The notes under the pieces are model-generated. The model searched no databases, was not told where the DNA came from, and was given only the letters and a program-made list of their open reading frames with translations. Position numbers and translations under genes: made by a program. From an uncultured virus (IMG/VR IMGVR_UViG_3300032167_000030) (taxonomy: Duplodnaviria > Heunggongvirae > Uroviricota > Caudoviricetes), in IMG/VR virus record IMGVR_UViG_3300032167_000030: a stretch of 49,938 bases of DNA. One strand, written 5' to 3'. Numbering within the stretch: position 1 is the first letter of the stretch; each line of letters opens with the position of its first letter. This document shows positions 1 to 49,938 of this stretch, piece by piece.

Positions 1-381
1 ATTAGTAAAAAGACTAATGATAACTGGGGTTATATAGAATCTTTAGATGGTTGGGTATCTATGAATTTTCTTACTTTAGCACCTAAGATAGATTTAATCC
101 CTGTTACTGGCAGTAAGGTATTTGTAGTTACAAATGTAGACAAAGGTGATGTTCTAAACATTCGTAAAGGGCCTAGTACTAACTATGATATAATAACTAC
201 ATTAAAAAATGGACAAACTGTTCATATCAATAAAAAAACTAATAATGGTTGGGGTTATATACAAAATCTAAAAGGTTATGCTTCAATGAGTTATTTAGAA
301 CCTTTACAGATTAAAAAGAAAACTCCTAAAAAACCAAATTTGTTTACTAGACTAACTGATAGAATAAATCTAACTAAATAA
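1..381 (+). CDS. SH3b-domain protein, 5'-truncated (tandem SH3_3-like cell-wall-binding domains)
   Basis: Frame is open from base 1 (ISKKTNDNWGYIESLDGWVSM). The repeat unit LNIRKGPSTNYDII...NGWGYIQ...GYASM is typical of SH3_3. Confidence 0.8.
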   Translation: MSKKTNDNWGYIESLDGWVSMNFLTLAPKIDLIPVTGSKVFVVTNVDKGDVLNIRKGPSTNYDIITTLKNGQTVHINKKTNNGWGYIQNLKGYASMSYLEPLQIKKKTPKKPNLFTRLTDRINLTK

Positions 382-385
382 AGAA

Positions 386-423
386 AAGAGTATAACCTAT
401 TTTAGGTTATACTCTTCTTTTTG
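386..423. terminator. Bidirectional intrinsic terminator
   Basis: Inverted repeat aagagtataaccta/taggttatactctt with A/T tails, between convergent genes. Confidence 0.8.
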
Positions 424-428
424 TATTT

Positions 429-1160
429 TTATTGATCAATTAAGGTATCAACTATGAAAGATTCTTCTTCACAGCTTATTATAGGTTTGCAATGATGGTG
501 ATGATCCATAGGAGGTGCCATTTCAGGTCTCATATGATGATGAGGAGGAGGACCTAAAGGAGCGGGAGGATGATACATTTCATGCATTTTACGATTAGTA
601 TGGTGACATTTATGGTTATTATTGTTGCCAATTAAACCACCATTAACGCCACTATTACTACCGTTATTCCCATTATTCTCACCAATTATACCACCGTCAA
701 CATAATCATCGTCAATTGAACCATTGTTACCACCAATTGAACCACCGTCAACAATTATACCGTCACCAGTTGAATATTCATCGGCACTTAAGATACGAAT
801 ATTGTCATCATTAAATCCACATAAAATTAAGATAAGTTTTACATCAGACTGATAAAGATGACCTTTAATTATTACAGAATAGAAAGGAACTCTCTTATTA
901 CCTTTGGTTTCATATTTCTTTAAGAACTCAAAAGCATCTATAGTTAAAGTAGTAGGAATAGAAACAATGTACTTTTTCTTATTGAGATCTTTCTTAAACT
1001 TTTTATTATTTCTTAAGATAACAGTAATACCTTCAACATCAGCTTCAGACTGTACTGCAACATCAAAATATTTTAAAAATACTTCATTTTCATCAAATTC
1101 AAATAACGCAGCTTCTATTGCACTGAAGTCTTCTGAACTACTAGCAGTAATGTTTAACAT
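429..1160 (-). CDS. Hypothetical protein with Gly/Asn repeats and His/Pro-rich tail
   Basis: 243 aa ORF with RBS aaggag, three V(D/N)GGxIG units and PPPHHH/HHHHC segments. Confidence 0.7.
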   Translation of the reverse strand: MLNITASSSEDFSAIEAALFEFDENEVFLKYFDVAVQSEADVEGITVILRNNKKFKKDLNKKKYIVSIPTTLTIDAFEFLKKYETKGNKRVPFYSVIIKGHLYQSDVKLILILCGFNDDNIRILSADEYSTGDGIIVDGGSIGGNNGSIDDDYVDGGIIGENNGNNGSNSGVNGGLIGNNNNHKCHHTNRKMHEMYHPPAPLGPPPHHHMRPEMAPPMDHHHHCKPIISCEEESFIVDTLIDQ

Positions 1161-1207
1161 AAATTAAAAATCTCCTTTCTTTATTTTTGATTAAAGAATC
1201 CTATAAT

Positions 1208-2635
1208 TCATTGTTCTAGAATACAGGATTCATTTAACATTTCCATCACAGGAGATTCAAAATAGTCATCTATAGCTTTTTGATAGTCTTCTGTCATATA
1301 AGAAAGTATACCTAAATCTTCTTTATTGATAGTTGTAACTTTATCCTTTAGTATAGTCTTATCGAAATCATAGATTTCTTCATCAGTCATACCTAAAGAA
1401 CCAGCTTTATCTCTCCTATCATCAATACCAGCAAATAGCTTATCTATAGCTTTCTTGAAATAAGGAGTTTTCTTTAATAGCTTTTCGATATCATTGATAT
1501 CATTCTGGATTTCTTCTATCTGTTTAGGAGACATGTTCTTTTTGTTAGTTTCTAACTCATACTTTAATTTCTCTAAAGCAAATGTTACACGTTTCTGATG
1601 AGTAGGATGTTCGTCACTCATATAAGCAACGAAATAGAATAAGACATCAGAATAGTAATCTAAGACTCTAACAATAGGAATCTTACTAGCAATTTTTTTA
1701 GAATAAGTAAAGTTAGAGGAAGAGTTGAAAGTATCAACTACACCTAATGCATAACCATAAGAAGCTGCGAAGTTATCACAGAACTTTTCAGCATTATAGT
1801 TCTGAGTTTTCTTAGCTGAATTCTCTAGATTCTTATAAGCCGCAGAATTGACTAATAGAGGGAACATTAGTGTATATATTGCAGTATTTACTAAAGAAAA
1901 AGCAGTAGTTATAACCTTACCTACAACAGTAGCTAAAGTATAGAAAGCTTTACCAATTCCAGTATGGGTAGACTTGTATCTACCATTAATGATGTCAAAA
2001 GCTTTATCAGATAGGAATTTCTTAGTTTCTTCATAAGAAGACTTTTGAATTCCTTTTTTAAAGTTCAATCCTTCATTGATTAAAACTCTTACAACTTCAG
2101 ATACTAATCTAGGATCATAATTGTATTGATCTAACAGTCTCATTAAGTATAGTACAAACTCTGTAAATAGCTTAGACTTACGATTTTGTATCTGTTCCTT
2201 CATATAGAAGAAATTATGTCCAACTTCATGTAGTAAAATACCCATGATGTTAGTGACACTATAGTTTCTAATGGTATAAGTATTGATATAGATGTATAAA
2301 GTCTTACCAGTAGCAGACTTATATCGTATACCATTATTATCTGATACTAGTTCAAAAAACTTATCATCATAACTACGATTCTTTTCATAATAGAAAGGTA
2401 CAGTATATGCATTCAATCCACTTTCATCAGCTAAAATAGATAAATAGACTTTTTCACAGTTGAACTTTTTAGCTATCAAAGATTCAAATGTAGTCTTTTC
2501 ATTGATAGAGTTAGGATTCTTGCCTGCTACTATAGCTTCTTTCATCGCTTTAATACATTCTTCACATTCTAGTAGAGTACTATCCTTACCGAAGTAAGAT
2601 TCCTGTAAAAGAACATTTTCATTCATTATTTCCAA
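1208..2635 (-). CDS. Zincin metallopeptidase-like protein (M48-like motif order), possible virion protein
   Basis: LLHEVGH, then AEKFCD, then EHPTHQKRV. This follows the HExxH...ExxAD...HP..R order of M48 peptidases. Confidence 0.55.
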   Translation of the reverse strand: MEIMNENVLLQESYFGKDSTLLECEECIKAMKEAIVAGKNPNSINEKTTFESLIAKKFNCEKVYLSILADESGLNAYTVPFYYEKNRSYDDKFFELVSDNNGIRYKSATGKTLYIYINTYTIRNYSVTNIMGILLHEVGHNFFYMKEQIQNRKSKLFTEFVLYLMRLLDQYNYDPRLVSEVVRVLINEGLNFKKGIQKSSYEETKKFLSDKAFDIINGRYKSTHTGIGKAFYTLATVVGKVITTAFSLVNTAIYTLMFPLLVNSAAYKNLENSAKKTQNYNAEKFCDNFAASYGYALGVVDTFNSSSNFTYSKKIASKIPIVRVLDYYSDVLFYFVAYMSDEHPTHQKRVTFALEKLKYELETNKKNMSPKQIEEIQNDINDIEKLLKKTPYFKKAIDKLFAGIDDRRDKAGSLGMTDEEIYDFDKTILKDKVTTINKEDLGILSYMTEDYQKAIDDYFESPVMEMLNESCILEQ

Positions 2636-2661
2636 AGTATTTTCACCTACCTGTATTTTAA

Positions 2662-3849
2662 TTAGTATTTATTCAGTATAACTTGTTGAGTTGCAATACA
2701 GAAGAAAAGCATGATAGACTTTCTAAATGCTATCAAACTAGCAACTCGTTGAGTTTTTAAGTATTTTTCAGAATTTTCTTTTAACCATTCATCTAGAATT
2801 TCCTTCATTCTAATAACACCTTTATCGTTAGTATTAGACTTACCATAAATCTTGTTAACATAAACTAGGAAATTAGAACTAGAGAATGTTGCTTCTGGAT
2901 GTCTATCAACTACTAAATACTGATGTAAGAATAATGCTATGAATTCCTTAATACGTTTGTCATCTTTTTCTAAGATCCGAGTGATTACGTTTCTAACTTC
3001 GCTAATAGAAACGTTAGACATCTTAGCAGACATTTCTACTATGTTTACATTCAAGTTAGAAGTTATGATAGTATTTGCTACTTTTTCTGTCATCTGATAA
3101 ATCTTATTTGAGATGTTGTTAGTTTCATAAAAATCTTCAGCATCAGTTTTTTCTCTTTCAGTATTCATATAGTTTTTGTTTTCTTTATTTTTGATATAAA
3201 CAGTAAGGATTTCCTTAACAAAGTTGTTAATACGAACATACATGTTGTTTAGATAATCCTTAATGTGTAAGTCACAGAAATCCTTATCATCTAAGTAATC
3301 CTTATAAGTCTCATGACAACCATAGGATAGCTTTTGTAGAACATTGATGATAGTACCATACTTCTTAATGTCATAGCGATTAGATAAAGAGTTTATAGTG
3401 TATTCCATTATGTTTGGATTAGGTTCAAACTTAAAACACTTTCTAATAACACTAGAGTATAGAGCTAATGCAAAGTAAAGTATGGACATCTTCATTTCTC
3501 TTTCTTTTTTGTTATCTTGGAAGTACTTAATGATGAAGATCATAGACCAATATTCTGCTTTATTGTATAGAACCCAGCTATCTTCAGTCTGTTTAGTTTC
3601 CTTTATGATTCGATTTAGTTCTTCTGGATTTTTTCCAACTGTATCAAAAACAACTTCGCCATCCATACTGTCAACTCTCCAAGATAGATGTTTGAAATCT
3701 GCATTGAATAGTTTATCATGATTTCTATCAATGTATCTAGGAATGTAACTTAAGAACTCTCTACCATTGTTCTTAGCTATATTCTTTTCAATTTCTGGAT
3801 AGTATTTGGTTTTAACTATAACACTGCTACAATCTTTAGGACTAGCCAA
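2662..3849 (-). CDS. Hypothetical protein
   Basis: 395 aa ORF, TTG start, RBS gaaggtg, preceded by the AACA-N6-TA motif. Confidence 0.75.
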   Translation of the reverse strand: MASPKDCSSVIVKTKYYPEIEKNIAKNNGREFLSYIPRYIDRNHDKLFNADFKHLSWRVDSMDGEVVFDTVGKNPEELNRIIKETKQTEDSWVLYNKAEYWSMIFIIKYFQDNKKEREMKMSILYFALALYSSVIRKCFKFEPNPNIMEYTINSLSNRYDIKKYGTIINVLQKLSYGCHETYKDYLDDKDFCDLHIKDYLNNMYVRINNFVKEILTVYIKNKENKNYMNTEREKTDAEDFYETNNISNKIYQMTEKVANTIITSNLNVNIVEMSAKMSNVSISEVRNVITRILEKDDKRIKEFIALFLHQYLVVDRHPEATFSSSNFLVYVNKIYGKSNTNDKGVIRMKEILDEWLKENSEKYLKTQRVASLIAFRKSIMLFFCIATQQVILNKY

Positions 3850-3879
3850 TTTAGTTCACCTTCTTCTATGTTTTTCTAT

Positions 3880-3891
3880 TATAGATTTGTT
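3880..3891 (-). promoter_or_regulatory. Putative late promoter AACA-N6-TA
   Basis: AACAaatctaTA about 30 nt upstream of the start codon, just after a terminator. Confidence 0.6.
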
Positions 3892-3911
3892 AAAGTCTAG
3901 AAAAATAACAA

Positions 3912-3949
3912 AAAAAGAATAGACTCTTTTGATAGAGTCTATTCTTTTT
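3912..3949 (-). terminator. Intrinsic terminator
   Basis: aaaaagaatagactct/agagtctattcttttt inverted repeat after the flotillin gene. Confidence 0.8.
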
Positions 3950-3956
3950 AAGAAGC

Positions 3957-5516
3957 TTATGTATCAGACTTGTTAGAATTGTCAACAAGTAATCCCTTTA
4001 CAGGACCAGTTACACTCTCGACAATACCTTTAACTTCATCATTAATACCCTTACCATTAAGAGCTTCATTCTCAACATTAAGAACCTTCATAAGTTCAGG
4101 AATACCTTTAAGAGTATCGATTAGTACATTACCACTCTGAGTACCCTGAGAAGAACCATTGATGTTGACGAATTCAGCATTCTTACCAATCTCAGCCATA
4201 ATTTCAGCAGTCTTAGTAGCAATAGTTACTCTAGCTTCAGCTTCAATCTTAAGCTTTTCGATTTCGAAGTTAACCTTTTCATTAGAAGCACGAGCATCTG
4301 CTAGAGCCTTTTCACCTTCTGCCTTAGCTAGTAGTTTAGCCTTCTCAGCTTCAGCTTCTGCTAGACCCTTTTCCTTAATGACTTCTACTTCTGCTAGACC
4401 CTTTTCCTTTGCTACTTCAGCTTCAGCAATACCCTTTAGCTTAGTAACATCAGCTGTTGCCTGACCTTCCTTCTTAACCTTTTCTGCATTAGCATCAGCA
4501 TTGATCTTAATAGCATTAGCTTCTCTTTCAGCAACCATAACCTTTGCTTCAGCATCAATCTTCTTGATGTTAGCTACTGCTTCAGCTGCAATCTGATTCT
4601 TTTCTTTTTCAGCCTGTGCCTTAGTGATGATAACTTCCTTTTCCTTCTGAGCAGCAAAGTTAGCCTGTTCCTGACGGATTACCTGAATTCTACCTTCCTG
4701 TTCTGCAACTTCCTGTTCTCTCTTAGTTGTCTGAAGTCTACCAGCAATTTCAGCATTTGCATTAGCAGTATCAGTTTCAGCCTTAAATTCAGCTCTCTTA
4801 AGATCATTATCACGTTTCTTTTCAGCAATAGCTAGATTTGCAGCAAGTTCAGAATGAGCAGCAGCTTGTTCAGATTCTGCCTTCTTCTTACGAACTTCCT
4901 GATTAATCTGAGCCTTCTTAGTTTCTGCGGATAGACGCTTATCTTCCATATCTAGAGCTGCAATGTTATCATAGTAACCATTATTATCAGAAATATCTTG
5001 AATGTTTAGAGAAACTAGTTCCATACCCATGTTTCTCATTTCATCTTCAACAGTATCACGAACCTTCTGAGCAAATTCAGCCTTATCTTTAAGAACAGCT
5101 TCAGGAGTCATAGATGCAACAATATCACGAACAGCGCCAGTAAGAGTTAGTTTAACATCATTAATAATACCTTCCTGACCACGTTCTTTAAAAGACATAA
5201 TTGCTTTCTTTAGATTTGCTTCATCAGAGGTATCAGGACGAATCTGAGCAGTCCAGTCGGTAACAATAGGTACAGAAGTTACAGTACGAATTTCATCTCT
5301 ATCGGCCTTAACAGTAAGCATACAAAGATCAAAATACTGTGCTCTTCTAAAAATAGGAATTACAAAACTACCACCAGATACCTTAATCTTAGGCTCTTTG
5401 CCACCAGTAATAATCAATGCCTTGTCAATATCAGCTACCTTGTAAATCATACACATGAAACCAATGACTAATCCTAATAGTACTACGCCAATAATGATAG
5501 GGATAATAATTGCCAT
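3957..5516 (-). CDS. Flotillin / SPFH (band 7) domain protein
   Basis: N-terminal TM helix, ALIITG...GGSFVIP, SPFH core (VRDIVASMTPE, LVSLNIQDISD) and AEA-rich coiled coil. Confidence 0.9.
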   Translation of the reverse strand: MAIIIPIIIGVVLLGLVIGFMCMIYKVADIDKALIITGGKEPKIKVSGGSFVIPIFRRAQYFDLCMLTVKADRDEIRTVTSVPIVTDWTAQIRPDTSDEANLKKAIMSFKERGQEGIINDVKLTLTGAVRDIVASMTPEAVLKDKAEFAQKVRDTVEDEMRNMGMELVSLNIQDISDNNGYYDNIAALDMEDKRLSAETKKAQINQEVRKKKAESEQAAAHSELAANLAIAEKKRDNDLKRAEFKAETDTANANAEIAGRLQTTKREQEVAEQEGRIQVIRQEQANFAAQKEKEVIITKAQAEKEKNQIAAEAVANIKKIDAEAKVMVAEREANAIKINADANAEKVKKEGQATADVTKLKGIAEAEVAKEKGLAEVEVIKEKGLAEAEAEKAKLLAKAEGEKALADARASNEKVNFEIEKLKIEAEARVTIATKTAEIMAEIGKNAEFVNINGSSQGTQSGNVLIDTLKGIPELMKVLNVENEALNGKGINDEVKGIVESVTGPVKGLLVDNSNKSDT

Positions 5517-5553
5517 TTTTTAAGTCTCCTTTTTATTTTTTGATTTATGTAAA

Positions 5554-5591
5554 ATACTAGAGACTATAAGTTGTATTATAGTCTCTAGTAT
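5554..5591 (-). terminator. Long hairpin, probable terminator
   Basis: atactagagactataa/ttatagtctctagtat inverted repeat with tttt on the minus strand. Confidence 0.7.
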
Positions 5592-5602
5592 GAATTTAAC
5601 AC

Positions 5603-7099
5603 TTATCTTTCGTTCATCTTAAGTTCTTTGATCTTATTAGTCCAAGCACCATGTCCAGAACATGATAAATCTTTCTTACGTCCTGTTAATACCCACATTA
5701 GTTTGGTACTACTACTAATATGATACTTTTCGTCAAGACAAGACTCGCCCCATCCGTCAGTGAAATAAACCAGTAAGTCAGGTTTATCTTGTTGACGCAT
5801 TTCTTCCTTAAGATATTTGAAGACAGGTGTAAATGCTGTACCTCCACGTCCCTTGACATTCATGTCAACTTCTTGCAGGTTCTTAGCCTTATAAACTCTC
5901 TGTACGTTATAATCACATTCAATGATTGTCATTTCAAACTTAACCAATTCTAGAATCTTAAAGATTTCAGAGAATACAAACTGAAGTTCTCTTTCACCCA
6001 TAGAACCAGAAGTATCAATAGCAACTGCGATTTTAACTTTTCTATCAGACATTTTACCCTTAAGATCCATTCTATCAGGCTGTCTTCTAGGTCTTCTTAG
6101 AGGAGTAAGTTTATAAGGACACTTAACAGAACCAACAAGTCTCTTTAGTTCATCCTGCCACTTAATGATAGTAGGTTCATTAATCTTATTGATTAGCTCT
6201 TGTAGATCGCCAGGTACATTACCACAATTCTTGATTGCTTCATTTACCATATGCTTAACGATCTCCTTGATGTTCTGAACATCGGAACTATCAGATTCTT
6301 TCCAGATAGAATGATCAATAGGATATTTCTTATCTAGAATTTCATCTAACATTTCCTGAATGGATTTTCCACCATTTCCAGAACCATTTCCAGAAGCTTT
6401 ACCATTTTTACCATCACCAGATCCAGAGCCACTACCAGAACCATTACCATTCTGACCCATACTTTCATTAAGCTGATCAAGAATATCCTGAATATCCTTC
6501 ATCATTTGCTTATACTGTTCAGAATCTTTTTTGTATACATCACTATTCTTTACTAGTTCTAAGTAATACTCAAAAGATTCTTTACGAGATACTCTGTAAG
6601 GATCTAGTTTAAACTGTTTACAGAAATTGTCAAACGTAACACATTCATCAGGAATTTCTGGAATGAACTGGTTGATAGCAACGTCCATAACGATATTCTC
6701 AATATAGCTATCAAAACGATTGTTATTCTCTTTACTTCTTAGAAGATGGAAATGAAGTAGATGATAAACCTCATGTTTTAGAATAGCTTTAACTTCTTTA
6801 TGAGTATATCTTAGTAGTAGAGCAGGATTTATTACCAATAATGGAGAACCTTTTTTGATAGTTACACCTGCAGGTGCATAGAAATCATAACGAATTTCTC
6901 TTTGCATATGGATAATGAAAGTACCAAAGAAGTGATCTGAAATCAATAGATTGAAGATGATCAATTCAATGTACTCTTTAAAGTATCTTGTTGCAGTATT
7001 AAGATCCTTGTTGTTAACACATTCTAAGCATCTTTTCTTAAGTTCTTCTACATTCATGTCTTCTAAACTAGTATTCTTAGTACTAACTTTAGCTGCCAT
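5603..7099 (-). CDS. VWA-domain metallopeptidase (DUF2201-like)
   Basis: HEVYH zinc motif, NIVMDVAIN, Gly/Ser linker, MIDAS DTSGS, GRGGTAF and FTDG. Confidence 0.9.
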   Translation of the reverse strand: MAAKVSTKNTSLEDMNVEELKKRCLECVNNKDLNTATRYFKEYIELIIFNLLISDHFFGTFIIHMQREIRYDFYAPAGVTIKKGSPLLVINPALLLRYTHKEVKAILKHEVYHLLHFHLLRSKENNNRFDSYIENIVMDVAINQFIPEIPDECVTFDNFCKQFKLDPYRVSRKESFEYYLELVKNSDVYKKDSEQYKQMMKDIQDILDQLNESMGQNGNGSGSGSGSGDGKNGKASGNGSGNGGKSIQEMLDEILDKKYPIDHSIWKESDSSDVQNIKEIVKHMVNEAIKNCGNVPGDLQELINKINEPTIIKWQDELKRLVGSVKCPYKLTPLRRPRRQPDRMDLKGKMSDRKVKIAVAIDTSGSMGERELQFVFSEIFKILELVKFEMTIIECDYNVQRVYKAKNLQEVDMNVKGRGGTAFTPVFKYLKEEMRQQDKPDLLVYFTDGWGESCLDEKYHISSSTKLMWVLTGRKKDLSCSGHGAWTNKIKELKMNER

Positions 7100-8268
7100 T
7101 ATAGAAATAAACCTCCTTCTTCTAGAATTGCTTTAGAAAATAGTATAGATTTAACAGATTTCTTTAGCATGTTTGCATTTGCAATTATGTCATTATAGAA
7201 CAATCTTTGATTATGGTATGGAAATCCTGATCTTCCATCATATTTATAAGTTGCTAAATCCACTAGTAACTGCATTGAGTTTCTTACTTTTGGAATAGGT
7301 GACTTATTCCAAGTATGAATTATTGCATTCAAGAAGATACGTTTTAAAGTAGGATTTAGTTCATTATTGTAAACATACTCCCAGAAATGAACTACATCAC
7401 TAGTTGATTCAGAACTTCTATTCTTACTATTGTTAGTCCACCTCTTTGTGTATAAGAAAGTATTCATGAAACCAAATTTCTCAGTTTCTATTTCATCTTT
7501 GAAAATAGTGATTAGATTGTTCTGTAGCTTATTGATTACTTTTTCATTATCTTCTCCATAGATATCTAGAATAGCATTATAGAAATCAAAGATTATAGCT
7601 AAACTTTCAAATAGATAAGATTTAGTATAATGTGCTAAACCTTTATCCATACTTTTTATAACTCTTTTGAGTTTCTTATTGAAAAGCTCAAAGATGTTAA
7701 TCTTAAATCCTCTAGATTTCAGATATTCTAGATATACTTTTAGGAAGTTATAGTTGAAATGGTTATAGTAAAACCAAGTACCATTACATTGAGATTCAAA
7801 CATAATCTCTACAGCTTCTTGTTGATTGTTTTTATAGTATTCTAACTGCTTATCCCAATACTTATAGAGACCATCTAAGAAGATATAGAAAAAGTTCTCA
7901 TTTTTCTTGTTGAACTCTAATGGAAAACCTTCTTCATTTGTTTTAGCTACATCAACATAACAGTCAATTCCACTATTGGATAACATCGTTTCATAGTAAC
8001 CTTTATTACTATTATGACTATTTTTATAGTAACCAAAATTGTTACTAAATGTCATACTTACTATTCTTTCTAGATAGATTTTTGCTAAATCTATTCTATC
8101 TTCATAAGAAAGTATGTTACAAGCATCTTTATAGTTTCTTCTTGCATCTGGTTGTAAAAACTTCATAACATCACTTGGTGTTATATAACGATCATAGTAG
8201 TAACTGTTTTCAGTAGCTTCTTTAAAATCTAGAAACTTTTTTACAAATTCCAATTCTTTATCAGTCAA
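7099..8268 (-). CDS. Hypothetical protein
   Basis: 389 aa ORF; its stop overlaps the VWA gene start. Confidence 0.75.
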   Translation of the reverse strand: MTDKELEFVKKFLDFKEATENSYYYDRYITPSDVMKFLQPDARRNYKDACNILSYEDRIDLAKIYLERIVSMTFSNNFGYYKNSHNSNKGYYETMLSNSGIDCYVDVAKTNEEGFPLEFNKKNENFFYIFLDGLYKYWDKQLEYYKNNQQEAVEIMFESQCNGTWFYYNHFNYNFLKVYLEYLKSRGFKINIFELFNKKLKRVIKSMDKGLAHYTKSYLFESLAIIFDFYNAILDIYGEDNEKVINKLQNNLITIFKDEIETEKFGFMNTFLYTKRWTNNSKNRSSESTSDVVHFWEYVYNNELNPTLKRIFLNAIIHTWNKSPIPKVRNSMQLLVDLATYKYDGRSGFPYHNQRLFYNDIIANANMLKKSVKSILFSKAILEEGGLFL

Positions 8269-8328
8269 AACTTATAGTACATCTCCTTTCTCTATAAGAT
8301 TTTTTGATTACTCATTAAAAAAGAAAAA

Positions 8329-8375
8329 AGTTTAAGAGTTAGAGAATTTTTTATTTTTCTCTAACTCTTAAACTC
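8329..8375 (-). terminator. Intrinsic terminator
   Basis: agtttaagagttagaga/tctctaactcttaaact stem with a U tract on the minus strand. Confidence 0.75.
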
Positions 8376-8387
8376 TATTAGTATGGC

Positions 8388-10717
8388 TTAGATGTTTGCC
8401 GCAGTCATAGTCTTCTTATTGGTATCAAAGAATAGATCCATATAGTCATCATACTTAGTAAAAGTATCATGAATATTCTTATGATTAACACCAATGTTCT
8501 TTAGAACGCCAACCATGATGTCCTTGGGAAGTACCTTACATACTTCAATGAATCTCTTACAGCTATTTTCACCAGTCTTCTTATCATTGAATTCCTTAAT
8601 GTTTTCGCTAATGTAACGAATGCAACGATCAATGATAACGAACTGTCTAGTGGATGTATCACCCTTAATCTTGTTAAGTACGTTATTGTTAAATTCCTTA
8701 TCAGAAGACTTGAAAATATCCTTAGTAGAAGTAATAGGATTCTTCTTATCTCTCAGGAAACCAATTAGCTGGGTTGCAGGAGTCTGACCAACTACACCCT
8801 TTGCTGCTTCAAACAACATACTTTCAAAATCTTCAGGATAGTAATTCTTAATCTGTCTCATTACCTTAGAAAGAAGTTCCCAACCTCTAGGAGTGGGCTT
8901 GATGTCTTCTTTACTATGAGGATCGTGAAGTAGATTAGGCATTTCTGCAATAAACTCAATTACGTCAGAATCAATTGCTTCTGTACCAGTTTTGTTATCA
9001 TCCTTTGTGTTAGATGCCCACTTAAGCCAGTCCTTTACATCAGCTTCAAGTGTATACTTAACAAACCGATTCTTCATGGCGTCGTTCATAACCTGAACCT
9101 GATAGTCGTTATCATCGTCATACTCAGGGTTACCTGCTGCAACAATAATACAAGAATCAGGAAGAATCGTTTCATTGATTCTACGGTCAAGAATCAACTG
9201 CATGAGTTCCTGATTCACTGCTGCTTCACATCTATTTAGCTCGTCAATAAAGAGGATTGTGTTGATACCTCTAGTATCATTATCCAAAATCTGCTGCATT
9301 TTAACATGTGTAGTGTAATCGTTGATCATTTTCTTGCTATTTTCATCACGTCTAGGAACGGGAATACCACCGCAAAAATCATGTAGTTTTCACTACCATA
9401 TTTCTATGTGATTTTTCGACTATCTTTTATCTAGAAACAATCTAGATCCTCATCCTTCGGATTGTTTATCCTACTCTACTCCCTTCGTGTAAGTATTTCA
9501 ACTTACCTTATTACTAGTTTAAAACTAGTTGGTTTCGATAGTCTGTACACCTTCATCTCTTTTGAGAAGCTTGGCACGGTATTGTCTGCTATCCATTTCT
9601 GGACCGTAGAGTCTCTTAGTCAGCTGCTTCGTGATAGTAAACTATCCTTATTCCACTGATACCGTTAGCATTACTTAATACGATAAGTAACACACCTTAA
9701 GATCTTACCTTAAGTTCATGAGGTTTGTTAATGAAGAACCCATTAGTCTACAAGTTCAAATTTAATGTTTTTGTAAGAATTACGTTCTTTTCTTAAAACT
9801 CTTCTAATATGGTTTGGATTTGTAAAACCCTTTTTTTCACAATAGATTTTTAATTCTGTTCTATCTATTGTTTCAGTATTACCATCTGGATAGGTTATAA
9901 GAATTTTTCTTTTTTCTGGATTTAGACTATTTTCGAAATTTCTTATAGTAGAATTTTCACTAGTAGATATGAAACAACATGTTTCCTTGCTATAAATTCT
10001 TTCATTCTTAGGAATGTATTTTTGTTTCTTATCTTTGTCCATACTAATTTCACCATTTTCAAATTTTTCAAAATCAAATCCTTCAATATCATAAAGGTCA
10101 TTTAGAAAATTGTTATAGTTCAACCAATTAGAACAAACAGAAACACCAATACCACCATATGAATTATAGTCTTTGTTTTTTTCATCATAGCAACGATGTA
10201 ACATGTTTTTATAAATTCTATATGTTTGCTTAGTATGCCTTGGATTTGTTTTAGCATCACCAAAACAAGCAACACCAAGAATAGTTATCTGATAGTAATC
10301 TTTAACACTTCCTTTTGTTATAGAACTACTACCAACTATAGCTGAATATCCACTTTCTAAAAATGTGATTTTACACATTTTTTCATACTTTTTTATTTCT
10401 ACTATCTCATCTACTATAAAATCTAAACCATCGTTATTTGTGAAAGTAACTCCAACATCAACATTAGGTTTTGTTTTTACTCTCATAAAAACATCCCCTT
10501 TATTAAAGAATTGTAACCTTTAGTTAAGCTCTCCCTCTTTTAGTAGCGCACCGAATAAGGTAACGATAGGTACTTCCTCAAATCCTTTTTCACGATAGAG
10601 ATTTGCTACGTCTCTAATCATCTGCGACTTACCAACACCAGCATGTCCTTCGATATAAGGTACAACACCTGCCACCGAAGTTACGAATACCTGATCGACC
10701 AATTCTGAATACTTCAT
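8388..10717 (-). CDS. MoxR-like AAA+ ATPase, two exons (10527-10717, 8388-9372), 391 aa after splicing
   Basis: Exon 1 has Walker A GHAGVGKS; exon 2 has Walker B LFIDELNR, AAGNP, NRF and PTPRGW. The splice GAG CT|C GGT GGT restores EGELGGIP. Confidence 0.88.
9373..10526 (-). mobile_element. Group I intron (IA-like) in the AAA ATPase gene
   Basis: Exon ends in U and intron ends in G. IGS GGUUCUUC pairs with exon GGAGAGCU. P3 ccucau/augagg, Q aauaccgugccaagc, R guacagacuauc, S aaagauaguc, P9 with GAAA tetraloops. Confidence 0.9.
9743..10486 (-). CDS. Intron-encoded HNH-type (His-Me finger) homing endonuclease
   Basis: NMLHRCY...YGGIGVSVC..W...F...MDKD...YSKETCCF...EN motifs of phage HNH-like endonucleases; C-terminal HTH-like segment. 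Confidence 0.75.
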   Translation of the reverse strand: MRVKTKPNVDVGVTFTNNDGLDFIVDEIVEIKKYEKMCKITFLESGYSAIVGSSSITKGSVKDYYQITILGVACFGDAKTNPRHTKQTYRIYKNMLHRCYDEKNKDYNSYGGIGVSVCSNWLNYNNFLNDLYDIEGFDFEKFENGEISMDKDKKQKYIPKNERIYSKETCCFISTSENSTIRNFENSLNPEKRKILITYPDGNTETIDRTELKIYCEKKGFTNPNHIRRVLRKERNSYKNIKFELVD

Positions 10718-10812
10718 GATTTTGTCTCCTTTTTGATTAGTTGTGTTGTAGTATTTTGTTTACAGAATTATTAAATATATTTATAAAAATTTTTACTTTT
10801 TATAGTTATAAG

Positions 10813-10968
10813 CTAAATAATCTCATTATCATTAAATTTCACTACTTCATCTTCGTCTAATTTAGTTTCACAACTTTCACATCTATAAAAACTAGTATAA
10901 CTATTTCCTGTAATATCATTTGTAGTTACTGTTAGTAATAAATCACAACCACAGTTAGGACATTTCAT
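10813..10968 (-). CDS. Small zinc-ribbon protein (51 aa, not in ORF track)
   Basis: MKCPNCGCD...YRCESCET with two CxxC pairs; RBS aaagtaggt. Confidence 0.65.
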   Translation of the reverse strand: MKCPNCGCDLLLTVTTNDITGNSYTSFYRCESCETKLDEDEVVKFNDNEII

Positions 10969-10993
10969 AATAGTATACCTACTTTCTTAGATT

Positions 10994-11410
10994 TTAACCA
11001 TATACAATTTCTTTAAATAAGGCATATTGGAAAATACAATCAGCAGAATTAGCATCTAGATTACATAGGTCTAACTCAAAACAACCACTATCAACTATAT
11101 CAGTAGAACAACTCTCGATATACATCTTAATTCCATTAAGTAACATATCGATATCTAACAACCAAGAAGTATTCCTATCTTCATCATCAATAAATCTTAG
11201 TTTCTTTCCATCCAATAGTAGTTTGGAACAATATTCACTAGTGGTTAAATTAGATTTTTCAAATTCATTCCATTCTTCAGTAGTATTATCCAAACAAGCC
11301 CAATATCCAATACCGCCTTCAATTGCTGTAACTACAATATCTTCAATATCCTGATCGGTGATTTTTAGATTGAATTCAATTCTAATAGGCATTTCTTTAT
11401 TTTCTAGCAT
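10994..11410 (-). CDS. Hypothetical phage protein
   Basis: 138 aa ORF, RBS aggagg, motifs TAIEGGIGYW and DANSADCIFQYALF. Confidence 0.8.
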   Translation of the reverse strand: MLENKEMPIRIEFNLKITDQDIEDIVVTAIEGGIGYWACLDNTTEEWNEFEKSNLTTSEYCSKLLLDGKKLRFIDDEDRNTSWLLDIDMLLNGIKMYIESCSTDIVDSGCFELDLCNLDANSADCIFQYALFKEIVYG

Positions 11411-11422
11411 TCTAATTTCCTC

Positions 11423-11596
11423 CTAGATTTTTAGAAGTATTTTGAAAGTTACTAATAAGATCAAAAATCCAATAATACCAATAGATAGAATACAAAATCC
11501 TTCATAACGAGATTTTTTAAATAGTGTTATAGTGATTAATCCAATTAGTATTATAACAATACATGGTATCATGAATAGATTAAAGAGATCGTTCAT
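11423..11596 (-). CDS. Small two-TM membrane protein (57 aa, not in ORF track)
   Basis: MNDLFNLFMIPCIVIILIGLITITLFKKSRYEGFCILSIGIIGFLILL...; RBS aaggag. Confidence 0.65.
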   Translation of the reverse strand: MNDLFNLFMIPCIVIILIGLITITLFKKSRYEGFCILSIGIIGFLILLVTFKILLKI

Positions 11597-11631
11597 CTTA
11601 GAATATACTTCTCCTTTAATATAGAGATAAA

Positions 11632-11674
11632 AAATTCGACTATTTCAAGATATAACCTTGAAATAGTCGAATTT
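11632..11674 (-). terminator. Intrinsic terminator
   Basis: aaattcgactatttcaag/cttgaaatagtcgaattt 18-bp stem. Confidence 0.8.
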
Positions 11675-11687
11675 ATAGGATTACCTT

Positions 11688-11858
11688 TTACATCATTCTC
11701 CAAAGTTTAATGATAGAGGTAACAAACAGAATAATTCCAATAGATTCAGGAATATCTCCATCTTTTTTGTTTAGTGTATCATTTATGTTGATATAACAAC
11801 CAGAAATTATAAGAAGTACACTAATAGATACAATAAACATACAGATTTGTACAGACAT
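11688..11858 (-). CDS. Small two-TM membrane protein (56 aa, not in ORF track)
   Basis: MSVQICMFIVSISVLLIISG...ESIGIILFVTSIIKLWRMM; abuts the upstream stop; RBS gaggtg. Confidence 0.6.
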   Translation of the reverse strand: MSVQICMFIVSISVLLIISGCYININDTLNKKDGDIPESIGIILFVTSIIKLWRMM

Positions 11859-12047
11859 TTAGAAAATCACCTCTAATAAAGGAAAAATAAGTAGTACTAC
11901 CATAAAAACATACATAATTACAGTATGTGTAATGACAATAGATCTACTAAAACTTGGTTTAATTTTCTTTAAAGCTAATAGAAATTTGACTACATATACT
12001 GTAAAGAAAACTAAGATAGCTAATACAAATATAACTAAACCAGTCAC
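11859..12047 (-). CDS. Small two-TM membrane protein
   Basis: 62 aa with two hydrophobic segments; overlaps the gyrA stop by 4 nt. Confidence 0.7.
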   Translation of the reverse strand: MTGLVIFVLAILVFFTVYVVKFLLALKKIKPSFSRSIVITHTVIMYVFMVVLLIFPLLEVIF

Positions 12048-15000
12048 TTTAGAATCACCTTTCTTACATAGTCTTCATTAGTCAAACTAACTAATTTCTT
12101 ACCATAAGTAGGTCTCTTTAAAGGTTCTTTGAATTCTTCAGTATTGACTACTAATAGTTTGCTATCAGTAACAATCATTAGTTCGTCATTTACATTATTG
12201 ATAGCTACCATTGAAACTAATTCGTCATTTTCTTTTAGTTTCATGCATAGTCTGCCTTTAATGTTGGATGAGCGTTTTAGTCTAGGAAAACCATCATTGA
12301 TGATTACTTTTTCTTTAGTATTGGGATCAACTTTTTCTACATTATCAGTAATACGAATAGTTTTACCTAAACCATTTTTAGTAGCAAAGAAGATTAGTTG
12401 TTCGTCATCTTCAATGATACACATATCTGTAATACGGTCATCATTTTCTAGATTAATACCAATTACACCATAGGTATTTCTACCTAATTCTTTGATTTCT
12501 TCATGATCATATCTAACTGTCTGAGCATTTTTAGTAGAAATCAAGATATCTTGCATAGGTTTACTAGTATCAATATACTTTACAGAAACTAGTTCATCAC
12601 CAGACTTTAACATCAAAGCAATAATACCAGTAGAACGAATGTTATTGAATTCTTCTAACTTAGTTTTCTTAATCATACCATTCTTAGTAGCGAAAACTAG
12701 GAAGGATTCATTATCATTCATCTGTGTATTATTGATACATAGAATGTTAGTAACTGTTTCATTTTCTTTTAGATTTAGATAATTTTCAATTCTTAAACCC
12801 TTAGCTTTAAGATCCTTAGATTCTTTAATGTCATAAGCTTTTAAATCATAGACTCTGGCAGTATTAGTAAAACATAGTAGATGATCCTTAGTAGAAGCAG
12901 AGAACATTTCTGTGATAGAGTTATCACCAATAGAAATACCCTGAGTACCACGTTTCTGAGTTCTAAACTCATTTGAAATACGCTTAATGTAATTACCCTG
13001 AGTAATGACAATCAAAGTATCTTCATCAGCAATAATGTCTTCAGTAGTAATATCAGTATCAATCTCTTCTACAGTAGTCTTTCTTTCACTACCATATTTT
13101 TTAGCAAATTCTTTCTGTTCTTTCTTAATTCTTTCATAGATATTGGATTCTTTCCAATTCTCTTTTAGTTCTAGAATTTCTTTTTGCTTACTTAGTTTTT
13201 CTTCTTCTAGCTTCTTTCCATCTAGAGAGTTTAACTGAGAAAGTTTCATGTCAAGAATAGCTTCAACCTGTAAATCAGTAAATCCATATTTCCTAACTAA
13301 CTTTACTTTAGCATCAGCTCTTCCATTAGCTTTCTTAATGATACTAATAACAGTATCGATATCAGTTAATGCTTTTAATAGACCTTCTAGAATATGTTCA
13401 CGATACTTAGCTTTCTTGATATCATGTGTAATGATACGTCTAATAGTAGATACACGGAATTCAATCCATTCAGTTAGAATTTCCTTGATGTTATAAACCT
13501 TAAAGAAATTACCATTCTTACAAACTAGAATGATCTTAAAAGTAGATTCTAACTGAGTGAACTTGTATAACTGATTTAGAATAACATCAGGGTCATAATC
13601 TTTCTTGATAAAAACTTTAATACATAGACCATTCTTATCAGAAATATCGTGAATATCCTTAATTCCATCAATTGTACCATCTTTAATCTTAGCTACAATG
13701 GAATTAATCAAACCACCCTCAGTATTAGTAGATGTGCCACTCATACGAGGACCAATTGTAGTCATAAATGGAATTTCAGTAATAACAATTTCTGATGTGT
13801 TATTCTTATTTCTATTGATAGTTGCTCTACCTCTTAGTTTTACTGAACCCTGACCAGTAATGTAAGCTTTTTCAATTTCCTTCTTAGAACATAAGATACC
13901 ACCTGTAGGAAAGTCAGGAACTAGTTTCTTAGCTACATCTTGAACTGACATATTAGGATTATCAATTAGTTCACATACAGTATTACATACATCCTTGATG
14001 TTATGTGGAGGAATTGAAGAAGCATAACCACCTGCAATACCCATTGAAGAATTCAATAGGATATTAGGAATTACTGCAGGTAAAACAGTTGGTTGATCTT
14101 TAGTTACATCATAGTTCTTTTCAAAATCAACAGCATCCTTATCGATTTCACTAAGAATATCTAATCCATATTTACTAAGTTTTGCCTCAGTATTATGACT
14201 AATAAAACCATTACTAATAAAACTATGATCATTAGAATCTACTTTAATTGAATATACTACTTCTTCTGGTAGTCTTTCAACTTCAATAATTTCTTCATAA
14301 TGGTATAAATCTAAAACTTCAAGTTTTCTCATAAGCTTAAAATATTCTTCATAACTCAAAGAATCTTTAATTACATCATTATGTTTATCTATATCTTGTT
14401 TACAATTTAGGCTATGAGACTTTAAATAATGTGTATTTCTAAGTTTATTATTTCTAATGAATTCGGCAAGATATGGAATTTTATCTGAAGAAGAAACACC
14501 ATAAGACTTAGTAATTTGTATTTCTTTATTTTCTACTAATTCATTCAATACTTTATTTTTTCTATCACTTAAAAATCCTATTTTTTCTTTAAAAATTTTC
14601 ATGTCAGTTAAAGAATAAATTGTAAGTTTAAAATTAGATCTGTCTTTAGTAACTTTAGTTCTAATACCAAAATTCATTAATAGAATTTTTAATTCATTCA
14701 AAAGTTTTGTTGAAGAAGTAGAATAAAATACATGTCCAGTAACATTATCTTTTCTTCTTTTATCTAAACGACATGTTACTCCTCCATCTCCTTCAAAAAG
14801 TGCCTTTAAAAACCATCTTTGAATTTCTAAATTAGAGTTTAGAACATAGGGAGGAATCTGTTTATTATGAGCATCTTCACCAATTTGTTCTTTAACTAAA
14901 TTATGAAGATTTTTGTCTTCAGTACAAAATTCTTTAACTCCACCACGAGCATTTGGATTAATACGAATATTCAAATTACTTAGATTATTCTCTTCAAGAT

Positions 15001-15859
15001 ATACTTTATATCCAGATTCCACTAGATTATAGTATTCATTATCTTGATTGGAGAAACTTACTCTATAGTATCTCTGATTTTTAGATAAACCTCCTTCAGA
15101 AACCATTCCACCAAAGAAAATTGCTTTAAGCTTTTCTTCTTCACTTATAGTTTCATTAAAAGAATTATTGAATTTAGATGCTATAACAGCATAACATCCA
15201 GTTTCAATTTTATCTAAAGTTGTCCATCTGAATTCTGGTAGACCATCAGTAGGATTTTTATATAAACACAAGATAGGATGATTATAACTACCTCTAATAG
15301 TACAACCAGAACTGGTTTTAATCTTGATTATATCATGTTTTCCAGAATTAAAGAATTTAGAAACATGTACTGGATTATTTTTAAAATCTAATACTTCAAA
15401 ATCTACATCCATAGTTGAATCATCATTAGAATTTTCAATTAGTTCATCAATTCTTTTTAATTTACCATTTGGTAGACTAATTAAGGTATCACCAGTCACA
15501 CAATATCTATGAGCTGCTGCGCCTGATCCATCAATAGAACCACATGCACCATGAAAATCAATTAATGGAATATTCATAGAATGAGTCTGAGCAAGTCTAC
15601 ACAATGCTTCATAAGCTGCATCTAGTGAATGTGGATGGAAGTTAGCAATAACATCACCAGCAATCTTAGCACACTTTACATGGGGTTTATTTGGAAAGAA
15701 ACCTGAACTGTAACAACTCCAAAGGATAAATTTCTGTACTGGTTTTAATCCATCTCTAATATCAGGAATCGCTCTATCATACATTAGAGACATCATATAC
15801 TGAAGCATATTGTCTTTTTGAATATCAACAATATCCTTTTGAATTACATTCTGTGCCAT
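12044..15859 (-). CDS. gyrA: DNA gyrase subunit A with intein (834 aa mature)
   Basis: RAIPDIRDGLKPVQ, HPH, AAHRY|TEAKL, PDFPTGG, GyrA-box-like QKRGTQG and CTD pinwheel repeats. Confidence 0.95.
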   Translation of the reverse strand: MAQNVIQKDIVDIQKDNMLQYMMSLMYDRAIPDIRDGLKPVQKFILWSCYSSGFFPNKPHVKCAKIAGDVIANFHPHSLDAAYEALCRLAQTHSMNIPLIDFHGACGSIDGSGAAAHRYCVTGDTLISLPNGKLKRIDELIENSNDDSTMDVDFEVLDFKNNPVHVSKFFNSGKHDIIKIKTSSGCTIRGSYNHPILCLYKNPTDGLPEFRWTTLDKIETGCYAVIASKFNNSFNETISEEEKLKAIFFGGMVSEGGLSKNQRYYRVSFSNQDNEYYNLVESGYKVYLEENNLSNLNIRINPNARGGVKEFCTEDKNLHNLVKEQIGEDAHNKQIPPYVLNSNLEIQRWFLKALFEGDGGVTCRLDKRRKDNVTGHVFYSTSSTKLLNELKILLMNFGIRTKVTKDRSNFKLTIYSLTDMKIFKEKIGFLSDRKNKVLNELVENKEIQITKSYGVSSSDKIPYLAEFIRNNKLRNTHYLKSHSLNCKQDIDKHNDVIKDSLSYEEYFKLMRKLEVLDLYHYEEIIEVERLPEEVVYSIKVDSNDHSFISNGFISHNTEAKLSKYGLDILSEIDKDAVDFEKNYDVTKDQPTVLPAVIPNILLNSSMGIAGGYASSIPPHNIKDVCNTVCELIDNPNMSVQDVAKKLVPDFPTGGILCSKKEIEKAYITGQGSVKLRGRATINRNKNNTSEIVITEIPFMTTIGPRMSGTSTNTEGGLINSIVAKIKDGTIDGIKDIHDISDKNGLCIKVFIKKDYDPDVILNQLYKFTQLESTFKIILVCKNGNFFKVYNIKEILTEWIEFRVSTIRRIITHDIKKAKYREHILEGLLKALTDIDTVISIIKKANGRADAKVKLVRKYGFTDLQVEAILDMKLSQLNSLDGKKLEEEKLSKQKEILELKENWKESNIYERIKKEQKEFAKKYGSERKTTVEEIDTDITTEDIIADEDTLIVITQGNYIKRISNEFRTQKRGTQGISIGDNSITEMFSASTKDHLLCFTNTARVYDLKAYDIKESKDLKAKGLRIENYLNLKENETVTNILCINNTQMNDNESFLVFATKNGMIKKTKLEEFNNIRSTGIIALMLKSGDELVSVKYIDTSKPMQDILISTKNAQTVRYDHEEIKELGRNTYGVIGINLENDDRITDMCIIEDDEQLIFFATKNGLGKTIRITDNVEKVDPNTKEKVIINDGFPRLKRSSNIKGRLCMKLKENDELVSMVAINNVNDELMIVTDSKLLVVNTEEFKEPLKRPTYGKKLVSLTNEDYVRKVILK
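14192..15502 (-). mobile_element. LAGLIDADG intein (437 aa) in GyrA
   Basis: Starts CVTGDT right after the catalytic RY. Block B GSYNHP, endonuclease motifs FFGGMVSEG and FLKALFEGDG. Ends FISHN followed by Thr. Confidence 0.95.
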
Positions 15860-15873
15860 TATGTGTTCTCCTT

Positions 15874-17217
15874 CTATACTAGATTATAATATACGTAATC
15901 TAATAAAAATTTTCTTTCATTTACAATAGTTTCATTAATAACTTCATTAAGGACTGTATTTAGTATTTCACCTATACGTTTACCTTCAGGTACACCCATA
16001 GCAATAATGTCTTTACCATTAATTGCTAAGTCCTTTATAGTAAAACATTGATTAGATTGGATTATTTCAGCTAAAATTTTTCTAAGTTTATCATTTCTTT
16101 CTAATCTAGACTTCTGTGTATCTTTGGAGTGTGCTAACATATCTGCTTCACGAATATCAAGAAGTCTTAAAAATTGTTTTTCACCAATTTTATTTAACCA
16201 TCTACGTACTGTTTTTGGTGTTGGTTCAATAGTTGAATCATGGTATAATACTAATTCAAGAACATCATGTTTTGTTTTATTATCAAATCTTAAATTGTCT
16301 AATACTTTCTCTGCTATATCATGACTTACTACTCCATGACCATAAAAATGTCCTCCGTTACAGTCTTCAGTATAACAATGAGGTTTGCCAATATCATGAA
16401 GTAAGAGTGATATAATTACTACTAAATCCGAACCTCCATAATTGTATACTGCATGTCTGATATGATCATAAACATCGTATTCATGATAACGATTATTTTG
16501 ATTAAATCCAATACAAGGTTTTAATTCTGGAATAATAGTTGTAATCACATCTTTATAGTTTGCTAAAATATAGGATCCACCATAACCAAGTAACAATTTA
16601 CATAATTCGCTATTAATGCGTTCAATGGCAATATTTTTAAGTAAATCCTTATTTTTATGAATAGCTTCTTGTGTGGATTCTGCAATTGGAATTTCATATC
16701 TAGAAGAAAAACGTAAAGCTCTCATAATACGTAACGCATCTTCATTAAAACGTTCATTAGCATCTCCAACACAAGAAATTATACCATTCTTTAAATCCTT
16801 ATAACCATTAAAATAGTCAATCAAACCATCTTGTTTGTTATAAGCCATAGCGTTTATAGTAAAATCTCTTCTTGCAAGATCTTCTTTAAGGTTACTAACA
16901 AATGTTACTGAATCTGGATGTCGATTATCAGAATAGTTTCCATCAGTACGATATGTTGTAATCTCATACTGTTCGTCATCTAGAACTATAGTAACTGTTC
17001 CATGTTTTAAACCTGTTTCAATTATACGCTTATCATTAAAAACTTCTAGTATTTGTGGTGGAAGTGCTGAAGTACAAATATCCCAATCTTTTGGTTGTAA
17101 TCCTAACAGACTATCTCTAACACATCCACCGACTATATATGCTTCATATCCATTATCATGTAAAGTATCTAAGATAACATTCACATTATCTGGAATATTG
17201 AAAGAGACATTATACAT
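15874..17217 (-). CDS. cca: CCA-adding tRNA nucleotidyltransferase with HD domain
   Basis: VGGCVRD, DWDI, EDLARRDFTINAMA, EDALRIMR, ERINSE and HDIGKP. Confidence 0.88.
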   Translation of the reverse strand: MYNVSFNIPDNVNVILDTLHDNGYEAYIVGGCVRDSLLGLQPKDWDICTSALPPQILEVFNDKRIIETGLKHGTVTIVLDDEQYEITTYRTDGNYSDNRHPDSVTFVSNLKEDLARRDFTINAMAYNKQDGLIDYFNGYKDLKNGIISCVGDANERFNEDALRIMRALRFSSRYEIPIAESTQEAIHKNKDLLKNIAIERINSELCKLLLGYGGSYILANYKDVITTIIPELKPCIGFNQNNRYHEYDVYDHIRHAVYNYGGSDLVVIISLLLHDIGKPHCYTEDCNGGHFYGHGVVSHDIAEKVLDNLRFDNKTKHDVLELVLYHDSTIEPTPKTVRRWLNKIGEKQFLRLLDIREADMLAHSKDTQKSRLERNDKLRKILAEIIQSNQCFTIKDLAINGKDIIAMGVPEGKRIGEILNTVLNEVINETIVNERKFLLDYVYYNLV

Positions 17218-18259
17218 CTAATGACCTCCTATTTACATCTATTGTAAATTCTTCAATAAGTTCCATATTTGGCTCCATAGGAAGACTAGAATTTTCTTTA
17301 GCATATACTAAACGTTTTTCATAATCAGATACAATATCAAAGAAATCTTTATGGTAAGTACCATCTTCATTTTGATATCTTCCATTACGAATACTTAATA
17401 GAAATTCTATATCATTTTCTCTATAAGTATTGATCTCTTCTTTTTCTAGAATGTCAATAGCCATTAGATACAGTCTAATTAGATGCATTGCATGTTTATT
17501 AAGATGTGCATCATCTTTCTTATGATTTCTATGATTTAGTTTTCCATAACTACTAATTACATTTGATAGAGAGTTTAACATAACAGTAAAATCTCTTGCT
17601 GGAATTTTGTCAAGGTAAATCTTACAGAAAATTTCACAATCTAAATCATCACGATTACTTTTATCTATAAAGAGTTCAACACCATTACCATCAGAAATTC
17701 CATATTTATCAATAAAGTGATTTAAAGATCTTTGCATGGAATTTCTAATGTGTCTTTCATTATCTTCCTGTGATAGTTTATCTCTAGCTATTGCATTTTC
17801 TAAACGACGAAGCTGCTGAGTTGCATATCCACCAAAAGAATCCTCAACTGCTTTTTTAGAAAGAAAAATTTTTCTATTGTCTATTAGTTCTTTACCAATA
17901 TCTGTAATGTAAAAATAGTGTTCTGGTTTACAACCAAGTAATTCAATGGTGTTAGGATTGCAGCTGATTAAGAGTTTAATCAATTTATTAAAACTATAGA
18001 TTGTCGTATCTGTTGTTGTATTTACTACCTGTTCAAAATTTGACATACCGAGGATATCATTAACACTATTAAGAGCACAACCACGAACATCTACATCTGA
18101 ATTTTCATTATTTGTACCATAGGCATAGCTACCACCTAATGTAAGAAAAATGATTCTATCCTTAAGATGTGGATTAGTTCTTAGAAAATCGTATGATTCA
18201 CCATTAACCATATTTTTGATTTCTTCAATAGTCATTTCATCATTAGTCCTTTCTAACAA
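17210..18259 (-). CDS. Pol-beta-family nucleotidyltransferase (RlaP/YcgL-like)
   Basis: GSYAYG...SDVDVRG, CNPNTIELL, FGGYA and KHAMHLIRLY. Confidence 0.8.
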   Translation of the reverse strand: MLERTNDEMTIEEIKNMVNGESYDFLRTNPHLKDRIIFLTLGGSYAYGTNNENSDVDVRGCALNSVNDILGMSNFEQVVNTTTDTTIYSFNKLIKLLISCNPNTIELLGCKPEHYFYITDIGKELIDNRKIFLSKKAVEDSFGGYATQQLRRLENAIARDKLSQEDNERHIRNSMQRSLNHFIDKYGISDGNGVELFIDKSNRDDLDCEIFCKIYLDKIPARDFTVMLNSLSNVISSYGKLNHRNHKKDDAHLNKHAMHLIRLYLMAIDILEKEEINTYRENDIEFLLSIRNGRYQNEDGTYHKDFFDIVSDYEKRLVYAKENSSLPMEPNMELIEEFTIDVNRRSLDV

Positions 18260-18510
18260 GTTCTATTAGCTAAAGCTGTGATTACTAGTTCTATGATTTC
18301 TCTAGGATCATTGTATTCATAAATCTTAAAGCTAGTTTCTTTAAAATCCTCTTCATTTAAGATAAGTTCACAATTTTTGTATTTTTCTTTAGCTCTTTTT
18401 AATGCTTCTTCTTTACTATCTGCTTTAATAGCAACTAACTTTTGTAAAACTTCTTCAACTTCTACTATAAAAATATGCTCATTTTCTATTACATTCTTTA
18501 AGCTTTCCAT
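18253..18510 (-). CDS. DpnD/PcfM-like protein
   Basis: VEVEEVLQKLVAIKADSKEEAL...Y...ELILNEEDF pattern. Confidence 0.65.
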   Translation of the reverse strand: MESLKNVIENEHIFIVEVEEVLQKLVAIKADSKEEALKRAKEKYKNCELILNEEDFKETSFKIYEYNDPREIIELVITALANRTC

Positions 18511-18535
18511 GATTAACTCTCCTCTAAAACAAAAT

Positions 18536-18570
18536 AAAGAGGATGTTTTAATGAATAAAACATCCTCTTT
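18536..18570 (-). terminator. Intrinsic terminator
   Basis: aaagaggatgtttta/taaaacatcctcttt inverted repeat. Confidence 0.75.
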
Positions 18571-18579
18571 TTAGTGTTT

Positions 18580-19017
18580 TTATAAAGTTACAAACTGCTT
18601 AGTTGCATTGGCAATATCTTCTCCTAGAGCAAAACCTACAGATAGTAGAAGCATGCTATCAGTATTGGTATTAGAGAAAACATCACTACATAGGAAATAA
18701 CCAAAAAGCATCTTATCAGAATCTTCTAGATATACAGAACAATCTCCAACAATTAAAGAATTGTCAGCATAGCCTTCTCGCTGTTTGATTTCATCAATAA
18801 TCGACTGCTGAGTTTCTGGATTAAAGCAATCTTCTAGACAGATATCATAGTCAATTCCTAATGTAAAACATTCTGCCACTTCAATCTTACTAATTAAAAA
18901 GTCTTTGTCAATGTTTGTTTTTTCTAAAAATTCATTAAACTTACCATTTTCAATTAGATCAATCGTAACTTTTTCTGCTTCTTTTAGATCTCTTACTTCC
19001 TTACCAAAACTATACAT
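18580..19017 (-). CDS. Hypothetical protein
   Basis: 145 aa ORF, RBS aaggagg, early-type motif upstream. Confidence 0.75.
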   Translation of the reverse strand: MYSFGKEVRDLKEAEKVTIDLIENGKFNEFLEKTNIDKDFLISKIEVAECFTLGIDYDICLEDCFNPETQQSIIDEIKQREGYADNSLIVGDCSVYLEDSDKMLFGYFLCSDVFSNTNTDSMLLLSVGFALGEDIANATKQFVTL

Positions 19018-19059
19018 AACTAATGTCCTCCTTAAAAATGTTTGATTTTTATGACAGGT

Positions 19060-19070
19060 TTATTATATAT
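19060..19070 (-). promoter_or_regulatory. Putative early promoter ATATATHMTAA-N4-R
   Basis: ATATATAATAAacctG; the motif recurs in nine intergenic regions. Confidence 0.6.
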
Positions 19071-19146
19071 AGTTAAAAAGAAAGTTAGAAAATTACCAAA
19101 ATTTTCTTTGTTTTCCTGAACCTAGATTCTTTCTAAACATTGGTAG

Positions 19147-19497
19147 TCAAACAACAGAGTCATCCTCAACTGACTTACATAAAGCATCAATAGCTTCAAT
19201 TCTCTCATCTTCTTCCATTGTTTTACCAATAACAATGAACATGTACATCATATGAGACAGAGGGGTATCGAATTCAGACTTCTTATAAACAACCTCATTA
19301 CATCTAATGGATTTATCAATCTGAGTAGTGTAAGCTGCTTCTGGATGTAGATAATGAACTACATTGTTATTGAAATAGAAGTTTTCCATAGTCCACTTCT
19401 TAAGCATCTTAATAGTAGTATCATACTTATTATTGACGTTTTTTCTAATGTCAGTAACTTTGTAATCCTGAGTTGCATCTATAGTAACTTGTGCCAT
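19147..19497 (-). CDS. Hypothetical protein
   Basis: 116 aa ORF, RBS aaggag, late-type motif upstream. Confidence 0.75.
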   Translation of the reverse strand: MAQVTIDATQDYKVTDIRKNVNNKYDTTIKMLKKWTMENFYFNNNVVHYLHPEAAYTTQIDKSIRCNEVVYKKSEFDTPLSHMMYMFIVIGKTMEEDERIEAIDALCKSVEDDSVV

Positions 19498-19530
19498 ATA
19501 GTAATTTCACTCCTTAAAAATAGTTTTCAT

Positions 19531-19542
19531 TATAGAAATGTT
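19531..19542 (-). promoter_or_regulatory. Putative late promoter AACA-N6-TA
   Basis: AACAtttctaTA following the gyrB terminator. Confidence 0.6.
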
Positions 19543-19561
19543 ATAAATCCTATTAAAACAA

Positions 19562-19597
19562 AAAAAGAAAGTATCTAAAATAAGATACTTTCTTTTT
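19562..19597 (-). terminator. Intrinsic terminator after gyrB
   Basis: aaaaagaaagtatct/agatactttcttttt inverted repeat. Confidence 0.8.
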
Positions 19598-19604
19598 GTA
19601 TTAG

Positions 19605-22600
19605 TTAGATTTCTAATTCCTTAATCTTTTGCTGATTTTTCATTAAGAATACTTTACGTTTGTCTGCATACTTACTATTAGAATTTAGTAGTGTATCCAT
19701 AGTATCATCTGTCTTTTCTTCATCTGATAGTACAACTTGCATAATGTTTCTAACTGAAGGATCAAGAGTAGTTTCCCAAAGTTCATTAGCATCCATTTCT
19801 CCCAAGCCTTTGAATCGACTTCTGGACTTAGGTGTAACCTTGTTATACATGTCTTGATAGTTCTTAATTGATAGATGATAATCATTGATGAATACTTCTT
19901 CAGGAATACTAAGATCTTCTAGAATCTTCTTAGCTTTTTTAGCAGACTTTACTAAATCCTTAATTACTGCATTTACAAAGCTATTATCATAAAGACCATT
20001 AATCTCAGAATTTCCTTCATCATTCTTAAAGAATTCAAAATCACCAATCTGTTTTAATAAATTCACAATATCCTTACTTGTTGCATTTTCATTAGTACGT
20101 AAATAATCACATACATCATCAATTAAATACATATTGATACCTGTACTAGTAGATAGTTCACTTACTTTGTTTTTGTAAGTTTCAAAATTCTTAAGAATGG
20201 TTTTAGCTTTAGTCTTATTTAAACCTATCTCATTACAACTAAATACATAGTTTTCAAAAATCTTTTCCTCAATATATGCATCATATTCCTCTTGATTTAA
20301 GAAATAACGTTTCTTATTTCTTTCAATGATAGAATAAAGAGGAGGCATTGCAATATACATGTAACCTTTTTCCAAAATGGGTTTAGCATGTCTATATACA
20401 AATCCTAAGATAAGGCTTGCAATGTGAAGCAAATTACTTTGCATAATTTAGACTATATTTTCTATACTAAATTAGTATAGCCTAGCTTTTCGGTACTTTG
20501 TAATTTACATTTCCCTACTCTACTCCCTTCGTGTAAGTATTTCAACTTACCTTATTACTAACATTAAGTTAGTTGGTTTCGATAGTCGTTGAACTCATAT
20601 CCTATCTTTTACTAAATGTAGGATACTTCGTTGCGTCGATTGTATCAAACACTATTCTTTTTACTATATCTTTGGAGTTACCCATTGCCACTAAGTATAT
20701 TACTATCTTAGTTTAGTAAATAGTGTTTATTGATAGTTTCCCGCAGTTAACTAGGTTTTTAGACGGCATTCACTGCAAGTCAAATTAGATTATTTTCTTC
20801 CAATATACTTCTTAGTTTGCTCATCAAATCTTCTTTATAAGAAATTCTATAAAGTTTTATACTGTTTTCTTCACAAAAAGCATTTTTTATAGTGTCATGT
20901 TTTTGAGTTAGCTCAAATCTAATAAGTCTTTCTTCTTTAGTTCCTCCAAATTGTGCATTAGGATCAGAATGTTGTTGTCCATCATACTCAATTAAAAAGT
21001 ATTCATCATTGACTTTATCAGTATAAACCAATATATCAAATGGAAGAAAACGTTTGTCTACACATTCTTCAAATGACACTTCTGATTCATACTCAATTTT
21101 ATTAAAATCTAGAACACTTTTAATATCCTGTATTGGTTTAGAATTATTCTGACTTTTATTCATGTCAGCACATAAAGGACATCTATATCCTTGCTGAAAG
21201 TCATTATAACGAACAAGGTATGAATAACTACATGTTTTATGTCTAACCCAAATTTTTTCTTTATTATTTTCATACTCATTACTAACTACCTCATATTCGT
21301 CATTAGATAATTCTTTTACACTTTCAATAATAGATTCTAATGTATGAGGTTTTATTCCAGTATTAAGTACTCTTTTTTTATTTGCACAGTTTGGACAACG
21401 TCTTTTATGAGAAGTAAACTCATTTGGAGTTACTCTATACTTATGTCCACAAACATTATGTATTACCCAGAGTTTAGTTTTACTCGTTACATAAGTTTCC
21501 AGAAAAGTATAATCATCACCAACTTGTTCGTAAACTTTACTTAAAAATTTTTCAGATGCTTTTTGTTTAAGATTTTGAGCTTGTTTTTTACAATTTTCAA
21601 TACCAGAAGCATATCTTTCTTTAGTTTCTTTTTCATTTTTCATTTGAATGAAACCTCCTAACATTAATACTAATGTATTGTTAGAAAATTTCTCACTGAT
21701 GCAGACTTAATGTGTCATTTACCGTCATCGTCAGCATCAGTCAAGGCTACCAGTTTATGATACTTCATGTCTTCAACATTGAAATTCTTACCAATTGCAG
21801 TTTTCTTACCAGTTAAGATATAAATCAAATCTGATAGTTCCTTATTTTCAAAAATCTTAGTTTCAGCTAGATTGTTAGTATTGAGAATCTTACCTCTTAG
21901 AGCATAAACAGCCTGAGTTTGCTTATCTCTACCATTTCTAGCACTTGAACTTGCAGAATTACCCTCAACTACAAACAGTTCACATTCTTCAGGTTTCTTA
22001 GAAATACAGTTAGCTAATTTTGATAGATCAGAAACAGCAGTAATTCCATTTTCAGATTTCTTATTAGCTAGTTCTTTAGCTCTCTTAGCAGCACTGTTAG
22101 CCTTTGCAGATTCAATTACTTTAGTACAAAGTACTTTCATTTCTTTAGCATGGGTTTCAATCCACTTACTAAATTCTGCATTAACTGCTTTCATTACTGC
22201 ACCAGAAACTTCTGTAGAGTTAAGCTTTTTCTTAGACTGCTGATCATACATCGGATGAGGATGTTTGATAGATACTACTGCTACTACACCTTCCTGAACT
22301 GAATCACCAGTAATGTCTAGATTTGCATCTTTTTTAGTTAGTAGGTTATTATCAGCAATATACTTTTTAATCAAACTAGTAAGAGCTGTTTTAAAACCAG
22401 TTTCATGAGTACCGCCATCACTAGTATAAATGGAATTACAGAAGGATTTAATATTGATAGGATCAGTAGAGTTATCATAAGTAAAGGAACAATCGATTTC
22501 TACATTCAATTCTTTATTAGCCTTGTTAACAGTAGTTGATGTAGAGAATGTAATAGGATTAAATAGAGCTTTCTTAGCATTTAACTGTACGTATTCCTCA

Positions 22601-23250
22601 ATACCATCTTTATGATAATACTTAGCCTGTTTCTTTTCATCCATGTCCTTAATAATGATAGTAAGTCCTTTATTGATAAAAGACTTCATCTTACATTCAT
22701 CTTTGACTGATTCAATGTCAATCTCAAATGTATCCATTACAGATTCATCAGGACAAAACTCTACAATAGTACCTACCTTATCAGACTTTCCTAAATCTTT
22801 TAGTTCAGTTACTTTCTTACCATATTCAAATCTTTGAGAGTATTCATGACCACCTTCATGTGTAATGACAAGGAAATACTTACTAAGTGCATTAACACAT
22901 GTACTACCAAGACCATGCTGACCACCTGATGTGCTATAACTATCTTTATCGAATTTACCTGAAGCATGTAATGTAGTAAATGCTCTTTCAATAGATTTAG
23001 GAGGAACACCACGACCTTCATCAATTACTCTAAATACACCTTTTTTATTGGAAATTTCAATTGTAATTGTTTTACCAAAACCATTTAGGAATTCATCAAT
23101 AGAGTTATCAATTACTTCTCTTAGTAGATGCGTATTACCTTCTTTACCAAGACTACTGATATAGACTGTAGGATTAGATCTTACATTATCAGGATATTCT
23201 TGGACTTTAATACTATCTTCGTTATATGTTAGATTCTTTTTAGTCGCCAT
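19605..23250 (-). CDS. gyrB: DNA gyrase subunit B, two exons (21721-23250, 19605-20429), 784 aa after splicing
   Basis: EVIDNSIDE, LHASGKF, GGTHE, VEGNSA, LRGKILN. Splicing joins TDADDDG|LHIASL. Exon 2 has PPLY and RFKGLGEM. Confidence 0.93.
20780..21643 (-). CDS. Intron-encoded endonuclease with zinc-ribbon repeats and a Vsr/DUF559-like nuclease domain
   Basis: Two HxxC...RCPxC repeats; PFDI...IEYDGQQH...HDTIKN...LYRISY. RBS aggagg favours ATG 21643 over 21664. Confidence 0.75.
   Translation of the reverse strand: MKNEKETKERYASGIENCKKQAQNLKQKASEKFLSKVYEQVGDDYTFLETYVTSKTKLWVIHNVCGHKYRVTPNEFTSHKRRCPNCANKKRVLNTGIKPHTLESIIESVKELSNDEYEVVSNEYENNKEKIWVRHKTCSYSYLVRYNDFQQGYRCPLCADMNKSQNNSKPIQDIKSVLDFNKIEYESEVSFEECVDKRFLPFDILVYTDKVNDEYFLIEYDGQQHSDPNAQFGGTKEERLIRFELTQKHDTIKNAFCEENSIKLYRISYKEDLMSKLRSILEENNLI
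21671..21682 (-). promoter_or_regulatory. Putative late promoter inside the gyrB intron
   Basis: AACAatacatTA immediately upstream of the endonuclease RBS. Confidence 0.55.
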
Positions 23251-23252
23251 TT

Positions 23253-23447
23253 TTATATTTCCTCCTTTTTAGTTTTTAATACGACACATCTATATTTTTC
23301 ATATCGTTTGAATAATAAATACTCTAATTCTTCTTTTGTTACAGATTTATCCATTTCCATTATAAGATTAATGTTATCATCTTCAGGACCATCATAATCT
23401 GAGAAACCATAATAACCTGTCACTTTCCATTTATTAGTAGTTGACAT
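23253..23447 (-). CDS. Hypothetical protein
   Basis: 64 aa ORF tightly packed upstream of gyrB. Confidence 0.7.
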   Translation of the reverse strand: MSTTNKWKVTGYYGFSDYDGPEDDNINLIMEMDKSVTKEELEYLLFKRYEKYRCVVLKTKKEEI

Positions 23448-23910
23448 GTTTATACTTCTCCTTTATCTCTTTACATTTTTCTAAAACCGCATCTTTAATA
23501 TCACCTAAAGATAAGTATTTTGCACTTTTATACAAATCATATTCTTCATCAGTTAAGAAAAGTTCTGTAATATAGACTTTGTTTAAAGTTTGTTCTAAAC
23601 TAATACTAGTTCCTTCATAATTTCCTCCCATGTAATCAACACAAGAATGAAAATGGTTATTTGGTTTATCTTCTAAATTTTTACAAAATCTTTCTAACAT
23701 TGACTTAAAAGATTCTATAGCATATTTATCTCCAGTAATATGTGTTTTAAGAAATTCAGAAATATCCTTAATGTACTTAACTGCAGCTTCTTTATTTTTA
23801 AAGTCTTTTTCTAAAGAATAACATTCAATGCCATATTTCATTCCAATAGGAATGTATGGAAAACTAAAATCACTATCAGTATAGATTTCTAATTTAAAAG
23901 TATATTGCAT
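23434..23910 (-). CDS. Hypothetical protein
   Basis: 158 aa ORF, RBS aaggag. Confidence 0.75.
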   Translation of the reverse strand: MQYTFKLEIYTDSDFSFPYIPIGMKYGIECYSLEKDFKNKEAAVKYIKDISEFLKTHITGDKYAIESFKSMLERFCKNLEDKPNNHFHSCVDYMGGNYEGTSISLEQTLNKVYITELFLTDEEYDLYKSAKYLSLGDIKDAVLEKCKEIKEKYKHVNY

Positions 23911-23949
23911 AAAACTACAAACTCCTTTCTTTTATAAAGTATTCTAGTT

Positions 23950-23960
23950 TTATTATATAT
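23950..23960 (-). promoter_or_regulatory. Putative early promoter
   Basis: ATATATAATAA ahead of the gyrB operon. Confidence 0.55.
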
Positions 23961-23990
23961 ATTTGAAACCTATTTTAACCAATAAAAAAA

Positions 23991-24018
23991 AGAGGATTTC
24001 TTATAAAAGAAATCCTCT
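23991..24018 (-). terminator. Intrinsic terminator
   Basis: agaggatttctt/aagaaatcctct stem followed by a U tract on the minus strand. Confidence 0.8.
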
Positions 24019-24025
24019 ATAATTT

Positions 24026-24220
24026 TTATCTTACAATACAATGTTCTTTCATCATTTTAGTTGCTGTAAAGTAATTAACACCTTTCTTACGATTAGTAAT
24101 AACTACAGTATCATTTTTATCATCATTATACCAGATTTCATGAGATCCACGATGTCTTTTCTTTGCATAACCATTATTTCTAAGAATATTCTGCATTTCC
24201 TTAACCTTAAAGTTATTCAT
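24026..24220 (-). CDS. hicA: HicA-family mRNA interferase
   Basis: KVKEMQNILRNNGY...RHRGSHEIW with the conserved GSH; 64 aa, basic. Confidence 0.75.
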   Translation of the reverse strand: MNNFKVKEMQNILRNNGYAKKRHRGSHEIWYNDDKNDTVVITNRKKGVNYFTATKMMKEHCIVR

Positions 24221-24250
24221 CTCTTAAATCGCTTAATAAACCTTTCTATA

Positions 24251-24418
24251 TCAAGAGTCATCAAGACTCTTCATCCAATTCTTTTCTTTGTTTCTATCAT
24301 AAGCTTTGGGATTTTTAGGAGTTCTAGTAATAGGATTTATCAACCAAAAATTTCTATGTTGTTTGTTTAGTTCCTTTTGTTTCTTCTTAGATAACTTTTC
24401 TTTAGATACAAATTTCAT
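24251..24418 (-). CDS. Small basic hypothetical protein (55 aa)
   Basis: MKFVSKEKLSKKKQKELN...W.INPITR...NPKAYDR; RBS gagagg. Confidence 0.7.
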   Translation of the reverse strand: MKFVSKEKLSKKKQKELNKQHRNFWLINPITRTPKNPKAYDRNKEKNWMKSLDDS

Positions 24419-24848
24419 TCTCAATTCCTCTCTCATTCAATATTTCATGAGCATAACCATTATTAGTAGTGTAATGTATATGTCTAATGCCTAAATGATG
24501 TATCAATTTCATACATGCAGGGCAAGGTCTAGCTAAAGCATATACATTTTTCTTACTAATACGATATAAATAGATATGTACTTTCTTCCAATTAATAGAA
24601 GTATCATTAATTACACTAGATAATGCATGTATCTCAGCATGCATATAATGAGGTGTACTATCTTCTTCATATCTTTCTTTGTTATAGACTTTTTGCAAGG
24701 GATGAGTTTTATTTTGATTATAACCAGATGAAATAATATCACCTTTATAAACTATTACGCAACCAGTATGACATCTATAAAAATTTGACATCTCAGCTGC
24801 TTTTCTAGCTATACTAAAAAATTTTTCATTTGCAGATCCAGTGTACAT
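24402..24848 (-). CDS. Zinc-dependent cytidine/dCMP-deaminase-family protein
   Basis: HTGCVIV, GYN, HAE and PCPAC motifs. Confidence 0.85.
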   Translation of the reverse strand: MYTGSANEKFFSIARKAAEMSNFYRCHTGCVIVYKGDIISSGYNQNKTHPLQKVYNKERYEEDSTPHYMHAEIHALSSVINDTSINWKKVHIYLYRISKKNVYALARPCPACMKLIHHLGIRHIHYTTNNGYAHEILNERGIENEICI

Positions 24849-25158
24849 TTCTAATTCTTCCTAACGGTGTCAAACTTCTGATCAATAACAATTCACGATA
24901 GTCTTTATTAAGAATGTTTAAAAACTTATCTTTTAAAGAATTATCAAATACACTAAATCTAATTATAGCTTCATTTGACATTTTAGATAGTGTAAATGAT
25001 GAAATTTCAATTACATTATCTTGTGCTAATTGAATGATTTTTTCTTTCGAATAATAGGCTTCTAATTGTTTGCTATTCATGCTTTCAATACCAACATCAG
25101 GTATTTTTACAGAAAAGTATCTTAGTTCATATTTTTCCTTTTTCATAATTTTAAACAT
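24826..25158 (-). CDS. Hypothetical protein
   Basis: 110 aa ORF, RBS aaggag. Confidence 0.7.
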   Translation of the reverse strand: MFKIMKKEKYELRYFSVKIPDVGIESMNSKQLEAYYSKEKIIQLAQDNVIEISSFTLSKMSNEAIIRFSVFDNSLKDKFLNILNKDYRELLLIRSLTPLGRIRNVHWICK

Positions 25159-25256
25159 TTTTCTTTAAATCTCCTTTCTTATAGACAAGGAAAAGGAGAA
25201 AGGTTCACAGAAATTTTCTATAATAATCCTTTCTCCTCTTTATAATTCTATCATAG

Positions 25257-25267
25257 TTAGAATATAT
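25257..25267 (-). promoter_or_regulatory. Putative early promoter
   Basis: ATATATTCTAActatG. Confidence 0.55.
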
Positions 25268-25284
25268 GTTTAAAAATTCTAACT

Positions 25285-26220
25285 TTACACTTTTTCTGAA
25301 ATTGATCTATTAACTATTTCTAGATTCTTTTTGTTGTTTAGTTTGTCTGAATGCTTCATTATAGTATCAAATATTTCTTTCTTACAGTGTTTTCCCATAT
25401 ATTCTAAAACTTCAGCTTTTGTTTCATGGCTATTAATAAGATCGATCCAGTTAATTCTCTGCTTAAATACAGTTAATGCATTTTCAGAAATCTTATTATG
25501 TGATAGATAGTATTTTACTTGATCGGTATTTAAGAAAGCTTTTTCATTTAAACCTTTTCTATGATTTTTAATGAAATCTAGACTGTAATTACTATCCGCA
25601 TTAACTAAAGCTGTAAATCTACTAAATTTGGTTGTATATTTAGAAGTTTTTACTATATAAATCAAATACTGTTCTTCTGTAAGAGGAAAATATTCAGCTA
25701 GATTCCTCATTAACTCTCCTACACGATAGTCTGGAATAATACCTTTAACCTTATCAGTAGTGATTTTAGTAAAAAGATATTTCTGTAAGAAGTCATTTGA
25801 AAGATTCTTTTGATACTTTATCATATACTTCAAGTTTGTAAAGTACATGTCATTAGCATATTTTGGAGATGTATTCAAAATATCATCCAAAATCTTACTA
25901 CAAAATTCTTCTGAAAATTGTCTTCTACTAAAAATAGAACCTTTATCAATTCGATTCATATTTTTTAGAATTATATCATCAGGCACATACATAAGGAAAT
26001 TACCATTATACCATTTAAGATGTTCGCCAAATGTTGTAATGAAATCTCTGGTGCAAGTATCTTCAGTTATGTTATTAGATAAGTAATACCAGTCAAAACA
26101 ATTTGAATGCTTAATCATGTTATCAAATGAAAGTTTTACTTCTTTAGTATCAATCAAATTTCCATTATTATCAAATTCTTTTTTGTAATATTTTATAAAC
26201 TTTTTCATTTCACCATCCAT
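25285..26220 (-). CDS. Degenerate tryptophan-repeat protein
   Basis: Units such as FDWYYLS...FITTFGEHLKW, YQKNLSNDFL and FKQRINW. Confidence 0.6.
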   Translation of the reverse strand: MDGEMKKFIKYYKKEFDNNGNLIDTKEVKLSFDNMIKHSNCFDWYYLSNNITEDTCTRDFITTFGEHLKWYNGNFLMYVPDDIILKNMNRIDKGSIFSRRQFSEEFCSKILDDILNTSPKYANDMYFTNLKYMIKYQKNLSNDFLQKYLFTKITTDKVKGIIPDYRVGELMRNLAEYFPLTEEQYLIYIVKTSKYTTKFSRFTALVNADSNYSLDFIKNHRKGLNEKAFLNTDQVKYYLSHNKISENALTVFKQRINWIDLINSHETKAEVLEYMGKHCKKEIFDTIMKHSDKLNNKKNLEIVNRSISEKV

Positions 26221-26239
26221 AAACCAAAAGTTCCTTTAC

Positions 26240-26797
26240 TTATAGAATTTCATGAACAATTCCTAACTTTAATGCTTCCTGTGCGTCAAAATATTTTTCT
26301 CTTTCATTATACCACTGTTTTACCATCTTATCAGTAACTTTAGTTCTTTCAATTAAGACATCATCAATAACCTTACCGACACGTTCAACTTCTTTAGCTT
26401 TTGCTGAAATAATACTAGAATAATCATCAATTCTAGCAGCAGCTTCATGATGCATAAAGGTTACACGTCTACCACAGAATCTCTTATCACCAGCTACAAA
26501 TAGAGGTAATGCTGCACTCATAATCATCCCATATGCATATGTATGAATAGGAGTTTTACTAGTTTCAATTACATCAATCAATGCTAATGCATCATAAGCA
26601 TTACCACCATTAGAATTAATGATAAGATTGATAGGTTCTCTATTATAAGTCTTTAGATGAGATTCATTATCATTATCTTCATCTTCAATTGATTTGATAG
26701 CATAAATACCTTTACCAGCGGCTTCAGAATCGATAACACCAGAGAAAATGATAGTTCTATCCTTTACAATTACAGTTGCATTTTCGTTATTATTCAT
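26240..26797 (-). CDS. clpP: ClpP-family protease
   Basis: INSNGG, MSAA (Ser), FMHHE (His), YFDAQEALKLGIV. Confidence 0.88.
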   Translation of the reverse strand: MNNNENATVIVKDRTIIFSGVIDSEAAGKGIYAIKSIEDEDNDNESHLKTYNREPINLIINSNGGNAYDALALIDVIETSKTPIHTYAYGMIMSAALPLFVAGDKRFCGRRVTFMHHEAAARIDDYSSIISAKAKEVERVGKVIDDVLIERTKVTDKMVKQWYNEREKYFDAQEALKLGIVHEIL

Positions 26798-26801
26798 GTT
26801 T

Positions 26802-27407
26802 TTAATAGTTTCCTTTCTTATAGTTCTTCATTTTTTCTTCTCTTGTTATTTGTTTTTCTAATTTTTTGATGAGTTCATCAAATTGTGATAGAGTTTCAGT
26901 TTTGACATATTCAAAACCTTTATCATCAATGTATCTATCAAATTCATCTGAATTATAGTTCATATCGATTGATATTGAATGATCATATTTGCTTATTTCA
27001 AAGTTTAGTAGTGGATGATTTCTAATTTCTCTTTCTAAGAAAGATTTTAGATATAAATGTTTTTCTTCATCCATTTTTCTAAAATCATCACAGAAACGTT
27101 CATCAAAACTTAGAAATTTAATATAAGTGCCACTATCCATATTCTTATCATCTTCTGAATGACCTTCACAACAATAATCAGTATAGAAACCCATTTTATT
27201 CAGTTTTATGACGTTATAAAACATCTTTTCATCAATTTCTTCAGCATCATGGCCACACTTACAACACTTATAAGTAAAGTTTAGATGCTGATCAATCTTT
27301 ATATTCTCTGTTAGATTTACAATTTCATTTTTATATTCAGTTGGGATGATATATGATGTTAAGCATTTTCTACAAAAGAAATTTTTAGTCTTTTTAATGT
27401 TTTCCAT
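26802..27407 (-). CDS. Hypothetical protein with Cys motifs
   Basis: CRKC, CCKCG and LNKMGFYTDYCCEGH. Confidence 0.7.
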   Translation of the reverse strand: MENIKKTKNFFCRKCLTSYIIPTEYKNEIVNLTENIKIDQHLNFTYKCCKCGHDAEEIDEKMFYNVIKLNKMGFYTDYCCEGHSEDDKNMDSGTYIKFLSFDERFCDDFRKMDEEKHLYLKSFLEREIRNHPLLNFEISKYDHSISIDMNYNSDEFDRYIDDKGFEYVKTETLSQFDELIKKLEKQITREEKMKNYKKGNY

Positions 27408-27444
27408 AAGATATGAAATTTCCTTTCTTTTTATTTTACCTGAA

Positions 27445-27455
27445 TTATGATATAT
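27445..27455 (-). promoter_or_regulatory. Putative early promoter
   Basis: ATATATCATAAttcaG. Confidence 0.55.
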
Positions 27456-27479
27456 GTTTATAAGTAAAATAAAGATTTA

Positions 27480-27515
27480 AAAATAGTATAGTTTTTATAA
27501 AAACTATACTATTTT
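27480..27515 (-). terminator. Intrinsic terminator
   Basis: aaatagtatagtttt/aaaactatactattt inverted repeat. Confidence 0.7.
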
Positions 27516-27518
27516 TGA

Positions 27519-27923
27519 TTATAGATTAAAAAACTTAGAGAACTTACCCTTTAGTGTATCTATAAAAGATTCCTTAGTAGATTTTACTGTATCATTCTGT
27601 TCTTGCTCTTTTCTTTCTTTTTCTAGCTTTTCTTTCTCAGCCATTTTTGTAATTTCTTTTATTAAATCATCTATCATTGCTTTAGCTTTTTTAACTTCTA
27701 ATAATGCTAATAAGTATTTAGCATTTTCTTGTATTAGTACTTGTTTTAGTTTAGTTACTTCAGCTATAGCTAATTCAAACATTAGACTTTCATAGATACT
27801 AAAACTTTCAGCATTATCTTCATTTAGTAAGTTATTGTCCTCTATATAATCCATTATTGCGTCATAGGCTTCCAAAGTTAGTTCAAAGTTTAAAAAACTC
27901 TTTTCTGTATCTGAATTATTCAT
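27519..27923 (-). CDS. Hypothetical coiled-coil protein
   Basis: ORF track starts at 27983; RBS gagga favours ATG 27923. Confidence 0.65.
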   Translation of the reverse strand: MNNSDTEKSFLNFELTLEAYDAIMDYIEDNNLLNEDNAESFSIYESLMFELAIAEVTKLKQVLIQENAKYLLALLEVKKAKAMIDDLIKEITKMAEKEKLEKERKEQEQNDTVKSTKESFIDTLKGKFSKFFNL

Positions 27924-28005
27924 ATGTAAAATCCTCATTCTTTTAAAAAAGATAAAGTATGATTCTCTAAATAGGTTAATCATACTTTATCTTTATTGTT
28001 AAAAC

Positions 28006-29229
28006 TTAAAAGTGTTTCTTAAGAGATTCATCTCTTGCTTCATTTACTTCTTTAGCAATAGTAGGTCTAGTAACAGGTGTATAACGATCACCAGGTTTGA
28101 CAACTGTACGAGCACTAGATCTATTAACAATAGATCGCTCTTCTCTAATCTGCTGTTCATTTCTTAGTAAAGGCTTACCAGAAGGTCTCTTACTATATTT
28201 GAAATTTTCAGATTGATTTTCAAAGCCACGTTCCTTACGCCATTCATCTTCTAAGACTGCCTTTGCTGCCATCTTACGTTTCTGTGCTCTAACACCTTTT
28301 CCCTTTTTCTTTAACTTGTCTTCATAAGGCTGATAGAACTCAGCAAATTCTTCTTTAAATTTTTCAGATGTTTTCTGATACATAAAGATACTATTCCACT
28401 TTACATAATTCTTATACTGACGAATAAAGTACATGCTTAGTACTTGATAACGAGAAATTCTTCCCCAGTCAACATCATCTCTATGCTTTGCAATAAATCC
28501 TTCAGACATTTTCTGAGATTTAGAAGCATAGAACCAATCAATCTTATCAGCAAACTCATCCATAAACTTTTCAGATAGTTTCTGATACTGAGAGATGAAC
28601 TTCCAGTTAACCATATCTTGATACTGGCGAATAAAGTCTTCAGATAGAGTTCTTTGCCATTCAGAAATCTTTTCCCAGTTTACATCATTAACATGTTTAC
28701 GAATAAAGTTTTCAGATAGTCTAGAATGCATAGATACTTCAGTCCAATCTACGCAATACTTGTAATCTTCAATTAGATCTTCAGACAATCTAGCCTTAGA
28801 AATCTGAGTCCAATCCCAATACTTATCATATTTTCTAATTAGTTCTTCATCAACCTGTCTGAGCTTTGTCATTTCCTTAGAAGCCAAAGGCCAGTAGATC
28901 TTATCAGCAAAATGATCAGCAAATGTTTCATCTAAATCATGTCTAATTAGTTTTCTAGCCTGAGTCTTCCAATACTTAGTAGGAAGCATATCCATAAAGT
29001 ATTCTACAAATGGAATAGAAAGTTGATTAAACTCATTACAATAGTTCCAGAACTTATGATTAGCTTCTTCACTAAAGAAATGATCAAACATCTTTAGTCT
29101 TTCTTCATCAGGCATGTCAAATAGTTTTACAAATTTCTTGTACTTTACATTTCTAGGATCATCGCTATATTCTTCAATTTCATCTTCTTCATCAATAACA
29201 GATTTGTTAAATCTTTTCTGATCAGTCAT
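28006..29229 (-). CDS. Tryptophan-repeat protein
   Basis: At least seven tandem ~23-aa units WxxISxxQxLSExFIxxxxDxV(D/N). Confidence 0.85.
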   Translation of the reverse strand: MTDQKRFNKSVIDEEDEIEEYSDDPRNVKYKKFVKLFDMPDEERLKMFDHFFSEEANHKFWNYCNEFNQLSIPFVEYFMDMLPTKYWKTQARKLIRHDLDETFADHFADKIYWPLASKEMTKLRQVDEELIRKYDKYWDWTQISKARLSEDLIEDYKYCVDWTEVSMHSRLSENFIRKHVNDVNWEKISEWQRTLSEDFIRQYQDMVNWKFISQYQKLSEKFMDEFADKIDWFYASKSQKMSEGFIAKHRDDVDWGRISRYQVLSMYFIRQYKNYVKWNSIFMYQKTSEKFKEEFAEFYQPYEDKLKKKGKGVRAQKRKMAAKAVLEDEWRKERGFENQSENFKYSKRPSGKPLLRNEQQIREERSIVNRSSARTVVKPGDRYTPVTRPTIAKEVNEARDESLKKHF

Positions 29230-29375
29230 ATTTGATCTTCTCCTTTTCTTAATAGAATTTTAATGTATGTTTGTAAACCATACGTTATTTTGATATATGG
29301 AATTATTTTAAGCATTTTTAAAGAAATAATTCTTTTATATCAAAGTTAGAATAATAGATATTTTTATAATTGAAA

Positions 29376-29412
29376 AATACAGATATAGCTTTTGTTAAGC
29401 TATATCTGTATT
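29376..29412 (-). terminator. Intrinsic terminator
   Basis: aatacagatatagctt/aagctatatctgtatt stem. Confidence 0.75.
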
Positions 29413-29417
29413 ATCTA

Positions 29418-29849
29418 TTATAGATATCCTTCTTCTCTAAGCATATCTCTAGTCTTATGTCTTAAGTAACTCTTGTTATACTCTTTCCAGATGATCTTGT
29501 CCTTATACTTACGAATGAAATCATCAGGTAGGCCCTTAATCTTAGAAATCTTATACCAGTTAACTAAGTCATCACAGTAATTTTCTAGATCAAGAGAATA
29601 TAGTGTATGTAAATCATACAAATCTAAGTTATCCCAATCAAGATTCTTTAAGAAATCTTCATCAGACTGCTTATCGCAATTACACTCTTCACAGTGACAC
29701 TCAGTTTCAATAGTTTCTTCTACAGGGATATCTAATTCTTCATCATTCTTTTCTTCAATTACCTCATCGGTAGGTTCTGTAATTACAGCAATTTCTGTAT
29801 TTTTCTCGCTCTTAAATAGGCTATGAAGCCAGTTAAAAAATTTTCTCAT
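29418..29849 (-). CDS. Protein with C-terminal tryptophan-repeat units
   Basis: LVNWYKISKIKGLPDDFIRKYKDKIIW; CHCEECNC linker. Confidence 0.7.
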   Translation of the reverse strand: MRKFFNWLHSLFKSEKNTEIAVITEPTDEVIEEKNDEELDIPVEETIETECHCEECNCDKQSDEDFLKNLDWDNLDLYDLHTLYSLDLENYCDDLVNWYKISKIKGLPDDFIRKYKDKIIWKEYNKSYLRHKTRDMLREEGYL

Positions 29850-29921
29850 TATTTACTTCTTCCTTTCATAAAAAGTATCATTAATAATTTTTTCACTAAA
29901 ACATACTTTAAGGAAATAAAA

Positions 29922-29954
29922 AAAAGGTATAATCCGTATTGGATTATACCTTTT
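29922..29954 (-). terminator. Intrinsic terminator after nrdJ
   Basis: aaaaggtataatcc/ggattatacctttt inverted repeat. Confidence 0.8.
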
Positions 29955-29965
29955 ATAGTTTTTAA

Positions 29966-32224
29966 TTAAGAACAAGTAGAATAACCACAGTTAGTACAAC
30001 TGTCACATCCATTAGTAAAGCTTAGTGGTTCTCCACATTCTGGACACTTAATAGGTTTAGAATGATCAACATTAGCATTAGTCTTCTCTACTTTTTTCTC
30101 TACTTTCTTTTGAACAGCAGATTCTTTTTTAGTATTAGAAGAAAATTGATTGATCTCATCTTTCATTTCCTTCTGTAATTCAATCAATGCCTTACCAACT
30201 GCAACAGGACAGCAACTACCAGGACTTGTATCACCCTTTGTTGCTCTTCTTACTGCATAACTAGGACATACACCACAACTATTAAGCTGATCAACAATTT
30301 CTGCTGTAGAAACACCATTTTTAGCAGCTAGACTAATCATTCTAGATAAACCAATCATGAAGTTATTGCAGCCACCAGTAGAACCCTTAGCTAAGAAGAC
30401 TTCTTTTAGTTCACCAGTATGTCTATCAAAGAATGCCTGTAAATGTAAACTACCGCAACCAGTAGTTAGAGTTTTTCTCTTACCGACTAGACTATCAGCT
30501 AGTTCAATAACAGACTTTTCTTCTTCTTTAGGTTTATCAGTATTTAGAATAGCTACTCTCTTACAGTTATCACGGAACATAGTGATACCCTTTAGACCAG
30601 CGTTCCAAGCATACATATATGCTTCCATTACATCTTCAACTGTAAAATCTTCAGGTACATTAAGAGTAGAACTAATAGCACCATCAATCCAATGTTGAGC
30701 TGCAGCCTGCATATTGATTCTTTCTCTCCAATTGATATCCTTTGCAGTTACAAAGTAATCAGGAAGATCCTTTTCATCAGTTATACCATTGGCTTTCATA
30801 TATGCTTCTACAATAGGAGTATATACTTTATAAACTACATCATTGTTATTTCCATGTAAGCTTTGAGTAGTTCTAGTATAGGAATTAGCAAAGATAGGTT
30901 CAATACCACCACTAATACCTAACATAGTGGAAAGAGTACCAGTAGGAGCAATAGTTAGTAACTGAGAATTTGCTAGTTTATCTAGTTTCTTATTATTAGA
31001 TGTAAATACATTTAATCTTTTATAAAATGCTGACTGAACGACTTTATTCTTTTTAAAGTTAGGATAAGAACCATACTTATCGGCTAAGTTATAGGATTCT
31101 TTAAAAGATTCATATGCAATAGTTTTCATTACATTATACAGTACTGTAGATGCTTCTTCTGAACCATAACGTACACCAAGCTTAATAAGCATATCAGAAA
31201 TACCCATAACACCAAGACCAATCTGTCTCCAATTGTTAACGGATTCTTTCTGAATGTCTAGAGGATGCTTAGATAAACCTTCATGTAAAACTTCATTTAA
31301 TGCTCTAGTTGCAATTCTAACGGTTTCTTCTAAATCTATATAATCAATATATGCATCATCTGTAAAAGGTTCACCTACAAATTCTGCTAGATTAATAGAA
31401 CCTAGATTACATGCACCACCAGCAGGTAGAGGCATTTCTCCACAGGGATTAGTACCAGCATAACTAAAATCCTTATCAAATTCTAGTAAGTTACCATTAG
31501 ATACAGTATCCCAGAATAGTAGACCAGGTTCTGCATAGTTATGATTAGTTTCACAAATTAGTCTGAATAAATCTTTAGCTTTAACTTCTTTACTAATAGT
31601 TTCTTTAGTTTCATCTCTTGTAAAAGACATAGTCCACATTTCATCATTTACAACAGCTTTCATAAAATCATCAGAAACTCTTACAGAGATATTTGCTTTA
31701 GTAACTCTATCTAGATCTGTCTTACACTTAATGAATTCCTCAATGTCAGGGTGAGATACTGACATAGATAACATCAAAGCACCTCTACGTCCATTCTGAC
31801 CAATCAAGCCTGTAACCATGGAGTATAGATCCATAAATGAAATAGCACCACTAGTATACTTAGCGGTATTGTTAATCTTAGCACCATTAGGAGCTAACTT
31901 AGATAAATCAAAACCAATACCACCACCATAGCTATATGTTCTAGCCATGTTCTTAGCAGTATCAAAAATACTTTCTATGTTATCTTCAGGAGCAGGAAGA
32001 ACGTAACAATTACTGTAAGTAGCTTTTCTATCAAGTAGTCTATTTGAAAGAATTCTTCCACCAAATAAAAACTTCTTTTCAAGAATTAACTGTTTTACTT
32101 CATCATCCTTACCACTTACTCTATCTAGCCATTCGTCAAAAGATTCATCATCTTGACGATATTTCTTTTCCCAAATATCAATTCCAAGTTGGTTGTCTTT
32201 TCCTAACCATTCAGCTACATTCAT
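29966..32224 (-). CDS. nrdJ: Class II (adenosylcobalamin) ribonucleotide reductase
   Basis: SNCY, RRGALM, ANISV, TNPCGE, CNLGSINL, IAPTGT and ISSTLN; C-terminal TGCG domain plus CPECG...CTNCG ribbon. Confidence 0.9.
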   Translation of the reverse strand: MNVAEWLGKDNQLGIDIWEKKYRQDDESFDEWLDRVSGKDDEVKQLILEKKFLFGGRILSNRLLDRKATYSNCYVLPAPEDNIESIFDTAKNMARTYSYGGGIGFDLSKLAPNGAKINNTAKYTSGAISFMDLYSMVTGLIGQNGRRGALMLSMSVSHPDIEEFIKCKTDLDRVTKANISVRVSDDFMKAVVNDEMWTMSFTRDETKETISKEVKAKDLFRLICETNHNYAEPGLLFWDTVSNGNLLEFDKDFSYAGTNPCGEMPLPAGGACNLGSINLAEFVGEPFTDDAYIDYIDLEETVRIATRALNEVLHEGLSKHPLDIQKESVNNWRQIGLGVMGISDMLIKLGVRYGSEEASTVLYNVMKTIAYESFKESYNLADKYGSYPNFKKNKVVQSAFYKRLNVFTSNNKKLDKLANSQLLTIAPTGTLSTMLGISGGIEPIFANSYTRTTQSLHGNNNDVVYKVYTPIVEAYMKANGITDEKDLPDYFVTAKDINWRERINMQAAAQHWIDGAISSTLNVPEDFTVEDVMEAYMYAWNAGLKGITMFRDNCKRVAILNTDKPKEEEKSVIELADSLVGKRKTLTTGCGSLHLQAFFDRHTGELKEVFLAKGSTGGCNNFMIGLSRMISLAAKNGVSTAEIVDQLNSCGVCPSYAVRRATKGDTSPGSCCPVAVGKALIELQKEMKDEINQFSSNTKKESAVQKKVEKKVEKTNANVDHSKPIKCPECGEPLSFTNGCDSCTNCGYSTCS

Positions 32225-32330
32225 CTAAACATCTCCTTTATACATTTATAACAAATACTATCACCTTAGTGATTTATGTTTTGTGTAATTTTTTGTTATA
32301 GTGAAAATTTGTGTTTTTCAAAAAAATTAA

Positions 32331-32359
32331 GGAAGAATGACAGTTTTTGTCATTCTTCC
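32331..32359 (-). terminator. Intrinsic terminator
   Basis: ggaagaatgaca/tgtcattcttcc stem. Confidence 0.7.
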
Positions 32360-32371
32360 CCTAATACTTTT

Positions 32372-32617
32372 TTATCTATGATTACGTCTACGACTCGCCT
32401 TAGTCATTTTAGTGCGAGATCTTCTTTGTTTCTTTGTCATAGCTTTTGGTTTAGTAGCTCTATTAGCATTATTCTGATTGTTAAAATTGAAATCAAAATC
32501 ATCTGAATTTTTAGTACTGATAAAAGCTTGTTCTGGATCAATTGGTAGTTCTGTATCTGTAGTAAATACAATATCATCTAAATTTTCTGTAGATTGAAAA
32601 GTATTCTCGTTATTCAT
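32372..32617 (-). CDS. Hypothetical protein with acidic N-terminus and Arg/Lys-rich C-terminus
   Basis: 81 aa ORF with TAATG coupling to the upstream gene. Confidence 0.7.
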   Translation of the reverse strand: MNNENTFQSTENLDDIVFTTDTELPIDPEQAFISTKNSDDFDFNFNNQNNANRATKPKAMTKKQRRSRTKMTKASRRRNHR

Positions 32618-32877
32618 TATTTAACCTCTTCAACTTCAATAGTTTCATCTTCAACATGATGCTGTGCGTCTCTTAAAGTCTTACCTTCAAGTTTCTTTAA
32701 TTCTTTAAGTGCTTTCTTTCTTCTATTTTCTTCTCTAATCTTCTTAATGTTACCTACAAATGTAGGAATGTCTACATTCAAAGTAATACCATTGAAATTA
32801 AAACTAGCTTCATTAGGCTTATAATATAGTTTTTCCATTTCTTGATTATTGTTTTGCTGATTAGAAACTTCATTCAT
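32617..32877 (-). CDS. Hypothetical protein
   Basis: 86 aa ORF, RBS aggagg, early-type motif at 32908-32918. Confidence 0.75.
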   Translation of the reverse strand: MNEVSNQQNNNQEMEKLYYKPNEASFNFNGITLNVDIPTFVGNIKKIREENRRKKALKELKKLEGKTLRDAQHHVEDETIEVEEVK

Positions 32878-32920
32878 AGTTAATAAACCTCCTCAATAGA
32901 ATCACTATAAGAATATATAC

Positions 32921-33313
32921 TTATTTTTCAAGATAACAAATTTCAATTTCAGGATAATTCTTTTCTATATACTCTACTTCATCTCTATTACTAATACAGA
33001 AATAAAAATACTTCCATTTTTTTGAATTCTTTTCAAAAGTATTAGCTAAATCATCTTCTATATACTGTGGTAGATTTTCATGAATAAGTTTTCCACATAC
33101 AGAACATTTCTTATATATACTAAACTGTGTTTTGTCCTTATACAATGTATAGCTACCAAATAATGTTTCTAATTTTTCTTCTTTTATCACATACTTATCA
33201 TATACATGTTTGTGATCGGCTTTCTTAGTCTTAGGTTTCTTTTTCTTCTGTTTGTCAGAAATCTGTTCTTTAGCTTCATACTCTTCAATGATTTCATTTG
33301 GATTATTAGTCAT
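32921..33313 (-). CDS. Hypothetical protein (HxH...CxxC)
   Basis: KADHKHVY...KCSVCGK. Confidence 0.7.
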   Translation of the reverse strand: MTNNPNEIIEEYEAKEQISDKQKKKKPKTKKADHKHVYDKYVIKEEKLETLFGSYTLYKDKTQFSIYKKCSVCGKLIHENLPQYIEDDLANTFEKNSKKWKYFYFCISNRDEVEYIEKNYPEIEICYLEK

Positions 33314-33334
33314 GAGTTTGTTTCAATCCTTTCT

Positions 33335-34684
33335 TTAGTAGTATTCATCATAGCTATTCCAAAATTCTCTATCTCTTTCATACAAAGGACTACGATAGTA
33401 TTTATCATCAATTAACATAATCAACTGTTTTTCAGCTCTTGTAATAGCAGTATACAGCCAACGTCTTTCAGTTTCTATATTGAAAGGTCTAAAGGACATT
33501 TTTTCGACTATAACAAGAACTTTACCATATCCATTACCCTGTGCTTTATGAACAGTCATAGCATAACCAAAATCAAAGATGTTAGTAATACTTCTACCGT
33601 CAAACTTACCTCTTTGAGAGGGTGGTTGTGTTTCTTCATCAAAATTACAGAAACTAACTTTGATATCTTCAAATACACATTCTGGATCAAAGTCACATCT
33701 AAAATCCATGATGAATTCTTTAGAAACTAGACTAACTGCTTTAATCTTGTTTACATAACCCATAGTGCCATTTACTAGATTTATATAGGTTCCTAATTTA
33801 GGACTATATGTTAATAGTTTCCAATTATTCTGAGTACAAACTACCTTATCTCCTACTTGAGGGATTATATCAGTAAATCCTAAATGTTTTCTAACAATTC
33901 GATTTATATTCTTTCTAGTTCTATTAGAACCACAAAGAATCTGATCTGCCCATGTATATAATTCTATAGCATCATCTATATCATCTAAACAATACATAGG
34001 TAATACTTCAGCATCTTCATTATAAGTACCATATGGAATAGCTATCTTATTTCTCGCTTTAAAAGATAGATCAATAATGGGACTTTCACCTTGTTGTCTT
34101 ACAATTTCTTCTAGTATAGAATCATACTCATCCATAAAGGTATTTACTTTATTCACTGGTTCGAGCTGACCTGAATCTCCAATCATCAAGACTTTAATAC
34201 CAAAACTTAGTATATCCTTTAACATTTCATCACTAGCCATAGAGTATTCATCTATAACAATTAGTTTGATTAAAGGATTTAGCTGAGTTTTCTTAGTAGT
34301 ATAGAATTTCTTCTCATATCTAATTGGTTCACGACTTAAATCATCTTCCATAACTCCAGTTTCTTTATTCTTTTTCTTATGGTAAACTGGATATTCTTCA
34401 ACTGTAGTTTCATAGATTAACTGATGAATAGTAGTCGCATTCTTATTACCTTTCTTAACTAAATTCATAGCTGCTGAACCAGTAAAAGCACAAAATGCAA
34501 CCTGTGAAACAGGATCTAGGCCTAACTCTTTAATAAGGAAATTGACTATGAAAGTCTTACCTGTTCCAGCATAACCTACTAAACGATAATACTGTTGATT
34601 ATCAACCAGATTCCACCACATGACCATTTTCTTTATAGCTCTTTGCTGATCATGTGTTAAAGAATCCATAGTAATTTCAGACAA
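33335..34684 (-). CDS. SF1B Dda/RecD-like DNA helicase
   Basis: GYAGTGKT, AFTGSAA, TIHQLIY, IDEYSM, GDSGQL, MTVHKAQG and LYTAITRA. Confidence 0.9.
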   Translation of the reverse strand: MSEITMDSLTHDQQRAIKKMVMWWNLVDNQQYYRLVGYAGTGKTFIVNFLIKELGLDPVSQVAFCAFTGSAAMNLVKKGNKNATTIHQLIYETTVEEYPVYHKKKNKETGVMEDDLSREPIRYEKKFYTTKKTQLNPLIKLIVIDEYSMASDEMLKDILSFGIKVLMIGDSGQLEPVNKVNTFMDEYDSILEEIVRQQGESPIIDLSFKARNKIAIPYGTYNEDAEVLPMYCLDDIDDAIELYTWADQILCGSNRTRKNINRIVRKHLGFTDIIPQVGDKVVCTQNNWKLLTYSPKLGTYINLVNGTMGYVNKIKAVSLVSKEFIMDFRCDFDPECVFEDIKVSFCNFDEETQPPSQRGKFDGRSITNIFDFGYAMTVHKAQGNGYGKVLVIVEKMSFRPFNIETERRWLYTAITRAEKQLIMLIDDKYYRSPLYERDREFWNSYDEYY

Positions 34685-34952
34685 TGTAAATACTCCTCCC
34701 TTCTAAATCAATAATCTTATGATTGCTATTAGTTAGCATTCTATCAAAAACTATTTTCTTATCAATTTCATATAAGTCTGCTACATAATAAAAACCATTA
34801 TACGTATAAGTTTTTGCATAATAAGTATCACAAATTTTACAATGATAGAAATTATCATAATCTGGTTTTAAATTCATATCAATATATTCACCTTTACAAT
34901 TATTACATTTAAATGACATAATTGTAGTAATAGATTCTAAATCTGAAGACAT
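34677..34952 (-). CDS. Small zinc-finger protein
   Basis: CNNC and CKIC. Confidence 0.65.
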   Translation of the reverse strand: MSSDLESITTIMSFKCNNCKGEYIDMNLKPDYDNFYHCKICDTYYAKTYTYNGFYYVADLYEIDKKIVFDRMLTNSNHKIIDLEGRSIYIV

Positions 34953-34958
34953 CTTATA

Positions 34959-35441
34959 TCATTCCTCTTCATAATCCGTTAAAGCTAACAGGATAGCTTT
35001 TAAAATAGCCTCATTTTCTTTTTTATATCCTTTAGATGTTTCTAAGAAAGTTTCTTTAGATCCATCATGGAATGTAATCAATACAATACCATAATATCCT
35101 TCATCATCTTTAATGACAGAACTATCTAAATCCTGTCCAATACTTTTACCAAATTCTACTAAAGCTTCTTCTAGTAAACATAGATGAGATTTATACTTAA
35201 TTGGATTGAATCTAATATAATGTCTATAGTTGTCTTTCTTTAAAATCTCATTAGCAGATTCACTATAATCAACAATTGTTTTACCATCAATGTTAAAAGG
35301 TAGAAATAGATTACAAATAATATCTTTATCTTTTTCAAAGATCTGCTGCTGCATAGTGTATTTTCCATTATCATGATCTAAATCTAAAACGTCTTCCATT
35401 TTCTCAATTAGGTAATCTGTTAAAATCTTTTTGTTCTCCAT
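34959..35441 (-). CDS. Hypothetical protein
   Basis: 160 aa ORF, RBS gggag. Confidence 0.75.
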   Translation of the reverse strand: MENKKILTDYLIEKMEDVLDLDHDNGKYTMQQQIFEKDKDIICNLFLPFNIDGKTIVDYSESANEILKKDNYRHYIRFNPIKYKSHLCLLEEALVEFGKSIGQDLDSSVIKDDEGYYGIVLITFHDGSKETFLETSKGYKKENEAILKAILLALTDYEEE

Positions 35442-35468
35442 ATATGTTTATTATCCTCCCTAAAAGTT

Positions 35469-36002
35469 TTAGATTTTTAATGAAATATCAAATAATTCTC
35501 TTTTGTAATCATTTGGATTAAAGTAGTCTAGATAATCAATCTCTAATAAAGCTAATGCAATATCTTTTTTAATTTCTTTACTTTTTATATGTTTTTCTTT
35601 TTTAAGAAATGTAATAATTGTCATTTTCTCTTCTTTATCAGATAAAATGCAATTTTGTCTCCAAGCATATAGAAAAATGAATTGTTTTTCCATATTTGTT
35701 AGATTTATTAAATCTGAATTGAAAAGACTAAACATTTTTGAAGTTATATCTGAACGTGAAATTACTTTCAAATTATAAATCTCTTTTAAATCATCTTTTG
35801 TTAATTTTGGTAATTCTTCATTTAAAAATTTCTTTAATTGATCGTCATGACTAAATGTTGTAATACTTTGAATTAGTAATCTAGCTAAAGATGCTTTTGA
35901 AACTTTATAGGTACCATTATTAAATGATTTTATCAAAGGGCTATCATAATCATTATATCGTTTACTAATTTCTTTTAAAGATTCTATTGTTAATTCTTTC
36001 AT
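35469..36002 (-). CDS. Hypothetical protein
   Basis: 177 aa ORF, RBS aaggag. Confidence 0.75.
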   Translation of the reverse strand: MKELTIESLKEISKRYNDYDSPLIKSFNNGTYKVSKASLARLLIQSITTFSHDDQLKKFLNEELPKLTKDDLKEIYNLKVISRSDITSKMFSLFNSDLINLTNMEKQFIFLYAWRQNCILSDKEEKMTIITFLKKEKHIKSKEIKKDIALALLEIDYLDYFNPNDYKRELFDISLKI

Positions 36003-36043
36003 ATTCTATCAAAACTCCTTTACAAAACAATATACTTACAATG

Positions 36044-36088
36044 TTAGAATATATATTTATAAGAAAAATTGTTTTTAACAACCTAATA
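36044..36088. promoter_or_regulatory. Back-to-back promoters: early motif on minus (36044-36054), late motif on plus (36077-36088)
   Basis: ATATATTCTAAcattG on minus and AACAacctaaTA on plus, in a divergent intergenic region. Confidence 0.6.
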
Positions 36089-36099
36089 ATAAAAGGAAG

Positions 36100-36876
36100 G
36101 TGATTTTCAATATGATAGAAGATATTTCTAAATTAGATACATCTAAATTTGTAATTGCTGAAGTTAGAGATAATATTGATCCAGATAATGAGGGAAAAGT
36201 ATCAGTTTTTATACCACAATTAATGTATGAGAATGAATATGATGAGAAACCTTTTGAAAATGAATTTAAAGTAGAATTAGATAAAAGCTTAATCCTTAAT
36301 TCTAAAGATTTTGAAGATTCTGAAATGGAATTAGAGGAAAGTAATTATATTTGGGCTAGACCAATGAGTTACTATGAAAGTAATAATCCAAATTGGAAAT
36401 ATAATGAATCATATTGTAGTTCTGGTTCATTAAGAATACCTAGAGTAGGTTCTCAAATCTTAGTATTGTTTTTTGATTCAGACTTACAGAAATGTTATTA
36501 CTTACCATTTTCAGCTAATACAGAAGGTAATAAAATAGATACTACAAATTGTATAAATCCTGGAAATTATGAAGATCCTGAAAAACGTTGTAATATAGAC
36601 GTTATTAGATCATATTGGGATGGATGTAGAATTGAAGTAGACACTAATGAACATACAATGAAATTAGTTGCTGGTGGAAATTCTATTGTAATTTCTGAAA
36701 GTGGAATAGAACTAAATGGTAACGTTACTATAAATGGTTCATCTGATGTTAATGGATCTGCTAATTTTAATAGTTCAGTTGATATCAGTGGCGCAACTTC
36801 GATTGGTGGTTCAATAGATGTTGGTGGTACAGGATATTTCCAAAGTGGTAGTAATATTGAATGTAAATGTAATTAA
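36100..36876 (+). CDS. Baseplate central spike protein (gp5/gpV-like OB fold plus beta-helix)
   Basis: DPDNEGKVSVFIP, WARP, IPRVGSQILVLF; C-terminal repeats LNGNVTINGSSDVNG. Confidence 0.75.
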   Translation: MIFNMIEDISKLDTSKFVIAEVRDNIDPDNEGKVSVFIPQLMYENEYDEKPFENEFKVELDKSLILNSKDFEDSEMELEESNYIWARPMSYYESNNPNWKYNESYCSSGSLRIPRVGSQILVLFFDSDLQKCYYLPFSANTEGNKIDTTNCINPGNYEDPEKRCNIDVIRSYWDGCRIEVDTNEHTMKLVAGGNSIVISESGIELNGNVTINGSSDVNGSANFNSSVDISGATSIGGSIDVGGTGYFQSGSNIECKCN

Positions 36877-36911
36877 AATTGTAGAAATTATAAAGGTGTG
36901 GTGTAAATTTT

Positions 36912-37391
36912 ATGGAGACAATAAACCTTTCTAAGTTTGATAGTACAGCTGGTGTTGCTAATATAAATAAATCATTAGAAAAAAGTGAAAATAATTCAAT
37001 GCTATTGACTAATCTTAGTCATAAAGTAAATTTTAATGACGAGTTTTATACATTTGATTATAATATTTTAGAAAGATATAAAGGATTTTTAGCTCAATTT
37101 GTAATAAAAGTTAATTGTCCAGAAGCTTATTATTATCATCCAGAAATAGTAGCTAAAAAAATTTATGGTAGCGTAGACTTTTGGTATTTAGTTATGATGT
37201 TTAATCCTATACCTTCTGCTGCTGAATTCAATTCTCCTGTTATAAACATTTATGATCCAACTAAAATATCACATATAAATCGTATAGTAAATTCATATAA
37301 TAGAAAATTGTTACTAAACAAAGATAAACCTGAATTTGTAGAAAAACATATTTTAACACCAGTTAGAGTTAAAGATACTAGATTATTATAA
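36912..37391 (+). CDS. Baseplate wedge protein (gp53-like LysM)
   Basis: YHPEIVAKKIYGSVDFWYLVMMFN pattern; adjacent to the spike gene. Confidence 0.7.
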   Translation: METINLSKFDSTAGVANINKSLEKSENNSMLLTNLSHKVNFNDEFYTFDYNILERYKGFLAQFVIKVNCPEAYYYHPEIVAKKIYGSVDFWYLVMMFNPIPSAAEFNSPVINIYDPTKISHINRIVNSYNRKLLLNKDKPEFVEKHILTPVRVKDTRLL

Positions 37392-37395
37392 AAAA

Positions 37396-37434
37396 ATTTT
37401 GGATATATCTCTAAAATGAGATATATCCAAAATT
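37396..37434. terminator. Bidirectional terminator
   Basis: attttggatatatctc/gagatatatccaaaat between convergent genes. Confidence 0.8.
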
Positions 37435-37436
37435 TG

Positions 37437-37988
37437 TTAGTTTAATGTAGCATCTATATTATGATTAAAATACTTCGGAGAAACTTCTTTTGTTAACCAA
37501 ACACCATTTTTTGATAGATAGAATTTATATCCATCTTTATACATATTTTTAGCTTTAATTTGATAAACTTTAGGTTCACCATGTCGTTTACCTACTTCTA
37601 TAGCAATCTCATAAGTTTCTGAAAGATGAACATAAAGTCTAGTTTTTGGAAGTAATCCAATTCTATTAATAGAACCTACATATTTCATACCTGTCCCATG
37701 ATAAAGAAATTCAGGCGGTTCTTTTTCTTCCAATTCTACATCTACATTAATGGAATGACCTTGATTAGCACGAATCAATGTCTTATCTTCATTGAAAGAA
37801 TAACGTTGTTTATTATCATTTCTAACAATTTCTTCTAACATTTTCATATTGAAATCTTGTTGTTTATTGATTCCTTCAATCAATTCTTTTGTATTTGCCC
37901 AGCCATGTTTATCTAAAGTAATTCCAATTACTTCAGGTTTATGACGTAAAATTAGACTTAAGTATTTACTAACTTTTGTTAAATCCAT
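37437..37988 (-). CDS. kptA: RNA 2'-phosphotransferase (KptA/Tpt1)
   Basis: SKYLSLILRHKP, KQRY, IRANQGHS, LYHGT, YVHLS and NGVWLT. Confidence 0.93.
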   Translation of the reverse strand: MDLTKVSKYLSLILRHKPEVIGITLDKHGWANTKELIEGINKQQDFNMKMLEEIVRNDNKQRYSFNEDKTLIRANQGHSINVDVELEEKEPPEFLYHGTGMKYVGSINRIGLLPKTRLYVHLSETYEIAIEVGKRHGEPKVYQIKAKNMYKDGYKFYLSKNGVWLTKEVSPKYFNHNIDATLN

Positions 37989-37994
37989 AGGTAT

Positions 37995-38372
37995 TTATTC
38001 CTTCTTATGAATACCATAGTGAATATCATATATATATTCATTAAAATCTTTTGTTAATGCAGTATGCTCAACTAGATTTTCATTATAATAACTATTGTCT
38101 TTATAAATCTTAATTTCTAGTTTAGAATTTTTCTTAGATTTCATTAGTTTCATATGTTCTATAGTATTTGGATTAATATGTAACACGGTATCTGAAGAGT
38201 CCTTATCTTCATTATTAGTTAATCTAGTTACTCTTGTAAAATATTCTCCACTATGTGTCTCAGATGTGTTTCTATATCTTTTAGGTAAATGATCAATTCG
38301 ATAATACGTTTTTTCTTTTTCATGATAAACAATTTTCCCTAGAAAAGTTTCTGGATAGACATTTCTTCTCAT
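37995..38372 (-). CDS. Hypothetical protein
   Basis: 125 aa ORF, RBS aaagga. Confidence 0.7.
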   Translation of the reverse strand: MRRNVYPETFLGKIVYHEKEKTYYRIDHLPKRYRNTSETHSGEYFTRVTRLTNNEDKDSSDTVLHINPNTIEHMKLMKSKKNSKLEIKIYKDNSYYNENLVEHTALTKDFNEYIYDIHYGIHKKE

Positions 38373-38403
38373 TTTAGCATTTCCTTTCTAAAATCTAGAT
38401 TTT

Positions 38404-38436
38404 AGAGAAAGTAAGATATTCTAATCTTACTTTCTC
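38404..38436 (-). terminator. Hairpin, probable terminator
   Basis: agagaaagtaagat/atcttactttctct stem. Confidence 0.6.
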
Positions 38437-38442
38437 TTTATT

Positions 38443-40119
38443 TTATTCTTCTTCGTCTTCTTCTTCCATTAAGTTCTTTCTATTACTCTTATTAACAGTA
38501 ATACGACCACCAGAAGGTGTTTTACCACCATTCTTTTCGTTTCTAGCCTTACGATTTTCACTAGGATTGAAATTATTCATTCCATCACCCATTTCAACTA
38601 CAGATAGAGGCTTAGTCAGATTTAAATCAGGTTTCAGTTTCATTGTATTATTCTCTTCAAAAGGATGACTGAAATACTCAGGAGCATCTGCAGAACGTTT
38701 ACCTCTATATTTCATTAGTTTATAACTAATCATCATTTCACCATTAAGAGGATTAGGTTTTCTATGAATAGAATAAATAACATCACTATTATCTAGAATC
38801 TTTACAGATTCACCAATATCAGATGTACCTAAAGTTTTCAATGGATCAGCTTTATCTTTTTTCATAGCTTCTTCAATCTTTTGTAGAGCATTTCGATTAA
38901 ACTGCATGGCACTAACAACTACAATATCATGTTGTTTTGCAATAACAGTCCATTCATCAGCAACTGCACCCATTTCTTCATAGTTATTACCAATATTTTT
39001 ACTATATTGAGAACTGCGAATACGCTTTAAATAATCATGAATAACTGCAATTACTTTTCTATCTCCATCTTCTTCAATTTCTTCTATCATAGCATCTACA
39101 TCAGTTGTAGAGATAGACTTAGAACTTCTGTACTTAACCAGCATTTCAGTTCCCTTAGAAAAACCTTTTTCATTTAGAATTTTCATAGCTTCTTCTAGAG
39201 AATGAGATTTGAAATCATCAGAATTACCCATATAGAAACTCCAGAATCTTTCAATAGTTTCTCTAATAGAATTTTCCTGAGTAATAAAAAGAATTACAGG
39301 TTTCTTTCCACCTTCTAGAACTAGATCTTTATTATAGTGCTTAAAATCCATAGCTATTTGTGCTAATTCTACACTCTTTCCTCCACCCTGTAAACCAAGG
39401 ATCAAATAAAACCGTCCTGACTCATAACCTCCATTCAACATTTCATTCTTCATACGAATAGAAGTTTTTAGTTTATTACTAGGAGAATTCAACTGTTTTA
39501 AAGAACGACCAACTGCAATTTCTAGAGATGAATCATTACTACTAAAATCATTCTCACTTTCTTTAGAAATAGTTTCTGCCTTTTTAAATGCCGTATAGAG
39601 ATTAGTTATAGTAGTTCTATATGAATCACAAAAATCATGAATACTATCTCCATAATCACCAGATCGCAATCTAATGCTTAAATCATCGACAATATCTTGG
39701 TATTCAAAAATAAAGCTAAACTGTAAGATATCGGATACTAACTCATCTACATATAAAATACTTTCTCTATCTAAACCATTATCTTCTTCATACCAATTAT
39801 CATTAATACATTCTATAATTGTATCAATTTCTTCTTCGAATTTACCACTAACTCTTACAGCTTCAATTAGTTCATCAGAAGTTTTTAATCCATTTTTAAT
39901 ACGATATTTTAGTATAGCCTTTAAAAACCATAGTCTAGAAGCTAACTCAATATCATCTTCATACATGGTTTTATCTATATTTGTAGCTAATTCAGCAATT
40001 TTTCTTATTAACTGTTTATTAACGTATTCATTATATGTTAATGCAGTTCCAATAAATAATTCAAATTGCTTGAGATTAATTGGAATCTGTATTGTTAAAT
40101 TGTCCTTCTTCTTAGCCAA
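38443..40119 (-). CDS. DnaB-like (SF4) replicative helicase
   Basis: GLQGGGKS, FITQEN, HDYLKRI, SAMQFNR, IGES...NSD and KYRG. Confidence 0.85.
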   Translation of the reverse strand: MAKKKDNLTIQIPINLKQFELFIGTALTYNEYVNKQLIRKIAELATNIDKTMYEDDIELASRLWFLKAILKYRIKNGLKTSDELIEAVRVSGKFEEEIDTIIECINDNWYEEDNGLDRESILYVDELVSDILQFSFIFEYQDIVDDLSIRLRSGDYGDSIHDFCDSYRTTITNLYTAFKKAETISKESENDFSSNDSSLEIAVGRSLKQLNSPSNKLKTSIRMKNEMLNGGYESGRFYLILGLQGGGKSVELAQIAMDFKHYNKDLVLEGGKKPVILFITQENSIRETIERFWSFYMGNSDDFKSHSLEEAMKILNEKGFSKGTEMLVKYRSSKSISTTDVDAMIEEIEEDGDRKVIAVIHDYLKRIRSSQYSKNIGNNYEEMGAVADEWTVIAKQHDIVVVSAMQFNRNALQKIEEAMKKDKADPLKTLGTSDIGESVKILDNSDVIYSIHRKPNPLNGEMMISYKLMKYRGKRSADAPEYFSHPFEENNTMKLKPDLNLTKPLSVVEMGDGMNNFNPSENRKARNEKNGGKTPSGGRITVNKSNRKNLMEEEDEEE

Positions 40120-40163
40120 ATTTAAAACCTCCTCCCAATATACTTTAAGATTTACAGAAATTT

Positions 40164-40745
40164 TTATTTTGTTTCTCCATTAGGTTTTATTAATTCTAAC
40201 TCATTTTCACTATTGAAAACATAATCACCTTCTAAACCTAAAAGGAAATTGTTATAATTTCTAAATCTTAAAGTATGAGAGTTAGCCATTTGAACTTTTA
40301 GAGTAGTAAGATTGATACGGAATCTAACACTATCAAAAGTTAATGTCATTATATATCCATTATCTTCTACTTCGTCATTAAGGTATTCCCATTCTTCAGT
40401 TTCGTAGTTATACTTTTCTACATTACCATCAAGTAAATTAACCAATACTTTTATAAGATCATATTCAATACCTAACCAAACATAACGTTTTTGTACGTTT
40501 TTCATTAATTCTTTAATACTTAATTTTTGACACATATTTCCTAAGAAATATACAAATTTCATATCATTAAAATCTAACTTTCTCATAGATTTTTCTTCTA
40601 AACAAAAAGTAGATTTATATCCATCATCTAAATTTTCTAGAATTATATATTCGCAAATAGGTCTATTATTTTCATCTACTTCCATAAATATAATATCACC
40701 TATTTCTAATTCATCTATTTTCTTAATATTATATAAATAATCCAA
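40164..40745 (-). CDS. Hypothetical protein
   Basis: 193 aa ORF, TTG start, RBS aggtg. Confidence 0.7.
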   Translation of the reverse strand: MDYLYNIKKIDELEIGDIIFMEVDENNRPICEYIILENLDDGYKSTFCLEEKSMRKLDFNDMKFVYFLGNMCQKLSIKELMKNVQKRYVWLGIEYDLIKVLVNLLDGNVEKYNYETEEWEYLNDEVEDNGYIMTLTFDSVRFRINLTTLKVQMANSHTLRFRNYNNFLLGLEGDYVFNSENELELIKPNGETK

Positions 40746-40905
40746 GTATATTTCACCTACACTTTCATATATTCTTTATAATGATTTATTTAAATAAAGT
40801 TTTATTCCAAAAATTTGGAAACAATTTATTAAATTAAGAATAACATTTTCTTTTTTGATCTAAATCTTTGTCATTCATTTTAACCTCCTTAAGTTTTTAA
40901 CAGAC

Positions 40906-40948
40906 ATTTTTAGTTCTAAGTACTTTATTAGTACTTAGAACTAAAATT
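40906..40948 (-). terminator. Hairpin, probable terminator
   Basis: ttttagttctaagtact/agtacttagaactaaaa stem. Confidence 0.6.
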
Positions 40949-40956
40949 TTTATAAA

Positions 40957-42057
40957 TCAATCATCATTCTCTTCTTTAGAAATTTCATTTATTTCTTCTA
41001 ATGAAATATCCTTACCAAATTTTTCTTTTATAAAAGCTTGAATATTTTCACTAACATCATTACCTAAGAAATCATATTCTTGTAAAACTTTTTCTTGTAC
41101 CTGATCTTTAACTGACTGCAATTCGATTCTAATAGAATTTTCATTAGAAAAAGTTTCTTTTAGAATATTTAAATTATCTAAAGACATATCCTTACTTACT
41201 TTTACTCTAAAGTTACTATTATCTTTTTTTAGATTTTCTATTTTAGAAATAGTTTCTTTTAAATCTTCATTTTCATTTACTAAATTCGATAAGGTAACTG
41301 TTGTATATTCAGTTGCTTTAGTATTTTCAAAGAACTGAATGAAAGATACTTCATTCTTTAAATCAATTTCCTGAATTAAGAAACCTTTTTTTGTTTCTTC
41401 TCCATAGCACCATCTTTCAAAAGAGCCAGGATATTGTAGCTTCTTATGATTATTTCTTACATGAATATGTCCAAAGATAATGTCATACTTTACTACATTA
41501 TCCCATTCATTGTACATGAAAACAGGAGAACCCTTAATCATTCTTTCTGATTCTGAAATCTGATTCTGAAAAGCAAAAACATCCCAAGTACCATGTCCAT
41601 ACATGCAGTCATAACTATTATTCTTAAACTCTCTATAGTATTCTTCCTGATCATTCATATACTCTTCAGGAACATACAAAAATTTGAGACCATTAAATAC
41701 TTCTTCAGAAACAGTATTAATGATTCTGAAATTAGAAAAGTTAGTTTCTAATGATTTGAAGTTATCTAATTGGTTGAAATCATGTGTTTTAGTACCACGA
41801 ATTAAGCGGATTTCAATATTTCTTTTTTTAGCATAACTACAAAGTTGATTCAGAAATTTGATACCCAGAATACTAGATTGATCTGTTAGAGGAATCTTTT
41901 TGTCGAAATAATCACCTAGAATCATAATCATGTCTAGATCATCCATAGCTTTGATTTTGTCAATGAATTCTGTTTTTAAATCATTATAAAGTTTCTTAGG
42001 ATTAATGCTTCCCCAATGTACATCTGCTATATGTGCTATCTTAATTAATTCTTTCAT
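40957..42057 (-). CDS. SbcD/Mre11-like (gp47) nuclease
   Basis: ADVH, GDYFD, GTKTHD, GHG, GHIH and YPGSFER. Confidence 0.88.
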   Translation of the reverse strand: MKELIKIAHIADVHWGSINPKKLYNDLKTEFIDKIKAMDDLDMIMILGDYFDKKIPLTDQSSILGIKFLNQLCSYAKKRNIEIRLIRGTKTHDFNQLDNFKSLETNFSNFRIINTVSEEVFNGLKFLYVPEEYMNDQEEYYREFKNNSYDCMYGHGTWDVFAFQNQISESERMIKGSPVFMYNEWDNVVKYDIIFGHIHVRNNHKKLQYPGSFERWCYGEETKKGFLIQEIDLKNEVSFIQFFENTKATEYTTVTLSNLVNENEDLKETISKIENLKKDNSNFRVKVSKDMSLDNLNILKETFSNENSIRIELQSVKDQVQEKVLQEYDFLGNDVSENIQAFIKEKFGKDISLEEINEISKEENDD

Positions 42058-42060
42058 ATG

Positions 42061-42276
42061 TTATTCCTCCATAACTTTTCTTTCAATCATACTGAATGTA
42101 TCTTCCATTTCAGTTCTACTAACACAAGGAATTCTATATTCTCCATAATCTTCACTTTGGACGATTACTATATAGTATTTATCTTTTCCTCTATTATTAA
42201 CTTCGTTTAACATATAGATCTTCATAACATAATCTAAATTAAACAAACATCCGTCAAGTTTCATCCATTTACTCAT
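42061..42276 (-). CDS. Small hypothetical protein
   Basis: 71 aa ORF resembling its upstream neighbour. Confidence 0.7.
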   Translation of the reverse strand: MSKWMKLDGCLFNLDYVMKIYMLNEVNNRGKDKYYIVIVQSEDYGEYRIPCVSRTEMEDTFSMIERKVMEE

Positions 42277-42545
42277 AGTATTTCATTCAGCTCCTCATTT
42301 TTACAAAGATATTTTCTTAGTTTTGCATAGATCATTTGTGCTTCTAATAGTGAACTACATTGTCTTCTATGTTCATCCTTATCATCCATTACAAAAACTA
42401 TAAAATATATTGGATCATCTGAATATTCACCAGTAATGTAGTTATAATTATCAATGTCAATAGTGATATATGATACTCTATTAAGATTTATAAGTCCTTC
42501 AGATTTTCCTTCTAAACCTTGTTTAAGTTCAACAAAATTACTCAT
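42273..42545 (-). CDS. Small hypothetical protein
   Basis: 90 aa ORF, RBS aaagga. Confidence 0.7.
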   Translation of the reverse strand: MSNFVELKQGLEGKSEGLINLNRVSYITIDIDNYNYITGEYSDDPIYFIVFVMDDKDEHRRQCSSLLEAQMIYAKLRKYLCKNEELNEIL

Positions 42546-42582
42546 TTGTATCAGATTTCCTTTCTTTAGTTTTTCTATACCT

Positions 42583-42645
42583 TTATGATATATAGTTGTA
42601 AATCTTTTTAAAATAACAAGTTAATCTACTTGAAACAAACTAATA
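42583..42645. promoter_or_regulatory. Back-to-back promoters: early motif on minus (42583-42593), late motif on plus (42634-42645)
   Basis: ATATATCATAA on minus and AACAaactaaTA on plus. Confidence 0.6.
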
Positions 42646-42678
42646 AATCTATGATGAAAAAAGAAAGAAAGTAGGTGT

Positions 42679-43641
42679 TTGTGCTTGAAAGGATTAAGTG
42701 ATACTTACCTATTTAGAAAAGATGAAAAAGTAGGTAAAAACTTTAGAGAAAATGTAAAGAAAATAGATTGGGAAAAAGATCTAGTAGATGCTGAATATTT
42801 TAAAAATGAAATCGATATCATTAAAAGACGTTTTTCATTTACCTTAAAGCAACAAGTTATCAATTCTTATGAAAATAAAGAAATAACAACTGTTTTTTCA
42901 GATCATGTAAAACTAACCAGATTAGTTCCAATATTTCTTATAAAGAATAGAGTTCTTAAGGATGACATAACTGCTGTAGTAAATCTAGAGTCTATAGGTG
43001 CTACTAAAAGCAAACAAGGTGAAGTTAGAATAGATAATAAAAAACTATATGGTTATCTAGAATGTGCTTATATCTCTAGAGAGTTACAAAAAACAGAAAG
43101 AAAATTTACTATGAATGGTAAGATTAAAAAACTTTCTGCTGAATGCTATGTAAAGCTAATGAGAAAAGTATTAGATAAACTATATGCAATCAATCTAATG
43201 CCTGAGAAGTCAGACCGTATTAGTTATCTATTAGCTAAGTTCTTCCTACTTTATGTATTAGAACAACCAGAAAATGATGCAACTAACGATATTGCTTATG
43301 CTTGCACTTCTGGTAATAGTCCTAAGAAACTAATGCTTAGTACAGATTTAGATTTCCCTAAAGAGAATTATGAATCATTAGAAACTTTCTTTAAAGCATT
43401 ATCTGAATACTTTGACGTATTAAATAAGCTAAATCTAAGAGTATTCTTAAATGAGTTCATGAATCTTTATGGTGAAGATTCTATATTTGTTATAGAAAAT
43501 TATCAAAGACTATTAGAAGTTATTATAACTTCTTGTATCTTTAACATTAGAGGATATAGAGATCAGTTAGTTGATAGTACAATTAACAAAGATGCTCTAG
43601 ATTTATACACTGAAATTACTCGTGTATTAAGTCGTAGTTAA
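42679..43641 (+). CDS. Hypothetical protein, probably virion-related
   Basis: 320 aa ORF heading a plus-strand operon with a late-type motif. Confidence 0.7.
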   Translation: MCLKGLSDTYLFRKDEKVGKNFRENVKKIDWEKDLVDAEYFKNEIDIIKRRFSFTLKQQVINSYENKEITTVFSDHVKLTRLVPIFLIKNRVLKDDITAVVNLESIGATKSKQGEVRIDNKKLYGYLECAYISRELQKTERKFTMNGKIKKLSAECYVKLMRKVLDKLYAINLMPEKSDRISYLLAKFFLLYVLEQPENDATNDIAYACTSGNSPKKLMLSTDLDFPKENYESLETFFKALSEYFDVLNKLNLRVFLNEFMNLYGEDSIFVIENYQRLLEVIITSCIFNIRGYRDQLVDSTINKDALDLYTEITRVLSRS

Positions 43642-43658
43642 AAAATTGAGCAAGGAAG

Positions 43659-46600
43659 GTGTTGAAACGAATGTCAGTTACTTTTGATTCCATTGTTATG
43701 GAGGCAATGAAAAATAGAGATACTAGTATCTCTACTATAGATGCTTTAAAAAAACAAATTACCCCCTACGCTACTAGAAAAGAACTAAAAGAAACTTTTG
43801 ATAAGATCATTAAAGAAGATCCTGACTATATAAGAAGATACTTAAAAGCTTCTTCAAACATTGTTTATCAAACCGATGTTTATATTGATAGTGTTGAAAC
43901 TAAACAAAAATTACTCTATAAAAATATTTTCAATAATGACTCTGTTTACCTAAACTTTGGTAATGGCGATAAAATTCTAATTGTTTGTACCGATAGTTCT
44001 TTAGCATCAGATAACTATGATTTCTACTCTGATGTTTTTGTAAATGGTATAAAATTATCTAAGAAAAACTATATTGAAATGCCTAGTGATAAAGTTTATA
44101 ACTTTAAAACTGGTGGTAGACGTTTCTTGATTGATGAAAACAAAGTAAATGTTGGAGATATTATCAGTGTAGTAATTCGTAAAGAACCTAGATGTAATTC
44201 TTTCTATACTACTATAAGTATTGATAATGTTAATACTAAAACTTATACGATTAAGAAACAAGATGTTGGTAGATATGGTGAAATTTTAGATGAAGATGAA
44301 GATATTGCTGTTTTAGAAAATTTACTTATTTTTAAGAAATCTTCTTTAGAAAAAGATGAGCAATACTTCCAATTAAATACTAAAGCTTTTATTAAAGAAT
44401 ATATTCCTTTTGTAGATGCTTTAACTTTTAAAGGTACTATTGGTAAGATTGGATCTGGCTCAGATATTATATCTTTACCTTTAGAAAATGTAAAGAAAAA
44501 TGAAGCTTATAAAGTATTAGTTGCTGGTACTTATGGTAACTTTACTTGTAATGCAGGTGATATTCTATTTGCTCTAGAAACTAGAGAAACTTCTAATGTA
44601 GATAATTGGGGATTTATTCCTTTTAATTACAGAAAATTACTTATTCTAGATCTGAGTGAAGATAATTTAAATAAAAACGATGTATATTTAATCATTAATA
44701 GAAAAAAGCATGTTGAATGTGAATTTATTAATACTACTGAACTGGAAGATGAAGAATATATTAAATATGATGCAAATAATCATATTATTCTTCCTCTAGT
44801 TGATAATAGTAGAAAAGTTGCAGGTTGTTCTTTACCTCTTCCTGTAAAATCTATCAACGATGTAGAAGTTTATGTTGATGGTTATAGACTTATTAATAAT
44901 GTAGATTACATTTTTGTTAATGATGAAGATCGTAATCAGTACATTCAATTTATCGGTATTCTTAAACCTAATTCTAAGGTTGTCTTTAGAAATAAAAATA
45001 TTGATGATACCTATAATTTCTACTGCAAACATAATTTAGATAAGATTACTGACTATGTAGCTTTTAATCAAGAATTCCAAAATTTAATCAATATTGAAAG
45101 AATTCCTAATAATACTGATTTAGTTATTCTTGATACTATTAAATGTGTTCTCTATAAAGATGAATATGAAGAACATCGTTATCGTAATAATAGAGACATG
45201 TTTGAACGTTTCTATAGAGTCATTAAAAATACCGATATTGCAATTGCTGCTATAGAAAAAATTTTAGAATCTAATCCTGAAATTGGTAAATATGAAGAAA
45301 TTGTTGTAGACGAAGTAGATAGCATTTTAATTGATGAAGCATTTATTCCTAATGATAGTTTTGAATTTGTAAATAATGATAGATATTTAGATTTTTCTCT
45401 CTATGTAAAGAGTTTAGTAGAAAATAATAAAATTATTATTAATGGAATTAAAGTATTTGATGGAGTAATGTTTACTAAATATACTGATGACTATAGCGAT
45501 ATAATAGATGAATTAGTATTTTTAGAAGAATCTTCCGTACAAACTAATTTCTCATACGGTATCATTGATTTAGATGAATACAGCGTACCTATCTGTGAAG
45601 ATTATATTGAAGTATACCTTGGACGTGTACGTGTTCCTGTATGTAATAAACGCTCTATTATCAATCGTTATTTAAAGATTGATGATCAACATATTACTTT
45701 AAAAGATGCTGAAATTTATTCTGAAATAAACTGGTCTGATTATGCTAAAGCAATTATTAACATGACTAGATATCCTAATGAAGTTAGAGAAAATATCTAC
45801 ACTCAGTTAAAGAATGTAGATGAGAATAATGAAATTAAGAATAGTTGGTTAAAAATTGTTAAAGATGAAAAATTAGATACTAATAGAAAAGTAGAAACTA
45901 CTGATGATATCTATTATGGTAGATTTAAGAAAATTTCTATCAGTACTACTAATGCATCTGACCAAAAGATTAAACAAAATATCTATCCTATCTTCAGAGT
46001 ATTAGGTTATTATTCTGATGAAGATTACATTGATATTACTGAATATTGTGATTATACATTTAAGAATGAATTTGGTGAAGAATTACCTGATTTTGATACT
46101 GTAAATGTAGGCAAACAATATGTAACTGCTACATTCAATCAAGGTGAAAATGGAAATTTAATTTCTGATTCTATTACTATGGAAGTAGTTGCTATTGAAG
46201 TCGAATCTATTAGAATTGTAAGTAACACTAATATCTTTACTTTAAATGATAATATCTTTAATTCTATTAGAGTTATTGCTCATTATGAAAATGGTAATGA
46301 GAGAATTCTAACTGAAGAAGAATATACTAGAACTCTAACTAATTTTGATGGTTCTATTAAATATGATGAAGGTATAGTCGATTCTGAAGGCTCTTATATA
46401 ATTTCAGCTATTTATTGTGATCATATTTATGATACCAAGTCTATTCTTGTATCTCCTGTTTCTAGTAAGAGAATTAAAAAATTAGATGTAATTCCCAATA
46501 GCTATTTAGTTGATGGAGAAATTATAACTAATCTTGATATTTATGCTACTTATAATAATAACCAGATTCAAAAAGTAACTACCGATACTGTTGACGTATA

Positions 46601-47828
46601 TGTTTTTAGAGATGATATATTAGATAAAGAATCTTCCAGAGCTGATTATATTACTGGATTAGTATTAGATAAAGAATATATATTAAGACTCTATGTATTT
46701 AATGATGATACCAAGACTGGTGATCCTATTGAAACCTTAACTGAAGATTATACTGATGTTACTATTAAATTACTTAACAATAATGTTAAGAATAATCACC
46801 AGATTATTTATTATGATAATTTAACTGCTACTTTAGATGAAAACTTTATTAATAAGTATAAAGATGATGATAACTTCTTCTATTATTCAATAAAGAATCT
46901 TGATGGTGTTTATATGTCTATTGGTCAGGCTGAATTAACTAATGCTGAAGGTGTCATGACCATTGGTGTATTAAATAAAAATGAAGTAGTAGCTGTTGAT
47001 TTCTATAATAAAGAAACTAAAGAATTTGTACAGCAGTTACTATTTGTAGTTATGGATGTTAATGATATTCGTATTGCAGCTAAAGGTATCTTTACTGGTA
47101 ATATAATGGATGGTTATACTATAGCTATTAATAAACTAGCTTTAAATGAAGAGTATTCTAAAATAGATTTTACTAATGCTGCTTTAAAAGATATCAATGG
47201 TAACACTATTGTAAAATACAATACTCAGTTAGTTAATGAAAATAATAACTATACTAAAAATAGTATGGCTCAGTATATCTATGTTTGTTTCAAAAACTTT
47301 AAAACTAGTACTGGTAATGTCCAAACTATTAATAAGTATATTGAAAAATCCATTAGAAATGGTAAGATTAGTCTTGATCTCTTCTTTGATATTGAAGGTA
47401 TTAATAAGATAATTGAATTACATGTTCCTGAAGGCAGTTATACTAATAGTGAATTTGATTATTTCAAATATGAAATGTTAGATATTTCTAGAGTATATAT
47501 CGATGATATAACTTATGAAGATGAAAACTGGCTGATTATCGAACCTATTATACCTGAAAATGAAATTATTGAATCAGTAGTTGAATTAAGACCTGAAGCT
47601 AGTTATAAAACTGATATTTCTGCTAGTGGTAATGACATAGAATTCCAGTTAAAGAAACGTGAATCTAATTTTGAAACTACATTGGATATTTTAAGATGTG
47701 GTTTAAACCGTTATTGTTATAGATCTGAAAGTAACAATATCTATGTTATAGATGTAGATATTGTTAAAGTTGACAATACTGCTGTTATTAATACCATCAA
47801 TAATAATGAAATAGAAATAGATAATTAA
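43659..47828 (+). CDS. Large virion structural protein with Ig-like repeats
   Basis: 1389 aa, beta-rich. Three units of V.(G/A).Y.(D/N) with DTVNVGKQYVTATF resemble bacterial Ig-like domains; VYVDGYRL...DY motif. Confidence 0.65.
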   Translation: MLKRMSVTFDSIVMEAMKNRDTSISTIDALKKQITPYATRKELKETFDKIIKEDPDYIRRYLKASSNIVYQTDVYIDSVETKQKLLYKNIFNNDSVYLNFGNGDKILIVCTDSSLASDNYDFYSDVFVNGIKLSKKNYIEMPSDKVYNFKTGGRRFLIDENKVNVGDIISVVIRKEPRCNSFYTTISIDNVNTKTYTIKKQDVGRYGEILDEDEDIAVLENLLIFKKSSLEKDEQYFQLNTKAFIKEYIPFVDALTFKGTIGKIGSGSDIISLPLENVKKNEAYKVLVAGTYGNFTCNAGDILFALETRETSNVDNWGFIPFNYRKLLILDLSEDNLNKNDVYLIINRKKHVECEFINTTELEDEEYIKYDANNHIILPLVDNSRKVAGCSLPLPVKSINDVEVYVDGYRLINNVDYIFVNDEDRNQYIQFIGILKPNSKVVFRNKNIDDTYNFYCKHNLDKITDYVAFNQEFQNLINIERIPNNTDLVILDTIKCVLYKDEYEEHRYRNNRDMFERFYRVIKNTDIAIAAIEKILESNPEIGKYEEIVVDEVDSILIDEAFIPNDSFEFVNNDRYLDFSLYVKSLVENNKIIINGIKVFDGVMFTKYTDDYSDIIDELVFLEESSVQTNFSYGIIDLDEYSVPICEDYIEVYLGRVRVPVCNKRSIINRYLKIDDQHITLKDAEIYSEINWSDYAKAIINMTRYPNEVRENIYTQLKNVDENNEIKNSWLKIVKDEKLDTNRKVETTDDIYYGRFKKISISTTNASDQKIKQNIYPIFRVLGYYSDEDYIDITEYCDYTFKNEFGEELPDFDTVNVGKQYVTATFNQGENGNLISDSITMEVVAIEVESIRIVSNTNIFTLNDNIFNSIRVIAHYENGNERILTEEEYTRTLTNFDGSIKYDEGIVDSEGSYIISAIYCDHIYDTKSILVSPVSSKRIKKLDVIPNSYLVDGEIITNLDIYATYNNNQIQKVTTDTVDVYVFRDDILDKESSRADYITGLVLDKEYILRLYVFNDDTKTGDPIETLTEDYTDVTIKLLNNNVKNNHQIIYYDNLTATLDENFINKYKDDDNFFYYSIKNLDGVYMSIGQAELTNAEGVMTIGVLNKNEVVAVDFYNKETKEFVQQLLFVVMDVNDIRIAAKGIFTGNIMDGYTIAINKLALNEEYSKIDFTNAALKDINGNTIVKYNTQLVNENNNYTKNSMAQYIYVCFKNFKTSTGNVQTINKYIEKSIRNGKISLDLFFDIEGINKIIELHVPEGSYTNSEFDYFKYEMLDISRVYIDDITYEDENWLIIEPIIPENEIIESVVELRPEASYKTDISASGNDIEFQLKKRESNFETTLDILRCGLNRYCYRSESNNIYVIDVDIVKVDNTAVINTINNNEIEIDN

Positions 47829-47850
47829 AGAAAGGATGGTTTAATACTAT

Positions 47851-48153
47851 ATGGAAAATTACATTATTTATATTGAAAATTTCGTTATGGGAACCAGACT
47901 TTCTTTAGATAAAAATAATGTAATAGGTAAGAAATATAATAGATGGGCCGTTGAGGATGACTTTAACGGCCTATCCTTGCCTACATTACTTTATAGTGAA
48001 GATAAAGATGGAAGACTTGGCGACTATATTTATGGATTTTATAAACCTGGTAGTACCGTAACTTTAAAATTTTATAGTAAAAATGGAAAAGAAGAAAAAT
48101 CCATAAATAATGTTGTTATTTTAGAGAAGAAGGGAGGAAACTATAATGTATAA
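47851..48153 (+). CDS. Hypothetical protein
   Basis: 100 aa ORF in the operon. Confidence 0.7.
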   Translation: MENYIIYIENFVMGTRLSLDKNNVIGKKYNRWAVEDDFNGLSLPTLLYSEDKDGRLGDYIYGFYKPGSTVTLKFYSKNGKEEKSINNVVILEKKGGNYNV

Positions 48154-49738
48154 AGAATATATGGACGGTCAAACTATTATGTTTAAATCAGATAGTTTTT
48201 GTAGAGCTTATCATCTAAAATATTTTAATGAACATTATAGTACTATTAACTCCCAGTTAGTTAATGTTAAAGAGATTTATTATAAATGTAAAAATTCTAG
48301 ATCTAGTTGGATTAACTATAGAAAAGCTATGCTATCTCAAATTGGTATTCATTTCGTTGATAAAATTACAAATGCTCCAAAATTAACCAATGAAGAACTA
48401 TATTTACTGCCAGATTGTGAATATATTGATGCTTATGGTTTTAAACATTTAATAGGAGCTAGAGATGGTTTAGATAGTCCATCTGCAGTTAAATCTAGAT
48501 TATCTCTTAAACCAGTAAATTTTGAAATGAAGTTATACTATGATATAATTGATGGGGCTAGAAAATATAGATTAGATGTAAACTTTAAAGCTGATGTTTC
48601 TAATGCTCTCGTAATATTTAATGGATGTTATTATCCTTATAAAATCAAAAAAGATGGAATTATCATAACTTACTATGAGGAAGATGGAGTAGAATTCCCC
48701 AAGAAATATGATAAATATGGTCTTCCTATTTTAGAAGATGATGGCAGTGTTAAAATATTCGATCCTAAAGAAAATAGAGAGTATTACAACATTATTCCTT
48801 ATACTTGGGCACATGTAACTAAAGAAAATGAATTCTATGCATCTAGTAGAAATGGCGAATGGATCCAAATGTCTGAACCTGTAGATTCTGGTTGTGTATT
48901 ATTTTATAATTCAGTTATGTATTTTTATGAAATTAATAAACAAAATGATTATTTAATTCGTATATTAGATATTGATTTTGGTAATTCTTCTAATTTTGAT
49001 ATTAACGATATTAAGATGGTAAGATTTGTTAATGAAAATAAAAATCAAGGTGTTTTAAAACAACAAAAATTAGTTGGTTTATTCCAGATTGATAAAAAAC
49101 ATGCTATGGTTTATTTCCCATCTTCTGTAGCTGAAGGTATGATAACCTATAATGGAATTAATGAAACTTTCCTTATTAATCCTGATAAAAAATCGTTAAG
49201 ATTTATGATGCCTCATGAAGTTTATGGAATGAATCATGACCTATTCACTACTATTTGTGAAGGATCTAAAATTTCTTGTATTAACTTCTATACTGGAGAT
49301 TTAGATGGAAATATCTATTCTATGCCACATGATGAATTAACTGGTATTGCTAATAAATTAATTAACAAATACAAAATGGATGCTAAAAAAGCTGAAGATG
49401 AATTAAATAAGCTACAAGAAAAAGTTGGTTTAGTTTATTCTAATTATAAAGATACTATTACTGAATATAAACAAATTGAAATTGAAGGCGTATTAAGACC
49501 TTATTTCGAACTTAAATATAAACCTATTGAAAGTAGTATTAAACTATTTATCAATGGTGTTGCATATAAAAATGATACGTATTTCTACTATTATTTAAAA
49601 GATAATGTAACTCCTATTTTAATTTGGGATTATCTTGAAATGGATAATGGTTTTGATATACAATCTGATTTTGATGTAACTGTTGTTTATGATGTTTTAT
49701 ATTCTGAAAATGAGAATTTTAACCCTAATAACAAATAA
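48146..49738 (+). CDS. Putative virion structural protein
   Basis: 530 aa; C-terminal FELKYKPIESSIKLFINGV motif typical of baseplate/tail beta domains. Confidence 0.6.
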   Translation: MYKEYMDGQTIMFKSDSFCRAYHLKYFNEHYSTINSQLVNVKEIYYKCKNSRSSWINYRKAMLSQIGIHFVDKITNAPKLTNEELYLLPDCEYIDAYGFKHLIGARDGLDSPSAVKSRLSLKPVNFEMKLYYDIIDGARKYRLDVNFKADVSNALVIFNGCYYPYKIKKDGIIITYYEEDGVEFPKKYDKYGLPILEDDGSVKIFDPKENREYYNIIPYTWAHVTKENEFYASSRNGEWIQMSEPVDSGCVLFYNSVMYFYEINKQNDYLIRILDIDFGNSSNFDINDIKMVRFVNENKNQGVLKQQKLVGLFQIDKKHAMVYFPSSVAEGMITYNGINETFLINPDKKSLRFMMPHEVYGMNHDLFTTICEGSKISCINFYTGDLDGNIYSMPHDELTGIANKLINKYKMDAKKAEDELNKLQEKVGLVYSNYKDTITEYKQIEIEGVLRPYFELKYKPIESSIKLFINGVAYKNDTYFYYYLKDNVTPILIWDYLEMDNGFDIQSDFDVTVVYDVLYSENENFNPNNK

Positions 49739-49755
49739 TTAGAATTTTTAAGAAT

Positions 49756-49805
49756 GTTGTTAGTTTGATAGATAACTATTAACTATCATTCTAACAACTT
49801 TTTTT
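49756..49805 (+). terminator. Intrinsic terminator
   Basis: gttgttag..tgatag/ctatca..ctaacaac followed by a T7 tract. Confidence 0.7.
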
Positions 49806-49833
49806 ATTTTTATAAAGAAGGGGGTTAAGAATT

Positions 49834-49938
49834 TTGATAGAAAAAAGACATGAACATGAAAAAAATCTTGGATCTTTAATTGATCTTTGTCAAATAAAAG
49901 ATGGTTCACAATTAAGAGAATTATTAGAGATTTTGATA
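49834..49938 (+). CDS. ORF truncated at the window end
   Basis: TTG after RBS aagggggt; frame open to base 49938. Confidence 0.5.
   Translation, partial: MIEKRHEHEKNLGSLIDLCQIKDGSQLRELLEILI

Follow-up and report, generated by a model that had tools for sequence, protein, structure and literature searches.

Two group I introns in one jumbo phage genome carry a nearly identical 74-nt block of ribozyme sequence. We give a probability of about 0.6 to the reading that roughly half of this block is held by a constraint common to the whole intron class, while its hairpins are the product of recent DNA copying between the introns by short-patch recombination (gene conversion) within one genome. In the window, the 49,938-nt stretch that was analysed, a repeat search found positions 9470-9543 and 20514-20587 to be one direct repeat with 92% identity (68 of 74 bases), laid out as 47 exact, 9 variable and 18 exact nucleotides, in agreement with an earlier, sequence-only reading of this DNA. 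The 47-mer has exactly two copies in the window with up to three mismatches allowed (0.00 expected from 100 shuffles), and these are its only copies in the whole 319,626-bp virus record. That reading had also allowed that the introns might be similarly alike elsewhere. When they were compared over their full length by blastn, the block (E = 7e-27) was the sole significant similarity and the next best match had E = 0.22; the intron ORFs are unrelated (BLASTP, best E = 0.15).

The first intron interrupts a gene for an AAA_5-type ATPase, with the following features:

10527..10717, minus strand: ATPase exon 1, with Walker A (Pfam; exon joining)
9373..10526, minus strand: intron 1, 1154 nt (colinear exon joining)
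9743..10486, minus strand: intron 1 ORF, 247 aa, predicted HNH-type homing endonuclease (phrog_2081, E = 8e-47)
9733..9740, minus strand: putative internal guide GGUUCUUC (pairing read from the sequence)
9470..9543, minus strand: block copy 1 (repeat search, folds, family comparison)
9543..9537, minus strand: P7 5' strand, within block copy 1
9459..9471, minus strand: P7.2 hairpin, GGAU...AUCC (fold)
9418..9453, minus strand: P3', P8 and P7' region (Rfam alignment for P8 and P7', family covariation for P3)
9453..9448, minus strand: P3' AUGAGG, pairing with CCUCAU at 9723..9718
9447..9429, minus strand: P8 (Rfam alignment)
9424..9418, minus strand: P7' GAUAGUC (Rfam alignment)
8388..9372, minus strand: ATPase exon 2 (Pfam AAA_5; tblastn, 33% identity to the AR9/PBS1 ATPase)

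The last base of its 5' exon is U and that of the intron is G. The guide would form P1 with the exon end GGAGAGCU (10534..10527) through eight pairs, including a U-G at the splice site, and the ORF is placed between the P1 exon strand and the guide; phrog_2081 is annotated as an HNH endonuclease, and the ORF had no Pfam match. R, S, P3, P7 and P8 are present in the core, and P3 covaries across the intron family described below (CCUUCC/GGAAGG, CCUUG/CAAGG, CCUAG/CUAGG). Its P4 region belongs to the GCUAACGG...AAUACCGUGCC type and has two additional hairpins, a form also present, at 80-87% identity, in named Firmicutes phage introns. Two hairpins lie 3' of P7'.

The second intron interrupts a gyrB-like gene:

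21721..23250, minus strand: gyrB exon 1 (Pfam HATPase_c, DNA_gyraseB, Toprim)
20430..21720, minus strand: intron 2, 1291 nt (colinear junction, intron-less allele, RF00028 alignment)
20780..21664, minus strand: intron 2 ORF, 294 aa, predicted homing endonuclease with a treble-clef zinc finger (Pfam DUF4379, CapR; phrog_559)
20762..20773, minus strand: putative guide GUGAAUGCCGUC (pairing read from the sequence)
20514..20587, minus strand: block copy 2, elements as in copy 1 (repeat search, Rfam alignment, fold)
20451..20485, minus strand: P3', P8 and P7' region (Rfam alignment)
20485..20481, minus strand: P3' CUAGG, pairing with CCUAG at 20755..20751
20480..20462, minus strand: P8 (Rfam alignment)
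20456..20451, minus strand: P7' AUAGUC (Rfam alignment)
19605..20429, minus strand: gyrB exon 2 (Pfam DNA_gyraseB_C, E = 2e-18)

Here GCCGUC would form P1 with the exon end GACGGU, and GUGAA would form P10 with UUCAC of exon 2. The ORF matches phrog_559, annotated as an HNH endonuclease, with E = 1.5e-53, its Pfam matches being zinc-finger domains only, and its homologs lie upstream of the same module at loci L012, L014, L058 and others. A single short hairpin separates P7' from the terminal G.

Judged by their sequence features, both minus-strand elements belong to the IA2 type of group I introns. Their removal restores a colinear frame at both junctions relative to the intron-less genes of phage AR9: joining 10527 to 9372 gives ...KEGEL/GGIPVP..., gap-free and colinear with the AR9 ATPase, and the gyrB junction DDDG/LHI is a gap-free match to DDDGYHI of AR9 GyrB. 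Moreover, a contig of run X7 joins 20429 to 21725 with four other letters between, and is an intron-less gyrB allele at exactly this site. A whole-window scan with Rfam RF00028 returned nothing at the gathering score of 50 bits. Intron 2 aligned over its full length (P3-P9), with canonical P, Q, R and S, at 16.5 bits (E = 0.066), and intron 1 scored 10.9 bits (E = 3.5), so the covariance-model alignment proposed in the sequence-only reading was obtained at full length for intron 2, with both scores under 50 bits. We attribute the low scores to long insertions (the ORF and a P7.1 of 45-60 nt) and to the atypical P4-P6 of intron 1. IA2 introns are defined by P7.1 and P7.2 between P7 and P3', linked by G-U-A (PMC3428280; PMC4227781), and are also described with an extended P9 domain of P9.0, P9.1 and P9.2 (PMC4227781). 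Here the P7.1 closing pair covaries across the module family, the linker ends in ...GUA and GG...CC P7.2 hairpins come next. A sequence signature is also shared with established IA2 introns: in those of T4 td and nrdD, Twort and AR9, GAGTAG(G/A)GT follows the closing GG of a CC...GG P7.1.

The RNA of the block is, in the folds, a small branched domain. Its parts are the P7 5' strand, J7/7.1, the P7.1 closing pairs, P7.1a, P7.1b, the linker GAGUAGAGUA and the first GG of P7.2, and both copies fold into three hairpins. GACUAUC (the P7 5' strand) and GAAA would be followed by a short closing helix that opens P7.1, whose hairpins P7.1a and P7.1b would be joined by AAUAAG and closed by ACGAAG; the linker would then lead to the P7.2 hairpin and on to P3'. 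In the Rfam alignment of intron 2 the block is an insertion between P7 and P3'. This alignment and the family comparison uphold the position first assigned to the block, which begins with the P7 5' strand and spans the P7.1/P7.2 region before P3'. Judging by the Twort ribozyme, the P7.1/P7.2 domain probably wraps and stabilises the guanosine-binding site in P7. All six differences between the copies fall within the 9-nt segment, the tip of P7.1a, where 6 of 9 bases differ, versus 0 of 65 elsewhere. Four of them make up two compensatory base-pair changes in the stem of the minus-strand RNA (CUAGU...ACUAG versus CUAAC...GUUAG) and two are in the loop. The hairpin is thus kept in both copies, just as had been read from the letters.

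To what extent such a module is generic can be judged from its family. Members were collected from viral_contigs by an exact 18-mer from the 3' end of the block, a selection that somewhat raises all module identities. The search yielded 62 viral loci, 61 of them with the whole module context, and structure statistics are based on 47 distinct modules. Forty of the 47 start with GACTATCGAAA. The N of GAAANC and the N' of CGAAGN'GAG form a standard pair in 46 of 47 (A-U 12, C-G 7, G-C 19, G-U 8, A-C 1), a P7.1b hairpin of at least four consecutive pairs is present in 43 of 47 with 34 distinct sequences, and GG...CC P7.2 hairpins lie 3' of the module across the family. Nothing in the family is more conserved than the joiners of the block, kept in 61 of 62 viral loci and in T4, Twort and AR9; the sequence-only premise of a periphery diverging more quickly than the core does not hold for this class. 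By this comparison, roughly half of the block, namely the P7 strand, joiners and linker, is generic. The P7.1a and P7.1b hairpins vary freely across the family and yet are identical here outside the tip of P7.1a, so their identity exceeds family conservation. The suspicion that the block is a generic IA sequence therefore holds for about half of it and fails for the hairpins.

The excess is also evident when modules are set against their flanks. Introns 1 and 2 have a module identity of 0.92 and a flank identity of 0.54. Among 1658 between-contig pairs with flank identity <0.6, the median module identity is ~0.68 and the 95th percentile ~0.81-0.83; only 8 reach 0.9, and 7 of these 8 are duplicates of one lineage. 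On these sequence comparisons, four other phage lineages and AR9 show the excess as well, each time between introns that otherwise diverge. The same-genome pairs are L012-L013 (module 0.99, flank 0.60), L058-L059 (1.00, 0.59), L046-L060 (1.00, 0.53, with perfect identity up to 113 nt) and L034-L035 (0.94, 0.64). Furthermore, the orthologs L035 and L009 are near-identical except in P7.1a, a hairpin in which L035 has the sequence of L034 from its own genome, and module subtypes b, c/d and e are each found with all three P3-P6 domain types. The within-contig pair L036-L037 is without excess (0.73, 0.55), and the between-genome pair L014-L037, with divergent flanks, also has a high module identity of 0.91. 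L014, from an unrelated contig, has a 43-nt run in common with both block copies, spanning P7.1b and the linker. Thus part of the block identity could be subfamily conservation.

If the main reading is correct, hairpin stems and loops owe their identity to recent copying of DNA from one intron to the other, probably by non-crossover homologous recombination in short patches while the phage replicates, with the invariant joiners as anchors. As the introns have the same orientation and are 11 kb apart, a crossover between them would remove essential genes, so presumably only conversion products survive. The invariant anchors, 11 and 18 nt, are short for homologous recombination. That all six differences crowd into 9 nt calls for a further assumption, either that the tract was patchy or that a separate exchange took place, and we accordingly place the tip of P7.1a outside the converted patch or have it exchanged separately. 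Judged from these patterns, recombination is the most likely process. Exchange or gene conversion, as the sequence-only reading had put forward, gains comparative support from the four lineages, AR9 and the L035/L009/L034 case, and loses the generic half of the block.

The introns might instead be old paralogs in which the block is simply the most constrained ribozyme part of the subfamily, with no DNA exchange. About half of the block is indeed invariant across the 47 modules and also present in T4, Twort and AR9, the L014 run covers P7.1b and the linker in both copies, and the P7.1b loop UGAAAU recurs in L005, L012, L014, L026, L031 and L037. We nevertheless consider this unlikely: hairpin stems covary freely, with 34 distinct P7.1b sequences; pairs from different genomes whose flanks diverge as much have a median module identity near 0.68, with almost none at 0.9; and L035 has its hairpin replaced, relative to its ortholog L009, by the version of its genome-mate L034. 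Assembly error, with the repeat collapsed or copied by the assembler, has a negligible probability. Contigs of other runs are indeed broken within the block (at 9487 and 20560), as a repeat would be expected to cause. Copy 1 is nevertheless not an assembly artefact, since record 17 of run X5, a contig of an independent sample, covers 9092-10801 and with it the whole copy with 0 differences. The copies also differ at six structure-preserving positions, and the same pattern is found in cultured phage AR9.

Selection for a shared binding site, whereby a phage- or host-encoded protein or RNA binds P7.1 and assists or regulates splicing of both genes, would also make modules match; for a phage-encoded factor, the sequence-only reading had raised this option too. 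Co-evolution with a genome-specific factor predicts within-genome matching as seen in five lineages and AR9, and among 13 RF00028 matches in this genome only the two large ORF-bearing introns have the module. We regard this as improbable: no candidate factor was identified, the identity is perfect in loops and stems as well as in joiners (for as much as 113 nt in L046/L060), which suggests copying rather than selection for contacts, and the one differing segment keeps its hairpin by compensatory changes, pointing to a structural rather than a sequence-specific constraint. Equally doubtful is a combined form, in which P7.1 is an exchangeable cassette kept identical for a putative genome-specific reader, such as a phage splicing cofactor or regulator, with gene conversion as the means. 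If true, splicing of essential genes (gyrB and the AAA ATPase) would be controlled together, and within-genome identity would be a footprint of co-evolution. Finally, an intron may have been duplicated to the second site and its P3-P6, P8-P9 and ORF later replaced, leaving the block as a remnant rather than an import. Module subtypes and P3-P6 types do reassort across the family, J6/7 and P4-P6 of intron 1 resemble type-B introns (L024, L025, L044) and named Firmicutes phage introns, and J6/7-P7 of intron 2 matches L014 and L037; more events are needed than for a single short patch, and we hold this to be very unlikely. Such a duplication and gene conversion are both forms of mosaic recombination, which the present data do not tell apart.

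The two introns are in themselves ordinary for an intron-rich jumbo phage, here a giant gut phage. The branched P7.1 and its near-invariant joiners define a large family of phage group I introns, most of them unannotated, to which the Rfam model gives low scores, and we suggest motif search as a way to find them. Within a genome, the P7.1 domain appears to be repeatedly homogenised between otherwise different introns, a concrete and testable example of modular (mosaic) ribozyme evolution in phages. A literature search of incomplete coverage found no paper on concerted evolution of intron modules.

Several introns of phage T4 likewise have identical core stretches in common within one phage, and Bryk and Belfort reportedly described recombination between T4 introns through shared core sequences in 1990. 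The IA2 introns of T4 td, nrdD (sunY) and nrdB have P7 GACTATC, then a CC...GG P7.1 and a GAGTAGGGT linker before P7.2. However, T4 has a simple hairpin shorter than 20 nt as its P7.1, and the P7.1 described here branches into two hairpins, with ~45 nt inserted; T4 intron ORFs lie in P6 or P9, and both ORFs here lie in the P1 loop. The orf142 introns of Staphylococcus phage Twort, with a ribozyme crystal structure (2005), are IA2 with P7.1 and P7.2. Twort has GGAAGTAGGGTCAAG 3' of P7.1, and its P7.1 is short, while the branched form is without a solved structure. The only named-phage match over the whole block (75-78% identity) is in Staphylococcus jumbo phage LY01 (OR836606.1, L005, 2281-2671). 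This intron, unannotated in the record, shares the joiners and the UGAAAU loop of P7.1b, and its stems covary, but its P7.1a is of the AAAUGUAAC-hairpin type and its host gene is another one.

The most similar host genes, at ~33% amino-acid identity, are those of AR9/PBS1 (Bacillus jumbo phage, Takahashivirus), whose gyrB and ATPase genes are without an intron. AR9 introns carry GACTATCGAAACC ... GGGAGTAGAGTA, both ends of the block, around a P7.1 insert that differs from the block in sequence and shape, and they are more alike over the whole core than introns 1 and 2. In three AR9 introns at different places, a 64-nt module is 100% identical, while the flanks are 54-85% and the 5' parts 67-70% identical.

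The window corresponds to the minus strand of 112231-162168 in a 319,626-bp virus record, and all genes around its two introns lie on the minus strand. The features are as follows.

10526..9373, minus strand: intron 1, in a gene for an AAA_5-type ATPase (Pfam domain)
9743-10486: ORF of intron 1
9733-9740: guide sequence of intron 1, directly after the ORF
9470-9543: copy 1 of the block (P7 5' strand, P7.1, linker and start of P7.2)
21720..20430, minus strand: intron 2, in a gyrB-like gene (Pfam domains HATPase_c, DNA_gyraseB and Toprim in exon 1, DNA_gyraseB_C in exon 2)
20780-21664: ORF of intron 2
20762-20773: guide sequence of intron 2, directly after the ORF
20514-20587: copy 2 of the block

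For both host genes, the nearest phage homologs are intron-less genes of the Bacillus jumbo phages AR9 and PBS1, at ~33% amino-acid identity. Joining the exons of intron 2 at 21721|20429 yields DDDG|LHI, which aligns gap-free with DDDGYHI of AR9; joining those of intron 1 at 10527|9372 yields KEGEL|GGIPVP against KEGELTGMPIN, again gap-free and with a higher score than the borders 10521..9380, which insert four residues compared with the ATPase of AR9 and were superseded by 10526..9373. In both cases, the last base of the 5' exon is U and that of the intron is G. In a contig from X7, a run from another fecal sample, four other letters stand between 20429 and 21725, and the two codons before the junction carry synonymous changes. 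The contig represents a gyrB allele that lacks the intron at exactly the predicted site; it provides independent support for the borders of intron 2 and shows the phage lineage to be polymorphic for the presence of this intron.

Rfam gave no match over the whole window at the gathering threshold and no group I match when 14 kb of it were scanned with E values up to 10 allowed. In scans of short sub-stretches, the group I model RF00028 aligned with intron 2 over its full length (16.5 bits, E = 0.066) and with intron 1 at 10.9 bits, against a gathering score of 50. Alignment to covariance models, a check that the sequence-only reading had proposed, recovers intron 2 at full length while both introns score weakly. 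Read from the sequence, the guide of intron 2 pairs as GCCGUC/GACGGU with a 5-bp P10 (GUGAA/UUCAC), GGUUCUUC pairs with GGAGAGCU in intron 1, and neither intron has a P2. Because the guide sequences come just after the ORFs, the nuclease ORF would sit between the P1 exon strand and the guide, and so in the P1 loop, in both introns. Searched against PHROG, the ORFs match two families, phrog_2081 (8e-47) and phrog_559 (1.5e-53), both with the annotation HNH endonuclease.

A repeat search of the window returned the block as a single 74-nt direct repeat (9470-9543 versus 20514-20587) at 92% identity. Its 47-mer occurs exactly twice in the window, where 100 shuffles gave an expectation of 0, and these are the only two copies in the whole record. 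When the complete introns were compared by blastn, the block gave E = 7e-27 and the best other match E = 0.22; by BLASTP the two ORFs are unrelated (best E = 0.15). The sequence-only reading was therefore right both in where it placed the block and in its claim that all else, cargo nucleases included, differs, since nothing outside the block beats E = 0.22. Its suggestion to look for the 47-mer elsewhere returned no exact locus in viral_contigs or metagenome_contigs, collections that may omit the window's own record. The copies differ at six positions: four make up two compensatory changes of base pairs in the stem of P7.1a and two are loop bases. All six fall within 9 nt, against 0 differences in the remaining 65.

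Block RNA, in order
Start: P7 5' strand GACUAUC (pairs with downstream GAUAGUC or AUAGUC), then GAAA
Next: CC (pairs with a later GG), hairpin P7.1a, UAAUAAG
Next: hairpin P7.1b (GUAAGU-UGAAAU-ACUUAC), then ACGAA and the GG partner
End: linker GAGUAGAGUA and the first GG of the P7.2 hairpin; GAAG and P3' come after P7.2

Thermodynamic folds of both copies contain all three hairpins, and covariation across the family demonstrates the predicted fold. The closing pair N-N' (GAAANC with CGAAGN'GAG) is a standard pair in 46 of 47 distinct modules (A-U 12, C-G 7, G-C 19, G-U 8, A-C 1), P7.1b has at least 4 consecutive pairs in 43 of the 47, from 34 distinct sequences, and GG...CC hairpins lie downstream of the module throughout the family. 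GAAA, AAUAAG, ACGAAG and GAGUAGAGUA are the invariant segments of this branched P7.1. The minimum-energy fold also pairs UCG (in AUCGAAA) with CGA (in ACGAAG), which we rejected because it is not nestable with the covarying N-N' pair. A pairing of GAGUAG of the linker with the P7 strand was likewise considered as a third helix; in either pairing the two partners are invariant and so show no covariation.

How generic is the block? We searched with a family motif of 18 bases from its 3' end, one position free, whose reach is limited to introns that keep this 18-mer. The motif was found at 62 loci in viral_contigs, and 61 carry the full upstream context (GACTATCGAAA-type R element, hairpins, AATAAG, hairpin, CGAAG), L057 being the sole exception. 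In genome_contigs there were 12 loci, three of them (L068, L075 and L078) with the module; the other nine lack an R element in the 140 nt before the motif, hence also the module context, and look like chance matches. GACTATCGAAA starts 40 of the 47 distinct modules. Judged by such comparisons, the P7 strand, joiners and linker, ~36 of the 74 bases, are class-wide conserved sequence. The premise of the sequence-only reading, that this peripheral region should diverge faster than the core, accordingly fails here. The refuting possibility it had named, that the block is generic IA sequence, holds for those ~36 bases and not for the hairpins, which vary across the family, yet are identical between intron 1 and intron 2 except at the P7.1a tip.

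For all pairs of 63 introns, the identity of the modules was compared with that of their flanks (150 nt on the upstream side and 100 nt on the downstream side). In 1658 pairs the introns lie on different contigs and their flank identity is below 0.6; for these, median module identity is ~0.68 and the 95th percentile ~0.81-0.83. Only 8 reach 0.9: seven duplicate a single lineage, and L014-L037 (0.91) is the one genuine case. The within-contig pairs are listed below; L015-L045, L061-L062 and L066-L067 are the same lineages again, and L039-L050 is fully identical and so uninformative.

Module and flank identity of intron pairs within one contig
Intron 1 and intron 2: module 0.92, flank 0.54
L012 and L013: module 0.99, flank 0.60
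L058 and L059 (relative of the L012 lineage): module 1.00, flank 0.59
L046 and L060: module 1.00, flank 0.53; perfect identity across ~113 nt
L034 and L035: module 0.94, flank 0.64
L036 and L037: module 0.73, flank 0.55; the one pair without excess module identity

In AR9, a cultured and published phage (KU878088.1), the introns at 152223-152482, 118423-118734 and 96474-96740 have a 100% identical 64-nt P7-P7.1-linker module, and outside it identity is 67-70% on the 5' side and 54-85% on the 3' side. The clearest single case is L035, which is near-identical to its ortholog L009 on another contig over ~250 nt upstream and ~60 nt downstream; its P7.1a hairpin and a few preceding bases are unlike L009 and equal to its genome-mate L034, a phylogenetic incongruence. 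Module identity within genomes is thus in excess, alongside parts that are conserved class-wide.

Intron 1 and intron 2 are different lineages sharing only the module, because their flanking domains match different loci. From P3 through the block, intron 2 aligns at ~75% with L012, L058 and L026; L012, L014, L058 and others have homologs of its nuclease upstream of the module, and from J6/7 to P7 its sequence is the same as in L014 and L037. Within intron 1, 9560-9725 (minus strand) has an unusual P4 of GCUAACGG ... AAUACCGUGCC and two extra hairpins between P3 and P4, an arrangement common to L024, L025, L029, L032, L033, L044 and L055. Over 9567-9633, identity is 80-87% to unannotated introns in phages of the Clostridium, Staphylococcus SPbeta-like, Bacillus G and Enterococcus groups, and to an unannotated stretch in Mammaliicoccus phages. 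Introns of this type have a very low RF00028 score. In P7.1a, intron 1 is similar to the L012 lineage, and the intron 2 version is unique. In a crude-motif classification, each module subtype (simple hairpin, AAAUGUAAC, AAUCCAUAAGAGC) occurs with all three P3-P6 types.

We favor gene conversion as the source of the excess identity, with a probability of roughly 60%. Short-patch, non-crossover recombination between co-resident introns, in either direction, would produce it, and the invariant joiners may serve as anchors; a crossover between intron 1 and intron 2 would delete 11 kb of intervening genes, and its product would be lost. The P7.1a tip may reflect either a tract that left it out or an independent exchange of this hairpin like the one in L035; drift after one conversion as the source of the cluster of six differences is ruled out by the 0 differences in the other 65 positions. 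Besides plain conservation, the rivals to conversion are a shared trans factor, a reverse chimera and an assembly artefact. Two contigs are ambiguous: one from X7 that departs from the window at 9470 could be an assembly path through the repeat, and one from X3 that runs from 9491 to 20555 with 33 other letters between is no recombinant and resembles an L010-type module of another phage. The phage is present in at least 10 animal fecal metagenome runs, with no RNA run among the runs listed.

The virus record holds 13 RF00028 matches, two above the gathering score; apart from introns 1 and 2, these are small introns without the GAGUAGAGUA module. Matches outside the window (238275-240045, 261655-262019, 279747-283656, 34559, 66462, 174082 and 243745 of the record) are mostly ORF-less, and several are tandem. 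At E <= 0.01, AR9 has 19 matches and Staphylococcus phage LY01 has 22; five of those in LY01 lie within 1.4 kb (1929-3299 of locus L005, OR836606.1 174398-179498), with very short exons between, in a region annotated with hypothetical proteins only. A strong palindromic hairpin lies between ORFs of the window at 18511-18591. Several microRNA models match it on both strands, weakly and at chance level; it is probably an inverted repeat resembling a terminator.

Nothing relevant came from literature searches on domain shuffling among T4 introns or on the concerted evolution of group I introns. Bryk and Belfort reportedly described, in 1990, recombination between T4 introns via shared core sequence. 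That a branched P7.1 module is recurrently homogenised is a comparative observation of modest weight, perhaps not reported before. The elements themselves belong to a known kind, IA2 introns that carry putative HNH nuclease genes, here in a jumbo phage like AR9. In passages of two papers (PMC3428280; PMC4227781), the IA2 criterion is P7.1 and P7.2 between P7 and P3', linked by G-U-A, and in a passage of a third (PMC1995217, citing Golden et al. 2005), P7.1/P7.2 of the Twort ribozyme are described as surrounding the guanosine-binding pocket and stabilising it. The T4 td and nrdD introns have the same signature as the block, namely P7 GACTATC, a CC...GG P7.1 and then GAGTAGGGT; the Twort intron has it with GAAGTAGGGT, and the AR9 introns with GACTATCGAAACC ... 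GGGAGTAGAGTA. An intron of phage LY01 carries a copy of the whole block, 75-78% identical and with covarying stems.
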